DNA of 62,928 nt, the filler included. It is 4 parts of 4 records of this genome, joined end to end, with 100 filler letters (N's around TTAATTAATTAA, not from the genome) between each part and the next. Parts side by side here need not be neighbours in the genome. Positions count along the whole stretch, not along the records: positions 20,870 to 46,599 come from SRR20825006_480; 3 more parts are not named here. The stretch is one strand, 5' to 3'. The translations under genes were made by a program, and so were the position numbers. A model generated the notes under the pieces. That model saw nothing but the letters and a program-made list of their open reading frames with translations, searched no databases and had not been told where the DNA came from. Every line of letters starts with the position of its first letter. Position 1 is the stretch's first letter. Shown here piece after piece: positions 1 to 62,928 of this stretch.

Positions 1-521
1 ACATCAACCTGCCCGACCGCAACGGCACCGAGCTGTTGCGCGACATGCGCACGCGCGGTGACCGCACGCCGGTGTTGATGCTGACCGCCTTGTTTTCCGT
101 CGATGACCGGGTGTCCGCGCTTGATCTTGGGGCCGATGACTATTTGGTCAAACCCTTTGATCAACGCGAATTGGAAGCCCGCCTTCGTGCCCTTGTGCGG
201 CGCGAAGCGGAGCAAAAATCGGACGCCATCTCTTTGGGACCGCTGACATTTTCGCTCGCAACCCTGAATGCGACACTTGAGGGTGTGCCGCTGAATCTGA
301 CCCGACGCGAGGCCACGCTTTTGGGGCTGTTGTTGCGCAATCAAAAGGCCGCGCTGAGTAAGAAACGCCTGTATGATGGGTTGTTCGCCTTTGATGACGC
401 CGATGTGGGATTAAACGCCATCGAACTCTACATCGCGCGGCTGCGCAAAAAGCTCGCGGGCACAAGCGTGAGCATCGAAACCCAACGCGGTGTCGGCTAT
501 CGGATTTTCCAAAATGAATAG
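1..521 (+). CDS. OmpR-family response regulator (TctD-like), 5'-truncated by the window edge
   Basis: Frame open from position 3 (INLPDRNG). Receiver motifs LMLTA and GADDYLVKPF; winged-helix end IETQRGVGY; directly upstream of a sensor kinase. Confidence 0.9.
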   Translation, partial: INLPDRNGTELLRDMRTRGDRTPVLMLTALFSVDDRVSALDLGADDYLVKPFDQRELEARLRALVRREAEQKSDAISLGPLTFSLATLNATLEGVPLNLTRREATLLGLLLRNQKAALSKKRLYDGLFAFDDADVGLNAIELYIARLRKKLAGTSVSIETQRGVGYRIFQNE

Positions 522-1917
522 CCATATGGTTGCGCTGAACGGTCAACGCACACTCCTGTCACGAGTGATGGGCGGGGTCTTGTCGCTTTTGGCCGTAGGG
601 GGCATCTTGGTGACGATCGCCGCCTTTGCCTACGGCAAAAACGCAGCGCGGCAATCCTTTGACCGCATTTTACTGGGTGCGGCCAATGACATTGCGGAAT
701 CAATCGACATCGTGAATGGCGCCCCGATTGCAGATATTCCGGTCTCGGCCTTTGGCCTTTTGTCCCTAGCGGCGGATGATCGCATTTTTTATTCAGTGCG
801 TGGCCCGCAGGGCGAGGTTCTGACCGGCTACGCGGGCGCTGTTGCACGCGATTTCACCCATGACACGCTCACCACGCCAGCGTTTTTTGACAGCACGCTC
901 CAAGGCGAACGCGCCCGGTTTGTCACCGTGGCCAGACGGTTCTCGGAACGGGATTTTTCCGGCGCGGTGTTTGTCTTTGTCGGACAGACGTTGCGGGCGC
1001 GCAATGCGATGGCGCTGGACCTGACCAAGGGCGCGGTTCTGGTCACGGGGATTGGCGGCATCGCTCTGCTTTTGGGGGCATTTTTAGTGATCCGCTCAGC
1101 CATGCGACCGCTTGAACACCTGACCCGAGACCTGTCGCACCGTGACCCCTATGACCTGACGCCGATGGCCGCAGACGGGCCTGCCGAAGTTGCGGTCATG
1201 GTCCATGCGATGAACCGCTTTATGCAGCGTCTGGACCGACAAGTCGGCGCGATGAAACATCTGATTTCTGACACCGCGCATCAGTTGCGCACCCCTGTTG
1301 CCGCGATCCGGGCGCAGGCGGAATTGGCGATTGAAGACGATCCCGCGCATCGCGCCCAACGGCTGGAGCGCTTGGTGCGGCGCACACGTTCTTTGGGCAC
1401 ATTGTTGGATCAAATGTTGTCCCGCGCCATGGTCATCCACCGCACAGATAACGCCCCGCCCTCCGCCGTGGATTTGCGCGACGTGGCGCTGAAGGTCTTT
1501 GAGGACCGCGACCACGAAGTTTTGGCCCCGGAGGCCGAGGTTCGATTAGAGATTGGGGATGTGGCGGTGATCGTGATGGCCGATGAAATTTCATTGAGTG
1601 AAGCGGCGAAAAACATGCTGGCGAATGCGCTGCGTCATGGCACATCCCCGATCACCATCGGGGTCTGTGCCGATCGAGGCATAGGTGAGATTTGGGTCCA
1701 AGACGCGGGTCCTGGCCCGGCCAACGATGTGATCGACACCATCGGCCAACGGTTTGAACGCTCCGCCGCCTCAAAGGGCAACAGCGCGGGATTGGGCCTC
1801 TCGATTGTGCGCGCCGTGGCCGAGGCATTCGAAGGAAAGGTGCATATGGCACGCAATGATCAAGGGTTTCGTGTCAGTCTGGCCTTGCCTGCGGATCAGA
1901 GTACGGGGAAGGTATGA
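514..1917 (+). CDS. Membrane sensor histidine kinase (TctE-like)
   Basis: Two TM segments, H-box DTAHQLRTP, N-box NMLANALRHG, G-boxes DAGPG and GLGLSIV. ATG at 514 overlaps the end of the regulator. Confidence 0.9.
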   Translation: MNSHMVALNGQRTLLSRVMGGVLSLLAVGGILVTIAAFAYGKNAARQSFDRILLGAANDIAESIDIVNGAPIADIPVSAFGLLSLAADDRIFYSVRGPQGEVLTGYAGAVARDFTHDTLTTPAFFDSTLQGERARFVTVARRFSERDFSGAVFVFVGQTLRARNAMALDLTKGAVLVTGIGGIALLLGAFLVIRSAMRPLEHLTRDLSHRDPYDLTPMAADGPAEVAVMVHAMNRFMQRLDRQVGAMKHLISDTAHQLRTPVAAIRAQAELAIEDDPAHRAQRLERLVRRTRSLGTLLDQMLSRAMVIHRTDNAPPSAVDLRDVALKVFEDRDHEVLAPEAEVRLEIGDVAVIVMADEISLSEAAKNMLANALRHGTSPITIGVCADRGIGEIWVQDAGPGPANDVIDTIGQRFERSAASKGNSAGLGLSIVRAVAEAFEGKVHMARNDQGFRVSLALPADQSTGKV

Positions 1918-2978
1918 TGGGCTATGTATCGCCTCTGTGGCGTATGAGTTTGATGGTGCTGTGCCTCATTGCCAACCCGGCGATGAGCCAAGAGGCCAGC
2001 CAAAGATTTATCGCCAAAGACGCCACACCAAGCACCGTTCTCCTGGTGCGCTCCACCACCGATATTTCGATTTTTGCCCCTGCTTTGGCGGCCTTTGTCG
2101 CGGCCAACCCAAGCGTCGAAATCGCCTATGAACAATGGGGGTCCAACGCGCTTTATGCCAACAGTCTTGGAGCCTGTGAGGGGACAGCCACACCTGCGGA
2201 TGTGGTGATTTCCTCCGGGGTGCATCAGATGGTGGATTTGGTCAACCGCGCCTGTGCCAGTGCCTATCAGTCTGAATTCACAGCCCAATTGCCCGCCGCG
2301 CGTCGGTGGCGCGACGAGCTTTGGGGGATCACCCGCGAAGCCGCTGTGATCATCTACAACACCGATCTGGTCTCTGCTGAGGACGCCCCGCGCACGCGCT
2401 TTGCACTGTTGGATTTGATGCGGCGTTCCTCTGCCGACTTTATGGGTAGAATCGCCACCTATGATGTCGAAGCCTCAGGCCTTGGGTTTCTCTTTGCCTT
2501 TATGGACAGTCAGGAGGCCACAACCTTTGGCGGGCTTTTGGAAGGCTTCGCCCGAGTCGATGCGGTGGCAACCTGTTGTTCGGCGGAGATCATTGAAGGG
2601 GTCGACAGTGGCCGATATAAAATCGCCTATAATGTCTTGGGCTCCTATGTGGATACCGTACCGCATGAGAATTTGGGCGTGATTTACCCCGAAGATTACA
2701 CGTTGTTTTTGTCGCGCGCTTTTATGATCCCCAAGGGCACGCACCAAGGTGCTGCGGCGGGGGTTTTTTTAGACTTTCTCCTGTCACCCCGAGGGCGCGC
2801 CCTGTTGTCCCAGAGCACGCTCATTCATGACAGCAACAGCGATGAAACCGCCGCAAACGAAAGTGCGACACGCTACATTCCCATTGGGCCGACCTTGCTT
2901 GTCGCAATGGATCGACACAGGCGCGCCCGCTTTATCGAAAAATGGCGCGATAGTTTTGGTGTGGATGCGGTGAAATAA
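1914..2978 (+). CDS. ABC-type periplasmic substrate-binding protein associated with the two-component pair
   Basis: Signal peptide, SBP motifs VIIYNTD, IAYNVLGSY and FLDFLLS. ATGA overlap with the kinase stop. Confidence 0.8.
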   Translation: MMGYVSPLWRMSLMVLCLIANPAMSQEASQRFIAKDATPSTVLLVRSTTDISIFAPALAAFVAANPSVEIAYEQWGSNALYANSLGACEGTATPADVVISSGVHQMVDLVNRACASAYQSEFTAQLPAARRWRDELWGITREAAVIIYNTDLVSAEDAPRTRFALLDLMRRSSADFMGRIATYDVEASGLGFLFAFMDSQEATTFGGLLEGFARVDAVATCCSAEIIEGVDSGRYKIAYNVLGSYVDTVPHENLGVIYPEDYTLFLSRAFMIPKGTHQGAAAGVFLDFLLSPRGRALLSQSTLIHDSNSDETAANESATRYIPIGPTLLVAMDRHRRARFIEKWRDSFGVDAVK

Positions 2979-3006
2979 CCGGGGCGCGCCTCGTCGAGAC
3001 AGCACC

Positions 3007-3903
3007 TCATAGGGCCGCGTCCTCAAACACATGAACCACCCAATCCAGAAACACCCGCACTCTGGGGGAGAGTTGTCGGTTCTGGGGGGAGTAGGCGGCG
3101 AGGAAAATGGGTGGGGGTGGCGCATTGGTCAGGACTTCCACCAGTCTCCCAGCCTCAAGGTCATCCAGAAAACGATACTTTGGTGCTTGCACGAGGCCAA
3201 AGCCTTCCCTTGCCAAGTGATGCACCGTGTCTGCGTCATTGGCCGTCACAGTTGCAGGTAAAGAAACTTCCTCAAAACGCGTCCCAACTTTGAACTCAAG
3301 CGGCATCGCCGTTCCGGTTCGCGACGACAAAAACCCCACCATGCGATGGCCATCGAGGTCCTTGACGGACTGCGGCGTGCCGTATTTTGCAAGATACTCG
3401 GGACTGGCGCAGGTGATCTCCGGGATGCTGGCGAGTCGCCGCATCATCATGGTGCTGTCCTCCGGTTCTCCGGCGCGGATGACACAGTCGACCCCTTCGC
3501 GCACCAGATCGACCAATCGTTCCGTCTGACCAAGTTGCAATGTGATCTTGGGATATCGGGCGAGGAACCCCGACAGGCGCGGCAACAAAAAGACCCGTGT
3601 GAGTGTACCAGGGGCATCAATGCGCAAAAGCCCCGAAGGCTCGTGTCCACGCAAGGCGCCTTCTGCCTCCTCCAAATCGGCCAGGATCGACAAGCACCGT
3701 TGATAATAGGCCGCCCCATCGGGCGTGGCGGCGATGTGCCGTGTCGTGCGGTCGAGCAAGCGACTTTCCAAATCGCGCTCCAACCGTTGAATGGCTTCGC
3801 TGGCGGTTGAGCGCGGAATGTTCAGATCGGTGGCGGCTTTGGTAAAGCTGCCACGCTCCAGAACACGGACAAAAAGGCGCATCGTCGCAAGCCGGTCTAT
3901 CAT
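3007..3903 (-). CDS. LysR-family transcriptional regulator
   Basis: N-terminal HTH (GSFTKAA...LLDRTTR) and DLVREGVDCVIR; 298 aa; divergent from the SDR. Confidence 0.95.
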   Translation of the reverse strand: MIDRLATMRLFVRVLERGSFTKAATDLNIPRSTASEAIQRLERDLESRLLDRTTRHIAATPDGAAYYQRCLSILADLEEAEGALRGHEPSGLLRIDAPGTLTRVFLLPRLSGFLARYPKITLQLGQTERLVDLVREGVDCVIRAGEPEDSTMMMRRLASIPEITCASPEYLAKYGTPQSVKDLDGHRMVGFLSSRTGTAMPLEFKVGTRFEEVSLPATVTANDADTVHHLAREGFGLVQAPKYRFLDDLEAGRLVEVLTNAPPPPIFLAAYSPQNRQLSPRVRVFLDWVVHVFEDAAL

Positions 3904-3997
3904 TTGTTCGTCATTTCCGAATTATCATTCCAATTTTCGCCGGATTATCTGGAATCTATTCCGGTTTATCTACCGTGACAACAGACCGGAGATCGAC

Positions 3998-4735
3998 ATG
4001 AAACACCCGCCTCAAAACACAATCATCACTGGTGCCAGCAAAGGGATCGGTGCGGCCATCGCACTGCGCCTTGCTCAGGACGGTCATGCTGTTCTGATAA
4101 ACTATGCGCGTGACAAAGCCGCGGCTCATCGCGTCGTCAAAACGATAAAGGAGGCCGGCGGTCAAGCGATTGCGGTCCAAGGCGATGTCGCAGAGCCATC
4201 CTGCATGGCCGAGCTGTTTGACGCTGTTGAACAGACCTTCGGACCCGCCAACGGTCTGATCAACAATGCAGGCATCATGCGCGGCGGCCCGATTGGCGCC
4301 GCGACAGATGAGGACTTTGACGCGCAATGCGCCGTCAATTTTGCGGGCGTCTTCAGAGGCATGCGCGAGGCCGCCCATCGCATGACGGAGGGCGGGACCA
4401 TTGTCAGCCTGTCGTCCAGCGTCGTTGGTCTCTACCAGCCAAACTACGGCCTCTATGCCGCAACCAAAGCCGCCGTCGAGGCGATGACACATGTGTTGGC
4501 AAAAGAACTTGGGCCGCGTGGGATCACGGTCAACGCCGTCGCGCCCGGCCCGGTGGACACCGAATTTTTCAGGACCGGGAAACCCGATGCCTTGGTCGCA
4601 AACATTAAGAACATGAACCCGTTTGGGCGTCTTGGGACGCCTGACGACATCGCTGCCGCTGTGGCTTTTCTCGCTGGCCCTGATGGCCGCTGGATCAGTG
4701 GCCAAACCCTTCGCGCCAATGGCGGCGTGATCTAA
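3998..4735 (+). CDS. Short-chain dehydrogenase/reductase
   Basis: TGASKGIG, NNAG and YAATK motifs; GGAG RBS before ATG 3998. Confidence 0.93.
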   Translation: MKHPPQNTIITGASKGIGAAIALRLAQDGHAVLINYARDKAAAHRVVKTIKEAGGQAIAVQGDVAEPSCMAELFDAVEQTFGPANGLINNAGIMRGGPIGAATDEDFDAQCAVNFAGVFRGMREAAHRMTEGGTIVSLSSSVVGLYQPNYGLYAATKAAVEAMTHVLAKELGPRGITVNAVAPGPVDTEFFRTGKPDALVANIKNMNPFGRLGTPDDIAAAVAFLAGPDGRWISGQTLRANGGVI

Positions 4736-4761
4736 CCCCCTCCCCTTGAAAGGACAATCAA

Positions 4762-4974
4762 ATGCCATTTGCAAACTACAAATTGCCACAAGACTCCCTC
4801 ACCACGGCACAAAAAGAAGACCTCATCCACAAGACAACCGGCCTGCTGGTTGGGTTCTTTGGAGAGGTCGTGCGCCCCAACACAATGGTTCTGATCGAAG
4901 AGGTCAAGGATGGTGGGTACGGCCGCGCCGACGAAGTGTTTGTGTTGCCGGATGAGTATCGCGCCAAGGGCTAA
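4762..4974 (+). CDS. 4-oxalocrotonate tautomerase-family protein
   Basis: 70 aa with catalytic Pro1 after Met (MPF), QKEDLI and VLIEEV pattern; AAGGA RBS. Confidence 0.85.
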   Translation: MPFANYKLPQDSLTTAQKEDLIHKTTGLLVGFFGEVVRPNTMVLIEEVKDGGYGRADEVFVLPDEYRAKG

Positions 4975-5084
4975 GTCGCCTTGTGCACGGGGCAGCAGTG
5001 CAAGCCGCCGCCCCAATGATTTCTGATAATGACCTTTGGTTTCGACACCCGTCTTCGTGGTTCGACCAAGGATCACTCAGAGGA

Positions 5085-5750
5085 TCACCAAAACACAGAA
5101 ACGCCCGCAAAAAAGCTGTGGCCAGCAATCAGGGCACAATAGGCGATCAGCGCGTAGACACTCCGCCTGACATCGCCCTTTGCAAAGACCGTCCGCAGGG
5201 GCGCGCGTTTCGCATGGTGCCACAGGGTCTGCCATGTCTGCATCCCCAGTTCTTTTTGCCGCCGCCGATCCAGAAGCCGCATCCCAAGGGTGGCAAACCC
5301 GCCCAGAGCTCCAAACAGCAACACATGCGCCAAATCGCCATTGGGCAACAGATGCAAACCCGCCCAAAGCAGAAACCCCAACAGGAGCGGATGGCGGTGC
5401 ACCCGTACGAAACCCGGTCGCGACGGATCAAACACATCAGTCTTTGCCCCTCCGAAGGAAAAGGGATTGGGCCGCCCAAGCGACAGGGCGAATATCATGC
5501 AGACCGCCAGCATTCCAATCCGGGTCACAGTCAGAGTGATCGCAGATTGTGGCCACAACAGAACCGGGTCGGGCCAGTTGGCCGCGCGGATCAGCAGCAA
5601 GAGCATGGCCAGCGACAGAAGCGAGTATAGAATGGTAAAGCCCCGCGCGCCCACCGCCGCCACCGCCCGGCGTTTGACGGCGGGGCGGGTCGGGATCGAA
5701 TGGCTGAACAAAAACAACGCGAACATCGTCCCATAGGCAACCCAGTTCAT
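5085..5750 (-). CDS. nnrU: NnrU-family membrane protein
   Basis: FLFSHSIP, YSLLSL, RHPLL and HLLPNGDLA motifs; in the nor cluster; GAGGAGG RBS before ATG 5750. Confidence 0.88.
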   Translation of the reverse strand: MNWVAYGTMFALFLFSHSIPTRPAVKRRAVAAVGARGFTILYSLLSLAMLLLLIRAANWPDPVLLWPQSAITLTVTRIGMLAVCMIFALSLGRPNPFSFGGAKTDVFDPSRPGFVRVHRHPLLLGFLLWAGLHLLPNGDLAHVLLFGALGGFATLGMRLLDRRRQKELGMQTWQTLWHHAKRAPLRTVFAKGDVRRSVYALIAYCALIAGHSFFAGVSVFW

Positions 5751-5763
5751 GTCACAGACCTCC

Positions 5764-6960
5764 TCAACGGGACCGTTTCGCAGACCACAGCATCGGGGCA
5801 TACTGTATGGCGAAGCCCAGAAATGCCATAATCCAAAAGCCACCCGAAAGCTGATACAGCCCGGTCAGTGGCACAAACCCGGCTAGAAACCGCAGGATTG
5901 TGGCGGCAAAGAGCGCGACATAGACCGCCACGGTCCCGGCGCTGGCCTGTAGGTCGCGCCCGGTATGACCCAGCGAGGCACGGCTCATCACCGACAGCGT
6001 CATTCCACCAATCACGCCTGCGGTCCACAGGTGCACTGCGGCAGGCCCCGCCAACATCCCCGGCCACAGGATCGAGGCACTGACAGCCAAAGCCCCGAGC
6101 GGCAAGCAGAGATAACTCATATGCAAGACAAACAGAATCGGTTCGCGCCGGGTCATCAGCCCTTGCCAACGGCTCAGGCGGATCAGGTGCAACACGCCGA
6201 TCACGGCAAGGAGAAGCGCGGTGACCACATGCAACGGCGCCGCCCCCCATGCCAAAAGCGCCAAGGCGCTCAGCGCCAATGTGGCTTTGTCAAACCGCTG
6301 CATCGGCGGCACCGGACGCGCCGCATGTCCCGCTTTCACCAACCAGTTACGGGTGAAAGACGGGATGATCCGACCGCCAATCAGGGCGACCATCATCAAC
6401 GCCGAGCCAAGCCCCAGCCGCATCCCGAAGCCCGTCGCCGCATTGCCCCCGCGCCCGGCCTCCAAAAGGAACAGAAGGTCAGAGAGGGTAAACACCATGA
6501 GCAGGAGCAACACGGGCAGGTTGCGCCAATTCCGCCCCGCAACGATCTCTCGCAGCAAGAACGCCCCGAGCACCAGTGGAAAGGCAAGGTCGGTGGCGGC
6601 CGCATAGCCGAAAGGGATCAGCCCCGAAAACAGCATGGCGATGCGCCCGATACCCCAGAGCGCGAACACCCCGATCAGGGACGTACCGACCACCGGCAGG
6701 CGCCCGGTCCAGTTGGGAACAGCCGTCAAAAGGAACCCGGCGATGATCGCACCGAGATAGCCAAACAGGAACGCATGGGCGTGCCAACTCACCGGATCGA
6801 GCCGTGACGGCAGGGTGAGCGCCCCGGACAAGACCAATATCCACAGGCACATGGCACAGGCAGCCCAAAGCGATCCAAACAGGAAAAACGGACGAAACCC
6901 GTAGGAAAACAGGGCTGGACCCGTCCAACGGCGCATCTGTTCAGTAGAAGAAACGGGCAT
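5764..6960 (-). CDS. nnrS: NnrS-family membrane protein
   Basis: GFRPFFL, WH.H.FLFG, GFLLTAVPNWTG, GGRIIPSFTRNW and RASLGHTGR motifs. Confidence 0.93.
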   Translation of the reverse strand: MPVSSTEQMRRWTGPALFSYGFRPFFLFGSLWAACAMCLWILVLSGALTLPSRLDPVSWHAHAFLFGYLGAIIAGFLLTAVPNWTGRLPVVGTSLIGVFALWGIGRIAMLFSGLIPFGYAAATDLAFPLVLGAFLLREIVAGRNWRNLPVLLLLMVFTLSDLLFLLEAGRGGNAATGFGMRLGLGSALMMVALIGGRIIPSFTRNWLVKAGHAARPVPPMQRFDKATLALSALALLAWGAAPLHVVTALLLAVIGVLHLIRLSRWQGLMTRREPILFVLHMSYLCLPLGALAVSASILWPGMLAGPAAVHLWTAGVIGGMTLSVMSRASLGHTGRDLQASAGTVAVYVALFAATILRFLAGFVPLTGLYQLSGGFWIMAFLGFAIQYAPMLWSAKRSR

Positions 6961-6973
6961 TCTCACGGTCCTT

Positions 6974-7210
6974 TCAAGTGTCGGCAACATCCATCAGGCG
7001 TCGGATATGACAGGCAAAGGCATAGGTGGCAGGCAGCGCGATGAGCGCGCCAAGCCCCAGCGACACCGAGGTCGTCGCAACCGGCAAGCCAAGCCACGAC
7101 CCAATGAGCGAGGCGAAAAAGACATTCACCGCAAAAGCGCCCCAACCGAAAGGAAAGAGCAGCACCGCGATGCGTGCCGCGCTCCAGTGCCCCACGCCCT
7201 GTCGGGTCAT
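6974..7210 (-). CDS. Small two-TM protein of nor clusters (NnrT-like)
   Basis: 78 aa, hydrophobic (LLFPFGWGAFAVNVFFASLIGSWLG); ATGA overlap with the upstream small ORF. Confidence 0.7.
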   Translation of the reverse strand: MTRQGVGHWSAARIAVLLFPFGWGAFAVNVFFASLIGSWLGLPVATTSVSLGLGALIALPATYAFACHIRRLMDVADT

Positions 7211-7380
7211 CGCCGCGCCACCACCCGCGCGACCACAATCAGCGCGGCAATCAGTGCCAATGTGGCGAAAAAGAACCAAAGTTCCGCCGTGGCGGATTGC
7301 GCCTGTGGGATTGGACGATCGAACGCCTCGGCAAAACCCGATGCGGGAATGAGGGCGGTGAGAAGGATTAGAAAACGCAT
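7207..7380 (-). CDS. Small exported/membrane protein (NnrT-like)
   Basis: 57 aa: signal peptide, AFDRPIPQAQSATAELWF, C-terminal TM. Starts 1 nt after the norD stop; AGGAG RBS. Confidence 0.7.
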   Translation of the reverse strand: MRFLILLTALIPASGFAEAFDRPIPQAQSATAELWFFFATLALIAALIVVARVVARR

Positions 7381-7381
7381 A

Positions 7382-9277
7382 TTAACTCTCCTGTGTGAGG
7401 CTGCGGTAAATGTCGGGAAGGGCCCGCAAGAGCCGTTCGGGATGGGGCAAAAGCGTGAACCCGCCCCGGCCAAAAATGCGGGCGAACCAGTCCTGCCCGT
7501 CTTCGTCGATGATCACGCCATGCAACGACAGTCCGGCCCGGCGCGCCTCGCGCACCGCCATATGGCTGTCCTCGATGCCGTGCTGGCCTTCGTAGTGATC
7601 AAGATCGTTGGGCTTGCCATCGGTCAAAACGATCAACAGCTTGTGGCTGGCGCTTTCTTTCGCCAATTCCGCGCTGACATGACGGATCGCGGCGCCGAGC
7701 CGGGTGAAATGGCCGGGTTTGAGCGCGGCGATATTGTCTTGGACAGTGGCGCCCATCGGATCGGCAAAGCCTTTGACCCGCGCGACAAAAACCCGGTCGC
7801 GCCGGAGCGAGGAAAACCCCCAGATGCCAAACCGGTCGCCCGCGGCGTCGATCCCGGCACTGAGCGCCGACATGGCCTCACGGGCCACATTGATCACCGA
7901 GCTGTCGCCAATCGCGGCCTCTGTCGACCGCGACGTGTCAATCAGAAAGGCGACCGTCAGATCACGGTCAACTTGGCGTGCTTGTTGCCAGATACGATCC
8001 GTGCCGCGCCCGCTGGCGAGGATGTCGGTGCGGTTACAAATCACTGCGTCGAGATCCAATTCGCTGCCATCGATTTGACGCGGGCGCAGGATGCGTTTCG
8101 GGCGCAGCGCCTCGAATTGCCGCCGCACCGCGCGAATGTGGCGCGGATCGGCGCGAAACCCGTCATTGGGACCAACGGCAACAGGAGCTTCGAGCACCCG
8201 GCAATGACCCTCCATATAGCTGCCTGTCCGGTGGTTCCATTCAGGATAAACATGTGTGCCCGCGAGCCTCTCGTGTTCGGCATCGACCGGAGAGAGATCG
8301 AGATGCAGCCGAAGCCGGGTCGCTGCCTTGCGATTGTGTTTGCTCAGGATGATCTGGTCCTGATCCTCCGCTGCCTTGGCGGCGTTCTCTTCGTCGTCAT
8401 CGTCCACCGAGCGGTTGATATTCATCGACTCGACCCAAGAGAGAATGGATTCAAACCTGTGGATGATAAAACTGTCGCGCCGCCGCGTCTGATCGAGATC
8501 GCGACGCTCGCCAAGCTTGCGTTTGGTGCTGGCCGCACCGGAGGCGGCAGTCTTGCTCTGGGCCTGATCCTCGCTCGCACCGCGACCGGATGTCAGACGC
8601 TCGAACCGCAGCCAGATCGGCACTGGGGCGAGCGGCATATAGGTGCCCGTTTCACTTGGCGGCACACCGGCGGATGAGACCTCCCCACCCAGCTGATCCC
8701 GCAACGCCTGTTCCATCATGGCTTCGGCAGGAGGGCGTGCCAGATTGGTACGGCGCCCGAGGGACAAAAGCGCAAGGTCGCGGTAAGCCGCGCGCAGACC
8801 GGGACAGCGCAGATAGGCGTGATCGCAGGCCTGCGCATTGGCCCGGATTTGCGCGCAATCCATCGCCTGGCCCACAGGTTCCCTGGGCAAATCCGGCATT
8901 TCTTGACTGCTCACCACCGCCAAAGAGGTGAGCCAAAAATACGCCGCGCGGTTGAGCCGCGCCTCTGGAAACACATCAATGACCGGCGGCAAGCGCAGGC
9001 GCTCGCCATCAAAGGCCGCCACATGTTCTGTTTCGCGGGCGGACCCGAGTTTGCGGCGCAACGCCACGCGATGCCGCACCGGCGTTGGGGCGGCTTCGAC
9101 AAGCTCCACCCCCGCATGACCACCGAGCGCACGAAACACCACCGTCAGAGAGGGGCGCAGTGAGGAAAGGGTCACGCCCTCCTCAGGGAACCTTGTGTCG
9201 GCACCGATGTCTTTGGCCCAATCGTGCCACAGGTTGCCCACCGTCTCCTCCGGTTCCATCAGGTCCATCAAACGCAT
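7382..9277 (-). CDS. norD: Nitric oxide reductase activation protein NorD (vWA domain)
   Basis: MEPEETVG N-terminus, YPEW, MIDAS DTSRS, TDGKPNDLDHYEG; AGGAG RBS before ATG 9277. Confidence 0.95.
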   Translation of the reverse strand: MRLMDLMEPEETVGNLWHDWAKDIGADTRFPEEGVTLSSLRPSLTVVFRALGGHAGVELVEAAPTPVRHRVALRRKLGSARETEHVAAFDGERLRLPPVIDVFPEARLNRAAYFWLTSLAVVSSQEMPDLPREPVGQAMDCAQIRANAQACDHAYLRCPGLRAAYRDLALLSLGRRTNLARPPAEAMMEQALRDQLGGEVSSAGVPPSETGTYMPLAPVPIWLRFERLTSGRGASEDQAQSKTAASGAASTKRKLGERRDLDQTRRRDSFIIHRFESILSWVESMNINRSVDDDDEENAAKAAEDQDQIILSKHNRKAATRLRLHLDLSPVDAEHERLAGTHVYPEWNHRTGSYMEGHCRVLEAPVAVGPNDGFRADPRHIRAVRRQFEALRPKRILRPRQIDGSELDLDAVICNRTDILASGRGTDRIWQQARQVDRDLTVAFLIDTSRSTEAAIGDSSVINVAREAMSALSAGIDAAGDRFGIWGFSSLRRDRVFVARVKGFADPMGATVQDNIAALKPGHFTRLGAAIRHVSAELAKESASHKLLIVLTDGKPNDLDHYEGQHGIEDSHMAVREARRAGLSLHGVIIDEDGQDWFARIFGRGGFTLLPHPERLLRALPDIYRSLTQES

Positions 9278-9287
9278 GGCGCGGCTC

Positions 9288-10100
9288 CTATCCGTAGATC
9301 GTCGAAACCAGATCACGCAGCGCCTGCTGCACATCCGGCTCATCGGTGAGCGGTTCGATGATGGCGACCTGAATCGCCTGATCGACACTCATATTGCTGG
9401 CCATCAGCCGCGCCGCATAGGTCAGAAGCCGGGTGGACACGCCCTCTTCGAGATCCATCCCCGAGAGCGCGCGAATATGCCCCGCGAGCCGCACCAATGG
9501 CGCAACGCGCCCGGGTTCCAGCCCGCTTTCGGCACTGACCACCGCGATTTCCACCTCTGGCTCCGGAAAGTCGAAAGAGATCGAAAGGAACCGTTGACGG
9601 GTCGAGGGTTTCAAACGCTTGAGCACGTTTTGATAGCCCGGATTGTAGGAGGCAACGAGCATGAAACCCTTTGGTGCGGCAAGCTCTTCCCCCGTGCGGT
9701 CGATCATCAGGGTGCGGCGCGAATCCGTCAACGGGTGCAGCACCACGGTGACGTCTTTGCGCGCCTCAACCACCTCGTCGAGGTAACAGATCGCGCCCTC
9801 ACGCACGGCGCGGGTCAGTGGCCCATCAACCCATTCGGTTTCGCCACCCTTGAGCAGGTAGCGCCCGATCAGATCGGCCGCAGAGAGATCGTCGTGACAG
9901 GCCACGGTGTAGACCGGCTTGCCCAGAACTGCGGCCATATATTCGACAAAGCGGGTTTTGCCGCAGCCGGTCGGCCCCTTCAAAAGAAGGGGCAAACCGT
10001 TTTCATAGGCCGTTTCGAACAGGCCGCATTCCATACCCGTTGGTTGATAGAACGGCAGATCAACAGAGGCGGAAGGTGAAAGATCAAGCGTCATGGTCAT
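9288..10100 (-). CDS. norQ: NorQ AAA+ ATPase (CbbQ/NirQ/NorQ family)
   Basis: Walker A GPTGCGKT, YLDEVVEAR, SYNPGYQ, STRLL. Confidence 0.96.
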   Translation of the reverse strand: MTMTLDLSPSASVDLPFYQPTGMECGLFETAYENGLPLLLKGPTGCGKTRFVEYMAAVLGKPVYTVACHDDLSAADLIGRYLLKGGETEWVDGPLTRAVREGAICYLDEVVEARKDVTVVLHPLTDSRRTLMIDRTGEELAAPKGFMLVASYNPGYQNVLKRLKPSTRQRFLSISFDFPEPEVEIAVVSAESGLEPGRVAPLVRLAGHIRALSGMDLEEGVSTRLLTYAARLMASNMSVDQAIQVAIIEPLTDEPDVQQALRDLVSTIYG

Positions 10101-11446
10101 TCTCCTGCGACGGATTGTGCTGGGCCGGGTTGAATCACCTCACGTTTGCGCACCACAACGAGCGAGTAGATGAACAGGAGCGCCCCGATGACCACCGCAG
10201 CCCCCGCGCCAAAGCGCATCAGGTAGAAAAGCGACAGGCTGTCCTGAACATCCATGTAATTTTCGCCCAGCACACGCTGCATATGGGTCTGGATCGTCCC
10301 GGCAAAGGTCAGCACAAAGGTCATAAAGGTCATGCCGCCGGTCATCAGCCAGAAGGACGCCATGTTGAGCACCTGGTTATAGGGATCACGTCCGCGCAGC
10401 ATCGGCATGGCGTAGGTAAAGACGGCGAGATTAAGCGCGACATAAGCCCCGTAGAAGGCGAGGTGGCCATGGGCGGCGGTGATCTGGGTGCCGTGCGAGT
10501 AGAAGTTCACCCCATGCAGCGTGTGCAAAAATCCCCAAACGCCCGCACCAAAGAAAGCCACAGTGGAGGACCCGAGCGACCACAGAAGCGCGGCCTTGTT
10601 CGGGTGATTCTTGCGCCCTTTCCAGACCATGACGAAGGCGAAGGACATCATCAGAAAGAAGGGGATGACTTCGAAGGTGGAGAAGATCGACCCGATCCAC
10701 TGCCAATAGCCCGGCGTACCGATCCAGTAGAAATGGTGGCCTGTGCCAAGGATGCCGGAGAACAGCGCGGTGGCGACGATGACATAGAGCCATTTTTCGA
10801 CCACTTCGCGGTCTACACCAGTGAGCTTGAGCATCAGATAACCAAGGATCGCGGCCATGACCAGTTCCCAGGTCGCTTCGACCCAGAGGTGAACGACCAT
10901 CCACCAGTACATCTTGTCGAGGCTGAGGTTCTCGGGGTTGATGAAAGCGAAGACCCAGAGCAGGCACAACAACCACAGCCCCATCAAAAGTACGTTGGTG
11001 ATCGCGGTTTTGCGCCCGGCGAGAACCGTCATCGAGATGTTGAACAAGAAAATGACGGCTGCGACAAGAATGCCGAATTTCACCCACAAGGGCTGTTCGA
11101 GGAACTCGCGACCGCCGTGAATGCCGACAAGATAGGACCCAACCGCGCCCAGCGTGCCAACCATCAAAATGATCAATTGGAGATAGGCGAGTTTGACGGA
11201 GAACAGTTCGCGTTCCGACTCTTCGGGAACGAGGAAATAGGCCGCGCCGAAAAAGCCCAGCAACAGCCAGACGATCAGCGCGTTGGTGTGGATCATGCGG
11301 ATCACGTTGAAAGGCACGATCTCGGACAGGGTGTTGGGCGAAACGTAAATCCAGCCCGCCAAAAGCCCGCCCAGCACCTGAATGCCAAACAGCGCCATGG
11401 CGCAGTAGAAATAGGCTTTCGCCACAGATTGGGATTGGTATTTCAT
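10097..11446 (-). CDS. norB: Nitric oxide reductase large subunit (cNOR)
   Basis: RMIHTN, VVHLWVEATWE, GTGHHFYW and TAAHGHLAF heme/Fe ligand motifs. Confidence 0.98.
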   Translation of the reverse strand: MKYQSQSVAKAYFYCAMALFGIQVLGGLLAGWIYVSPNTLSEIVPFNVIRMIHTNALIVWLLLGFFGAAYFLVPEESERELFSVKLAYLQLIILMVGTLGAVGSYLVGIHGGREFLEQPLWVKFGILVAAVIFLFNISMTVLAGRKTAITNVLLMGLWLLCLLWVFAFINPENLSLDKMYWWMVVHLWVEATWELVMAAILGYLMLKLTGVDREVVEKWLYVIVATALFSGILGTGHHFYWIGTPGYWQWIGSIFSTFEVIPFFLMMSFAFVMVWKGRKNHPNKAALLWSLGSSTVAFFGAGVWGFLHTLHGVNFYSHGTQITAAHGHLAFYGAYVALNLAVFTYAMPMLRGRDPYNQVLNMASFWLMTGGMTFMTFVLTFAGTIQTHMQRVLGENYMDVQDSLSLFYLMRFGAGAAVVIGALLFIYSLVVVRKREVIQPGPAQSVAGE

Positions 11447-11458
11447 GGGTTATTCTCC

Positions 11459-11911
11459 TTAGCCCGCGTCATTCGGCGGCCAGCCTTGGGTGTCGGTTTG
11501 ATCGGCCCAGCGCAGGAACTCAGAGAGCGCGCGCATCTCTTCCTCGGTGATCTCGAAATGTGGCATCTGGCGGCGGCCTTCGATGCCCGAAGGCTGCGCC
11601 TGCATCCATCCGTCGAGGATTTCATAGGCGGTTTCCGGGTCATCGGCGACACCCCAGCGGGTCATCACATTGCCAATCTCAGGGGCGAAATAGGCGCCTT
11701 CGCCATGCAGCGTGTGGCAGTTGATGCAGGAATTTTTTTCCCAGACATGTTTGCCGAGCGCGACCTGTTCGGTCAGCGGCATCCCTGCGGTAGACGTTTT
11801 GACGATATGTCGGTGGCTCTGCGCGGTCAGCGCAATGAACACCACAACGAAGAAGATTGATCCTCCGTAAAAGATGTTTCGCGCCCGCGTTTTGGTCAGA
11901 ATTTCAGCCAT
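11459..11911 (-). CDS. norC: Nitric oxide reductase cytochrome c subunit
   Basis: ARNIFYGGS, heme motif CINCH, GRRQMP, GWPPN. Confidence 0.98.
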   Translation of the reverse strand: MAEILTKTRARNIFYGGSIFFVVVFIALTAQSHRHIVKTSTAGMPLTEQVALGKHVWEKNSCINCHTLHGEGAYFAPEIGNVMTRWGVADDPETAYEILDGWMQAQPSGIEGRRQMPHFEITEEEMRALSEFLRWADQTDTQGWPPNDAG

Positions 11912-11973
11912 GGTGGGCCTCTCTTTGGGTCACTTGATGACCAGAGAGGTAACCGTCCTGAAATGTGCGAAGT

Positions 11974-11987
11974 TTGCGCTGGCGCAA
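11974..11987. promoter_or_regulatory. NnrR-binding box between norC and the DUF1858 gene
   Basis: TTGCG-CTGG-CGCAA, a perfect TTGCG-N4-CGCAA palindrome 62 nt upstream of norC. Confidence 0.85.
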
Positions 11988-12035
11988 CGTTTCGATACAT
12001 TCAGCTCTTTAGATTGATCGGTGAAAGGACGCGCC

Positions 12036-12293
12036 ATGCCTCTGACATCCCCGCTCAATGCCGATCTGACCCTGAATGAGCTTATGGAAACATGGCCCGC
12101 GACGATTCAGGTTTTCTTACGCCACAAAATGCTCTGTGTTGGCTGTCTCGTCACACCCTTTCACACAGTTGAAGACGCCTGTGCAGAATACCATCTCGAT
12201 CAGCACGCCTTTGTCGCGGAATTGCATGAGGCGGTTATGTCGGCACCCCACCCCGGCACATCAACACAAGGCGGTGGGGATCGGTCACGGTGA
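12036..12293 (+). CDS. DUF1858-family small protein (CxxC)
   Basis: WPATIQVF...MLCVGC...TVEDAC pattern; AAGGA RBS before ATG 12036. Confidence 0.8.
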   Translation: MPLTSPLNADLTLNELMETWPATIQVFLRHKMLCVGCLVTPFHTVEDACAEYHLDQHAFVAELHEAVMSAPHPGTSTQGGGDRSR

Positions 12294-12957
12294 TCCGCTT
12301 GCGGCGACTTGACACCAACCCCTGTTTTTCCCAGGCACTCAACAAACGCGATACTGTATGTAATGTGGTGGCAGTCATTTCCGAGAGGTCCTGACGGGTG
12401 ATCGGAAAGTCGATCTCGATGCCGCCTTCAACCTTGCGACCAGTCTGGTTGATCAACCGCAAAAGCGCATTGGCAACACGTTGCTCGACCTGTTGCGTCG
12501 CCATCTCAACAATGCGGTTGTTCATTTCGCCAAGGCGCTGTCCCAGCGTCTTGTAAGTCTCGGTGGCGAAACCGTCGTAACGCGCAACGAAATCGTCCCA
12601 AACCCGCATGGGCCAACTCAAGATGATCGCTTCAGACGCCGTCACAGAGGTCGCTGGATAGGTGTCACGTCCAATCGCTTTGGCGATGCCAAACAATTGG
12701 CCGGACGGAATGTGGAGAGCGATGACCTGCTCTCCGGTCGCGGTGATCCGCATCACCCGAATATAGCCGTCCAGCAACATATAGAAACGCTCCGCCGGGG
12801 CACCTTCTTCAAAGACCGCAACGCCCTCGCCGAGGCGGCGGACGCTTGCCATGTCCAGAATCTCACGAATCTGCCGCTTTTCCAACTTTGAGAAGGGCGG
12901 CACATGACTGAGCAGGCTTTCATCAAGGCGCGGCAATGTTTTGGCTGTGTCAGACAT
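12235..12957 (-). CDS. nnrR: Crp/Fnr-family NO-responsive regulator NnrR
   Basis: cNMP-binding domain plus HTH ITRQDLSEMTATTLHTVSRLLSAWE; lies between nor and nirK. Confidence 0.93.
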   Translation of the reverse strand: MSDTAKTLPRLDESLLSHVPPFSKLEKRQIREILDMASVRRLGEGVAVFEEGAPAERFYMLLDGYIRVMRITATGEQVIALHIPSGQLFGIAKAIGRDTYPATSVTASEAIILSWPMRVWDDFVARYDGFATETYKTLGQRLGEMNNRIVEMATQQVEQRVANALLRLINQTGRKVEGGIEIDFPITRQDLSEMTATTLHTVSRLLSAWEKQGLVSSRRKRITVTDPHRLVLMCRGGVPT

Positions 12958-13027
12958 TGTTCTTTCTAAACACGTTAGAGCGCGGCGTCCAATAGATGCG
13001 TATCGCCCGAGAGAAACGATGAGAAGT

Positions 13028-13041
13028 TTGTGCCACCGCAA
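13028..13041. promoter_or_regulatory. NnrR-binding box upstream of pseudoazurin-nirK and divergent nnrR
   Basis: TTGTG-CCAC-CGCAA inside the longer palindrome AAGTTTG...CAAACTT. Confidence 0.8.
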
Positions 13042-13102
13042 ACTTCGTCTTGGAGGCGGGTCTATAAATAAGCCGAAAACAAATCAACCGAAAGGAAAGA
13101 CA

Positions 13103-13531
13103 ATGTTTCGTTCCCTGATTTCTGGACTGGCTCTCGCCGCGTTGCTCGGCGGTGCCGCCAGTGCGGAGGTGTTCGAGGTGCATATGCTCAACAAGAGCGA
13201 CAATGGCACAATGGTTTTCGAACCCGACCTCGTGCAGATCGCGCCCGGTGATACCGTCAAATTCATTCCGACGGACAAAGCCCATAACGCCGAAAGCGTC
13301 GATGGTATGATCCCTGCCGGAGCCGAGGCCTTCAAAGGTAAGATCAACCAGGAACTCGACGTGACCTTCGATGCCGAAGGTGTCTATGCCGTCAAATGCA
13401 ATCCGCATTTCGCAATGGGCATGGTGATGACGATCAAAGTCGGCGATGCCGCCGCCCCAGATGATTTCCTTGCCGGGCGTTTGCCGAAAAAGGCCAAGGA
13501 ACGCTTTGAGACACAACTCGGCAAACTCTGA
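13103..13531 (+). CDS. paz: Pseudoazurin
   Basis: Signal peptide, VHMLN, MVFEP, type-1 Cu ligands HN...CNPHFAMGM; AAGGA RBS. Confidence 0.93.
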   Translation: MFRSLISGLALAALLGGAASAEVFEVHMLNKSDNGTMVFEPDLVQIAPGDTVKFIPTDKAHNAESVDGMIPAGAEAFKGKINQELDVTFDAEGVYAVKCNPHFAMGMVMTIKVGDAAAPDDFLAGRLPKKAKERFETQLGKL

Positions 13532-13601
13532 ACAGTGCCGTGAACAAAATTAAGACCCAACGCACAAGACACAACAATCCATAAAAATCTTGGAGGGTCT
13601 C

Positions 13602-14822
13602 ATGACCACTTATATCAACCCCGGCCTCGTGAAAACCAATCGTCGCAATGTGCTGCGCGGCTCTCTTCTTGCCGGTGCCGCGGCCGCTGTTGGCGGTGCC
13701 GCACTGGCGACACCGGTGCGCAAATCCGCGCCTCTGGCCGCCCCACGCGCCGCCGCGCCTCGGTTCATTCAGGCCGAAGCTCAGGCTCAGGCCGTCGCGC
13801 CGAAAGTGGACCTGTCGGGCTACACCCGCGTGAAACAAGACCTTGTCGCGCCGCCCTTTGCCCCGGTCCACGAACAGGTGGCAACCGGCGGCCCCAAAAT
13901 CGTCGAAATCACCATGGATACAAAAGAGGTACTGTTGACGGTGGATGAGGACACGGGTGCCGAAATTTGGGCGCTCACCTACAACGGTTCCGTCCCCGGT
14001 CCGCTGGTCATCGTGCATGAGGGTGATTATGTCGAACTGACCCTGCGCAACCCCGTGGATTCGATGATGGAACATAACATCGACTTTCACGCCTCCACAG
14101 GCGCCTTGGGCGGCGGCGGGCTGACCCATGTCTTCCCCGGCGAGGAAACCGTGTTGCGTTGGAAAGCCACTAAACCGGGCGTGTTCACCTATCACTGCGC
14201 ACCGGGCGGGGCGATGATCCCCTATCACGTCACCCATGGGATGAACGGTGCGGTGATGGTGTTGCCGCGAGATGGGTTGAAAGACCGCGATGGCAACGCG
14301 CTCACATACGACCGCATCGCCTATATCGGCGAACAGGATTTCTACCTGCCACTCGACGAAAATGGCGCGTACAAAACATATGAGACGGCTGGCGAAGACT
14401 ACGCCGACAGCATTGATGCCATGCGCACACTCACCCCGACCCATTCCGTGTTTAATGGCTCTGTCGGCGCGCTGACAGGTGAGAACGCACTGAAGGCCAA
14501 GGTCGGTGAAACGGTCTTGATGATCCACAATCAGGCCAACCGCGACACCCGTCCACACCTCATTGGCGGCCATGGCAACTATGTCTGGGAAGCCGGATCC
14601 TTCTCTGACGCCCCGCAAACAGGTCTCGAAAGCTGGTTCATCCGGGGCGGCTCAGCCGGAGCCGCGCTCTATACGTTCGAACAGCCGGGGGTTTACGCCT
14701 ATGTGAACCACAACCTCATCGAGGCGGCTCTTCTTGGTGCCACCGCGCATTTCGTCGTCGAAGGCGAATGGAACAACGCCCTGATGGAACAAGTCGTCGC
14801 TCCGAAGAGTATTGAAACTTAA
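13602..14822 (+). CDS. nirK: Copper-containing nitrite reductase
   Basis: Tat signal NRRNVL, HNIDFH, YHCAP...[22 protein letters not shown]. Confidence 0.97.
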
Positions 14823-14836
14823 GGGGGACCAAACCT

Positions 14837-15598
14837 ATGACCGTTTCCGTATCTCATGTGATCTTTTCGTCCCTTCTGAAGATCGTGGCAGGTATGGCAA
14901 CGGTCACGCTCGTCGGGGGCGCGTGGTGGATGCTGCGCGGCCCCGACTTGTCCTATGTGCCCGAGATGGCCGAACATGCGGTCGTGCTGTCCGACGATCA
15001 CAAGATTTTCGTTCAGAAATTCGAAGTGACTGTGGCCGAATGGAACCAGTGTCACGCCGATGGCGCCTGTGATCTGGAACTGCGCGCCCCTGCACACGAA
15101 GACCCCGCGTTCCTTCCGGCCACCGGGCTGAATTTCGTAGACGTCAACCAGTACCTGGACTGGATCAACCGCCATTCGCGTCATCCCTTCAGACTGCCGA
15201 CGGCAGAGGAATGGGATTTCATGGCCAAAGATGTTTTGCCCGAGGAACCAGATCCGATTTTCACAGATCCCGCATTGAGCTGGGCTTCCAGCTATCTGAT
15301 CGAGGGCCTCGCGCCGCGGCGTCTGGTGCGACAAGGCAGTTTTTCCGTCAGCCCCGAGGGCATTGTCGATCTTGATGGCTCCGTGTGGGAATGGACCGAA
15401 GATTGTTTTGCCGGTGACGGTGGAGGCTCCATCGACCGCGATCGTTGCCCGGCCTTTTTTGCCGGCGGCGAACATGTTGCCGCGATCCCGTTTCTGGTCC
15501 GCGACCCGGCCCGCGGCGGCTGCGCTGTCGGCAGCCCGCCTGCCCATCTCGGACTGCGATTGGTGACAAACAAGAAAATAAAGGGCGGTCGTGTGTGA
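14837..15598 (+). CDS. nirV: NirV (FGE-sulfatase domain) protein
   Basis: FEVTVAEW, RLPTAEEW, GSVWEW, GGCAVGSPP; directly after nirK. Confidence 0.85.
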   Translation: MTVSVSHVIFSSLLKIVAGMATVTLVGGAWWMLRGPDLSYVPEMAEHAVVLSDDHKIFVQKFEVTVAEWNQCHADGACDLELRAPAHEDPAFLPATGLNFVDVNQYLDWINRHSRHPFRLPTAEEWDFMAKDVLPEEPDPIFTDPALSWASSYLIEGLAPRRLVRQGSFSVSPEGIVDLDGSVWEWTEDCFAGDGGGSIDRDRCPAFFAGGEHVAAIPFLVRDPARGGCAVGSPPAHLGLRLVTNKKIKGGRV

Positions 15599-16147
15599 CG
15601 CGGTAAGAAATAGGTCCGGTTGACCGACAAACGGCTTACCATACGCGTTGATCTACGCCAAAAGGCGGCTTCTGGTTTCAACGAGTTGCGCAATCCGAAG
15701 TCAATGCTCTGATAAGGCGTATTCAGGCGTATCTCGCGTTACCCCCGATCAGGATGCATTCCTACTCAGGCGACCTAAAAAGCGTCGTCACGACCGCGAC
15801 CAGCGTGTTCACAATACCGGGGCTGCGGTTGACAGCTCCGCTATGTCCTTCCAAGGTCAAACCACCGCGCAGGCCGTCGAGACGTTTGCCTTTGCCTTTC
15901 CCCTTCCTCTCGGTCCAATATTCCCAAAGCTGTTTTCGATGAAACGTGAAACCAACGCCCCGATGCTACCGTTGTTGCCAACGATTTCGAAGAGTTGACC
16001 AAACAATTGACCGTTTTGCGTGAAGACATTGCCGAAGGGTTTGATGACGCACAAAATATGTCGAACGCACAGGTCACAACACAAATGAGTAAGCATTTTT
16101 ACGGGACTGCACTATCATGACGCCACAAAGATCGATAAGGAATCCAG

Positions 16148-17098
16148 ATGCCCGATGATCCCTACAAAGTGTTAGGTCTCACCAAGTCGGCAACCGCAGA
16201 TGAGATCAAAAAAGCCTATCGCAAACTGGTGCGCACCAGCCACCCTGATCTGCACCCGGATGATCCCGCTGCGGAAGATCGGTTTAAAGCGATTGGGGCG
16301 GCTTATGATCTTTTGAAAAAGCCCGAAACCCGTGCCCGCTATGATGCGGGCGAGATTGATGCACAGGGGGCGGAGCGGCCCCCGCGCCAATATTACCGCG
16401 ATTTTGCGGACACCTCCGACAATGCCTATCGGCAACGCAGCGGCTTTGGTGCGGACATCGACCCGGCCGATATTTTCGCCGAAATATTGCGCAACCGTGC
16501 ACGGCAATCCGGCGGCGGCGGGTTTGGCGCTCAAAGGGCATCTGTGCGTGGCGCTGACCTGCGGTATAGTCTTGAGGTGCCATTCCTGGAGGCCGTGCTG
16601 GGCACCAAAACGAGGATCACCCTGCCGGACGGTCAGGCCCTTTCGGTGAGTATTCCCAAAGGCACGGCGGATGGCCAAACCCTACGTCTGCGCGGGAAAG
16701 GCGCGCCCGGATTTGGGCAAGGCCCCGCCGGAGATGCGTTGATCACCGTGTCCGTGCGCCCGCATCCGGTGTTTCACCGTGACGGAGATGACATCCTTCT
16801 GACGCTGCCGATCACCATTGAAGAGGCCATTTTGGGCGACAAAGTCAGCGCGCCGACGATCCACGGACCCGTGGATTTGACCATCCCTCCCGGTAGCAGT
16901 TCGGGGCGCATTCTGCGGCTGAGAGGCCGTGGCGTTGACCGCGCCGGGGCCAAAGAAAAAGGCGATCAAAAGGTCGAGCTTAAAATCGTCGTCCCGCCCG
17001 AGGTCGATGCCGATTTGCGGGACTTTCTGGCGGCACGGCGCGGCGAAAACACCTTTGATCCTCGGATTGATCTGATGAAGGGGGCCACTCATGATTGA
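16148..17098 (+). CDS. cbpA: DnaJ class II chaperone (CbpA-like)
   Basis: J domain (DPYKVLG, HPD), no zinc finger, DnaJ C-terminal repeats LRLRGKG. Confidence 0.85.
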   Translation: MPDDPYKVLGLTKSATADEIKKAYRKLVRTSHPDLHPDDPAAEDRFKAIGAAYDLLKKPETRARYDAGEIDAQGAERPPRQYYRDFADTSDNAYRQRSGFGADIDPADIFAEILRNRARQSGGGGFGAQRASVRGADLRYSLEVPFLEAVLGTKTRITLPDGQALSVSIPKGTADGQTLRLRGKGAPGFGQGPAGDALITVSVRPHPVFHRDGDDILLTLPITIEEAILGDKVSAPTIHGPVDLTIPPGSSSGRILRLRGRGVDRAGAKEKGDQKVELKIVVPPEVDADLRDFLAARRGENTFDPRIDLMKGATHD

Positions 17099-17420
17099 AC
17101 ATTTTTCTGAAGAGGAGGTGATCACCACAATCACCCGATTGAGCCGGGACCAACTTGTCCGCTTCATCGAGGCCGAGTTTGTGCGACCGGATCGCAGTGA
17201 GACGGGCTATGTGTTTCGGCGCATCGACATCGCCCGGTTGGAATTGCTGTGCGATCTGTCGTTTGATTTGGATCTGGATGAGACGGCTCTGGGCGTGGTG
17301 ATTTCGCTGATTGATCAACTCCATACCGCTCACCAAGAACGCCTTGCCATTGAACGCGCCATTCAGGCGCTGCCGGCGGATGTACATGCGCGGATTTTGG
17401 AGAGCTTGAACGCGTCATAA
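17091..17420 (+). CDS. CbpM-like chaperone modulator
   Basis: MerR-like pattern DIARLELLCDL..DLDLDE..L.VVISLIDQL; overlaps the end of cbpA. Confidence 0.75.
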   Translation: MIEHFSEEEVITTITRLSRDQLVRFIEAEFVRPDRSETGYVFRRIDIARLELLCDLSFDLDLDETALGVVISLIDQLHTAHQERLAIERAIQALPADVHARILESLNAS

Positions 17421-17425
17421 GGCCC

Positions 17426-18274
17426 TTACAGAAGAATTTGCGGCTCCCGTAGGCCTTTCACACCCGCGTCACAGGCGTAAACCACCCCTTGCGCCGCATC
17501 CGGCGTCGGGATGTCTTCGCGCGCGGTGGTCACAAACAGCGTGGTCAAATCCGCGCCGCCAAAGGCCGGACAGGAGCTATGCACCCCACCAACCGATATG
17601 GCGCGATCAAACGAGCCATCCGGTAAATACCGCGCCACGCGGCCCGCGCCCCATTGCGCATTCCAAATCCCGCCCGCGGCATCCACCACCGCGCCATCGG
17701 GGTTCAATCCCGCGGCGCGCAGGTCAAGAAACACCTCAGATGCGCCTATGGGCCAGCCTGAGGCATCGAGCGCCTGACGGTTGATCTGTCCGGTCTTGGT
17801 ACAGGCGAAATAGGCGATGCGCCCATCGGGAGCGAAACAGATGGCATTGGGGATGGTCAGCCCGTCAAACAACCGCACAGTCTCGCCTTTGTAATAGCGA
17901 TAAATCGCCCCCAGACCAGGCTCGGCGCGCTTGCCCATAGTGCCAATCCAAAACCCGCCCTGCCGATCGGCGCGGCCATCGTTCGATCGCATTTCGGAAC
18001 GATCCGCCTCCAAAGGCGCAACCAAATCGCGCCGTCCGGTTTCAATATCAAACCGCCAAAGACCCGTCTCGGAGGCCAACAAAAGCGTATCGTGATCGAC
18101 CAAACCCGCCGCCGAATGATGCTCGTCAAACTGCCACATCCGCGTGGTCTCGCCCTGACGTGACAACAGGCGGCATTCTATGATGTCGAACCAAAAAAGC
18201 TCTTGGCGCAGCGGGTGCCACAGTGGCCCTTCGCCCAAAACACAAGGGCGGGGATCAAAAACCTGCGTGCTCAT
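17426..18274 (-). CDS. SMP-30/gluconolactonase-family lactonase
   Basis: LGEGPLW, RSNDG, PNAICF, PDGAVVD motifs. Confidence 0.92.
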
Positions 18275-18879
18275 GGCCTGAACACCGCGTCATAGGCGGT
18301 GACAATGCTGCGCGCCTTACCACGGACCGCATCGACACTGTCGCCCGGTTTGTAAATCGCGGACCCGATGCCAAAGCCATCGACACGGGCCGCCGCCCAT
18401 TCGGCAAAATTGTCCGGCCCAGCCCCACCGACGCAGAGCACTTCGGTGCCTGTGGGCAAGACGGCGCGGATCGCTTTGAGACCCTCAGGCCCCAAAAGCG
18501 CGCCCGGGAAAAGTTTCAATCCATCCGCTCCGGCTTTGAGTGCCGCAAAGCATTCGGATGGGGTCATCACGCCGGGATAGGACAACATCCCGGCGGCTTT
18601 CGTCGCTTGGATCACCTCGGGGTCCATGTTGGGCGACACGACAAGTTGCGCACCGATGGTTTTGAGCTGTGCCACTTGCGCGGTCTCAAGCACGGTCCCC
18701 GCGCCGATCACCGCCCGCGTGCCGCAGAGTTTGACCATGGCGGCAATCGAGACGAACGGGTCCGGCGAATTGAGCGGCACTTCGATCTTGGTGATGCCCT
18801 CAGCGATCAGAGCCACGGCGATGGGCACCGCCTCATCGGGGGTAATGCCGCGCAAAATGGCGATGATGTTGCGTGTCAT
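18271..18879 (-). CDS. dgoA: 2-dehydro-3-deoxy-6-phosphogalactonate aldolase
   Basis: [25 protein letters not shown]; adjacent to dgoK. Confidence 0.9.
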
Positions 18880-18888
18880 GGGGTGTCC

Positions 18889-19812
18889 TTAAAGCTCAAA
18901 CATATGCGGGTAAGCGGCGCGCAATCCGCGCAGGGCAAGATCGCGCCCGTCCTCAATCTGGGGCACAACACCAACCTCGGCAAGGGCGCACGCGTAAAGC
19001 GCGGTCAAGGACCCGGCGCCGATCAACGCGACCTTTTTCCCGTTCCAAAAATCGCGGGTCGCGGCCAGTTCGATGCCAATCAAAAGCCCGGACAGCCGTG
19101 CGCGCAGCGTCGTGGGGGGCGTGGCATTCACAAGGCTCTCGGCGCGCAGAGCAAACAGCGTGGCAAAGGCAGTCCCCCCTGCGTCCAAAGCGTGGCGCAC
19201 GCCGTGAATAAACGCGGCTTCATCGAGCGTATCCCCGGCAATGTCGCGGCCAACACTGTGCCGCAACACGGAGTGTTCGGACAACAGCGCAAACATCTCT
19301 CCCGTCATCACCGTGCGAAAGCGGCTCACAGTTCCCTGCGCCAATGACACCCATTTGCTATGGGTGCCGGGCAGGCAGAGGGTGCCGTCAAATTCGGGAT
19401 GAAGGGCCGCGAACCCGGCGATTTGGGTCTCTTCGCCACGCATCACATCCGCAGGGGTGGCTTGGGACAGGCCGGGAAGGATACGCACAGTGATCAAGGG
19501 CGATGTGACCAAAGGGGTGACGCCCCCGGCCCCGAGCGCGCTCAAGGTGACCGGGACCGACACATACTGCGCCTCGGCCCAGCCTTGCCGCGCCCCCGCC
19601 ATGCCACAGATCAGCACAGGGGTCACACGCGCAGGGTCAAGCAGCCCGTCGCAAAGGCCCAAGAGTACCGGCTCAAACTGGTCCGGCGTCAACCGCCCCA
19701 TGCCTTGATCCGAACTCCGCTCGATCCTCACCTGACCTTGGGCGTCTATCGCCCAAAGCCTCAGGTTCGAGGTGCCCCAATCGACGGCAATCCAGTCTGC
19801 AAATGGCCTCAC
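18889..19812 (-). CDS. dgoK: 2-dehydro-3-deoxygalactonokinase
   Basis: DWGTSNLR, DVMRGEETQ, PGTHSKW, MTGE motifs. Confidence 0.93.
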   Translation of the reverse strand: MRPFADWIAVDWGTSNLRLWAIDAQGQVRIERSSDQGMGRLTPDQFEPVLLGLCDGLLDPARVTPVLICGMAGARQGWAEAQYVSVPVTLSALGAGGVTPLVTSPLITVRILPGLSQATPADVMRGEETQIAGFAALHPEFDGTLCLPGTHSKWVSLAQGTVSRFRTVMTGEMFALLSEHSVLRHSVGRDIAGDTLDEAAFIHGVRHALDAGGTAFATLFALRAESLVNATPPTTLRARLSGLLIGIELAATRDFWNGKKVALIGAGSLTALYACALAEVGVVPQIEDGRDLALRGLRAAYPHMFEL

Positions 19813-20769
19813 CCGATCAAATCTCCCGGCAAGACGGCCTCTGGGATGTTTTGGTAGCTGACTGGACGTAGGAAGCGGCGGATCGCCAGGGTGCCGACAG
19901 AGGTTGCGCCAAAATTGGTCGAAGCCGGATAAGGCCCGCCATGCACCATCGCGTCACAGACTTCGACCCCGGTTGGAAAGCCATTGGCAAGGATGCGCCC
20001 GGCTTTGCGTTCGAGGATCGGCAGGAGGCTCTGTGCCAAGTCGGCGTCATCCGCATCCATGTGCAGCGTGCAGGTCAACTGACCCTGTAGCGATTTGGCC
20101 ACCGCACGCATTTCCTCCACATCCGTCACCCGAACAATCAACCCGAGCGGCCCAAACACCTCTTCGCCCAAAGCCTCATTGGTCAGCCATTCGGCTCCGG
20201 TTGTGGCAAAGAGATAGGGGGTGGCGTTGCGCAGGTCGCAGGTTGAGGTCAACACTTCTTGGACACCGCTTGTGGCGGCGATTTTGTCACGGCCAGCGCG
20301 GTAGGCTGTGGCGATGCCATCGGTGAGCATGACTTGCGCGCCGGTGGCAGACAGGGCTTTGACCGCGGCGTTCATGTATGTGTCGGCGTCAGGGCCGTCG
20401 ATGACGACGGAAATCCCCGGATTGGTGCAAAACTGCCCGGCACCCATGGTCAGCGATCCGGCCCAGCCTGTGCCAATATCTGCCGCGCGTGCGGACATCG
20501 CAGCGGGCAAAAGGAACATCGGATTGACCGAGCCCAATTCGCCAAAGAACGGGATCGGTTCTGGACGTTGGGCGCAGAGATCAAACAAGGCCCGGCCGCC
20601 ACCCAAGGAGCCGGTAAAGCCCACGGCGCGGACAAGGGGATGCTGCACAAGCGCCACCCCGACATCGCGCGAACCGCCTTGCACCAGCGAGAACACACCG
20701 GGATGCACACCGCATGTTTGGATCGCGGCATGGATCGCCTCGGCGATGATTTCGCCGGTGCCGGGATGG
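19809..20769 (-). CDS. NADP-dependent aldehyde dehydrogenase (KGSADH-like), 5' part lost at the gap
   Basis: VGFTGS, GELGSVNP, GQFCTNPG, EEVFGP, HGGPYPA motifs. Confidence 0.88.
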
Positions 20770-20869
20770 NNNNNNNNNNNNNNNNNNNNNNNNNNNNNNN
20801 NNNNNNNNNNNNNTTAATTAATTAANNNNNNNNNNNNNNNNNNNNNNNNNNNNNNNNNNNNNNNNNNNN
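20770..20869. other. Artificial contig spacer (N-run with TTAATTAATTAA)
   Basis: 100 nt; linker has stops in all six frames; composition switches from GC-rich to AT-rich. Confidence 0.98.
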
Positions 20870-21610
20870 AAAGAAGGAGATCAAGTATATTTTACAACCG
20901 TAGAAAAAGGAGACGAACAAATTTTTAAACTTTCTGGAAAAAGTAAACAGGAAATAAAAAATGTTATGATTCTTGGCGGAAGTAAAATTGGTTATAAAAC
21001 CGCCAAAGATTTATGTAAAAGTCGTTTTAATGTTAAACTTATTGAAAGTATAAAAGATAAAGCTTTTGAAATTGCAGACGATATTCCAGGATGTTTGGTG
21101 ATTAATGGGGATGGTAGAAACGTGGATTTATTATCGGAAGAATCTATAGAAGATATGGATGCGTTTATTGCAGTAACTGGTAATAGTGAAACAAACATTA
21201 TGTCTTGTCTTGTTGCAAAATCTAAAGGTGTAAAAAAAGCGATTGCTTTGGTAGAGAATATGGATTATTTTCAACTGTCACATTCTATTGGCATTGATAC
21301 ACTTATTAATAAAAAACTACTAGCTGCGAATAATATTTTTAGGTATGTGCGTCGAGGCGAAGTTGTAGCCATGACGAAGTTAAACAATATGAATGCCGAA
21401 TTGTTAGAGTTTATGGTTTCCTCACATTCCAAGGTTTGTAATAAAAAAATTAAAGACCTTGGGTTTCCTGTATCAGCTATTATTGGGGGTATAGTTAGAA
21501 ACGGTGAAGGTATCATAGCTTTAGGCGATTTTGAAATTAGAAACGGAGATAGAGTAGTGGTTTGTTGCCTTCCGCAATCTATTGGGAAAGTTGAAAAACT
21601 CTTTATATAA
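20870..21610 (+). CDS. trkA: Trk K+ uptake NAD-binding subunit, C-terminal part
   Basis: Frame open from 20870; ILGGSKIG, NGDG, AVTGNSETN, TrkA-C domain. Confidence 0.9.
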   Translation, partial: KEGDQVYFTTVEKGDEQIFKLSGKSKQEIKNVMILGGSKIGYKTAKDLCKSRFNVKLIESIKDKAFEIADDIPGCLVINGDGRNVDLLSEESIEDMDAFIAVTGNSETNIMSCLVAKSKGVKKAIALVENMDYFQLSHSIGIDTLINKKLLAANNIFRYVRRGEVVAMTKLNNMNAELLEFMVSSHSKVCNKKIKDLGFPVSAIIGGIVRNGEGIIALGDFEIRNGDRVVVCCLPQSIGKVEKLFI

Positions 21611-23115
21611 TGAAATCTCTTTCCAAACTAAACTTTAAAATCATTAGCCATTTAATGGGCTTGCTTTTAATGGTTAATGGTGGTTTTATGCTATTATCTG
21701 CCATAGTAAGTTGGTATTATAAAGATGGAGTCCTCAATGAAATGCTTATGGCTGGTGCCGTTTCTCTTGGTGTTGGAGGAGTTGTTATGCTTTTAACAAA
21801 AAACCATCGCAAAGAAATTCAAAAAAGAGAAGGTTATATTATTGTTGCTTTTGGATGGATTTTTATGGCCTTAATCGGTACACTACCTTATATTTTTACA
21901 GGCGCGATTCCAAATTTTACAAATGCTTTTTTTGAAACCATGAGTGGGTACACCACCACCGGCGCATCTATTTTAACCGATATAGAAGTATTGCCAAGAG
22001 GCGTTCTTTTCTGGCGAAGTATAACACACTGGATTGGTGGAATGGGTATAATTGTATTGGCGATAGCAATTTTGCCATTATTAGGTATTGGAGGTATGCA
22101 GCTTTTTGCAGCAGAAGCGCCAGGTCCTGGCGGTGATAAATTGCATCCGCGAATTACAGATACTGCAAAAAGATTATGGCTAATCTATGTTGGTTATACG
22201 TTAGCTGAAACCCTATTGTTGAAGTTAGCTGGGATGAGTTTTTTTGATGCTATAAACCATTCACTTGCAACTTTAAGCACAGGTGGGTTTTCAACTAAAA
22301 ATGCTAGTGTAGCATATTGGAATGATAGCCCAATGATTCAATACATAATAATATTTTTTATGTTTTTGGCGGGGAGCAATTTTGTGTTAAGTTATTTTGC
22401 TTTCAAAAGAAAATTTCAGAAAATATTTCAAGATGAAGAGTTTAAACTTTATAGTTTTTTTATAATTGGTCTTACACTTATTGCGGCACTTTTAGTTTAT
22501 TTTGAAGCTAATGTTTCAGTTTCTTCCATAAATCACCCAATGGTTTGGGGACCTTTTGAAAGTGCTATGCGCCATTCTTTATTTCAGGTGCTTAGTATTA
22601 TCACCACAACTGGTTTTGTAAGTGCAGACTATACTTTATGGACACCTTTTTTAACTATTTTCTTTTTCGGGATGATGTTTTTGGGTGGTTGTGCTGGCTC
22701 AACAGCTGGAGGCGTTAAGGTAATGCGACATTTAATTATGATTAAAAACGGGGTGTTGGAGTTTAAAAGAACCCTTCATCCACATGCTATTTTGCCTGTT
22801 CGTTATAATAGTAGAGCGGTACCACAGCCCATTGTTTTTAATATTCTGGGCTTCTTTATTCTTTATATGCTTTCCTTTATTGTTGGAACCTTGGTTTTTT
22901 CATGGTTAGGATTGGATTTTAAAACAGCTCTTGGCGGAGCTGCTTCAACCCTAGGAAATGTTGGTCCAGCTTTAGGCGATCTTGGGCCAGTTAATAATTA
23001 CGCAAGCCTTCCAGATGCGGCAAAATGGTGGTCTAGTTTCTTAATGCTCATTGGTAGATTAGAATTGTTTACAGTTCTTATCTTACTCACACCTTTTTTC
23101 TGGAGAAATAGATAA
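21610..23115 (+). CDS. trkH: Trk K+ uptake membrane subunit
   Basis: Pore motifs SGYTTTG, STGGFS, TTTGF, GNVGP; GGCAGSTAGG; MLIGRLE. Confidence 0.95.
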   Translation: MKSLSKLNFKIISHLMGLLLMVNGGFMLLSAIVSWYYKDGVLNEMLMAGAVSLGVGGVVMLLTKNHRKEIQKREGYIIVAFGWIFMALIGTLPYIFTGAIPNFTNAFFETMSGYTTTGASILTDIEVLPRGVLFWRSITHWIGGMGIIVLAIAILPLLGIGGMQLFAAEAPGPGGDKLHPRITDTAKRLWLIYVGYTLAETLLLKLAGMSFFDAINHSLATLSTGGFSTKNASVAYWNDSPMIQYIIIFFMFLAGSNFVLSYFAFKRKFQKIFQDEEFKLYSFFIIGLTLIAALLVYFEANVSVSSINHPMVWGPFESAMRHSLFQVLSIITTTGFVSADYTLWTPFLTIFFFGMMFLGGCAGSTAGGVKVMRHLIMIKNGVLEFKRTLHPHAILPVRYNSRAVPQPIVFNILGFFILYMLSFIVGTLVFSWLGLDFKTALGGAASTLGNVGPALGDLGPVNNYASLPDAAKWWSSFLMLIGRLELFTVLILLTPFFWRNR

Positions 23116-23271
23116 AGGGGAAATTCCAAATTCCAAAAAAAAATTAAATAAATTGGAATTATGTTTATCCTGAAGTTAGGGGTTTTGATTATTCTTCCAG
23201 CAGATGTGTTTGGAATCTAGTGATGAACAATGAGAGGCGAGTTGTTGGTTTCTGAAATTATTGTTCTCTAA

Positions 23272-23302
23272 TCTTGGCTCTTGATTCTTGGCTCTTGATT
23301 CT
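23272..23302. repeat. Heptamer tandem repeat (TCTTGGC-TCTTGAT)x2
   Basis: Read directly in the trkH-purT intergenic region. Confidence 0.7.
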
Positions 23303-23322
23303 TTCTATTTTTAAAAGTTCGT

Positions 23323-24492
23323 TCACTTGCCAGAAACTACTTTTACTTTTGAAGCCAAATTTTTAGCCTTTTCTGTTACTTCTGAAATATTTCCATCCAA
23401 AGTATCATAAGTTAAAACAATACCCATTCGTCGGTAAGGTCTAGCGGTATGTTTTCCAAAAATCCGAAAATCTGTTTTAGGGGAAGCAGCTACTATTTCA
23501 AGTCCCTCATAAGTTGGGTTTTCAGAATGATCCGAAGCTAAAATTACTGCGCTAGTCCCGATGCGTTCCTGCGTTATTTCTGGAATAGGAAGACCGAGTA
23601 TGGCTCTAAGATGTAGCTCGAATTCATTAAAATTTTGTGTGTTAGCTAATGTCACCATGCCAGTATCGTGAGGACGCGGTGAAAGTTCAGAGAAATAAAC
23701 ACCGTCATCTGCTACAAAAAATTCTACGCCCCAGATTCCATAGCCAGTAAGTGCGGTGGTTACTTTTTCAGCCATTTGTTCAGCTTCTTTTAAAACGTCT
23801 TTTTTCATGGGTGCTGGTTGCCAGCTTTCCATATAATCACCCCGTTCTTGTCTATGGCCAATTGGTGGGCAAAAAAGTGTATTTCCATTGCGTTGGGTTA
23901 CAGTGAGCAGTGTTATTTCATAATTAAAATTTATAAATGCTTCAACGATCACTTCTGCAACATCACCTCTAGAACCTTCTTGTGAATACTTCCAAGCTTT
24001 TTCAATGTCAGCATCAGTTTTTATGGTGCTTTGCCCTTTTCCGCTGGAAGACATTAGGGGTTTTACAACGCAGGGAGTTCCTATTTCTGCTACAGCCTTT
24101 TTTAAACTTTCGGCTGAGGTTGCGTATCGATATGAAGCAGTTTTAAGTCCTAGTTCTTTTGAAGCTAAATCGCGAATTGCTTTTCGGTTCATTGTAAAAT
24201 TTGCTGCTTTAGCTGAAGGAATTATTTTATAACCTTGTTTTTCGTATTCATAAAACCGCTCTGTACGAATTGCTTCAATTTCAGGAACTATATAATCTGG
24301 TTTGTATTTTTCAACAATGGCGTCAAGTGCTTTTCCGTCGAGCATGTTTATTACTTCCGAAAAATCTGCAAGTTGAGCTGCGGGGGCATTTTCATAGCTG
24401 TCTACAGCAATAACTGTTTGTCCAATTCGCTTAGCTGCAATGATGAATTCTTTGCCTAATTCTCCGCTTCCTAGTATTAAAAATTTTGCCAT
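23323..24492 (-). CDS. purT: Formate-dependent GAR transformylase
   Basis: [31 protein letters not shown] motifs. Confidence 0.96.
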
Positions 24493-24531
24493 TTTATATT
24501 TTTTTGTAAAAATACAGCAATTGATTTCATG

Positions 24532-24568
24532 AAAAAACCCAAAGCAGTATAAAGTGCTTTGGGTTTTT
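24532..24568. terminator. Intrinsic terminator hairpin
   Basis: AAAAAACCCAAAGCA...TGCTTTGGGTTTTT downstream of the T9SS gene. Confidence 0.75.
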
Positions 24569-24590
24569 CTAAAAAGAAAATTAATCGAGA

Positions 24591-27503
24591 TTATTTCACG
24601 ATAATTCGTTTTACTCTTCCGTTTTCTTTGTTTCCTATGCGAACCAAATAAACTCCTTTGGCAACATAGCCCATGTTTAACTTGTAGTTATAACCATCGC
24701 CATTATTCTCCAATTTGGTGAACAATAATCTTTGTCCAAGTGTATTGTGAACTGTTAAGGTCATAGACTCTGAATAGTTTTTTGTTTTTAAGCTAATGTC
24801 GAAGTTATTATTTTCTAATGTTAAAACTGTCAGGCCGTTTTCGTCAAAAATGCTGTCATTAACGCCTAGTGTTCCAATCTGCGCGGTATAATCTTCAGTT
24901 TCGCCAAAATTTGTTTCTTCACATGCATCATTTGGTACAGGTCCGTCCCAGTTAGATTTTGCACGCATTAAATGTTGACCAAGTGCTGCACCTGCTGGAA
25001 TTACTAAATCTGTTGTTATTGTAAATGTGCCGCTACCTTGCCCGGAAGCAATTTCAATATTATCGACTACGATTTCATCTGTTGTGAAAATAAAATCGTC
25101 ATTAAAGTCAATCCAAACACGGATAAACTGATCGCCATAACCTGTTGTAATAGTTAAGTCGTTAGTTGAGTCTTGCTCCATTCCAGCAATAAGGTGTGTG
25201 AAATCACCATACCCTTCACAAGCAGAAGGGTTGTTTATGTCTGTTAATTGAAAGAGTCTAAAGCCATCCCCAAACGAACAGTCACCAACTGGCTGGCAGT
25301 TTTGTTTTGTAATTACTACTGAAGTTGAATCGTTGGTAGTGTCGCTATCACCAGGTAAAGAAGTGGTAGCGCTTAAATTGTAACTTCCAAGGGCAGAGAA
25401 ATCTCCAGTTTGAGTGAAAGTGTATGTTGTTGATGAGTTTCCAGCTAATGGTCCTGCAACTACTTCAGTAACTACTGTTCCGTCTAAATCATAAGAAACG
25501 TCAAAATTAGATTGTGAAGCACCCCCGAAGTTGTTTATTGTAATTACAATGGCTTCAGTAGCTGTTAAATCAGTTCCAGAAACTGGAGATGAAATAGCTG
25601 TTACGCCAATATCATTTGGTTGTAAATAAGTAACTGATTTTGTACGGCCGTCATTTGTTGTGTCTTCATCACCAACCATATTTGTTTCAGCCATTATTGA
25701 ATACGTTTGACCAACAGTACCAAGATTTGCAGTTGCGGTAAAAGTATATTGAGCTGTTGTAGCGGAAGCAATTGTTCCTGTATATGTTTCAGAAATAACT
25801 GGGCCACCATCCACTTGAAATGTAACAGGAATGTTTGAGGCGCTATTTTGACCGTAATTAAAAATAGTAACGGTAACGGTTTCACTATTTGAAAGTGTTC
25901 CTGTTACTGGAGAATCTATACTTACCACACCAACATCATCGTTAAAATTAGGAGCAATTTGGAAAACACCAACAACATCTTTTCTCCCGCTGTTCATGTA
26001 TTCGTTTATAAACCAGAATTCCTTTCCATTTACTGGATCAAGGTCTATTTTACTATAATCTCCATAACGTGTTCCTGGAATATTTTGATTTCCTTCAGCA
26101 ATTAATTCTTCGCTAATTGTCATTGTGTTTAAGGGGTCATTTGCAAAACGACCTGTGTAATATGAACTTACTCTTTTAGTTGTTGGATTTGGGGTAGTTG
26201 GTCCAGCCATTGAAGTATAACCCATACCAATATTTCCTTGTACATCCATCATCATACTTGCATGCCAAGCGTGTTTTCCATCAGGGGAAGTATAGGTTCC
26301 TTCTTGGTATATTGACCAAGGTTGTCCATCGCCTGCTTGTCTTAGTTCAAACCATCTTATTCCAGCAAGTTCGCCACCTGTTGCATCCGTATCAACCACA
26401 AAGTTGAATACTGCTGAGTTGTGACTTCCAAATTTTCTAAATTGCGCTTGGTTCATTATAGTAGCTTGAAGGGCATCGATTGAAGCACCGCCACCTGGTT
26501 GTGCTAAATTTACAAAGCTACCGTTGTCGAATACTGAGATAAATGGAGTGGTTGTTAATTCTACTGGAGCTGAAATAGTTGAGTTTCCAGGTGTAGCCCA
26601 GTCTACATCTACTGTCCATATTTTTACGTGATCTTGAGTTACTCCACTCCATGCATCATCTTGTAAGTATATGATTGGTAATCCACCAGCAGCTGGTAAA
26701 TCATCATTTGTTACATTTAAAGCTTGAGGGCTATAAAAACCACTTGTTACAATGCCTGGTAAAGGGAAACCAACTATTTGTGCTGAAGCATCACCAGCAA
26801 GCATTTTAGTTCTCTCCATTGCGTAAATTCTATTTGAAGCAGTGGTATTGTCTGTCATGTAATAACCATCACTCCAAACTGAAAGTTTTTGATAGTCATT
26901 AATTTGTGGAATATTATAAACATACCAGCCATCATTTATTGGATCAGGACCATCGGAAACAGCTACTTGCGCTCCACTTCCTAAGAATGTTAATACAAAT
27001 CTATCTGCTGCATTATCATATGAAACTGTAAGGTCGCAACATCCTCCATTTGGAAAAATAGTTGGATTAGGGCTTACCTGTCCAGTTAAAGGGTTTCCGC
27101 TTTTATCAAAAATTCGGAACCCTGTGTTAAACACTACAATTACATGATTTGGACCAACGCCTATGGAAGGGTCGGTAGGTTGTGAGTTTGATGCAGCTGC
27201 ATCAAAAACTAAAGAAGGTGCTTTTCCGCTAAGTACTTGCTCCATTTTGTCAGGATTTCTCACAAAATAATCGTCTTCAATTTGAGGATCTTTTCCGGGG
27301 ATAATTAAATTTTTGGAAGCTCTTCCGTCTTGCATTACACGTTCTTTTACTCTAGCTGGAGCTAGGTCGGTCTGAGAGGCAATAGATGGAACGTGAACCA
27401 TCGAGCCTACTGTGCCCACAAGAGTGGCTTTTGTTTTTTCTTGCGCTTGTATCTGAAAAATAAAAGCGAAGAAAATTAGAATTAAAGTAAACTTAGTTTT
27501 CAT
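24591..27503 (-). CDS. T9SS cargo protein: uncharacterised N-terminal domain, two CARDB-like repeats, GEVED-like domain, type A CTD
   Basis: Signal peptide; repeats [13 protein letters not shown] and [19 protein letters not shown]...GETEDY; CTD ending GVYLVRI...KRIIVK. Confidence 0.8.
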
Positions 27504-27564
27504 TGAATAGGTTGGTTTTAGAATTAAAAATAGATAAGTGTCTAAAATACTGATAAAAAATAGA

Positions 27565-28758
27565 TTATACTTGGTCTAAAGAAGCTTTAACACGTTTCAT
27601 AGCTTCTTTAATTTCTGATTCGGAGGTGGCATATGATATTCGTATGCAATTTGGGTCGCCAAACGCTTCACCAGTAACGGTAGCAACTTTGGCTTCTTCC
27701 AAAAGGTATAATGAAAAATCAGAAGCTGTGTTTATATTTTTTCCACGTAATGTTTTTCCGAAGAAATAGGATACATCAGGAAAAACATAAAAAGCACCTT
27801 CAGGTACATTGGTTTTAAAACCATTAATTTCAGAAAGTAATTTTAATATTAGGGTGCGTCTTTCTTTAAAAGCGTCCACCATAAATTTTATTTTACTTGG
27901 AGGGTTTTCTAAAGCAGTAATTGTAGCGCGTTGTGCTATACAGTTTGTTCCACTGGTTACTTGTCCTTGCATTTTATTGCAGGCTCGGGCAATCCACTCT
28001 GGGCCGCCAATGTATCCAATTCTCCAACCTGTCATTGAAAATGCTTTTGAAACACCATTTACAACTACGGTACGGTCATACATGTCATCAAATTCAGCCA
28101 TAGAAGCATGGCCTGACCCAAAGTTTATGTGCTCGTAGATTTCATCACTAATAACAATGATGTTTGGATATTTAACTAAAACATCAGCCAATTTTCGCAG
28201 TTCTTTTTTGCTATAAACAGATCCGCTAGGATTGCAAGGAGAACTATAAATTATAAGCTTGGTTTTTGGCGTTATCGCAGCTTCAAGGGCTTCGGCTGTA
28301 ACTTTAAAATCCGTTTCTATTGAGGTAGCAATTTCTTTCGGTATGCCGCCAGCAACTTTACATTGGTCTGCGTAGCTAACCCAATATGGAGCTGGCAACA
28401 ATACTTCGTCACCTTCATTTAAAAGCACCATTGTTAAATTTGCCAAGGATTGTTTTGCACCAGTAGAAACTACTATTTGGGATGGCGTATAGGTAAGATT
28501 ATTGTCTCGTTTAAATTTTGTAATTATAGCTTTCTTTAAGTCGCCATATCCATCTACAGGAGTGTAGGAGTGATAGTTGTCTTCAATTGCTTGGATGGCT
28601 GCTTGCTTTACATAATCTGGAACTGGAAAATCTGGCTCTCCCAGGCTTAAGCCTATGACGTCAATACCTTGTTCTTTTAGTTCTCTTGTTTTGGCTGCCA
28701 TTGCCAAAGTGGCCGAAGTTGCCATTTCGTTCACTCGTGTTGAAAGTCTTTTATCCAT
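27565..28758 (-). CDS. PLP-dependent class I aminotransferase (aspartate aminotransferase-like)
   Basis: LGEPDF, NPSG, SDEIYE, SKAFSMTGWRIG. Confidence 0.93.
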   Translation of the reverse strand: MDKRLSTRVNEMATSATLAMAAKTRELKEQGIDVIGLSLGEPDFPVPDYVKQAAIQAIEDNYHSYTPVDGYGDLKKAIITKFKRDNNLTYTPSQIVVSTGAKQSLANLTMVLLNEGDEVLLPAPYWVSYADQCKVAGGIPKEIATSIETDFKVTAEALEAAITPKTKLIIYSSPCNPSGSVYSKKELRKLADVLVKYPNIIVISDEIYEHINFGSGHASMAEFDDMYDRTVVVNGVSKAFSMTGWRIGYIGGPEWIARACNKMQGQVTSGTNCIAQRATITALENPPSKIKFMVDAFKERRTLILKLLSEINGFKTNVPEGAFYVFPDVSYFFGKTLRGKNINTASDFSLYLLEEAKVATVTGEAFGDPNCIRISYATSESEIKEAMKRVKASLDQV

Positions 28759-28763
28759 ATTAA

Positions 28764-29864
28764 TTATGCAGGTACGGTTGGTTTAAGCCCCATTTCTTTT
28801 AAATGACGAAAATGTGCCATAATTGCCTTGCGTGTAGTTTTATATTCTTTGTAAGGTAGGTTAAACTCTTTTGTGGTGTTTTTTACAATTTTTGAAATAT
28901 TAGTATAGTGGATGTGGCTAATATTTGGGAAAATATGATGCTCCACCTGATGGTTCAAGCCACCTGTATACCAATTTACGATTCTATTATTTGTTGAAAA
29001 ATTTACGGTTGTAAATAATTGGTGAATTGCCCACGTATTTTTCATGGTTCCGCTGGTGTCTGGAAGTAATATTTCTGAACCTTCAACTACATGTGCAAGT
29101 TGAAAAACTACACTCAGAATAATTCCAGCCACATAATGCATGATAAAGAACCCGATTAAAATTTTCCACCAAACTATGTTAAAAAATAAAATTGGAATTA
29201 CAATCCAAAGTGATAAATAAATCATTTTAGTAATAACTAAAATACTCCACTGGGTTGCTGGCTTTGGTAGTTTTCCGTAGGAAAGTTTACGTGCTAAATA
29301 CCTTTTAGTTTGAAAATAATCTGTGGTTAGCACCCAATTAAAAGTCAATAAACCATAAAAGAAAATGCTATAAATATGTTGAAACTTATGAAGTTTATGC
29401 CACTTTGAATGTTTGGAAAAACGAAGAATACGTCCAGCCTCTAAATCTTCATCATGTCCATGAATATTTGTGTAGGTATGGTGTAAAACATTGTGTTGTA
29501 CTTGCCAATTATACACATTGCCAGCAAGTATGTACATGCTACCCCCCATAACTTTATTTACCCATTTTTTAGATGAATAAGCTCCATGGTTTGCATCGTG
29601 CATAACGTTCATTCCTACGCCAGCCATGCCAATACCCATAATAACTGTTAGTATTAATTGTACCCAACCAGGAACATCTAGTGCAAGCAATAAAAAATAC
29701 GGGGTTAGGTAAATTGAAAACATGATAATAGTTTTCACGTGTAACCTCCAGTTTCCTGTGCGGGATAGATTATTATCCTTAAAATAATCGTTTACGCGTT
29801 TGTTCAATGTTCTAAAGAACTTAGCGCTGTCAATTCGTGAAAAGGTTAGATTTGTATAATTCAA
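28764..29864 (-). CDS. Membrane fatty acid (acyl-CoA) desaturase
   Basis: His boxes HDANH, HNVLHH, QVEHH. TTG start at 29864 inferred because a TAnnTTTG promoter lies at 29905-29912. Confidence 0.9.
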   Translation of the reverse strand: MNYTNLTFSRIDSAKFFRTLNKRVNDYFKDNNLSRTGNWRLHVKTIIMFSIYLTPYFLLLALDVPGWVQLILTVIMGIGMAGVGMNVMHDANHGAYSSKKWVNKVMGGSMYILAGNVYNWQVQHNVLHHTYTNIHGHDEDLEAGRILRFSKHSKWHKLHKFQHIYSIFFYGLLTFNWVLTTDYFQTKRYLARKLSYGKLPKPATQWSILVITKMIYLSLWIVIPILFFNIVWWKILIGFFIMHYVAGIILSVVFQLAHVVEGSEILLPDTSGTMKNTWAIHQLFTTVNFSTNNRIVNWYTGGLNHQVEHHIFPNISHIHYTNISKIVKNTTKEFNLPYKEYKTTRKAIMAHFRHLKEMGLKPTVPA

Positions 29865-29904
29865 TTTGAAAAAGTTTAACGGTGGTTTTTCACCATGAAA
29901 ACTA

Positions 29905-29975
29905 CAAAAATAGTCATCTTTTGCGTAAAAGTAGCGGTTGAAAACCATAAATTTATAGAAGATGTCCTACTTTTG
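29905..29975. promoter_or_regulatory. Divergent Bacteroidetes -7 promoter elements (TAnnTTTG)
   Basis: TATTTTTG on the minus strand (29905-29912) and TACTTTTG on the plus strand (29968-29975). Confidence 0.65.
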
Positions 29976-29991
29976 TAGCTGAAAAAATTTT

Positions 29992-30621
29992 ATGGAACTG
30001 ATACAAAAATATTTTCCTCAACTTACTGATATTCAAAAGCATCAATTTGAACTTCTTCAGAGCCTATATGAAGATTGGAATTTGAAGATAAATGTAGTTT
30101 CTCGTAAGGATATTGATGAGCTTTACCTTCGTCATGTTTTGCATTCACTTGGAATTGCAAAAATTCAATCATTTCTTCCTGGATCTAACATATTAGATGT
30201 TGGTACTGGCGGTGGATTTCCAGGAATTCCACTAGCTATTTTATATCCTGATGTCCAGTTTCATCTTGTAGATAGCATTGGGAAAAAAATAAAAGTAGTA
30301 GAGGAGGTTGTTGCTGGTTTAGAAATTAAAAATGTAAAAGCTACGAATGCTCGAGTAGAGGAGGTTTCTGGAAAATATGATTTTATAGTAAGCCGTGCCG
30401 TTGCGCAGATGGATACATTTGTGCATTGGATTAATGGGAAAGTGGCGAAAAAAAGTAATCATGAGCTAAAAAATGGTATTCTGTATTTAAAGGGGGGCGA
30501 TTTGACTGAAGAATTGAAGCTTTACCCAAAGGCAACCATATATCCTCTAAGCGAAATTTTTACAGAAAACTTTTATGAGACTAAAAGTGTAGTGCATCTT
30601 CCATTAAAATACAAAGGATAA
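29992..30621 (+). CDS. rsmG: 16S rRNA m7G527 methyltransferase
   Basis: RHVLHSL, DVGTGGGFPG, SRAV, LYLKG. Confidence 0.96.
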   Translation: MELIQKYFPQLTDIQKHQFELLQSLYEDWNLKINVVSRKDIDELYLRHVLHSLGIAKIQSFLPGSNILDVGTGGGFPGIPLAILYPDVQFHLVDSIGKKIKVVEEVVAGLEIKNVKATNARVEEVSGKYDFIVSRAVAQMDTFVHWINGKVAKKSNHELKNGILYLKGGDLTEELKLYPKATIYPLSEIFTENFYETKSVVHLPLKYKG

Positions 30622-30625
30622 TTAA

Positions 30626-30655
30626 TAAAAAACCCCGAACGAGTCGGGGTTCTTT
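30626..30655. terminator. Bidirectional terminator
   Basis: AAAAAACCCCGA-ACGAG-TCGGGGTT between convergent genes. Confidence 0.7.
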
Positions 30656-30673
30656 AAATATGTAAAGGCTTTA

Positions 30674-32359
30674 TTATTTAACAACCAAGAACTTTTTGGT
30701 AGTTAACTGATTGTCTTTAGCAATCTTCATAAAGTAAGTTCCAGCTTGTAACTGAGCAACGTTTATTTGAGCATCCATTGAAATATTATTTTCAGAAAGG
30801 ATTAATTTTCCAAGAATATCATATACTTCAATATTAGCATTTTCTGCATTTTTCAAATTGATTGTTGAAGTTGCAGGGTTTGGATATAAACGAACATTAT
30901 CAAGTTGATTTTGGTTTACTCCTAATACACCATTACTAGAGAAAGGAGAGCTTTCACCATTGCCATAGTTACCAGTTGTGTGGTATAACGGAGTTCCTTG
31001 GTTGTCAGTTATTGTTATTTCACCACCACCATTACTTGCAGTGTCAAGAATTCTGAATTCGTAGCAGTCTGCTGCTAATTGAAATGATTCAGTAATTGTT
31101 TGAGGGCTACCGTTTGGATATGGTCCACCACGATAAACAGATGTACCGTTAGAGTCGTAAACATACCATCTTACATCACTTCCACGGCTATCAACTTCCA
31201 TTACCATTGTTACATTACCAGTTCCTGCAGGAGCTTGATCGAAGGTTGTAGTTGCGCTGTTGTTAGCGTTATTGTCATCTCCAGGTAAGCTTATTGTTAC
31301 GTTATTAGTTCCTTGCATTGTATAAGGTACTTCAGGAAGTTCAATTGTTTCACTGTGAAGAGACATGATGTTTCCAGTCCAGTTATAGGTATTTGCAACG
31401 CCATTAATAGTGTATTCAATTGCCATAGATGTAATGGCATTTGTTCCTAAGTTTTGAACATTTACCACAGGAGCTACGTTCGTATCACAAGTAGCAGGTA
31501 TTTCAGAAATTGATCTAAGGTTTGCATCATTGTTATGAGTAAGACCTGTGTATGTTGGGTATGCAGTATGTCCGCTAGGAACTTCTTGACGAGTGTTTGT
31601 TATAAAAGCAGCTACTTGCATATCTGCAAGTTCGGTTGCTACACCATTGTAGTTTGCTGGAATGGTGTAAGTATATGAACGATCAACAAATGTACCTGTA
31701 GTAGTTGTGTTGATTATTTCACCCCATTGGCCAGTAATCATTTCAACTAAACGGTGATTATGGTTGTAGTTGTTTCCTGCTCCACCACCAGTTTGAGGAC
31801 CTTTGGTGTTGTTTTGTAATAAAGCTACATTTAAAAAGTTAGTAGCTTCTGGGCTGTTTGCGGTATAGTATCCTTCAACATCAATTGTAAGAACATTTGT
31901 GTTTACGTCAATAGAAGCTTTAATTCCAACATTAACAGGAGAGCCTTGCGCTAATGTTTCAGTTGAAGAAATGTTCCAAAAGTTTCGATACATGCTAGTT
32001 CCGCCTGAAGTATTTTCTCTTCCAGGAAAAACATGTCTGTTTATTGTTCCTGCTGGGTAACCTGTTAAGCCTGTTTGCCCAACAATAGCGGTTCCATAAG
32101 GTGTTCTAAAGTCTGGTTCGCCAGCACCTGGAACAGCATAACCACCAACGTGGATATTAATTAATACAACGCGACCCGGATTAGCGGCTAGTATTTCATT
32201 AGCAATTCGATGCCCGTCTGGGCAATAAGTACAGTGAATACCTGTGAATTCTTCAAGAACAACATTTTTGTTCTGAGGGGAGGTCGAGACAATTGTTTGT
32301 CCATAAGTAGCAAAAGCAAAAAATGCAAGAACTAAGCTAAGGGGTAGTTTTTTTAACAT
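30674..32359 (-). CDS. Omp28-like thioredoxin-fold protein with T9SS CTD
   Basis: Signal peptide; KNVVLEEFTGIHCTYCP (CxxC); YNHNH; CTD LYPNP...YDILGK...GTYFMKI...KKFLVVK. Confidence 0.85.
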   Translation of the reverse strand: MLKKLPLSLVLAFFAFATYGQTIVSTSPQNKNVVLEEFTGIHCTYCPDGHRIANEILAANPGRVVLINIHVGGYAVPGAGEPDFRTPYGTAIVGQTGLTGYPAGTINRHVFPGRENTSGGTSMYRNFWNISSTETLAQGSPVNVGIKASIDVNTNVLTIDVEGYYTANSPEATNFLNVALLQNNTKGPQTGGGAGNNYNHNHRLVEMITGQWGEIINTTTTGTFVDRSYTYTIPANYNGVATELADMQVAAFITNTRQEVPSGHTAYPTYTGLTHNNDANLRSISEIPATCDTNVAPVVNVQNLGTNAITSMAIEYTINGVANTYNWTGNIMSLHSETIELPEVPYTMQGTNNVTISLPGDDNNANNSATTTFDQAPAGTGNVTMVMEVDSRGSDVRWYVYDSNGTSVYRGGPYPNGSPQTITESFQLAADCYEFRILDTASNGGGEITITDNQGTPLYHTTGNYGNGESSPFSSNGVLGVNQNQLDNVRLYPNPATSTINLKNAENANIEVYDILGKLILSENNISMDAQINVAQLQAGTYFMKIAKDNQLTTKKFLVVK

Positions 32360-32400
32360 GATTTTAGATTTAAATAGTTGGTGAATATTAAAGTTTGTAA

Positions 32401-32662
32401 CAAATATACTTTTTTTATTTTAAGTTTAATCAATTGAAATACAATTTTTTAGCTTAAATTCGTTAAATTCTTATTATGTTTTTGTAAGGTTTTAAATTTT
32501 CTAAACTTTAACGAATTTTTAAAAGTAATAATTTTTTTTAAAAAAAAGCATATAAATGATGCTTAGCTGTATTTTTATTTGCCAATAATGTAGTTAAATG
32601 TTAAATATCTGGAATAGAATATTTAAAGAGATGATGTTTTTTAAATATTATCTTTACTTTTG
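32401..32662. promoter_or_regulatory. Divergent TAnnTTTG promoters
   Basis: TATATTTG on the minus strand (32401-32408) and TACTTTTG on the plus strand (32655-32662). Confidence 0.55.
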
Positions 32663-32705
32663 CTTTACTTAGTATAACTTAAGATTAACCCTAAAAACTA
32701 AAAAA

Positions 32706-33440
32706 ATGAAACTTAAATTACTTTTTTTAACTGTACTTGGTTCAGTTGCTATTGCAAATGCACAGTACACAGTAACTGATCACAATGGAGTAGAACTTCA
32801 AGAAGGTGACGTTAAAGAATATGGAACATTTGGGTACAACTCAGGTGCTAATTATGATTTTTTTGTTACTAACGACAATCCTACGGATGAGATTTATACA
32901 AGAATTGAATTTGTAAGCGCCGTAAATGCTACAGGTGAATTTTTCGAACTTTGTTATGCTTTACAATGTTACACAGGTTTGACGGTAGGTCAAACATTAC
33001 CTACAGCCCCACAGGTATTTCCAATAGGTGTTGGTGAAACTACTGGAGAAGGAAACCACTTTTTAAATTTTGGACCTGGAAATGGAACTGATATTTTGGA
33101 CTTTACTTTTGCTTTTCACCAGTATGAAGCGGATGGAGTTACTGAAATAGGTACTCCTTTAACTTTTACATACCGTTATAACCCAACATTAGGTGTTGAG
33201 GAAAATAGTAAACTTAATTTAACAATTCAGTCAACGGTTGTTTCTAATGAATTGGTATTGAATGTTAATGAACCAGTAAGTATGGTGGTTTACGATCTTC
33301 AAGGAAGAGTTGTAAAACAAGCTCGTTTCGAAATTGGTCGTCAAGCAGTTAATATGTCTGATTTAAGTTCACAAGCATATATTGTTAGATTTAATAACGA
33401 AAGAGGCGCTACACAAACTACAAAGATTGTTGTTAAGTAA
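32706..33440 (+). CDS. Small T9SS cargo protein with a single Cx4C pair
   Basis: Signal peptide; ELCYALQCY; CTD VYDLQGR...AYIVRF...TKIVVK. Confidence 0.8.
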   Translation: MKLKLLFLTVLGSVAIANAQYTVTDHNGVELQEGDVKEYGTFGYNSGANYDFFVTNDNPTDEIYTRIEFVSAVNATGEFFELCYALQCYTGLTVGQTLPTAPQVFPIGVGETTGEGNHFLNFGPGNGTDILDFTFAFHQYEADGVTEIGTPLTFTYRYNPTLGVEENSKLNLTIQSTVVSNELVLNVNEPVSMVVYDLQGRVVKQARFEIGRQAVNMSDLSSQAYIVRFNNERGATQTTKIVVK

Positions 33441-33460
33441 TTTTAAAAATTGCTTATACT

Positions 33461-33497
33461 AAAAATGCCCCGAAGTTTTCTTCGGGGCATTTTTTTA
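33461..33497. terminator. Bidirectional terminator
   Basis: AAAAATGCCCCGAAG-TTTT-CTTCGGGGCATTTTT. Confidence 0.85.
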
Positions 33498-33514
33498 TAG
33501 TTAAAAGTTGTTTC

Positions 33515-35173
33515 TTAAAAAGTAACAGCTAAGCTTGCAGTTAATCCTGTACTTGAAGGAACAAGTCTACATACTCCACCTACACAAATTAAACCACCAC
33601 GCTGACGGCCATAATTTAAAGCAAAACGTGTAGAACCTTTTGAGAAGCTTCCACCAAAAGTGTAATAATGAAGTTCTTTTTCGCCTCCATAATTCCAAGA
33701 ATCTGCTGCGTAAATCGTAAATGCAGAGTTAAAATTATATTCTAATACTCCTGCAGCCCAGTTTTTATCATCATCTGATGTCCATAGGTGCTGCAATTCA
33801 GCACGTAAAGCTTTTCCGCCTTCAAAGCGACGTGTTGCTTCAACCACTGCAATTTGAGCTCTAATGTCGCCTTCAGTACCTAAAATACCTCCTTTAGAAA
33901 CCGCTTTGTCAATTATTACATCTTGGAATGTAGCTATAGTGCTCCATTTTGAAGACCAACGGTTTTTAATTTCAATATTTAAATCACGGAAATAACGTTC
34001 GCCATCACCAATAAACTTAGCGTCATACGTTTGGTCAGCTACATTGAAAGTAGCTTCTAAACCTGCCCAGTATGAAAAGTTTCCAGCTACTTTAGTGCCA
34101 AGTTTTCCTAGTGTAGATTCCTTAGGGAAAGAATAATATACATCTACTTGAGTGCCAATTTCCCCAGCTCTTTTTTCAGAATCGCTAAATAATAAACGTG
34201 GTTGTGCATTATACACATATATGTTTGAAAGTAAATAATCGTGCTGTTTTGTAACTGCAGGTATGTAATTTACTATTTGTTCGTTAAATTGATTTCCTTC
34301 TGCATAACGGTCTGAGTAGAAACTAAAATTTTCTAATCTTCTAAATGTAGAATTGATTCCAAGACCTTTTTGGGCATACCCTAAGTTTACTTGAAGTGCA
34401 GTACCATCAAAAAGTTGTGGAGAAGTAATTACACCTTCGTTTACAATAACATCTGAATCTTTTGTAATTGCTTCAACACCACCATAAAAGTTGTTTGCAA
34501 CAAAATCCAATCTTCCTCCATAAGCATTTACTACTTTAGGTATAGAGTCGTTAGAATCATTAGATTGATAACGACCTACATAACTTCCACCAAGTTTTAA
34601 GTCTACAGCATCAATATTTAAAACACTACTTAAATCTAAGTTAGCATCTAAACCTTGAATTACACCTTCAGAAACATCAAATCCGTTTCTTATTTGGCCG
34701 TAAACCCCTGTAATATCTACATCTGCAGTAGGATTGAATTTAACGCGAAGACCTTTTAAGCCATTGTTTATGCCTAATTGGCGGTCTTCCCATGTTCTTA
34801 GTATTAAACCACTACCAAATTGTTCGTAGAAGTAACCTCCGGTAACATCAAGCTTGTCGTCTTTATAATTAATGTAGTATGTCCCTACACCATTTTGACC
34901 ATCCCAGATTGGAGAATATCCTAGCAAAGCTGCTGGAAGATATGATTCATATTGTACTCCAGCTGTAAATTTCCCGTAAGAATAGTTAAGTTGGAAGTAA
35001 TTATTAGCTCTAAATTGGCCAACTTCAAATTCATTTCCTTCAGGAAAAGAAAGACCTTCGTCAGGTTGAAGCCATTGCATGTTAGATTCAAGGCCACCAA
35101 AAAAGTAACCGTTGTTCTGTGAAAAGGAGATTGCACCTATAAGCATAAATGCTCCAAGTATTAGTTTTTTCAT
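33515..35173 (-). CDS. DUF6029-like outer-membrane beta-barrel protein
   Basis: Signal peptide, amphipathic beta-strands, C-terminal Phe; GYFYEQFGSGL and RQRGGLICVGGVCR motifs. Confidence 0.8.
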   Translation of the reverse strand: MKKLILGAFMLIGAISFSQNNGYFFGGLESNMQWLQPDEGLSFPEGNEFEVGQFRANNYFQLNYSYGKFTAGVQYESYLPAALLGYSPIWDGQNGVGTYYINYKDDKLDVTGGYFYEQFGSGLILRTWEDRQLGINNGLKGLRVKFNPTADVDITGVYGQIRNGFDVSEGVIQGLDANLDLSSVLNIDAVDLKLGGSYVGRYQSNDSNDSIPKVVNAYGGRLDFVANNFYGGVEAITKDSDVIVNEGVITSPQLFDGTALQVNLGYAQKGLGINSTFRRLENFSFYSDRYAEGNQFNEQIVNYIPAVTKQHDYLLSNIYVYNAQPRLLFSDSEKRAGEIGTQVDVYYSFPKESTLGKLGTKVAGNFSYWAGLEATFNVADQTYDAKFIGDGERYFRDLNIEIKNRWSSKWSTIATFQDVIIDKAVSKGGILGTEGDIRAQIAVVEATRRFEGGKALRAELQHLWTSDDDKNWAAGVLEYNFNSAFTIYAADSWNYGGEKELHYYTFGGSFSKGSTRFALNYGRQRGGLICVGGVCRLVPSSTGLTASLAVTF

Positions 35174-35198
35174 TTTGTAAATTTGGTTGGTAAGAAAT

Positions 35199-35684
35199 TT
35201 ATTTATTAGAGAACTCCTTTACTTTTTCATAAAGTTCCATCTCAGCGCCTGGGCTGTAACCAGAATGTCTATAAACAATCTGATTGTTTTTTACTAATAG
35301 TGTTAAGGGTACTGTTGCTGCACCAACAGCTCTTTTAAAATCGTTATTGGTATCTAACAATACTGTGTAATCCCAGCCTTTTCCGTTAACCATAGGTTTA
35401 ACACGTTTTACACCACGGCTATCGTCTATTGAGACTGCGTATAGTTTAACATTGGTTTCTTCTTGCCAATCTGTGTATACTTCACTAATAGCATCCAATT
35501 CTTTAATACAAGGTACGCACCAAGTAGCCCATAAAGAAACAATTACAACATTGTCATCAGTAGATAATGTTTGCGAATTGATAGGTTCACCATCTAAGGT
35601 AGTCATATCAACATTTGGTAAATCATTTTGTGCAATAGCAGTAAAACTAGCCATTACAAGGAGGAAGGAGAAAATTTTTTTCAT
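35199..35684 (-). CDS. TlpA-like thiol-disulfide oxidoreductase
   Basis: Signal peptide MKKIFSFLL; WATWCVPC; cis-Pro loop TVP. Confidence 0.92.
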   Translation of the reverse strand: MKKIFSFLLVMASFTAIAQNDLPNVDMTTLDGEPINSQTLSTDDNVVIVSLWATWCVPCIKELDAISEVYTDWQEETNVKLYAVSIDDSRGVKRVKPMVNGKGWDYTVLLDTNNDFKRAVGAATVPLTLLVKNNQIVYRHSGYSPGAEMELYEKVKEFSNK

Positions 35685-35845
35685 CGAATAGAATTTAAAT
35701 AAGTAGTTAAAGAGTAGCAATATTAAGTTTTTTTTAATAAAAAATTGTTTTTGTTTAACTGAAATTATGAATTTAACATTCTAAAACCGTGCCTCTTTTT
35801 ATAATATAGATTATATTAGCCCCCTACATTTTAATAATCAAAGTC

Positions 35846-37153
35846 ATGAAAAACCCCCACTATTTTAAACTCTTTTTATTTTTTGCCTTTATTGCAATTG
35901 TTGGTTGTAGTAAAAAAGAAGACCCAATTGGCGTAGCTGTAGAAGATTTGTCTATTGTTTTAACAAGCGATGTTGGAACTGGAGAATTAGAAGTTGTTAC
36001 CGAAGGTCAAATGGTTAACTTTACGGTTACTGGTAGCGATGAAGTAGATTATACTTCAACAGCAAAACTTTATGTAAACGATGTTGAAATTTCAAGTGCT
36101 TCACACCCATTTACTACTACAGGAACCTTTGCTGTAAAAGCAGTTCTCGGTGATGTTACAAGTAATATTCTAAATTTTGAAGTGCTTTCTGAAACACAAC
36201 GTGCCTTAACGGTAGATGTAAATAGAGCATTTAGAAATCAAACTATAACTTTTGGCTTGTTAGATTCAAATGGAGGAAATAGTGCTGCTGATGCTACATT
36301 TTATGTAAATAACGCTGCTATTTCAGGTTTTACATTTTCTTCAGCTAGTGAAGGAGGATTTGAAGTTTACGCAAAATACATGGTAAATGGTGAAGAATAC
36401 ACTTCTGCAACTAAAAACTTTTCTGTTTTTATTCCAAAAAAGAATGTAGTTCTAGAAGATTATACTGGTACATGGTGTGGCTTTTGTTTAGATGCAATCG
36501 TTGCGGTTGAAACAGTAAAGTCATTAACAGATCATGTAACTGTTGTTGCTATTCATAAAGAATCAGGTGGTGTGTTTGAACCATTACATTTTGATAGAAT
36601 TGATGAGCTTCAAGCCGAATTTGGGGTGCCAGATGGATTTCCTCAGACACAATTAGATAGAGCTACAAACTGGAAAAAAGTTCCTTCATATGATTATGAC
36701 GCTGTAATGGCATTGGCTGGGGTAGAAACTGATATGTCTATTGCAATCAATTCACAAATTACCGGCTCAAACCTCACTGTTGATGTTAAAGTTGTTTATG
36801 AAAATGGTTCAGAGCCTGGAGATAAACTGGTGGTTTATTTATTGGAAAATGGGGTAATTGCAGATCAAGTAAATTACTTTAACAATGTTGCAGGACACCC
36901 ATATCAAGGAGCTGGAAACCCTATTAAAGACTTCGAGCACAATGAAGGCTTAAGAAATACACTTTCTGGTTTATTTGGAGATCCTATTCCTGATACTCCT
37001 GCATACCAAGAATTTAAAAAGTCATACTCATTTAATGTGCCTTCAAATTATAACGCAGCTAATTTAAGTTTTGCAGTTATGGTTGTTAAAGCAGATAACG
37101 CTGCAAAAAACTCTCAGCATGCTGAAATAGGTCAAAGTAAAGATTACCAATAG
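35846..37153 (+). CDS. Omp28-like lipoprotein with CxxC
   Basis: Lipobox IVGC followed by SKKED; KKNVVLEDYTGTWCGFC; FEHNEGLR. Confidence 0.85.
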   Translation: MKNPHYFKLFLFFAFIAIVGCSKKEDPIGVAVEDLSIVLTSDVGTGELEVVTEGQMVNFTVTGSDEVDYTSTAKLYVNDVEISSASHPFTTTGTFAVKAVLGDVTSNILNFEVLSETQRALTVDVNRAFRNQTITFGLLDSNGGNSAADATFYVNNAAISGFTFSSASEGGFEVYAKYMVNGEEYTSATKNFSVFIPKKNVVLEDYTGTWCGFCLDAIVAVETVKSLTDHVTVVAIHKESGGVFEPLHFDRIDELQAEFGVPDGFPQTQLDRATNWKKVPSYDYDAVMALAGVETDMSIAINSQITGSNLTVDVKVVYENGSEPGDKLVVYLLENGVIADQVNYFNNVAGHPYQGAGNPIKDFEHNEGLRNTLSGLFGDPIPDTPAYQEFKKSYSFNVPSNYNAANLSFAVMVVKADNAAKNSQHAEIGQSKDYQ

Positions 37154-37173
37154 AATTAGATTTCTTCAAAACT

Positions 37174-37211
37174 AAAAAACCCATCTTGAAATTTTCAAGA
37201 TGGGTATTTTT
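37174..37211. terminator. Bidirectional terminator
   Basis: AAAAAACCCATCTTGAAA-TTTTCAAGATGGGT. Confidence 0.8.
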
Positions 37212-37228
37212 ATGAGGTAGTTTATGTG

Positions 37229-38854
37229 TTAACCTAAAAATGGATATCTATAGTCTACTGGAGAAACAAAGGTTTCTTTCACCATTCTAGGCGAAATCCA
37301 ACGGTATAAATTTAGTTTGCTTCCTGCTTTATCATTTGTTCCACTAGCACGCGCGCCACCAAAAGGTTGTTGGCCTACAACAGCTCCCGTAGGCTTGTCG
37401 TTGATGTAGAAATTTCCTGCTGCATTCTCTAAGGCTTTCATTGCAACTTCAAGCGCATATCTGTCTTCACTAAAAACAGCACCAGTTAAAGCGTATTCAC
37501 CTGAATTGTCAACAACTTCTAGTGTTTCATCCCACTTAGCGTCTTCAAAAACGTATACAGTTAAAACAGGGCCAAAAAGCTCTGTGCACATTGTTGTATA
37601 ATTTGGGTCTTTGGTTACTATAACTGTAGGCTCAATAAAGTAGCCTTTACTCTTGTCGTGGTTTCCTCCCGCAATTACTTCAACATTTTTGTCGGCTTTT
37701 GCAGCGTCAATATATTGTGCAAGCTTATCAAAAGATCCTTCGTGAATTACAGCAGTAATAAAGTTGCTCATATCTTCAGGAGAACCCATTTTGAATGAAT
37801 TGATGTCTTCAATCAGATATTTTTTTACATCTTCCCAAATGCTTTCAGAAATATAACATCTACTTGCAGCGCTACATTTTTGACCTTGAAACTCAAAAGC
37901 TCCACGGCTCATTGCTGTGGCAACTTGTTTTGGATTTGAAGTTTTATGAGCAACGATGAAATCTTTTCCTCCAGTTTCTCCTACAATTCGTGGGTATGTT
38001 TTGTAGTTGTGAATGTTTACACCAATTTGTTGCCAAATACTCTTGAAAACATGTGTTGATCCTGTAAAGTGAATGCCACTAAAATCTGGGCTTGCAAGAA
38101 CGGTTTCTGTAATCATAACAGGGTCACCCATTACCATATTTATAACACCTGCTGGTACACCTGCTTCACGGAAAACATCCTGAATAACTTTCGCAGAATA
38201 TACTTGGCTATCACTTGGTTTCCATAACACCACATTCCCCATCAATGCTGCACTTGCTGGAAGGTTTCCTGCAATAGCTGTAAAGTTAAAAGGTGTAATT
38301 GCATATACAAACCCTTCTAAAGGACGGTATTCAATTCGGTTCCATGCTCCAGAGGTAGATTCTGGTTGTTCTGCATAAATTTCAGTCATAAACTGAACGT
38401 TAAACCTTAAGAAATCTATAAGTTCACAAGCAGCATCAATTTCTGCTTGATAAATATTTTTTGATTGCGCCAACATGGTAGCAGCATTAATTTTTGCTCT
38501 GTAAGGACCCGCAATAAGTTCTGCCGCGCGAAGAAAAATCCCTGCACGTTGCTCCCAAGGCATTGCTGCCCATTTTTTTCTTGCTTCCAAAGCAGTTGAA
38601 ATAGCTTCTTCTACATTGCTTTTTGTGGCTTTATGGTAGGTTCCTAATACATGTTTGTGATCATGCGGAGGAGACATTGTTGCAGTGTCGTTTGTTTTTA
38701 CCTCTTTTCCATTGATAAATAGCGGTACTTCCACTTTTTCACCATACATTTTTTTGTAAGTTTCAAGCACTTCTTCTCGTTCTGTGGATCCTGGAGCATA
38801 GCTCTTTACAGGCTCGTTTACCGCGATTGGCACTTTAAAAAATCCTTTTCCCAT
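37229..38854 (-). CDS. pruA: Delta-1-pyrroline-5-carboxylate dehydrogenase
   Basis: QAEIDAACE, FTGST, GETGGKDF, GQKCSAAS, QPFGGARASGTNDKAGS. Confidence 0.95.
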   Translation of the reverse strand: MGKGFFKVPIAVNEPVKSYAPGSTEREEVLETYKKMYGEKVEVPLFINGKEVKTNDTATMSPPHDHKHVLGTYHKATKSNVEEAISTALEARKKWAAMPWEQRAGIFLRAAELIAGPYRAKINAATMLAQSKNIYQAEIDAACELIDFLRFNVQFMTEIYAEQPESTSGAWNRIEYRPLEGFVYAITPFNFTAIAGNLPASAALMGNVVLWKPSDSQVYSAKVIQDVFREAGVPAGVINMVMGDPVMITETVLASPDFSGIHFTGSTHVFKSIWQQIGVNIHNYKTYPRIVGETGGKDFIVAHKTSNPKQVATAMSRGAFEFQGQKCSAASRCYISESIWEDVKKYLIEDINSFKMGSPEDMSNFITAVIHEGSFDKLAQYIDAAKADKNVEVIAGGNHDKSKGYFIEPTVIVTKDPNYTTMCTELFGPVLTVYVFEDAKWDETLEVVDNSGEYALTGAVFSEDRYALEVAMKALENAAGNFYINDKPTGAVVGQQPFGGARASGTNDKAGSKLNLYRWISPRMVKETFVSPVDYRYPFLG

Positions 38855-39000
38855 AATTTTTTTATGTTTTCTATTTATGAAGATTGCAAAGGTACAATTT
38901 TTTTAGTGTTTAGTAGGCTGTAGCTTTGGGCAGTTTTTGGTCGCTACGTAGAAAAACAATTATTTTATAAAGGTTAAAATTTATATTATTTAGTAGCTTT

Positions 39001-39023
39001 ACTGAACACTGAACACTGAACAC
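39001..39023. repeat. Heptamer tandem repeat (ACTGAAC)x3
   Basis: Read directly upstream of the NRDE gene. Confidence 0.75.
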
Positions 39024-39033
39024 CTTTTAATAT

Positions 39034-39741
39034 ATGTGCACAATTACTTTTGTTCCAAAATCTGATGGCAATTTTGTTTTAACCTCAAACCGTGATGAAG
39101 CGCCTGGACGTGAAACATTTTCGCCAAAAATATATGAAGAAGAAGGCTTGAAATTAGTGTATCCTAAAGATGCAGTTGCTGGTGGAACTTGGATTGGTAT
39201 AAGCGAACACAAACGGTTGGTTTGCTTGATGAATGGTGGTTTTGTGGCGCATGAACGTAATTCCTTTTACAAAAAAAGCAGAGGTTTGGTGGTGAAAGAC
39301 CTTTTGAAAACTGAAAATTTTAAAGTCGAAATTAGCAATTATGATTTCAATGAAATTGAGCCTTTTACGGCTGTAATTGTAACATGGAGCATGGAAGTAG
39401 AATTGTTTCAACTTGTTTGGGATGGTTTAAAGTATCATTTTTCTGAAGAGCCACTTGCGCCACAAATATGGTCGTCATCACCTTTATATCCTGAAAATTT
39501 AAAAAAGAAACGCGAACACTGGTTTTCTGAATTTCTATTTGAAAAGATTAAACCTTCAAATGAAGAAATTCTTGAATTTCATAAAACAGCAGGAGAAGGC
39601 GATTTAAGCAGCAACCTTATAATGGATCGTGGTTTTATAAAAACAAAAAGCATTACCCAAATTAATATGCTTAATGAAACTGTTGAAATGCGGTACGAAG
39701 ATTTACAAATGGAAACAATCAGCAATACAATTTTCTCATAG
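39034..39741 (+). CDS. NRDE/TANGO2-family protein
   Basis: MCT start, SNRDE, GGTWIG, SRG motifs. Confidence 0.88.
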   Translation: MCTITFVPKSDGNFVLTSNRDEAPGRETFSPKIYEEEGLKLVYPKDAVAGGTWIGISEHKRLVCLMNGGFVAHERNSFYKKSRGLVVKDLLKTENFKVEISNYDFNEIEPFTAVIVTWSMEVELFQLVWDGLKYHFSEEPLAPQIWSSSPLYPENLKKKREHWFSEFLFEKIKPSNEEILEFHKTAGEGDLSSNLIMDRGFIKTKSITQINMLNETVEMRYEDLQMETISNTIFS

Positions 39742-39794
39742 ACATCACATCTAATTTTTCTTCGGAATAGAAATTTTTAGAATGTAATAATCGA

Positions 39795-40181
39795 TTAATT
39801 CATAGAAAAAGGTGCACTCAAGTTGAAGAGTGGGATAGAAACTCTAAATTTTCTAGTTGTGGTGAAATTTACCATGTTGTAATGTCCTTTCATTGCGCCA
39901 AAAGGAGAAAGCAAAAGACAGCCGCTGGTGTATGAATGTTTGTCGCCAGGAAGTAATATTGGTTTTTGACCGATTACACCTTCGCCTTCAATAATTTGCG
40001 TGTTACTAAGAGAATCCTTTATTTTCCAGCTACGCGCTATAAGTTGAACTGTGTCCTTGCTTTGGTTTTCAATGGTAATAGTATAGGCAAAGGCATATTG
40101 CATTTTACGATTTTTGTAAAATGTGCCGTCAAATTCCGTTTTTACCGAAATTTTAATTCCTTGTGTTACTTGTTGAACCAT
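39795..40181 (-). CDS. apaG: ApaG protein
   Basis: FAYTITIEN, GEGVIGQKP, YTSGC, GAMKGHY. Confidence 0.93.
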   Translation of the reverse strand: MVQQVTQGIKISVKTEFDGTFYKNRKMQYAFAYTITIENQSKDTVQLIARSWKIKDSLSNTQIIEGEGVIGQKPILLPGDKHSYTSGCLLLSPFGAMKGHYNMVNFTTTRKFRVSIPLFNLSAPFSMN

Positions 40182-40185
40182 TTTT

Positions 40186-41274
40186 TTAATAAACTGCTGC
40201 GCTTGCTGCTATAAATATAAGTGCTGCAAAGGACAAGCCAATTATAAACACTGTGTTTAAAAATACGAATTTTATTAAAGTTAGCAACCTACTTTGCTTG
40301 TAAAAATTTCTAAGGGCTTTATAAAAGTAAAAAGGGCCTATTATTAAAAAAAGACACCCTAAAAGAAATTCACTTCCTATTAATAAATCTGGAATAATGG
40401 TAATAAGCATCGCCAAAAAAATAAAGCTGAATATGTGAAATATAAAAACCATATGTTCCACATACGTGTACTTTTTCCAAGAATAAATTAGCCAGAAAAA
40501 AAGGGCGAAAAAAGGGGTGAAGAAAAATAGAAAGAAAGGTATTTTGGTGATTATGTAATTTATAAAAGCAGTGGGATTATCCTTTATTTTATCTACAGTT
40601 GTGTTTTTTGAATAGATCCATCTGTTAAAAGAAGAGTTTCTGTGGTGAAGGCTATCCAGTGCTATTGTTGCGTTTTTAATATTATGTGTTTTATAGAACT
40701 TTGTGTAAAGTGTAAATCTTTCTGAATAACTTTCTAAAAAAGGGAGGGTGTCTAATTCTTCATCAGAAGTATATTTAAGAGGGGTTTTAGGGAGGTGTTT
40801 CTTAACGGAATCAACAATTTTAATGGCATTGGAAGTGGTAGTCGATACATTTTCGGTAAAAGAATTCAAAAAAGAAGCGTCTTCTAGTGTTGTAGATGAA
40901 TTTTCATCTGAATTCTCCTGAAAAATATCTATAAATCCAGTCAGTAAAAAATAAATTATAGAAACACTTAAAAAGAAACGAAACGGATTTGCGTAGGACA
41001 ATCGTTTGCCTTCTACATAATTTCTTGTGATGGTTCCTGGGCGAAGCAGAAGGTCTTTTAGTGTGTTTCTTAAGCGTGAATCATAAACTACAATGCTATT
41101 AATAAATTCGCCGAAAAAATCTTTTGCAGAAAGTTGCTTATTGCTGTTTAATTGCGAACAATAAGGGCAGTAAATATCACTAATATCTAGCGGCTGTTCA
41201 CAGTTTAGGCATTTTGTTCCGCGGTATTGCAGTGACTTTCTTTTGGTGGAAACCGCTTTTTTTTTGCGTTTCAT
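40186..41274 (-). CDS. DUF3667-like membrane protein with N-terminal zinc ribbon
   Basis: CLNC...YCPYCSQ, PGTITRNYVEGKR, YVEHMVF, several TMs. Confidence 0.8.
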   Translation of the reverse strand: MKRKKKAVSTKRKSLQYRGTKCLNCEQPLDISDIYCPYCSQLNSNKQLSAKDFFGEFINSIVVYDSRLRNTLKDLLLRPGTITRNYVEGKRLSYANPFRFFLSVSIIYFLLTGFIDIFQENSDENSSTTLEDASFLNSFTENVSTTTSNAIKIVDSVKKHLPKTPLKYTSDEELDTLPFLESYSERFTLYTKFYKTHNIKNATIALDSLHHRNSSFNRWIYSKNTTVDKIKDNPTAFINYIITKIPFFLFFFTPFFALFFWLIYSWKKYTYVEHMVFIFHIFSFIFLAMLITIIPDLLIGSEFLLGCLFLIIGPFYFYKALRNFYKQSRLLTLIKFVFLNTVFIIGLSFAALIFIAASAAVY

Positions 41275-41336
41275 TTTAACTAAAACAATGTTTAAATATT
41301 TAAAAAGTAGGTGTTATATTTCTTAAAAAAACGATG

Positions 41337-42596
41337 TTAATTATTCGAAATATTTGTTGAATTTGCGTAACCAGAGCCAATAATTCGATCATATCTAGCG
41401 CCTAAATCTCGAAAATAAACAATAACAGTATAGTTGTTTTCTGTTTGCCAAAAATCGCCGCTAACAGCTCCCTCATCAATGCTGCCATCACGATTTACAA
41501 CTACATACTTATAGTTGTAAAAACCTTGCTTAAACAAGCGGGAATTTCTGTAGGTGTCGCTACTTGAGTCGTATTTCATGTAAGTGCTGCCATCAATAGT
41601 CCAATTATTGAAGTTGCCATAAAGGTGCAATTCCTTGTCGCCATCACCCAAATCATCATAATACTGAAGGTTGAAATGCACACGCACATATTCTGCTTCC
41701 AAATCTTGGTTTTGTGCATCAACATTACGAACCAAAAAGTTTCCATTTATATCTGGATTGTATGTGTAAGGACGGTCGTATCTTGGAATGTTTGTGTAGA
41801 GTTGGTTTTCATAGACGTCTGTTAAGTTTACAGAACGTACTCCATTACTGGCTGAGCGTTCATCTTTATTGTCGAATGAAAGAAATTCATTTCCGCCACC
41901 AAAAGAAGCTTCTTTGTCATATTTATAGATTAGCTCATTGCCCATAGTGTATTGCGGCACCAAATCTGTAATGGCAGTTTTTAGGTTGCTATTTTGAAGT
42001 ACGAGTGTTTTTACAGTCTGTTTTGGGTTTATCAACAATAAATTAGGTGAATTTATTGAAAACTGAACCACTTGCTTTTCATTTATGGTTTTTAAATCTC
42101 GGGAACGTTTAATCTCTACGCCAACGCTTGCAATATTTTCCATAACCAAAAATTTACGAGTAAAAACAAGATCGCCGTCACCATTTGAAATACTAAGTAA
42201 ATAGTTTCCACTTTTTTCAATAGCACGGGTATCTCGGTTGGGGATTGTAAGCTGGTAATGCGAAAATATTTGAAGTGTATTTAATGAGTTTTGGTAGGTT
42301 TGTATACGAACATCATCAAAACCATTTAGGTATTCACTTTTAGAAAGATCGCTTGGTGACCAATCAAAATTATAGTGTGTTATTGTGTAATAATAATCTT
42401 CTTCCTCGCCATTTAATGCATCAAATGAAAGCTGTAGCTTGTCTCCAAGTTGAATAATTGGCAGTTGGCTTAAATCTGTTGCACCTCGAAATTGAATGGT
42501 GCTTATATATGAAGGTTCAACTTTTTCAACAATTTGAGCAAGTGTAGGAAAAAAAGTTAGAAGTAAAAAAAGGGTAGTGGCAAGAGTTTTTAACAT
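41337..42596 (-). CDS. DUF5103 protein (probably the T9SS Plug homologue)
   Basis: Signal peptide; SGNY, GGNEF..FD, KQGFYNY, TENNY, YDRIIG. The Plug assignment is from recalled family knowledge. Confidence 0.7.
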   Translation of the reverse strand: MLKTLATTLFLLLTFFPTLAQIVEKVEPSYISTIQFRGATDLSQLPIIQLGDKLQLSFDALNGEEEDYYYTITHYNFDWSPSDLSKSEYLNGFDDVRIQTYQNSLNTLQIFSHYQLTIPNRDTRAIEKSGNYLLSISNGDGDLVFTRKFLVMENIASVGVEIKRSRDLKTINEKQVVQFSINSPNLLLINPKQTVKTLVLQNSNLKTAITDLVPQYTMGNELIYKYDKEASFGGGNEFLSFDNKDERSASNGVRSVNLTDVYENQLYTNIPRYDRPYTYNPDINGNFLVRNVDAQNQDLEAEYVRVHFNLQYYDDLGDGDKELHLYGNFNNWTIDGSTYMKYDSSSDTYRNSRLFKQGFYNYKYVVVNRDGSIDEGAVSGDFWQTENNYTVIVYFRDLGARYDRIIGSGYANSTNISNN

Positions 42597-42893
42597 GATT
42601 CTGGTTTAAAAAGCTAAGATAAACAAATTTTGTGCCTATTGATAGTGTTATGGTTTTCTAACTTCTGAAAACTATAAAAGACTTGAATTATTTTCCAAGT
42701 AATACTAATGCTAAATATATTCCCTAATTTATAATCATTTTAAAGAAGCGATCTAAACCTTGTTCAGAAAGAAAATTATAATCATTTATTGTGCAATGGT
42801 GTATTTAATTTATAAATTTGCACGCCCTTATTCTCCGAGCATTCGTTTTCAGGGATAAAAGGGTACTAAAAAGGCATTATTAATATCCATATT

Positions 42894-44246
42894 ATGTCCA
42901 AAGACATTAAAATTAAAAAGGGTCTTACCATTAAGTTAAAGGGTGAAGCAGAAAAAACACTTTCCAGCGCCCCGAGATCTAGAACCTTCGCAATAAGACC
43001 TTCAGATTTTCATCTTATTACCCCGAAAATGGTAGTTAGAGAAGGTGGGAAAGTTCAAGCTGGTGATACCGTATTCTACTCAAAGAATAACGAATTAGTT
43101 AAGTTTGTTTCACCTGTAAGTGGGACACTCACTAAAATTGAACGCGGCGCAAAACGTGTAATTACAGAAATAACTTTCGAAGCAGATTCGCAAGATGCTT
43201 TTAAAGATTTCGGATCTTTAGATCCCAAATCTGCAACTGCTGAGGCAATAAAAGCACGTTTATTGGAGTCTGGTTGTTGGCCATTTATCCTGCAACGCCC
43301 TTATGCGGTTATTGCGGATACTGAACAAGAACCAAAAGCTATTTTTATTTCTGCATTTAGTTCTGCTCCATTAGCTAATGATGTTGATTTTTCTTTAAGA
43401 GGAAAAGAAACAGAATTGCAAGCTGCAGTAACTGCACTTAGCAAACTTACGAAAGGGCAAGTGCATGTTGGCATTGATAAAAACGGAAACTCTCCTTTTA
43501 GTGGGTTAAATGATGTTTCTACTCATGAGGTTTCAGGACCACATCCCGCGGGAAATGTAGGTACGCAGATTAATAAAATAAGCCCAGTAAATAAAGGGGA
43601 GATAGTTTGGACCATCGCGCCACAAGACCTTGTTATTATAGGTGAATTACTTTTAACTGGAAAATTTAATGCAGAAAGAGTTATTGCGCTTTCTGGTTCT
43701 GAGGTTAAAACACCTAAATATTATAGAACACGTATTGGTTCAGAAGTTGCTACATTTTTGTATGATTCTGGACTGAATGACGAAAACAGTCGTGTAATTA
43801 ATGGCGATGTGCTTACAGGTAGAAAAATTTCTCCAAAAGGACATTTAGGTTTTTACAATAATGTGGTAACCGTAATTCCTGAAGGTGACGATTATGAGTT
43901 GTTTGGTTGGAATAAACCAGTTTTCAATAAAATGTCTACTTCAAGAGCATTAACTTTTTCATGGCTTTCTCCAAATAAAAAGTATGACCTTAATACAAAT
44001 ACCAATGGTGAACACCGTGCATTTGTAGTAACTGGTGTTTACGAAGAAGTTTTCCCGCTAGATATGTACCCAATGCAAATGCTAAAAGCATGTATGGTTA
44101 AAGATCTTGACGAAATGGAAGCTTTGGGAATGTATGAAGTGGCTCCGGAAGATTTTGCACTTACCGAATTTGTTTGCGTTAGTAAACAACCACATCAACA
44201 AATCATCAGGAATGGTCTTGATTTAATGTATAAAGAAATAGGATAA
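42894..44246 (+). CDS. nqrA: Na+-translocating NADH:quinone reductase subunit A
   Basis: IKIKKGL, SPVSG, GPHPAGNVG, EDFALTEFVCVSK. Confidence 0.96.
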   Translation: MSKDIKIKKGLTIKLKGEAEKTLSSAPRSRTFAIRPSDFHLITPKMVVREGGKVQAGDTVFYSKNNELVKFVSPVSGTLTKIERGAKRVITEITFEADSQDAFKDFGSLDPKSATAEAIKARLLESGCWPFILQRPYAVIADTEQEPKAIFISAFSSAPLANDVDFSLRGKETELQAAVTALSKLTKGQVHVGIDKNGNSPFSGLNDVSTHEVSGPHPAGNVGTQINKISPVNKGEIVWTIAPQDLVIIGELLLTGKFNAERVIALSGSEVKTPKYYRTRIGSEVATFLYDSGLNDENSRVINGDVLTGRKISPKGHLGFYNNVVTVIPEGDDYELFGWNKPVFNKMSTSRALTFSWLSPNKKYDLNTNTNGEHRAFVVTGVYEEVFPLDMYPMQMLKACMVKDLDEMEALGMYEVAPEDFALTEFVCVSKQPHQQIIRNGLDLMYKEIG

Positions 44247-44251
44247 TCGCT

Positions 44252-45451
44252 ATGGGATTGAAACAGAATTTACATACGCTAAAGGAAAAATACAAAGGCA
44301 CCAAAATGGCTCCTGCATTTAATGCGTTGCATACCTTTTTGTATACACCTAATGAAACGACACATTCCGGAAGCCATGTTCGTGTGGTAGATGATTTAAA
44401 ACGAACTATGAACACCGTTATTATGGCGCTTGTTCCATGTTTAATCTTCGGAATATTTAATGCTGGTTACCAACATTACGCAGCTATTGATAGCACATTA
44501 CGCTTAGACCCATTGGGTAACTTCCTTACGTGGGATAACTTTATTATGGGTGCTTGGACTGTATTACCCTTAGTAATCGTTTCATATGGAGTTGGGCTTT
44601 TAGTAGAATTTATTTTTGCAGTAATAAAAGGTCACGAAGTAGAAGAAGGATATTTGGTTACAGGAATGCTTGTGCCACTTATTGTGCCAATTGACATTCC
44701 ACTTTGGATGCTTTCTGTTGCAGTAATTTTCGGAGTTGTAATCGGAAAAGAAGTTTTTGGAGGTACAGGAATGAATATTTTGAACCCTGCACTAACGATC
44801 CGCGCATTTTTATTCTTCGCATACCCAACGTGGATGAGTGGTGATAAAGTATGGGTGCACGGCGCAAAAGAAATGGCAACACAACCTGACGCTATTTCTG
44901 GTGAAACAATTTTAGGAAGTCTCGCAGCAAACGCAGAACCAGTTTATAGCGCTTGGGATATGTTCTGGGGCTTTATTCCAGGTTCAGTTGGCGAAACCTC
45001 AACCTTTCTAATTATTATAGGTGCATTGTTTTTAATTTTCACAAAAATAGGAAGCTGGAGAATTATTCTTTCATCAGTACTAGGTGCAATTACAATGGGG
45101 CTTATTTTCAACGGTGTGGTAAACGCTGGTTGGATTCAAGAAGGAAGTAAATTCTACGGATTAATGAGTGAATCATGGTGGCATCACCTTATTATTGGTG
45201 GTTTTGCTTTTGGAGCAGTATATATGGCAACAGACCCTGTAACGGCTTCACAAACCAACAGAGGAAAATGGATCTATGGTTTCTTAATAGGTTTTATTTC
45301 TATCTTAATCAGAGTTTTCAACCCAGCATACCCAGAAGGTGTAATGCTTGCAATATTGCTGATGAACGTATTTGCACCAACAATAGATTATTACGTAGTG
45401 CAAGGAAATATTAAAAAGAGAATGAAACGTTTAAAAGTTAAAACAGCGTAA
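44252..45451 (+). CDS. nqrB: Na+-NQR subunit B
   Basis: DLKRTM, KEVFGGTGMNILNPAL, FMN site SGET, MATDPV. Confidence 0.96.
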   Translation: MGLKQNLHTLKEKYKGTKMAPAFNALHTFLYTPNETTHSGSHVRVVDDLKRTMNTVIMALVPCLIFGIFNAGYQHYAAIDSTLRLDPLGNFLTWDNFIMGAWTVLPLVIVSYGVGLLVEFIFAVIKGHEVEEGYLVTGMLVPLIVPIDIPLWMLSVAVIFGVVIGKEVFGGTGMNILNPALTIRAFLFFAYPTWMSGDKVWVHGAKEMATQPDAISGETILGSLAANAEPVYSAWDMFWGFIPGSVGETSTFLIIIGALFLIFTKIGSWRIILSSVLGAITMGLIFNGVVNAGWIQEGSKFYGLMSESWWHHLIIGGFAFGAVYMATDPVTASQTNRGKWIYGFLIGFISILIRVFNPAYPEGVMLAILLMNVFAPTIDYYVVQGNIKKRMKRLKVKTA

Positions 45452-45453
45452 TC

Positions 45454-46203
45454 ATGGCAAAGAACACAGATAAAAATTCATACACAATTATCTTTGCAAT
45501 TATTATGGTTGTGGTTGTCGGCTCTTTGTTAGCCGGTGTAGCGCAAGGTTTAAAAAGCAAGATAACCCTAAACGAACGTTACGAAAAGATGCAGAATATT
45601 CTGTATGCTATGGGAGTAAATAATAATGAAGGGGAAGGTGATATCGTTTTTGTACCTACTGATAAGGTTGAAGATGCATTTCATACATTCATCAAAAAAC
45701 AATTGGTAATTCAAGGAGATGCTGTTACTGAAAATGAAGAAGCTTACCTTATAGATCTTAAAAAAGAAGAGACTAAAGCTAAAGATCCTAATTATAAAAG
45801 AAGACTGCCATTATTTGTTGGAGAAAAAGACGGCGAAACCGTGTATGTTATTCCAATGCGTGGAAAGGGTCTTTGGGATGCAATTTGGGGCTTTGTGGCT
45901 GTAGATAAAACATTTACTGTTCAAGGTGTGTTTTTTGATCACAAAGGAGAAACACCAGGTTTAGGTGCTGAAATAAAGCAACGTTACTTTATGGATGATT
46001 TCAAAGGTGAAGCAATCATGAACAGCGATGTATTTGAAGGGATAAAAGTTGCCAAGGGTAATAACGATCCTACAAATATTGAAAAAGATGACAATGAGGT
46101 AGACGCAATTGCTGGAGCAACAATCACAGGTGATGGTGTAACTGCAATGATTAAAAAAGATATTAGAATGTATTTGCCATACTTAAAAACATTAAATAAA
46201 TAA
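45454..46203 (+). CDS. nqrC: Na+-NQR subunit C
   Basis: GKGLW, ETPGLG, FMN site AGATIT. Confidence 0.96.
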   Translation: MAKNTDKNSYTIIFAIIMVVVVGSLLAGVAQGLKSKITLNERYEKMQNILYAMGVNNNEGEGDIVFVPTDKVEDAFHTFIKKQLVIQGDAVTENEEAYLIDLKKEETKAKDPNYKRRLPLFVGEKDGETVYVIPMRGKGLWDAIWGFVAVDKTFTVQGVFFDHKGETPGLGAEIKQRYFMDDFKGEAIMNSDVFEGIKVAKGNNDPTNIEKDDNEVDAIAGATITGDGVTAMIKKDIRMYLPYLKTLNK

Positions 46204-46206
46204 ATT

Positions 46207-46599
46207 ATGGGATTGCTATCAAAAAAAGACAGTAAGTTAATTTTAGACCCATTGGCAGACAACAACCCTATTACCATTCAGGTATTAGGTATCTGTTCTG
46301 CACTAGCTATTACTGCACAATTGAAAGCTTCAATTGTAATGGCTATTTCTGTAGTTGCGGTTTTAGGTATTGGAAACGTTGTTATTTCGCTAATGCGAAA
46401 TATAATTCCATCAAAAATTAGAATTATCGTTCAACTTGTTGTAGTAGCTGCTTTGGTTATTATAGTAGATCAAGTGCTAAAAGCATTTGCTTATTCTTTA
46501 AGTAAGGAATTATCCGTTTTTATAGGATTAATCATTACCAACTGTATTATTATGGGACGTTTTGAAGCATTTGCTTTGGGTAACGGTCCTTGGAAATCT
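46207..46599 (+). CDS. nqrD: Na+-NQR subunit D, 3'-truncated at the gap
   Basis: [16 protein letters not shown] and [12 protein letters not shown]. Confidence 0.95.
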
Positions 46600-46699
46600 N
46601 NNNNNNNNNNNNNNNNNNNNNNNNNNNNNNNNNNNNNNNNNNNTTAATTAATTAANNNNNNNNNNNNNNNNNNNNNNNNNNNNNNNNNNNNNNNNNNNN
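46600..46699. other. Artificial contig spacer
   Basis: N-run with TTAATTAATTAA; composition switches from AT-rich to GC-rich. Confidence 0.98.
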
Positions 46700-46807
46700 T
46701 AGGTCGAATTTACCCAAGGGCACAGAGAGGCCGAAGGCCGTAATCCGACATTCAACTACCACAAAAAAACAGATTATCGGCTTACGGCTGCGCCTAAGCC
46801 GACCTAC
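46700..46807. repeat. Inverted pair of GTAG-type REP elements
   Basis: Right copy (46777-46807, minus strand) GTAGGTCGGCTTAGGCGCAGCCGTAAGCCGA; left copy TAGGTCG...GGCCGAAGGCCGTAATCCGAC. Confidence 0.7.
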
Positions 46808-46829
46808 TAAAGCAAGAATCCACGCCCAC

Positions 46830-46860
46830 AAAAAAGCCGGCAATTAATGCCGGCTTTCTT
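46830..46860 (-). terminator. Terminator of degQ
   Basis: AAAAAAGCCGGCA-ATTAA-TGCCGGCTTT. Confidence 0.8.
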
Positions 46861-46884
46861 GATACAGCTTGCATGGTTAGTCGA

Positions 46885-48288
46885 TCAACGCACCACCACA
46901 AAGAACACACCGCCGTTGCGGTTAACTCGCAGCAACAGGGCCGCTTCTTTATCGTCCACAGCCTTACGTAACTCGTCCATGGTGTTCACGTCCTGGCGGT
47001 TCACGTTAATGATCACGTCGCCGTTACGCAGGCCGGCGCGCCAGGCCGGGGAGCCTCGTTCTACTTCGTCGACCAACACGCCGGCGTCGGCATGTTGCAG
47101 CTCGCCCTTGCGCAGGTCACGCAAGTTCGCGCCTTCAAGGAATTTGGAGACGGCCTCACCGCCGGCGGTTTCCCGTGATGACTCGCTGATCACGGCGGTG
47201 ACGTCTTTTTTCTTGCCATCACGCAGGATGCTCAGGGTCACTTTCTCACCCACCGGCGCCATGCCCACCTTGTTACGCAGGTCGGCTGCGCGGTTTACCG
47301 GTCGACCATCCACGGCGGTGACTACATCACCGCTTTTCAGGCCGGCTTTCTCTGCCGCACTGTCTTCCACCACCTGGGTGATCACCACGCCGCGCTGGCG
47401 CTCAACACCAAAGGCTTCCGCCAACTCCGCCGTCAGGTCCTGAATGGTGACGCCGAGCATGCCGCGGCGCACTTCACCGTGTTCGATGAGCTGCTGCATC
47501 ACGTTCTCGGCCATCTCCGTGGGGATGGCAAAACCGATGCCCACGTTGCCACCGGCCGGCGCCAGAATCGCCGTATTGATACCCACCAGCTCACCACGCA
47601 GGTTGACCAGTGCACCACCGGAGTTGCCCGGATTAATGGAGGCATCGGTCTGGATAAAGCTTTCATAGCCTTCAATGCCCAAGCCTGTGCGACCCAACGC
47701 GGAAACGATGCCGCTGGTCACCGTCTGGCCGAGCCCAAAGGGGTTACCAATGGCGACCACAAAATCGCCGACCCGCAGACCGGTGGAATCCGCAATGGCA
47801 ATTTGGGTAAGGCGTTCCGCCTCTTCCAGCTTCAGTACCGCCAAATCCACTTCTTCATCCACACCCACCAGTTCCGCCGACAATTCGCGGCCATCGGTAA
47901 GGGTGACTTCAATATTGTCCGCGTTCTTGACCACGTGGGCGTTGGTCAGCACATAGCCTTCAGCAGCATCCACAATCACCCCGGAGCCGGCACTGGCAGC
48001 GCGGCGCTCGGAGGGCCGCTGGCGTTCCGGCATGTCGAAAAAGCGACGAAAGAAAGGATCATTCATCAACGGATTACGCGCCGCCCGCACCCGGGTTTCG
48101 ATGGCAATATTCACCACCGCCGGCGAGGTTTTTTCCAACATGGGGGCCAGTGAAGGAAGCGCGTCCCCTTCTGCCGTGACAGCAGGCAAGGCCGCCTGAA
48201 CCGGGGAAAAGGCAACGCATAACAGCGTCAACACCCAGACGACGGGAAGGATTGGTTTTTTTTGCGTAGACAACGTTTTTTCAAACAA
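46885..48288 (-). CDS. degQ: DegP/DegQ-family serine protease with two PDZ domains
   Basis: GSGVI, TNAHV, DLAVL, INPGNSGG; AGGAGG RBS before TTG 48288. Confidence 0.9.
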   Translation of the reverse strand: MFEKTLSTQKKPILPVVWVLTLLCVAFSPVQAALPAVTAEGDALPSLAPMLEKTSPAVVNIAIETRVRAARNPLMNDPFFRRFFDMPERQRPSERRAASAGSGVIVDAAEGYVLTNAHVVKNADNIEVTLTDGRELSAELVGVDEEVDLAVLKLEEAERLTQIAIADSTGLRVGDFVVAIGNPFGLGQTVTSGIVSALGRTGLGIEGYESFIQTDASINPGNSGGALVNLRGELVGINTAILAPAGGNVGIGFAIPTEMAENVMQQLIEHGEVRRGMLGVTIQDLTAELAEAFGVERQRGVVITQVVEDSAAEKAGLKSGDVVTAVDGRPVNRAADLRNKVGMAPVGEKVTLSILRDGKKKDVTAVISESSRETAGGEAVSKFLEGANLRDLRKGELQHADAGVLVDEVERGSPAWRAGLRNGDVIINVNRQDVNTMDELRKAVDDKEAALLLRVNRNGGVFFVVVR

Positions 48289-48441
48289 CGGTTGTTCCTC
48301 CTGTTTCAAGGAAAACATCATCGATAAAAGGGATGATGGGCTAAAAGTCCAGTACCGGATGCCACCCAGAAATGCCCGGCCCGCAATCGCTGGCAGCCGG
48401 GGATTGGGCGTCACCCACTTTTTTCTGACCTGCGCAAACGT

Positions 48442-49113
48442 CTACGGTTCCGAAGCGAACAGACGAACGCCGTTGTACTCCCGCGATTCCCCCAAATCCG
48501 GCCAGGTACAGGACTGCCACTCCCCCAGCAGTCGGTAGCCCGGAGGATTCAGGTCCGGCACCCGGGAATCCGCCAACAGCACCGCCCCCGCGGCCTGGAA
48601 CCGGGCCAGTAACGGCAGATTATCGCGGTCATAGAGAATATCGGCCGCCGTTACCAGATCCGCGCCAGCCAGGGCGGTATCCAGGTCATTACTCAACGCC
48701 ACCTCGACGCCATTCTCCCGGGCGTTCATGGCCGTGGCCGTGAGGGCGTCCTCGTCCAGATCACAGGCGATGACCTTGCGTGCCCCCGCCAGGGCCGCAG
48801 CAATGGCCACCACTCCCGAACCCGGGCCCACATCCACCACACAACGGTCGGCCACCTGCTCGGGGTTCTCCAGCAGATACTTCGCCAGCACCTGTCCGGA
48901 AGCCCAGCAGAACGACCAGTACGGCGGCTCTTCCATGATCGCGTTGACGATTTCCGGGTCCAACGCCTGCTCCGGGAATAACTCATCCAGCAGCCACAGG
49001 CGCAGGGCGGGTGTTTGCGGCAATGCCTGGCACGACAGGGACACCGCCGGTAATACGCGGTGGAGCCGTTCGTGCAAGGCGTTGAGGCCTACTTTTTCCT
49101 GTTCTGTTGTCAT
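48442..49113 (-). CDS. Class I SAM-dependent methyltransferase (lysine/PrmA-like)
   Basis: PPYWSFCWASG, DVGPGSG, ADILYD. Confidence 0.85.
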   Translation of the reverse strand: MTTEQEKVGLNALHERLHRVLPAVSLSCQALPQTPALRLWLLDELFPEQALDPEIVNAIMEEPPYWSFCWASGQVLAKYLLENPEQVADRCVVDVGPGSGVVAIAAALAGARKVIACDLDEDALTATAMNARENGVEVALSNDLDTALAGADLVTAADILYDRDNLPLLARFQAAGAVLLADSRVPDLNPPGYRLLGEWQSCTWPDLGESREYNGVRLFASEP

Positions 49114-49165
49114 ACTCTAGGGCCTTAAGTTTTGCCTATCCGAAATCGTCGAAGAGAATAACAAA

Positions 49166-51130
49166 ATGACCGGCAGACAGGGATGGATTGGCGTTATCGC
49201 GCTACTGCTCAGTGTCACCAGCCCCCTCAAGGCACGGGAAATCTGGACAGACGGCGTACCCGACGCTTATTTCAAACATTTCGTGGAGTTCTACAAGGCC
49301 GACCCCAGTGCCATGGGCCGCTGGGCCACCGGGTTGACTCGCATTTCCACCGAACAGCTGGATTACACCCTTAAAGCGCTGGATACCACCCAGTTCACCT
49401 ACCTGTACCCCATGGAAATCAAGGGCTACGACCTGCCCCGCCACAACGGCATCCCCACCGAAGAACTGTCGTTGATGGCCGTGCGCGCTGGCAAACTGAT
49501 TCCGGTGCCCTACCAGATAGACGAATTCGACAAGACCGGGCTAATCTGGATTGAAGGTGAAAACGACAGCAAGGCGGAAGGCGAGCCCGGCATTTTTGAC
49601 GATTTCGATGAACTGGTTTTCATGTTCCGCGATGGCGGCTGGGACCGCTTCGATCCGGCGCAACACACCCTGGCCGAAGGGCAGATGCTGGAAGAGATCC
49701 GTCTCGACTCACCGCGCAACAAACCGCGCTATCTCTATCTGGTGCGCAATAACAGCGAGCGATCACGGGCGGATTATGTGGAGGTGAATCTGGACGAAGG
49801 CTGGATCCAGACCACCTTGATGCGCATGGAATTCGAGCCCAAGGACTTCACCCAGATCCAGTCCATGGCACCGCGTCTGGGACCGCACAAGGACGAAAAC
49901 GTCTTTGATAATATCTATGTGAATATCAGTACCGGCATTCTTAACCAGAACCTGCGTGTGGATCTGGATACCCGCAAGAACATCAAGGCCACACCTCTCG
50001 CCGTGAAAGACGGCGCCGTGCGCGCCTCCATGCTGGTCAAGGCGCGGGTCTGGTATGCCTACCTGCCTACCTTTTTCAGCCAAAAATTCCAGGTGGATTT
50101 CTACGAACAGTCGGTGACCATTCCCTCCCGGTTCGCCATCGGCAGCATGAAGGTGCTGAAATTTTTCCTCATGTTCCTGCGTGAGCCGCGCATTCACTTT
50201 GCCATTGATTTCCAGAACCTGGATGGCGCCCGGCTGACCTTTGATTCCGTCTACGACGACAAACAATACGGGATCGTGGACGGCACCATGAGCGACTTTG
50301 AAGCCCGCATGAATGCCACCCGCCTGCCCGGCGACTGGCTGCATCTGGATTCCAACCAGGGTTGGGAAATGTTCTTCAGCAACCACATGCCGGTGGTGCC
50401 CAACGGCCTGTTCGATGCCTTCCTGGATGGCGTGACCATGAACATGTTCTACGAGGATGATGCCAACAGCACCACCAAGTACGAGCACGATCCAGGTGCC
50501 ACCCCACGGCTGGGGTTCCAGAGCGAAGGCATTCCCGACACAGTGATTGACCTGATGGGCGCAATCCCCAAGCTCGACTTCCAGAACATGGACAGCCTGG
50601 GCGAAGCCATCGTGGCCCTGGCCGCAGCCGAGCAGGACGGCGCATTCGAGAAATACGATGAGGTGGTCAACAAGAAACTGGCTGAACTGAAAGCCGACGG
50701 CCGCATCGGCACCGTGGATGCGCTGGCCGATGCCTTTATTGCGGATCTGGACCGGATGAATTTCTCCGGCATTCCCCGGGATACCTTCAACCAGATCGTC
50801 CACCAGGCCATTGTCGACACCACCCCGGCGGTGGATCAGATTCACCATGGCAAGGTGTTGGCACGAATGATTACCCTGGCCAGCGATCAGGGCATCGATA
50901 TTCGCCGCCTGCGCTATGCCACCATGGACAACACCCTGTGGTTCCCGGCCTGGGTAGGCGAAGGTGGGGCCAGCGACTTTCAGTGGCAGGTCAGCCACGC
51001 CCCGACAGCGACGCCACTGGGCCCAGTTGCAGTGCCAGCCAGCAAGCCTGCGCATCCCCCCGAGGCGGCACCTGCAGCGACCGCCCCCGCCGCTACGTCT
51101 CCGTCTGGGTCTTCTGCAACAGCGCCGTAA
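49166..51130 (+). CDS. Secreted hypothetical protein, 654 aa
   Basis: Signal peptide, host-like codon usage, PYQIDE...DELVFM motif, Pro/Ala-rich tail. Confidence 0.8.
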   Translation: MTGRQGWIGVIALLLSVTSPLKAREIWTDGVPDAYFKHFVEFYKADPSAMGRWATGLTRISTEQLDYTLKALDTTQFTYLYPMEIKGYDLPRHNGIPTEELSLMAVRAGKLIPVPYQIDEFDKTGLIWIEGENDSKAEGEPGIFDDFDELVFMFRDGGWDRFDPAQHTLAEGQMLEEIRLDSPRNKPRYLYLVRNNSERSRADYVEVNLDEGWIQTTLMRMEFEPKDFTQIQSMAPRLGPHKDENVFDNIYVNISTGILNQNLRVDLDTRKNIKATPLAVKDGAVRASMLVKARVWYAYLPTFFSQKFQVDFYEQSVTIPSRFAIGSMKVLKFFLMFLREPRIHFAIDFQNLDGARLTFDSVYDDKQYGIVDGTMSDFEARMNATRLPGDWLHLDSNQGWEMFFSNHMPVVPNGLFDAFLDGVTMNMFYEDDANSTTKYEHDPGATPRLGFQSEGIPDTVIDLMGAIPKLDFQNMDSLGEAIVALAAAEQDGAFEKYDEVVNKKLAELKADGRIGTVDALADAFIADLDRMNFSGIPRDTFNQIVHQAIVDTTPAVDQIHHGKVLARMITLASDQGIDIRRLRYATMDNTLWFPAWVGEGGASDFQWQVSHAPTATPLGPVAVPASKPAHPPEAAPAATAPAATSPSGSSATAP

Positions 51131-51785
51131 GCGCGGCGCTGTCTTTCACCTGCCCGTCTTCATCCAGCTCCGGATACGGCACGCCGTGGGCATCGCACAA
51201 ACGGGCAATACGCGCATAACCCCAGCGGAAAAGCAGCTCGTGGTAACGGTCCGCCGCCACCCGAGGCTGGTCATAAAACCCCTTTGCCCTGCGCTGCTCG
51301 CAGGCTTCAGACAAAATAATCGCCGCCGCCACACTCACATTGAAGGATTCCACCATGCCCATCATGGGAATGGTCACATTCTGATCCACCACGCTGGCCA
51401 CTTCGTCGCTGACGCCGAATTTTTCGGTCCCCAACAACAGCGCCGTTGGCCGGGTGTAATCCACTTCCCGATAGGGAATCGCATCATCGGACAAATGTGC
51501 CGCCAGCACCTGCACACCCTGCCCCTGCAATTCACGGATCACGTCGGTGCTTTCATCGCGCTTATGCACCTGCACCCACCGCTGCGAGCCCATGGCCGTG
51601 CCCGCCGCCATACGCGCCCGGTTTTTGGGTAACACTGCATGTACATCGAGAATCCCCACCGCGTCGCAGGTACGCACAATGGCAGCGATATTATGGGGTT
51701 TGTGCACGCCATCCATGATCACAGTCAGGTCGGGCTGGCGGCGGTCCAGGGTGTCGCAAATGCGGCGGTAACGTTCCGGGGTCAT
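51093..51785 (-). CDS. trmH: tRNA Gm18 2'-O-methyltransferase
   Basis: RRQPDL, HKPHNIAAIVRTCDAVG, GTEKFG, IPMMGMVESFNVSVA. Confidence 0.95.
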   Translation of the reverse strand: MTPERYRRICDTLDRRQPDLTVIMDGVHKPHNIAAIVRTCDAVGILDVHAVLPKNRARMAAGTAMGSQRWVQVHKRDESTDVIRELQGQGVQVLAAHLSDDAIPYREVDYTRPTALLLGTEKFGVSDEVASVVDQNVTIPMMGMVESFNVSVAAAIILSEACEQRRAKGFYDQPRVAADRYHELLFRWGYARIARLCDAHGVPYPELDEDGQVKDSAALTALLQKTQTET

Positions 51786-51943
51786 GGGTTTTCCTCGTGG
51801 CTGGCCGCGGATTGTATAGGCCCGGCCATGGCTGACACAATTCGCCCGCCTTGCCGATGGCTACGGTCAACAGCGCCACTGCCACTGTGCAACCTAATCC
51901 GCTAGGCTTGTGGGCTTGTGAAAACCCACGCCCTGGAGGCTCC

Positions 51944-53152
51944 ATGACTCAATCTCCATCCCGCCGTCTGCCCCTTGACGGGGTGCGCGTTATCGAACTG
52001 GGACAGCTGTTGGCCGGGCCTTTTACCGGCACCCTGCTGGCCTACTTCGGCGCCGATGTGGTGAAAGTGGAGCCCCCCGGCGGCGACCCGATTCGCGGTT
52101 GGCGCAAACTGGATGAGGACGGCACCTCGTTCTGGTGGCGCAGCCTGGGGCGCAACAAGAAATCGGTCACCCTGGATCTGAAAACCGGGCAAGGCAAAGC
52201 GCTGGCTCGCAAGCTGATGGTAGGCGCCGATGTGGTCATCGAAAACTTCCGCCCCGGTACTATGGAAGCCTGGGGTCTGGGCCCGGATGACTTTGCCACC
52301 GACAACCCGGGGCTGATCTATACTCGCATTTCCGGCTACGGCCAGACTGGCCCCTACGCCAGCAAACCCGGCTACGCCTCGGTGTGCGAAGGCATTGGCG
52401 GCCTGCGCTACGTGAACGGTTTTCCCGGCGAGCGCCCGGTGCGCCCCAACCTGTCGCTGGGCGACACCATTGCCGGACTGCACGCAGCACTGGGCATTCT
52501 GCTCGCCCTGTTCGAACGCCAGAACAGTGAGCGGGGACAGGTCGTGGATGTGGCCCTCTACGAATCCGTGTTCAACCTGCTGGAAGGGGTGATTCCGGAA
52601 TTCGATGGTGCTGGCGTCATCCGCGAGCCCGCCGGTTCCACCGTCACCGGTATTGTGCCCACCAACACCTACCGCTGCGCCGATCGCAAGTTCGTGGTGA
52701 TCGGCGGCAATGGCGATTCCATTTTCAAACGCTTGATGACCGCCGCCGGCCGGCCGGATATGGCCGCTGACGCCGCCATGGCCAATAACGCAGGGCGTGT
52801 AGAACATGAACACGCCATCGACGCCGCGCTGGATAGCTGGTGCCGCAGCCTGCCCAGTGATCAAGTCCTCGCCATACTCGAAGAAGCCCGGGTGCCCTCC
52901 GGCCCTATCTATTCCGTGGCCGACATGATGCAGGACCCGCACTTCCAGGCTCGCGGCCTGTTTCAGCAAGTGGAAATCAACGGCAAACCCCTCAAAGTCC
53001 CCGCCATTACACCCCGGCTGGCGGACACCCCCGGCGAAACCCGCTGGCCCGGTGGCGAAGTGGGCAGCCATAACCAGGCCGTGCTCCGTGATGAGCTGGG
53101 TTTGAGTGAGGCGGAATTTGCAGACCTGCAGGCCCAAGGCATTATTGGCTGA
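51944..53152 (+). CDS. Family III CoA-transferase (CaiB/BaiF)
   Basis: LAGPF, GADVVKVEPP, RNKKS, ENFRPG, ISGYGQTGP; GGAGG RBS. Confidence 0.93.
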   Translation: MTQSPSRRLPLDGVRVIELGQLLAGPFTGTLLAYFGADVVKVEPPGGDPIRGWRKLDEDGTSFWWRSLGRNKKSVTLDLKTGQGKALARKLMVGADVVIENFRPGTMEAWGLGPDDFATDNPGLIYTRISGYGQTGPYASKPGYASVCEGIGGLRYVNGFPGERPVRPNLSLGDTIAGLHAALGILLALFERQNSERGQVVDVALYESVFNLLEGVIPEFDGAGVIREPAGSTVTGIVPTNTYRCADRKFVVIGGNGDSIFKRLMTAAGRPDMAADAAMANNAGRVEHEHAIDAALDSWCRSLPSDQVLAILEEARVPSGPIYSVADMMQDPHFQARGLFQQVEINGKPLKVPAITPRLADTPGETRWPGGEVGSHNQAVLRDELGLSEAEFADLQAQGIIG

Positions 53153-53237
53153 CGCAGGCGCCCGCCCACGGCGTCATTGACGGCAACGTAGCGACAGCGG
53201 TAAAAATAAAAAACGTCATCGAAAGCAGGATATCACC

Positions 53238-53678
53238 ATGACCCAGATTCTCTGGATTGGCGTGTGTGTTATTGCGGTGGGCTTGCCAGGGCCTGTTAAC
53301 ACTACCGAGATGACACCTGTTGAGCCCCAAAAGCCGTCAATCTAGGCATGAGGAGTGATGTTTGGTTGCTCCAAATGAGTGACGAATAACAACGAGTGAC
53401 GGCTTTTGGGGCTCAACCCAAAGGGCTGGTCCCTTTTTCCGCCCAGCAGCGCCATCCGTTGTTTATGTAGAATGACTACACGGCACACCAGCTGACACCA
53501 CTGGACGAAAAAATGCATCCAGCAGGCGTTATCTCGGTAGTGTTAACAGGCCCTAGCCACCGGCCTGTATTTTCATCTCCGGCGCCAGGCTCTCGGTTCC
53601 GACCCCATCTTGATCGGGAGTTGCTACCTCAGCGGTGCCGGCCTGCTGGCCGGCAACATCGTGCTGCCGCTATTCTGA
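53238..53678 (+). pseudogene. Small two-TM protein gene (57 aa when reconstructed) interrupted by a MITE
   Basis: AGGA RBS and ATG 53238. Removing 53289-53555 restores the in-frame MTQILWIGVCVIAVGL(P/L)ATGLYFHLRRQALGSDPILIGSCYLSGAGLLAGNIVLPLF*. Confidence 0.75.
53289..53553. mobile_element. MITE, 265 bp, non-autonomous
   Basis: 31-bp terminal inverted repeats GGGCCTGTTAACACTACCGAGAT(G/A)AC(A/G)CCTG with 2 mismatches; CA/TA flanks; internal perfect 21-bp inverted repeat; no transposase. Confidence 0.85.
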
Positions 53679-53864
53679 TCCGCTTGCTGTTCGCCCGGCA
53701 CCAAATGTCTTCTGATGAGAAAGGCCAAAAGCCCGGATGACTGGCGCTATTGCGCAGCGTCTTTGGGGAGCTTGACAGGAGAACGCCGAAGGTCAGGCAG
53801 GATAGGATGGTAAGACACGCCCTGGAATCGGCTCATCACCCCATTCCACGATGAACCCACTTTT

Positions 53865-54314
53865 TCAGCCCTCTCCGGAGCCATGACCCCGCCGGGCACT
53901 GAGCTGAATATACAGATTATGCATGACACGCTGGGCGATCAGACGAGCGCGGTCAGTTATCGGCCCGGCAAAACGCCCCTCCAGGTTCGCCATGAAATGC
54001 CCCAGCCACCGCTCATGATGCTCCCCGGTAAGCGGCTCGCGATCATCCAGCGCACGGTGCTTCGCCATCATATGACGCTGATATCCCTTTTCCCCTAACA
54101 GCATTTTGTACCAATACTGGCAGATGGTGGGCAGGTGCTGTTGCAGGTCGATACCCGCCACGTCCAGAAACACTGGCGCCATGACCGGATCTTTCAGCAA
54201 GCGTTGATAAAACCCGTGCACCATGGCATCAATATTTTCCCGACAATCCAGATCCGGCAGGTCACTATCTCTTGCGGGCGATTCACCCGGCCGAAAAAAA
54301 CCAACCGCCGTCAT
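53865..54314 (-). CDS. Group III truncated hemoglobin
   Basis: VHGFYQRL..DP...PVF, HLPTICQYW, KH, RWLGHF pattern; GGAG RBS. Confidence 0.85.
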   Translation of the reverse strand: MTAVGFFRPGESPARDSDLPDLDCRENIDAMVHGFYQRLLKDPVMAPVFLDVAGIDLQQHLPTICQYWYKMLLGEKGYQRHMMAKHRALDDREPLTGEHHERWLGHFMANLEGRFAGPITDRARLIAQRVMHNLYIQLSARRGHGSGEG

Positions 54315-54363
54315 TCCACTCTCCGCGTGCTTGCGTGAAGCGTGTTGCCTGTAGCGTCTCTCG

Positions 54364-54681
54364 TTACCACTCAATACGCCCGATGAGGATGTCCTTGAAC
54401 ATGACAAAGTCACCGGCAAGGCTGTACCAAGGATGCTTGAAGGTGGCCGGGCGGTTTTTTTCAAACACATAGTGTCCCACCCAGGCAAAGCCATAGCCCA
54501 CCACTGGTAACAGCAGCAACCCCCACAGGTTGCCGGTCATGAACACCCCGGCCAGCACGCCAAACAGACCCAGGGTGCCGAAGAAGTGCAGCCGGCGACA
54601 GATAGGGTTGCCATGCTCCTGGAGGTAATAGGGATAAAACTCCGCGAAGCTCTGAAAATCAGATTGCTTGATGGTCTCCAT
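54364..54681 (-). CDS. DUF962/Mpo1-like membrane protein
   Basis: FYPYYLQEH, RRLHFFGT, AWVGHYVFEKNRPATF. Confidence 0.88.
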   Translation of the reverse strand: METIKQSDFQSFAEFYPYYLQEHGNPICRRLHFFGTLGLFGVLAGVFMTGNLWGLLLLPVVGYGFAWVGHYVFEKNRPATFKHPWYSLAGDFVMFKDILIGRIEW

Positions 54682-54959
54682 GGGACCTCCTGTTAAATGC
54701 TCTTGTTCTCAGTATTAAGCTTGCCACAGCCCTCAGTCCCATTCTTGTAACCAACGGCTGACGGGTAAACATTCCGTTCCAGTGTAACGCAATGGCAGGG
54801 TTTCAACGGGTCAATTTATTGTGATTTGACGCCAATCGGATGGCACAGCCAGCCATTGCAGTCCCCCTTTGATCATGGACAATGGCGTACTTTCACAATA
54901 AACATAACGTCGACCCTTATTTTCGACGCCCTGCACTCTCCTATTTTTGCGAGACATTT

Positions 54960-56186
54960 ATGGCCCTTCGCCCGCGTGTACGCCGTCTGATCAGCAAGCA
55001 TGGCAACCCTATTCCCCGCAGCCTCGACGGGCTGATTCAGCACGGTAATGAAGCACCACTGGACAAGACCGGCATGGGCTCCGAACAGGTTGAGTCCATC
55101 TGGCGGGCCACACGCAAGCTCTATCGCAGTGGCATGAGCCCGGCAATCAGCCTCTGCCTGCGCCGCCACGGCGAGATCATGCTGAACCGCAGCATCGGCT
55201 ACGCCGACCCGACCACCCAGCGCATCATGACACCGGATACCCCCGTGTGCCTGTTCTCTGCCTCCAAGGTGGTCAGCGCCATGCTGGTACATCATCTGGT
55301 CGAACAGGGTCAGCTTGATCTGGACGACCCTGTAACCCGCTATCTGCCCGCTTACGGACAGAACGGCAAGGGCTGTACCACCTTGCGCCACCTGCTTACC
55401 CATCAGGCCGGGATTCCCCGCCCGCAGGAACCGGTGGAAGCCGACATTCTCTATCGGCCCCAGGAAATTATCGACATCCTCTGCGCCGCCAAGCCCAGCG
55501 GATTCAATACTCAGGCTTACCACGCGATCACCGCCGGCTTCATTCTTGGCGCCGTGGTGGAAGCCGTAACCAGGGAATCGCTGAACGCCACCCTCGACCG
55601 GGTCATTCGCCAGCCCATGGGAATGAAGTATTTCACCTTCGGGAACACCGGCGCGGAACGGGCCGTCGATGTATCCACCGGACTCCCCCTGAAACTGGTA
55701 GACCTGTTCCTCAGCTACGCGGTGGGCGGCAGTATCGATGAGGTGGTGGAGGTGACCAACGACGACCGTTTCCAGGAAGCCACCGTACCGGCAGGCAACC
55801 TCTACGCCACCGCGGAAGAAGCCAGCCGCTTTTTCCAGATGCTGCTGAACGGTGGCCGTTATGGGAATCAGCAGATTTTCCAGCCAGACACCGTAGCCCG
55901 CGCCCTGGAGCCAGCCTACCATCGCCCACGCTTCGACCGGACACTGATGCTGCCACTGAACTTCTCCAACGGCTTTATGCTCGGCAACCGGGGCATGGGC
56001 ATGTTCGGCCCCGGCGCCCCCAAATCCTTCGGGCATTTGGGTTTTATCAGCATTTATTGCTGGGCGGATCCGCAACGCGATCTTAGCGGTGCCCTGCTCA
56101 CCACCGGCAAAGGGGTGGTCGGACCGCACTTACCCGCCCTGTTCGGTCTTCAGCACACCATTAACCGGCATACCAAGTTACGCTGA
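54960..56186 (+). CDS. Beta-lactamase-family serine hydrolase (esterase)
   Basis: SxxK motif FSASK, LLTHQAG, AYHA, FGHLG. Confidence 0.9.
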   Translation: MALRPRVRRLISKHGNPIPRSLDGLIQHGNEAPLDKTGMGSEQVESIWRATRKLYRSGMSPAISLCLRRHGEIMLNRSIGYADPTTQRIMTPDTPVCLFSASKVVSAMLVHHLVEQGQLDLDDPVTRYLPAYGQNGKGCTTLRHLLTHQAGIPRPQEPVEADILYRPQEIIDILCAAKPSGFNTQAYHAITAGFILGAVVEAVTRESLNATLDRVIRQPMGMKYFTFGNTGAERAVDVSTGLPLKLVDLFLSYAVGGSIDEVVEVTNDDRFQEATVPAGNLYATAEEASRFFQMLLNGGRYGNQQIFQPDTVARALEPAYHRPRFDRTLMLPLNFSNGFMLGNRGMGMFGPGAPKSFGHLGFISIYCWADPQRDLSGALLTTGKGVVGPHLPALFGLQHTINRHTKLR

Positions 56187-56277
56187 ACGCCTGACGCCTA
56201 ATTCGTGGGGTAGGGTTTTGATCTTCGAAACTCGTTACTCGTTATTCACTTCTGTTATTTCTTCGCTGTCGCTCGGA

Positions 56278-56300
56278 TCGCTTGCAGCCAAGCTCCTACA
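56278..56300 (-). repeat. Single GTAG-type REP-like element
   Basis: Minus strand TGTAGGAGCTTGGCTGCAAGCGA: GTAG tetranucleotide followed by a short palindrome. Confidence 0.55.
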
Positions 56301-56429
56301 GCGGCTTCGCTCCCCGCTTTTGCGCAGGGGATCACCGCCGCAAACATCGCGGTGAAACCACCGCCATTACAGGGCGTGCCGGCTTTCACGGATTTTGCGT
56401 GTTGCATGAAGCATGGTGTGTGCAGCGGC

Positions 56430-56639
56430 TCATTCCGGCACCGGCATGCCCCGCTGGCACTGGGTACAGGTCACCACCATATCCAGATGTTGCCGGCGCC
56501 CCTCCTCGCTCACCGCCCAAGGGCGGTTAATAAAGGGCGGCTGGTGACGGACGTGCTGGCGGTGGCCGCAGGACAACAGCATGACCCAGTCACCCGCCTC
56601 ATCTTGCTTAAAGCCATTGACCGTTACTTGAAAAGACAT
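56430..56639 (-). CDS. DUF3565-family small protein
   Basis: DWV..LSCGH.QHVRHQPP...RPW...CTQC; GGAGG RBS. Confidence 0.82.
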   Translation of the reverse strand: MSFQVTVNGFKQDEAGDWVMLLSCGHRQHVRHQPPFINRPWAVSEEGRRQHLDMVVTCTQCQRGMPVPE

Positions 56640-56684
56640 GCTTGCCTCCTCTGTCAGTCATTCCTGTTATACCAACATGACGCC

Positions 56685-56716
56685 AAAAAAAATGCCCGCA
56701 TCAGCGGGCATTTTTT
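56685..56716. terminator. Intrinsic terminator after the BCCT gene
   Basis: AAAAAAAATGCCCGC-ATCA-GCGGGCATTTTTT. Confidence 0.85.
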
Positions 56717-56735
56717 AAAGATCACCAACGCTAGA

Positions 56736-57303
56736 TCAAGCCAGTTGGAGACGCTTGCGTTCTGCCGACAGGGCAATAAACAAACTCACGCACATCAACA
56801 ACAGCACGATGGTAAATGGCAGTCCCGTTGTTACAGCCCCTGATTGCAGAGCCTTCAGGGCTTCCTTGCCACCGCCATACAGCAGTACACCCGCAATCAG
56901 GCCTTCCATAACGGCCCAGAAAATGCGCTGGGGCACCGGCGCATCCACCTTGCCACCCGCCGTAATGGAGTCGATCACCAGAGAGCCGGAGTCCGACGAG
57001 GTCACGAAGAAAATCAGTACCAGCGCAATCGCCATAAAGGAAATGATGCCGGTCCACGGCAGATGCGCCAGCATCTGGAACATGGCCAGCGATGCATCAC
57101 TCACCCCGTTGGCCAGTTCACCCACGCCGTTGATGGATTGCTCAAGTCCCGTGCCACCGAAGGTACTCATCCAGATAATGGTAATCACCGTGGGCACCAA
57201 CAGTACCGCCACAATAAACTCACGCACAGTGCGGCCCTTGGAAATGCGGGCAATGAACATCCCCACAAACGGTGACCAGGAAATCCACCAGGCCCAATAG
57301 AAC
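56736..57303 (-). CDS. BCCT-family transporter, C-terminal part
   Basis: FYWAWWISWSPFVGMFIARISKGRTVREF and FFVTSSDSG signatures. Confidence 0.93.
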
Positions 57304-57403
57304 NNNNNNNNNNNNNNNNNNNNNNNNNNNNNNNNNNNNNNNNNNNNTTAATTAATTAANNNNNNNNNNNNNNNNNNNNNNNNNNNNNNNNNNNNNNNNN
57401 NNN
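57304..57403. other. Artificial contig spacer
   Basis: N-run with TTAATTAATTAA. Confidence 0.98.
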
Positions 57404-57637
57404 TTCGTGATGTCGGCATCCTTCACCAACCAGGTGCTGGCCCAGATCGAACTTTGGAAAAACCACGCCAACTACGAAAACAAGGTTTATGTCCTGCCGA
57501 AACACCTCGACGAGAAAGTTGCAGCCCTGCATCTCGACCGTCTTGGCGTGAAACTGACCAAGCTTTCGAACGAACAGGCCGAATATATCGGCGTGCCGCA
57601 GGCTGGCCCGTTCAAGCCGGATCATTACCGCTACTAA
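57404..57637 (+). CDS. ahcY: Adenosylhomocysteinase, C-terminal part
   Basis: [37 protein letters not shown]. Confidence 0.96.
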
Positions 57638-57657
57638 GCGCAATCGCGTTTTGCATC

Positions 57658-57690
57658 AAAGCCGGTCCGTTCATTCGGACCGGCTTTTTT
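57658..57690 (+). terminator. ahcY terminator
   Basis: AAAGCCGGTCCG-TTCATT-CGGACCGGCTTTTT. Confidence 0.85.
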
Positions 57691-57748
57691 GTGTTTTGCG
57701 AAGACGCGTTCGGGTAAGAAAGACAACACCACAACAGGGAAGCAAGCC

Positions 57749-58117
57749 ATGCCCCAGCTTGAAATCGAATATTCCGCCAATTTGCCAATCGCCGAGCAGC
57801 TTCGCGGGTTGGCGATCAGCCTGCATCGTGAAATTGCCAAGGCAGCCGATGCCGATCTGGCCAGTTTCAAGACCCGGTTGTCACCGCTTGAAAATGTCGT
57901 GATTGCTGATGGTGGGCCAAAGCATGGCATGGTGCATCTTGATGTGCGGCTGTTGTCGGGGCGCTCTGACGATGTCAAATATGCCGTTGGTGCCATCGCA
58001 CTTGAAACCGTGCGGGCGCATCTGGAAAATCTGGTCGGGAATTTCGATGTACAGTTTACTGTTGAAGTACATGATCTTGACCGGGCCAATTATCACAAGC
58101 ATGTGACAAACGCCTGA
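57749..58117 (+). CDS. 5-carboxymethyl-2-hydroxymuconate isomerase-family protein
   Basis: Pro1 start MPQLEIEYSANL, KTR, LLSGRS. Confidence 0.82.
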   Translation: MPQLEIEYSANLPIAEQLRGLAISLHREIAKAADADLASFKTRLSPLENVVIADGGPKHGMVHLDVRLLSGRSDDVKYAVGAIALETVRAHLENLVGNFDVQFTVEVHDLDRANYHKHVTNA

Positions 58118-58137
58118 CGGCCCGATCGGGTTGGCAG

Positions 58138-59073
58138 TTACATCAAAAGTGCTTCATGGATCGGGTGATCGGGGCCGTAACGATCATTCATCAGTTTGAT
58201 CAGCTCGCGCGAAAACTGCTTGCCTGCATCCAGCAGGGAACGGAGTTCGGTGTCACTGCGATCATTCGGGCCGACTTTTTCAAGCCGTTTGCGGACATCC
58301 GGATCGCTGAGTTCGCGCAGAAACCGGTCATAGAGTTCGAGTGCGGGAAGGCTTTTGTCACCAAAAACCGTTTGAACACGTGTGATCGGCGGTAACTGTA
58401 AAAGTTCCGATAGTTTTGCCCGTTTGCCGATATAATCACGACCTGCGGTTTCCGCGGCTGCGATAATGCCGCCGAAATAAAGCATCTTACGCGAAAAGAC
58501 GAGTTTAAGACGTCTGGGCGCCCATGCCTTGCTGGCATCGCCTTCGCGGGTTTTGATTTCGAAATCGACGCTGATGGTGCGGTAATAGCGGATGACGTCA
58601 TTGACCAGAAAGCGTGCGATGGATTCCCGTGTAACCGTTTCGGTGACATAGTTGGCAATCAGTTCGTCAAAGAAGGCACGTTTGCCGACTTCGTTATAAA
58701 GCCATTCACATTCCAGCAGAAACAGCAGGCGGCGTGTGGTGATCGAATTGGTGTCGCCATCAAGGCCGATGCGGTTGACCAGTTCCTCGGCCGGAACATA
58801 GGATGAAAACGGGCCGTTAACGGCCGCCTTTTTGGTCACCATGGCACCAAGAATTTCGGAAACGTCACGGTGGGGGGCCAGATCACGGTCAACTTCACGG
58901 CCGATGATGAAGTAATCCAGATCCGATTGTTCTGATGCCTCGTGCCGACCGAACGACCCGGTAACAACAACGCAGAAAGCGCTGCCATGCAGCTGATTGG
59001 CGAGTGCGCTTCGCATCTCGTCGAGCCGCTTTGCGGTATAGGCCTGATTGCTGGCGATGGTATCTGGCAACAA
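58138..59073 (-). CDS. Pol-beta superfamily nucleotidyltransferase with helical C-terminal domain, function unknown
   Basis: hhhTGSFGRHEA...SDLD (GS...DxD) motif. TTG start; no in-frame ATG upstream before the TAG. Confidence 0.82.
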   Translation of the reverse strand: MLPDTIASNQAYTAKRLDEMRSALANQLHGSAFCVVVTGSFGRHEASEQSDLDYFIIGREVDRDLAPHRDVSEILGAMVTKKAAVNGPFSSYVPAEELVNRIGLDGDTNSITTRRLLFLLECEWLYNEVGKRAFFDELIANYVTETVTRESIARFLVNDVIRYYRTISVDFEIKTREGDASKAWAPRRLKLVFSRKMLYFGGIIAAAETAGRDYIGKRAKLSELLQLPPITRVQTVFGDKSLPALELYDRFLRELSDPDVRKRLEKVGPNDRSDTELRSLLDAGKQFSRELIKLMNDRYGPDHPIHEALLM

Positions 59074-59351
59074 GGTTGAAATGATTCCGTTGAATGCGGC
59101 AATTAATTCAGTATCGACCTAAAGGTGAAAGATTAAAACCGCGTTTATGGGATAACTGCGGAGTCCCTTGTAAAACCGGACCGGATTTCACAATCCGGCG
59201 GAGGCTTGGCACATAATTGCCATTACTTGCCGATAAAACGGCCTTAAAGTCGAATAACCCTGTGCCATATGTCGTTTGTCGGGGCCGTTGGCCAAAAGAC
59301 CTTTTGCATATTTCCCCGATTGGAAATCACCCTGGATTATGGAGAAGTCCG

Positions 59352-59903
59352 ATCAAAAATCTTCATCGCACCCTGCTTGCCGTTCCGCTTCTTGGCCTGA
59401 TGGCAATGCCTGCCTTTGCCCAGTCCGCCGATATGAAATCGCCCGAGGAGATGAAGGATATGGAACCCGATGCGTTGCGCGACGGGATCGAAAACCGCCA
59501 TCCATCGGCCTATTACATTCTGGCAGCCAAGCAGTTTAATGCAGGCGAACGTGATGACGCGGTTTTCTGGTTCTATACCGGTCAGTTGCGCTATCGCACG
59601 CTTTTGGGCTGCAAACCCGACCTTGCACCGGATCAGGACCCGGCATTGTTCGCGTCCCTGAACGAAACCGTCGGTCGCCCCCTTAATGGATATGCCTTTG
59701 GGGATGTGGATGAACTGAGCAGCACGATCGAGGATGTCCTCGAATGGGATGCCGCGCATGCCAATGGCTATGTCGCCAAAGCCGAATGCGAACAGGTCAT
59801 TACTGCCGAGCGCGCCGGACTGGACGAGTTGCGTGAAATGATCGTCGCGAAGGCAGATGAAATCCGCAAGCAGCGCGAAGAAAACGGGCTGGAAAACCGG
59901 TAG
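59352..59903 (+). CDS. Secreted hypothetical protein; start codon uncertain (ATC)
   Basis: GGAG 7 nt before ATC; signal peptide KNLHRTLLAVPLLGLMAMPAFA; AVFWFY.GQLRYR motif. Confidence 0.7.
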   Translation: MKNLHRTLLAVPLLGLMAMPAFAQSADMKSPEEMKDMEPDALRDGIENRHPSAYYILAAKQFNAGERDDAVFWFYTGQLRYRTLLGCKPDLAPDQDPALFASLNETVGRPLNGYAFGDVDELSSTIEDVLEWDAAHANGYVAKAECEQVITAERAGLDELREMIVAKADEIRKQREENGLENR

Positions 59904-59923
59904 ATCATTTTACGAAGATTGAT

Positions 59924-59951
59924 AAAAGCCCGGTCCGCGTGCCGGGCTTTG
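59924..59951 (+). terminator. Intrinsic terminator
   Basis: AAAAGCCCGG-TCCGCGTG-CCGGGCTTT. Confidence 0.65.
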
Positions 59952-60057
59952 TCTTTGGCTGGATGTGTTGACGGAAAGTTTGGAAACGCGATAGCGTCAT
60001 GAAATTGTTATCCGGTTGCTGGTGGCAGTTGCCCCACATATCTCTTGAAAGATTACC

Positions 60058-60387
60058 ATGGAAATTTCCAATCTCCCGTTCGGCACGACCGACTGGTCGT
60101 CAATCACGCCAACCGAGCATTCCGGCGATACCGGCATGGCATATTGGCGCACACAGCAATTTGGTCCGATCCGGGTGCGGATGGTGACATATACGCCGGG
60201 CTATCTTGCCGATCATTGGTGCAAGAAGGGCCATATCCTGCTGTGTCTTGAAGGTGAATTGGTCACCGAACTGGAAGACGGGCGGGTTTTCACCCTTAAA
60301 CCGGGCATGAGTTATCAGGTGGCTGATAACGCCGAAGCCCATCGTTCATCAACAGAGCCGGGTGCCACATTGTTTGTCGTTGACTGA
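60058..60387 (+). CDS. DHCW-motif cupin-fold protein
   Basis: YLADHWCKKGH...EAHRS cupin metal ligands. Confidence 0.88.
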   Translation: MEISNLPFGTTDWSSITPTEHSGDTGMAYWRTQQFGPIRVRMVTYTPGYLADHWCKKGHILLCLEGELVTELEDGRVFTLKPGMSYQVADNAEAHRSSTEPGATLFVVD

Positions 60388-60404
60388 ACTGACGGTTTTG
60401 GGAA

Positions 60405-61748
60405 TTACCCCAGATACACCTGACTTGACGGATAGGAAATGCGCGGCGGAACACGACGGGCAAGGAAGAATCCCAGTGTCAGCGGGCCGACACGGCCAAT
60501 GAACATGATCAGTTCAATCACGATCCGGCCCAGTGTATCGAGTTCGCCTGTCGTCCCGCGCGAAAGACCGACCGTGCCAAAGGCCGACGTCACTTCAAAG
60601 ACAAGATCAAGAAAATCGCCGTCGTGGGACATGGTGATCAGAAAGATACCGCTCATGACGACGAACATTGAAATCATCGTCAGGGCCAGCACCTTCATCA
60701 CTTCTTCAAGGCCGATGCTGCGCCCAAAGGCATGTAACTGATTATGGCGTTTGAAAAAGGCGATGGTTGCCAGAACCAGTACGATAAAGGTGGTGACCTT
60801 GATCCCGCCGGCTGTTGATGTACTGCCCGCCCCGATTACCATCAGAAGGATGAACATCAATGCGGTGGTATCGTGCATGGATCCGATATCGACCGTGTTG
60901 AACCCGGCAGTGCGGGTTGTCAGGCCTTGAAACCAGCTGATTTGAAGTTTGTCGATCGGGCTGGCAAAAGCCCCGAGCGTATCGGGATTGTGCCATTCAA
61001 GGATGGCAAACATCGTGACAGACCAGACGATCAGAATGGCAGAGCCGGTCAGCATCAATTTGCTGTGCAGGGATAAATGACGCCAGCCGCGATGAATCCA
61101 AAGATCGGAAATCACGCTGAACCCGATTCCGCCAATCAGAAGCAATGCCGGGATTGTCAGATTGATCACCGGGTTTGTGGCCCATCGGCTCAGGCTGTCG
61201 GGCATAAGGGCAAAGCCCGCATTGTTGAAGGCCGATACCGAATGGAATACCGCAAACCACGTTCCGCGTGCCCAGCCAAAATCGGGGACAAAAACGGTCA
61301 GCAACAGGATGCCGCCGATCAATTCGCAGAAAAGCACAACGGCAAGGATCGTTTTGACCAGACCCACGAGCTGATGCAGCGATGTCTGGTTCAAATCTTC
61401 GCGCAGGAAATTGTGATGACGCAGCCCAATTGGCAAGCCAAGTGCGGATAAAACAAGGGCTGCAAATGTCATCAGACCAAGACCGCCAAGCTGGATCAGG
61501 ATCAGGATCATGGCTTGCCCGAACAGCGTGAAGCTTGACCCGGTATCAACCACGGCAAGGCCGGTGACGGTGACGGCGGACGTGGCCGTAAACAAGGCGT
61601 CGGAAAAGCTGATCGGATGGGTGACCGCAACAGGGAGGACCAAAACAACCGCGCCGATCAGGATCAAGGCCAGATACAGGATGGCGAGCAAAAGCGGCGG
61701 TGGTATTCGGATCGGTTTTCCGGTGCGGTTCGGAAAATAAAAGGGCAT
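60405..61748 (-). CDS. KtrB/TrkH-family K+ transporter membrane subunit
   Basis: TVTGL, NNAGF, RTAGF, GTVGL pore motifs; STAGGIK; MFIGRVG. Confidence 0.93.
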   Translation of the reverse strand: MPFYFPNRTGKPIRIPPPLLLAILYLALILIGAVVLVLPVAVTHPISFSDALFTATSAVTVTGLAVVDTGSSFTLFGQAMILILIQLGGLGLMTFAALVLSALGLPIGLRHHNFLREDLNQTSLHQLVGLVKTILAVVLFCELIGGILLLTVFVPDFGWARGTWFAVFHSVSAFNNAGFALMPDSLSRWATNPVINLTIPALLLIGGIGFSVISDLWIHRGWRHLSLHSKLMLTGSAILIVWSVTMFAILEWHNPDTLGAFASPIDKLQISWFQGLTTRTAGFNTVDIGSMHDTTALMFILLMVIGAGSTSTAGGIKVTTFIVLVLATIAFFKRHNQLHAFGRSIGLEEVMKVLALTMISMFVVMSGIFLITMSHDGDFLDLVFEVTSAFGTVGLSRGTTGELDTLGRIVIELIMFIGRVGPLTLGFFLARRVPPRISYPSSQVYLG

Positions 61749-61751
61749 GGC

Positions 61752-62429
61752 TCAGATGCCGTCGCTGAAGTCGCGCAAATTCTGGCGGCGACCAAGGATC
61801 AGGATCTTGTCACTGGCTTCCATCGTGACGGTCCCGGTATCACAGCCGATAAATTCCGATCCGCGCAAAATACCCAGGCACCGCAGTTCGTGGGACTTTT
61901 CAAGATCAAGCGACTCAATGGTTTTCCCCGCCATGCTTTCCGGGACTTCCAGATTGATGACATGCATGCCGTTACCAAGGCTAAGGTAATCGCGTACGGC
62001 GGGGTTATGCAGTTTCTGGGCGATGTGTTGGCCGATTTCCTGTTCGGGTAAAATGACCCGGTCGGGTTCAAGTTTGGTCAGGATGCGATGATGGGTTTTG
62101 TTGATCGCCTTTACCCAGACGGTTTTGACCCCCAGCATTTTGACATTCATCGTGCACAGGATATTGGCTTCAAGGTCTTCGCCAATGGCAATCAGGGCGA
62201 CGTCATATTTGTCGACCCCGGCCTCGCGCAGGGCTTCTTCATCGCGGCCATCGGCGATGATCGCTTCGGACAGGATATCCGACAGGGCGGCGACGGATTT
62301 TTCGTTGATGTCGATGCCCAGGACGTGATTGCCACTTCGTGCCAGATCGGTCGCAACCGTGCTACCAACGGTTCCAAGCCCGATGATGACAAAGGTTCGG
62401 TTGCGCTTCTTTTCGGCTTTGGGGGCCAT
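61752..62429 (-). CDS. KtrA/TrkA-family RCK subunit
   Basis: IIGLGTVG, AIGED, VILPE; GGAG RBS before ATG 62429. Confidence 0.9.
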   Translation of the reverse strand: MAPKAEKKRNRTFVIIGLGTVGSTVATDLARSGNHVLGIDINEKSVAALSDILSEAIIADGRDEEALREAGVDKYDVALIAIGEDLEANILCTMNVKMLGVKTVWVKAINKTHHRILTKLEPDRVILPEQEIGQHIAQKLHNPAVRDYLSLGNGMHVINLEVPESMAGKTIESLDLEKSHELRCLGILRGSEFIGCDTGTVTMEASDKILILGRRQNLRDFSDGI

Positions 62430-62507
62430 ATCGGTTACTCCCTTTGCAATGGATTGCCCGATGCAGCGAAATTCGCACGGCACTGTTATGTCCGAAGGAC
62501 AAGCATA

Positions 62508-62928
62508 TCAGTCAAACAGACTTGCTGCAGCAGCCTGTTGTGCGGGATCGGTCAGATTGCCGACACGTCGCAGGAACGAGTTCTTTTCCTCGTAATAGCG
62601 TTTGCCAAGATCGGCAAAGCTTTTGACCTCGGCATCGGTATTGATGTGAAATTCGCGTTTGGGCACTTTGGTTGCGGTTTCATCCATCAGGACCGCGCTG
62701 ATTTCCGGATCGATAACATCGGCAACACCGTCAAGCTCGATCCGGTTTTTCAGACTGAACAGAAACTTTTTGAAAGCCGGATGGCGCTGCAAAAATGCTT
62801 TTTCGGTCAGAAGGAAATCATTGGCGGCAAAGTCGGGTGCATTTTTGACAACGAATTCGCGGCAAAGATGATCGGTGGCAAAACACATCGGGCCGAAAAT
62901 GAAATTGCGATAGATGTCTTCTTTAAGC
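62508..62928 (-). CDS. Hypothetical protein, C-terminal part (open to the window edge)
   Basis: Frame open for about 140 codons to the edge, with plausible composition. Confidence 0.55.
   Translation of the reverse strand, partial: LKEDIYRNFIFGPMCFATDHLCREFVVKNAPDFAANDFLLTEKAFLQRHPAFKKFLFSLKNRIELDGVADVIDPEISAVLMDETATKVPKREFHINTDAEVKSFADLGKRYYEEKNSFLRRVGNLTDPAQQAAAASLFD

Follow-up and report, generated by a model that had tools for sequence, protein, structure and literature searches.

We propose, tentatively, that five adjacent genes in the window (the whole 62,928-nucleotide stretch of DNA that we analysed, filler included) are best explained as a conserved envelope thiol-redox module that is tied to type IX secretion (T9SS). 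A dedicated periplasmic TlpA-type protein is co-transcribed with an outer-membrane beta-barrel of about 24 strands (DUF6029), and in some lineages the two are fused. They are nearly always accompanied by at least one thioredoxin-fold CxxC protein whose sequence predicts that it is addressed to the surface, via either lipidation and an acidic export-like motif or a T9SS C-terminal domain (CTD). Often there is also a PorA-like protein with an Ig fold, which carries a cysteine hairpin of its own. We are highly confident that this is a functional and conserved thiol module. That it transfers reducing equivalents across the outer membrane is possible, but somewhat short of probable. Our literature searches found no description of this module. 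New here are the PorA-like cargo, the likeness of gene A to HBP35, the TlpA-barrel fusions, a clade in which Redoxin proteins replace Omp28 proteins, and the association of the barrel with SprA.

Gene content and layout

The original prediction was that five adjacent genes encode exported proteins that each carry a cysteine pair. We found all five reading frames, with their families, export signals and cysteine pairs (Table 1; signal peptides were called by eye on the N-termini). The pairs A/B and D/E are each transcribed divergently, B and C point towards each other, and 25 nt separate D from C within a single operon. The start codon of tlpA is probably the ATG at 35684 (161 aa), not the TTG at 35720. 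The region has 12 terminator-like sites, versus 4.7 ± 2.7 in shuffled sequences.

Table 1. Genes and terminator-like hairpins of the module, in coordinates of the window
Feature	Position	Strand	Details
Gene A, HBP35-like secreted protein, 561 aa	30674..32359	-	Omp28 62 bits (8.1e-17); Por_Secre_tail/T9SS type A CTD 64 bits (1.6e-17)
Gene B, PorA-like small T9SS cargo, 244 aa	32706..33440	+	CTD 27.2 bits (cut-off 27); TIGR04183 30.4 (cut-off 23)
Gene C, DUF6029 outer-membrane beta-barrel, 552 aa	33515..35173	-	Pfam E 1.2e-205; motif CVGGVC
Gene D, tlpA, soluble periplasmic TlpA/ResA-type thioredoxin-fold protein, 161 aa	35199..35684	-	Pfam AhpC-TSA, Redoxin, Thioredoxin
Gene E, Omp28-family lipoprotein, 435 aa	35846..37153	+	Pfam Omp28 93 bits (2.3e-26); lipobox IVGC
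Terminator-like hairpin 3' of gene A	30626..30656	-	13 pairs, then T-run
Terminator-like hairpin between convergent B and C	33461..33494	.	15 pairs; A/T runs on both sides
Bidirectional terminator-like hairpin 3' of gene E	37179..37205	.	Called on both strands

Conservation of the module

That these genes form one functional module, as originally proposed, is borne out by the conservation of the locus across Bacteroidota. In all 76 close loci (with a median gap of 8 nt) and all 40 distant loci, the gene immediately upstream of the barrel gene is tlpA, in the same orientation. A gene for an Omp28-like protein (an exported thioredoxin-fold protein with CxxC) is no more than 400 nt away from tlpA in 71 of the 72 close loci, and 38 of the 40 distant loci encode a further exported CxxC thioredoxin-fold protein within about 3 kb. 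Because the tlpA-barrel-Omp28 set is found again in nearly all related loci, and because the only two Omp28 matches and the one DUF6029 match in a near-identical genome (G202) are all within this cluster, the arrangement is far beyond chance.

In 20 of the distant loci, a Redoxin-family lipoprotein and a Redoxin protein with a CTD replace the Omp28 types: the fold and the surface address are conserved while the family changes. We also found two natural TlpA-DUF6029 fusions. These come from different sources and are 69% identical, and both keep both cysteine motifs, with a linker of about 10 residues. The fusions, and the swap of the surface thioredoxins for another thioredoxin family, identify thiol chemistry as the conserved theme. 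The surface proteins of the distant clade carry CPHC, which is the motif of the oxidase DsbA, so the direction of electron flow is uncertain.

Genes A and B are accessory, as each is missing from roughly one half of the loci that are covered by 9 kb on both sides (A in 20, B in 24, both in 19 of 44). PorA-like genes are directly upstream of tlpA in loci L101-L104. No transporter, binding-protein or metabolic gene is conserved beside the module across 80 loci; the next commonest neighbouring family is present in only 30 of the 80, and these are housekeeping genes of close relatives. The DUF6029 barrel was found only in genomes that encode SprA, of the type IX translocon (80 of 80), while SprA is present in 157 of 221 genomes without DUF6029.

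The periplasmic and outer-membrane components

The product of gene D exceeds the Pfam cut-offs for all three of its families, and its WCVPC motif is at nt 35508-35522. W52, W55, C56, P58 and C59 are invariant in 64 sequences, and the CxxC is kept in 77 of 77. Its best solved relative is 2m72 (6.2e-41; the runner-up is at 2.3e-11). In G202, the TlpA of the module is a distinct paralogue (4.8e-75, versus 2.3e-15 for the next match), and other parts of that genome encode DsbD (a frame of 700 aa) and a CcdA-like protein. Proteins of the TlpA type with WCxPC are the usual clients of DsbD and CcdA.

Gene C matches DUF6029 (PF19494) over its full length (684.7 bits, model positions 1-538 of 538). The AlphaFold2 (AF2) model has about 24 strands (pLDDT 92, pTM 0.88), which puts the barrel in the size class of barrels that house plugs (TonB receptors and ushers). 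Foldseek matched only generic barrels of 22-26 strands, with TM-scores of 0.3-0.5; the nearest include 24-strand ushers (TMq up to 0.52) and 22-strand TonB receptors. CVGGVC (nt 33569-33586) caps the last hairpin, and immediately after it comes the C-terminal strand, whose final residue is Phe. This C-terminal Cx4C hairpin before the last strand is a signature of the DUF6029 family that we identified here. All 137 representatives have both C530 and C535, and the Cx4C is kept in 39 of 40 distant loci; in the exception (L118), the C-terminus is broken. After the hairpin, the most conserved stretch of the family is a loop at residues 113-141, whose position in the barrel is predicted.

By topology (strand parity in the model, with the C-terminal Phe placed in the periplasm), the cysteine pair of the barrel should sit at the extracellular tip, in loop 12. 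The original prediction was of a relay in which CxxC and Cx4C partners could alternate to carry reducing power through the outer membrane. Each of the named cysteine pairs is conserved across homologues and the module is real, but since the barrel's hairpin appears to be extracellular, a membrane's thickness away from TlpA, it cannot by itself link TlpA to the surface. The predicted alternation does hold, with CxxC in the thioredoxin-like folds and Cx4C on beta-hairpins of the barrel and of an Ig-like PorA-type domain. As a whole, we view the relay as a plausible hypothesis. A Cx4C around a Gly-Gly turn also matches the look of a purely structural staple.

Omp28-type proteins predicted at the surface

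Genes A and E both exceed the cut-off of the Omp28 model (PF11551; 62 and 93.1 bits, cut-off 34.9), while both are below the cut-off of 150 for the NCBIfam Omp28 lipoprotein subfamily (NF033782; 81.7 bits for A and 62.3 for E). E is a lipoprotein, and A carries a T9SS CTD instead.

Gene E has its lipobox Cys21 at nt 35906-35908, followed by SKKEDP. An N-terminal extension of some 170 aa leads to a PDI/thioredoxin-like segment that contains WCGFC (nt 36473-36487), and the Omp28 domain comes last. The profile of its family matches 2r2c (8.7e-12), HBP35 (5y1a, 2e-10), PDI A4 (3.9e-7) and thioredoxins. The CxxC is kept in 76-77 of 77 sequences. Among 73 homologues, 68 have a lipobox, and in 61 of these 68 an acidic residue is within 6 positions after the Cys.

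Gene A opens with a signal peptide and a thioredoxin-like/Omp28 region that contains HCTYC (nt 32222-32236), and it closes with a type A CTD; the middle region, of roughly 225 aa, has two more conserved cysteines. Of 45 aligned sequences, 39 keep the CxxC and 6 have gaps. By sequence, it matches HBP35 from Porphyromonas gingivalis (5y1a, 1.2e-6, residues 29-235) and Omp28 (2r2c, 1.3e-5). HBP35 is a T9SS cargo in which an N-terminal thioredoxin-like CxxC precedes an Omp28-like region and a C-terminal sorting domain, and gene A combines the same traits. In contrast to HBP35, A is 561 aa with an extra middle region, comes from an aerobic marine flavobacterium, and adjoins tlpA and the barrel gene. 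HBP35 is a characterised relative that the original prediction had missed, and one study reports that its CxxC reduces insulin in vitro (PMC2907840).

Selenoproteins that are related to Omp28 form an NCBIfam family (NF045500), and these selenocysteine forms argue that the CxxC is catalytic. Selenocysteine relatives are abundant in the ocean (PMC2398784).

A PorA-like cargo

The original prediction also missed that the small cargo (gene B) is PorA-like. It has a signal peptide ending in AQ, an Ig-like N-domain and a type A CTD, and the AF2 model (pLDDT 90.8) places CYALQC (nt 32952-32969) on a beta-hairpin. All 41 sequences retain both cysteines. The best match to the fold of the N-domain, out of 48,161 chains, is PorA-N (6kjk; VIA-align Z 10.8, rmsd 3.3, 127 of 134 residues; the runner-up has Z 8.6). 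6kjk is also the sole PDB match to the N-domain profile, and although this match is weak (E = 0.013), the invariant LCFxxC is aligned to the cysteine pair of PorA. Among the 120 listed of 207 matches to the N-domain profile, there was no protein named PorA. B is 244 aa, versus 246 aa for PorA (PMC7712824), and both have a type A CTD. From this sequence and model evidence, gene B is PorA-like and a candidate homologue of PorA (PGN_0123), the T9SS regulator of P. gingivalis.

The set of proteins is also familiar from P. gingivalis: PG2172-PG2175 are PorA (6kjk), Omp28 (2r2c), PG2174, and a protein with a thioredoxin domain (PG2175), apparently the same set as in the module. These names and consecutive tags are given in two papers (PMC13744359, PMC4335976). 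Gene order and orientation differ from those here, and PorA, a T9SS regulator, is the only one of the four that is known to have been studied.

A possible mechanism

TlpA may be held reduced by DsbD or CcdA, encoded elsewhere in the genome, and may then dock where the barrel opens to the periplasm. The barrel complex would hand reducing equivalents, by thiol-disulfide exchange, to the PDI-like E, the HBP35-like A, and perhaps the PorA-like B, so that these surface proteins could remain active reductases or isomerases in oxidising surroundings. This would be the outer-membrane counterpart of the step from DsbD to DsbC. Because the barrel's own cysteine pair appears to be extracellular, the lumen would probably contain a thioredoxin domain, supplied by either TlpA or the lipoprotein. 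More specific, and doubtful, is a porin-thioredoxin conduit that would run from a thioredoxin domain in the lumen, via the extracellular hairpin of the barrel, to the PDI-like and PorA-like proteins at the surface.

Two known systems resemble the module. In the pathways from DsbD or CcdA to TlpA, CcmG or DsbC, thiol-disulfide flow alternates between thioredoxin folds and a non-thioredoxin cysteine hairpin, as in the module, and the Ig-fold alpha domain of DsbD is a precedent for a hairpin cysteine pair in electron flow. To our knowledge, the known periplasmic reducing pathways end in the periplasm, and none includes an outer-membrane barrel or surface-addressed acceptors. MtrCAB (6r2q), which moves electrons across the outer membrane, has the same architectural logic, with one carrier in the periplasm, a large barrel, and a second carrier that is a lipoprotein at the surface. 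MtrB was at rank 10 among the generic barrel matches to gene C (TM-score 0.36). However, MtrCAB uses haems instead of thiols and has no sequence relationship to the DUF6029 module; a thioredoxin domain nested in the DUF6029 barrel is a conjecture.

Alternative explanations

The barrel might instead be part of a platform for biogenesis or export, as an anchor or a dedicated surface route for the Omp28 lipoprotein and the PorA-like cargo. TlpA would only keep the cysteine pairs of the cargo and barrel reduced or correctly paired as they cross the periplasm, the barrel's disulfide would be structural, and no electrons would cross the outer membrane after assembly. The extracellular hairpin and its Gly-Gly turn suit a structural staple, and the near fold matches include ushers that export folded Ig-like subunits. 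The PorA-like genes upstream of tlpA and the adjacent tags PG2172-PG2175 also fit. But permanent fusions of TlpA and barrel would not be expected from a transient chaperone role, nor would a surface partner that always retains a thioredoxin fold while its family changes. Also, PorA-like genes are missing from about half of the loci, and the selenocysteine variants of Omp28-like proteins point to catalysis instead of a folding intermediate. We consider this explanation rather unlikely.

A further reading, which we think improbable, is that the barrel serves as a pore. Its substrate would be a small thiol or disulfide, or else a selenium, metal or haem compound, which the surface thioredoxin-like proteins would capture or release and which TlpA, at the periplasmic mouth, would reduce on entry or load on exit. 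HBP35 binds haemin and aids growth when haemin is scarce, according to PMC2907840. A linker of about 10 residues between TlpA and the beginning of strand 1 would place TlpA at the mouth of the pore, and the conserved loop 113-141 resembles a pore-lining loop, if its predicted position is correct. DUF6029-like barrels have been linked to polysaccharide export, with similarity to Wzi by HHpred, in PMC9603273; yet Wzi is not among the fold matches that were listed for gene C. The lack of any conserved transporter, binding-protein or metabolic gene across the 80 loci does not fit with a channel, and the replacement of the Omp28 domain by plain Redoxin proteins speaks against an Omp28-specific ligand site.

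A sensor that reports the redox state of the envelope or surface to T9SS gene expression through the PorA-like protein, much as PorA acts via PorXY-SigP, is very improbable: gene B is PorA-like, DUF6029 is confined to genomes with SprA, and PMC12152298 reports that the CTD of PorA binds PorY and turns on T9SS genes, but the same paper reports that cysteine mutants of PorA in P. gingivalis still signal, with none of its four cysteines needed, and it is TlpA, the barrel and a surface thioredoxin that are constant, while roughly half of the loci dispense with the PorA-like gene.

Implications

We know of no pathway that explains how cysteine enzymes are kept reduced outside the Gram-negative outer membrane. 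The thiol-redox module is a concrete three-part candidate for reduction at the surface, and it is genetically tractable in Flavobacterium and in Porphyromonas. It also brings the PorA, Omp28 and HBP35-type proteins of a periodontal pathogen into one functional context, and it might account for the arrival of PorA at the surface when the type IX machinery is not involved. Homologues of PorA had been reported only in Porphyromonas (PMC7712824), and the candidate homology of gene B would widen PorA to a family that is found across Bacteroidota. If the conduit exists, it would be the first known pathway in which cysteine chemistry brings reducing power through the outer membrane of a bacterium: a thiol counterpart of MtrCAB, and an outer-membrane sequel to DsbD, that would serve proteins secreted by the type IX system.

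The cluster and its genome

The five reading frames that the original prediction had assigned to the module were all found exactly at the positions described, and on re-reading the DNA, each had the expected cysteine motif: HCTYC in A, CYALQC in B, CVGGVC in C, WCVPC in D, and WCGFC in E. The terminators that were thought to bound the cluster correspond to terminator-like hairpins at its ends, and such hairpins also lie between the convergent genes B and C. D and C are separated by 25 nt. The two divergent intergenic regions have only AT-rich words in common, with no shared operator-like motif. Outside the cluster on either side lie housekeeping genes with no relation to it: rsmG and the genes for a desaturase, an aminotransferase, and an aldehyde dehydrogenase.

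Genes of the module, with positions in the window
Gene	Position	Strand	Description
A	30674-32359	-	Omp28 domain and T9SS type A sorting domain
B	32706-33440	+	Small protein with sorting domain
C	33515-35173	-	DUF6029 (E = 1.2e-205)
D	35199-35684	-	TlpA/ResA-type thioredoxin-fold protein
E	35846-37153	+	Omp28 lipoprotein

The barrel protein (C) is 99% identical to its counterpart in Aequorivita sp. Q41 (locus L001), and the window is Aequorivita DNA. The genome of L001 (G202) contains a single DUF6029 gene, one DsbD, one CcdA-like gene, and two Omp28 genes, which are both inside the cluster; we looked for a DsbD/CcdA gene in the whole window and found none. For the module region, we used G202 as the reference instead of G001, which is nominally the nearest genome. 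Neither the barrel protein nor window positions 28000-40000 had a match in G001, and PF19494 (DUF6029) was found in 0 of 201 genomes of G001's family, so G001 is no guide to this region. Of the 31-letter words in the window, 23% also occur in G001; either they come from other parts of the window, or G001 is not a close relative.

Elsewhere in the window, there is a denitrification-flavoured cluster at 5085-15598 (NnrU, NnrS, a Crp-type regulator, a plastocyanin/azurin-like copper protein, a multicopper-oxidase-like protein, and an FGE-sulfatase-like protein). A protein of 970 amino acids at 24591-27503 (- strand) has CARDB and GEVED domains and is probably also secreted to the surface. The gene at 41337-42596 (- strand), about 4 kb from the module, encodes the first domain of a T9SS plug protein (PF17116, E = 4e-40), and it is followed by the Nqr operon (42894-46647).

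Conservation in close relatives

Searching 1.84 billion cluster representatives with the DUF6029 protein gave 909 relatives with E ≤ 0.001. We aligned the query with 136 of the best 150 relatives (the other 14 were shorter than 480 amino acids and were dropped). Both barrel cysteines were invariant in all 137 sequences, within a conserved GRQRxG..CxGGxCRxVP immediately N-terminal to the last strand.

Scanning species-representative genomes gave 598 DUF6029 relatives, and we analyzed the best 80 of these loci, which are the closest relatives (at least 37% identity) and hence a biased sample. In all 76 loci with upstream DNA, tlpA was the next same-strand gene upstream of the barrel (median gap 8 nt). 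For 71 of 72 loci, tlpA had an Omp28-like gene no more than 400 nt away, which was divergent in 70. Of the 44 loci that extend 9 kb to either side, 20 had an A-like gene, 24 had a B-like gene, and 19 had both. The conservation of the neighborhood stood for the tlpA-barrel pair, here and in distant relatives (below), but A and B were often missing. B-like genes had an Omp28-like gene within 450 nt in 36 of 40 cases. Any other neighbor family recurred in 30 of the 80 loci at most.

The cysteines, which had been expected to be invariant, were kept in the neighbors as well: in TlpA (77/77), in the E-like proteins (76-77 of 77), in the B-like proteins (41/41), and in the A-like proteins (39/45, with 6 gaps). 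The export signal of surface lipoproteins in Bacteroidota involves an acidic residue near the lipidated cysteine. Of 73 E-like proteins, 68 have a lipobox; in 61 of these 68, an acidic residue follows the cysteine by no more than 6 positions, which resembles this signal.

Conservation in distant relatives

To escape the bias towards the closest relatives, we chose 301 genomes of the phylum around G202, of which 80 had a DUF6029 match, and extracted 40 loci whose matches were weak to middling. In all 40, tlpA adjoins the barrel and shares its strand, and the exceptions to tight pairing were an Omp28 gene in between (one locus) and a gap of about 1 kb (two loci). The barrel's Cx4C is present in 39 of the 40 (L118 is broken at the C-terminus), and 38 have an additional exported CxxC protein within about 3 kb.

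The most distant 20 loci (L081-L100) have the order tlpA, the barrel, a lipoprotein of 173-178 amino acids, and a protein of about 268 amino acids. The last two both contain CPHC, which is the motif of the oxidase DsbA. L099 is the one of these loci that was scanned with Pfam (L099:8437-9782); both of its CPHC proteins belong to the Redoxin family, the longer of the two carrying a T9SS sorting domain. The replacement of Omp28-type partners by Redoxin-type partners in this clade shows that the surface partner can come from another family; its thioredoxin fold and its surface address stay.

A and E are related to thioredoxins

The best solved relative of D is 2m72 (6.2e-41; the second match is at 2.3e-11), and D is a separate paralogue among the nine TlpA-like matches in G202. 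A matches both HBP35 from Porphyromonas gingivalis (5y1a) and Omp28 (2r2c). The profile of the E family matches 2r2c in its C-terminal half; its CxxC-bearing half matches HBP35, PDI A4, and thioredoxins, so the Omp28 proteins are thioredoxin-like and are not hairpin partners. According to PMC2907840, HBP35 reduces insulin in vitro via its CxxC and is a cell-surface T9SS cargo.

B is a probable homologue of PorA

Comparing the profile of B's N-domain to the PDB gave a single match, the N-domain of PorA (6kjk, E = 0.013), with B's invariant cysteine motif aligned to that of PorA. The AF2 model of B has a pLDDT of 90.8, and PorA-N was also the best match of its N-domain among 48,161 chains (VIA-align, Z = 10.8 across 127/134 residues; the runner-up had Z = 8.6). 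With the whole model, Foldseek listed only generic proteins with two Ig domains, pilus chaperones among them, and not 6kjk. No protein named PorA was among the matches listed for the B-family profile (120 of 207). A single-sequence search of the PDB matched nothing but antibody chains (best E = 2.8e-4), which we took as chance.

The authors who studied PorA report homologues in Porphyromonas only (PMC7712824). Two proteome papers (PMC13744359, PMC4335976) give consecutive P. gingivalis locus tags for PorA (PG2172), Omp28 (PG2173), an uncharacterised vesicle protein (PG2174), and a thioredoxin-domain protein (PG2175). In four of our 40 distant loci, small sorting-domain proteins with LCFxxC are directly upstream of tlpA. 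At L101, a protein of 495 amino acids (6863-8350, - strand) that adjoins tlpA upstream has three tandem PorA-like N-domains, each with CFxxC.

The barrel and its fusions to TlpA

The AF2 model of the barrel (pLDDT 92, pTM 0.88) has about 24 long strands. Its Foldseek matches were generic large barrels only (TM 0.3-0.5), including 22-strand TonB receptors, 24-strand ushers, and the 26-strand LptD and MtrB. Strands 515-531 and 534-551, the final pair, make up a single long hairpin, in which the two cysteines flank a Gly-Gly turn. As the C-terminal Phe is periplasmic and the strand count is even, the topology of the model would make this turn extracellular loop 12.

One cluster representative (P0148, 695 amino acids) is a fusion with TlpA at the N-terminus of the DUF6029 barrel. 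Searching with its first 200 residues identified a second fusion (P0391, 697 amino acids) that comes from other sources and is 69% identical to the first. WCGPC and CVGGVC are retained in both. About 10 residues link the last TlpA helix to strand 1, so we infer that TlpA acts at the barrel's periplasmic mouth.

Co-occurrence with type IX secretion

SprA_N was present in all 80 of the DUF6029-positive genomes and in 237 of 301 overall, or 157 of 221 DUF6029-negative genomes if both surveys of the phylum drew the same genomes, as their handles suggest. We do not give a P value because the genomes are related and not independent. We had tried GldM_1st (PF12081) as the marker, which was found in 75 of 301 genomes and missed 5 of 5 DUF6029-positive genomes with 45 to 150 or more CTD matches, and replaced it with SprA_N. 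Its matches were almost confined to every fourth genome of G202-G502. Because it misses genomes with SprA and many sorting domains, PF12081 is a poor marker for T9SS in part of the phylum.

Possible roles of the module

We are confident that A-E are a functional thiol module. Our literature searches on DUF6029, Omp28, HBP35, PG/PGN tags, TlpA/T9SS, and trans-outer-membrane thiol transfer, which covered sources outside the subscription journals, found no published description of it.

The most economical mechanism, which we propose tentatively, is that reducing equivalents pass from TlpA to the surface proteins. Because the barrel's own cysteine pair lies outside, the transfer would require a thioredoxin domain inside the barrel's lumen or some other bridge. 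The main rival, which we consider rather unlikely, is a role in biogenesis or export, with the barrel's disulfide being structural. This could also account for PorA getting to the surface without T9SS, which it is able to do according to PMC7712824 and PMC12152298. That the barrel is a substrate channel seems quite improbable to us. In the literature that we found, DUF6029 appears only as a possible polysaccharide porin, in PMC9603273; Wzi, to which a similarity was proposed there, is absent from the listed fold matches of our model. Redox input to the regulation of T9SS seems very unlikely. PorA turns on T9SS genes through PorY, and its signalling is independent of its four cysteines (PMC7712824, PMC12152298).

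As for the thiol module itself, the evidence indicates three constant components: a reductant-type thioredoxin in the periplasm that is fixed to the barrel, a barrel with an invariant exposed cysteine hairpin, and a surface-addressed thioredoxin-fold protein.
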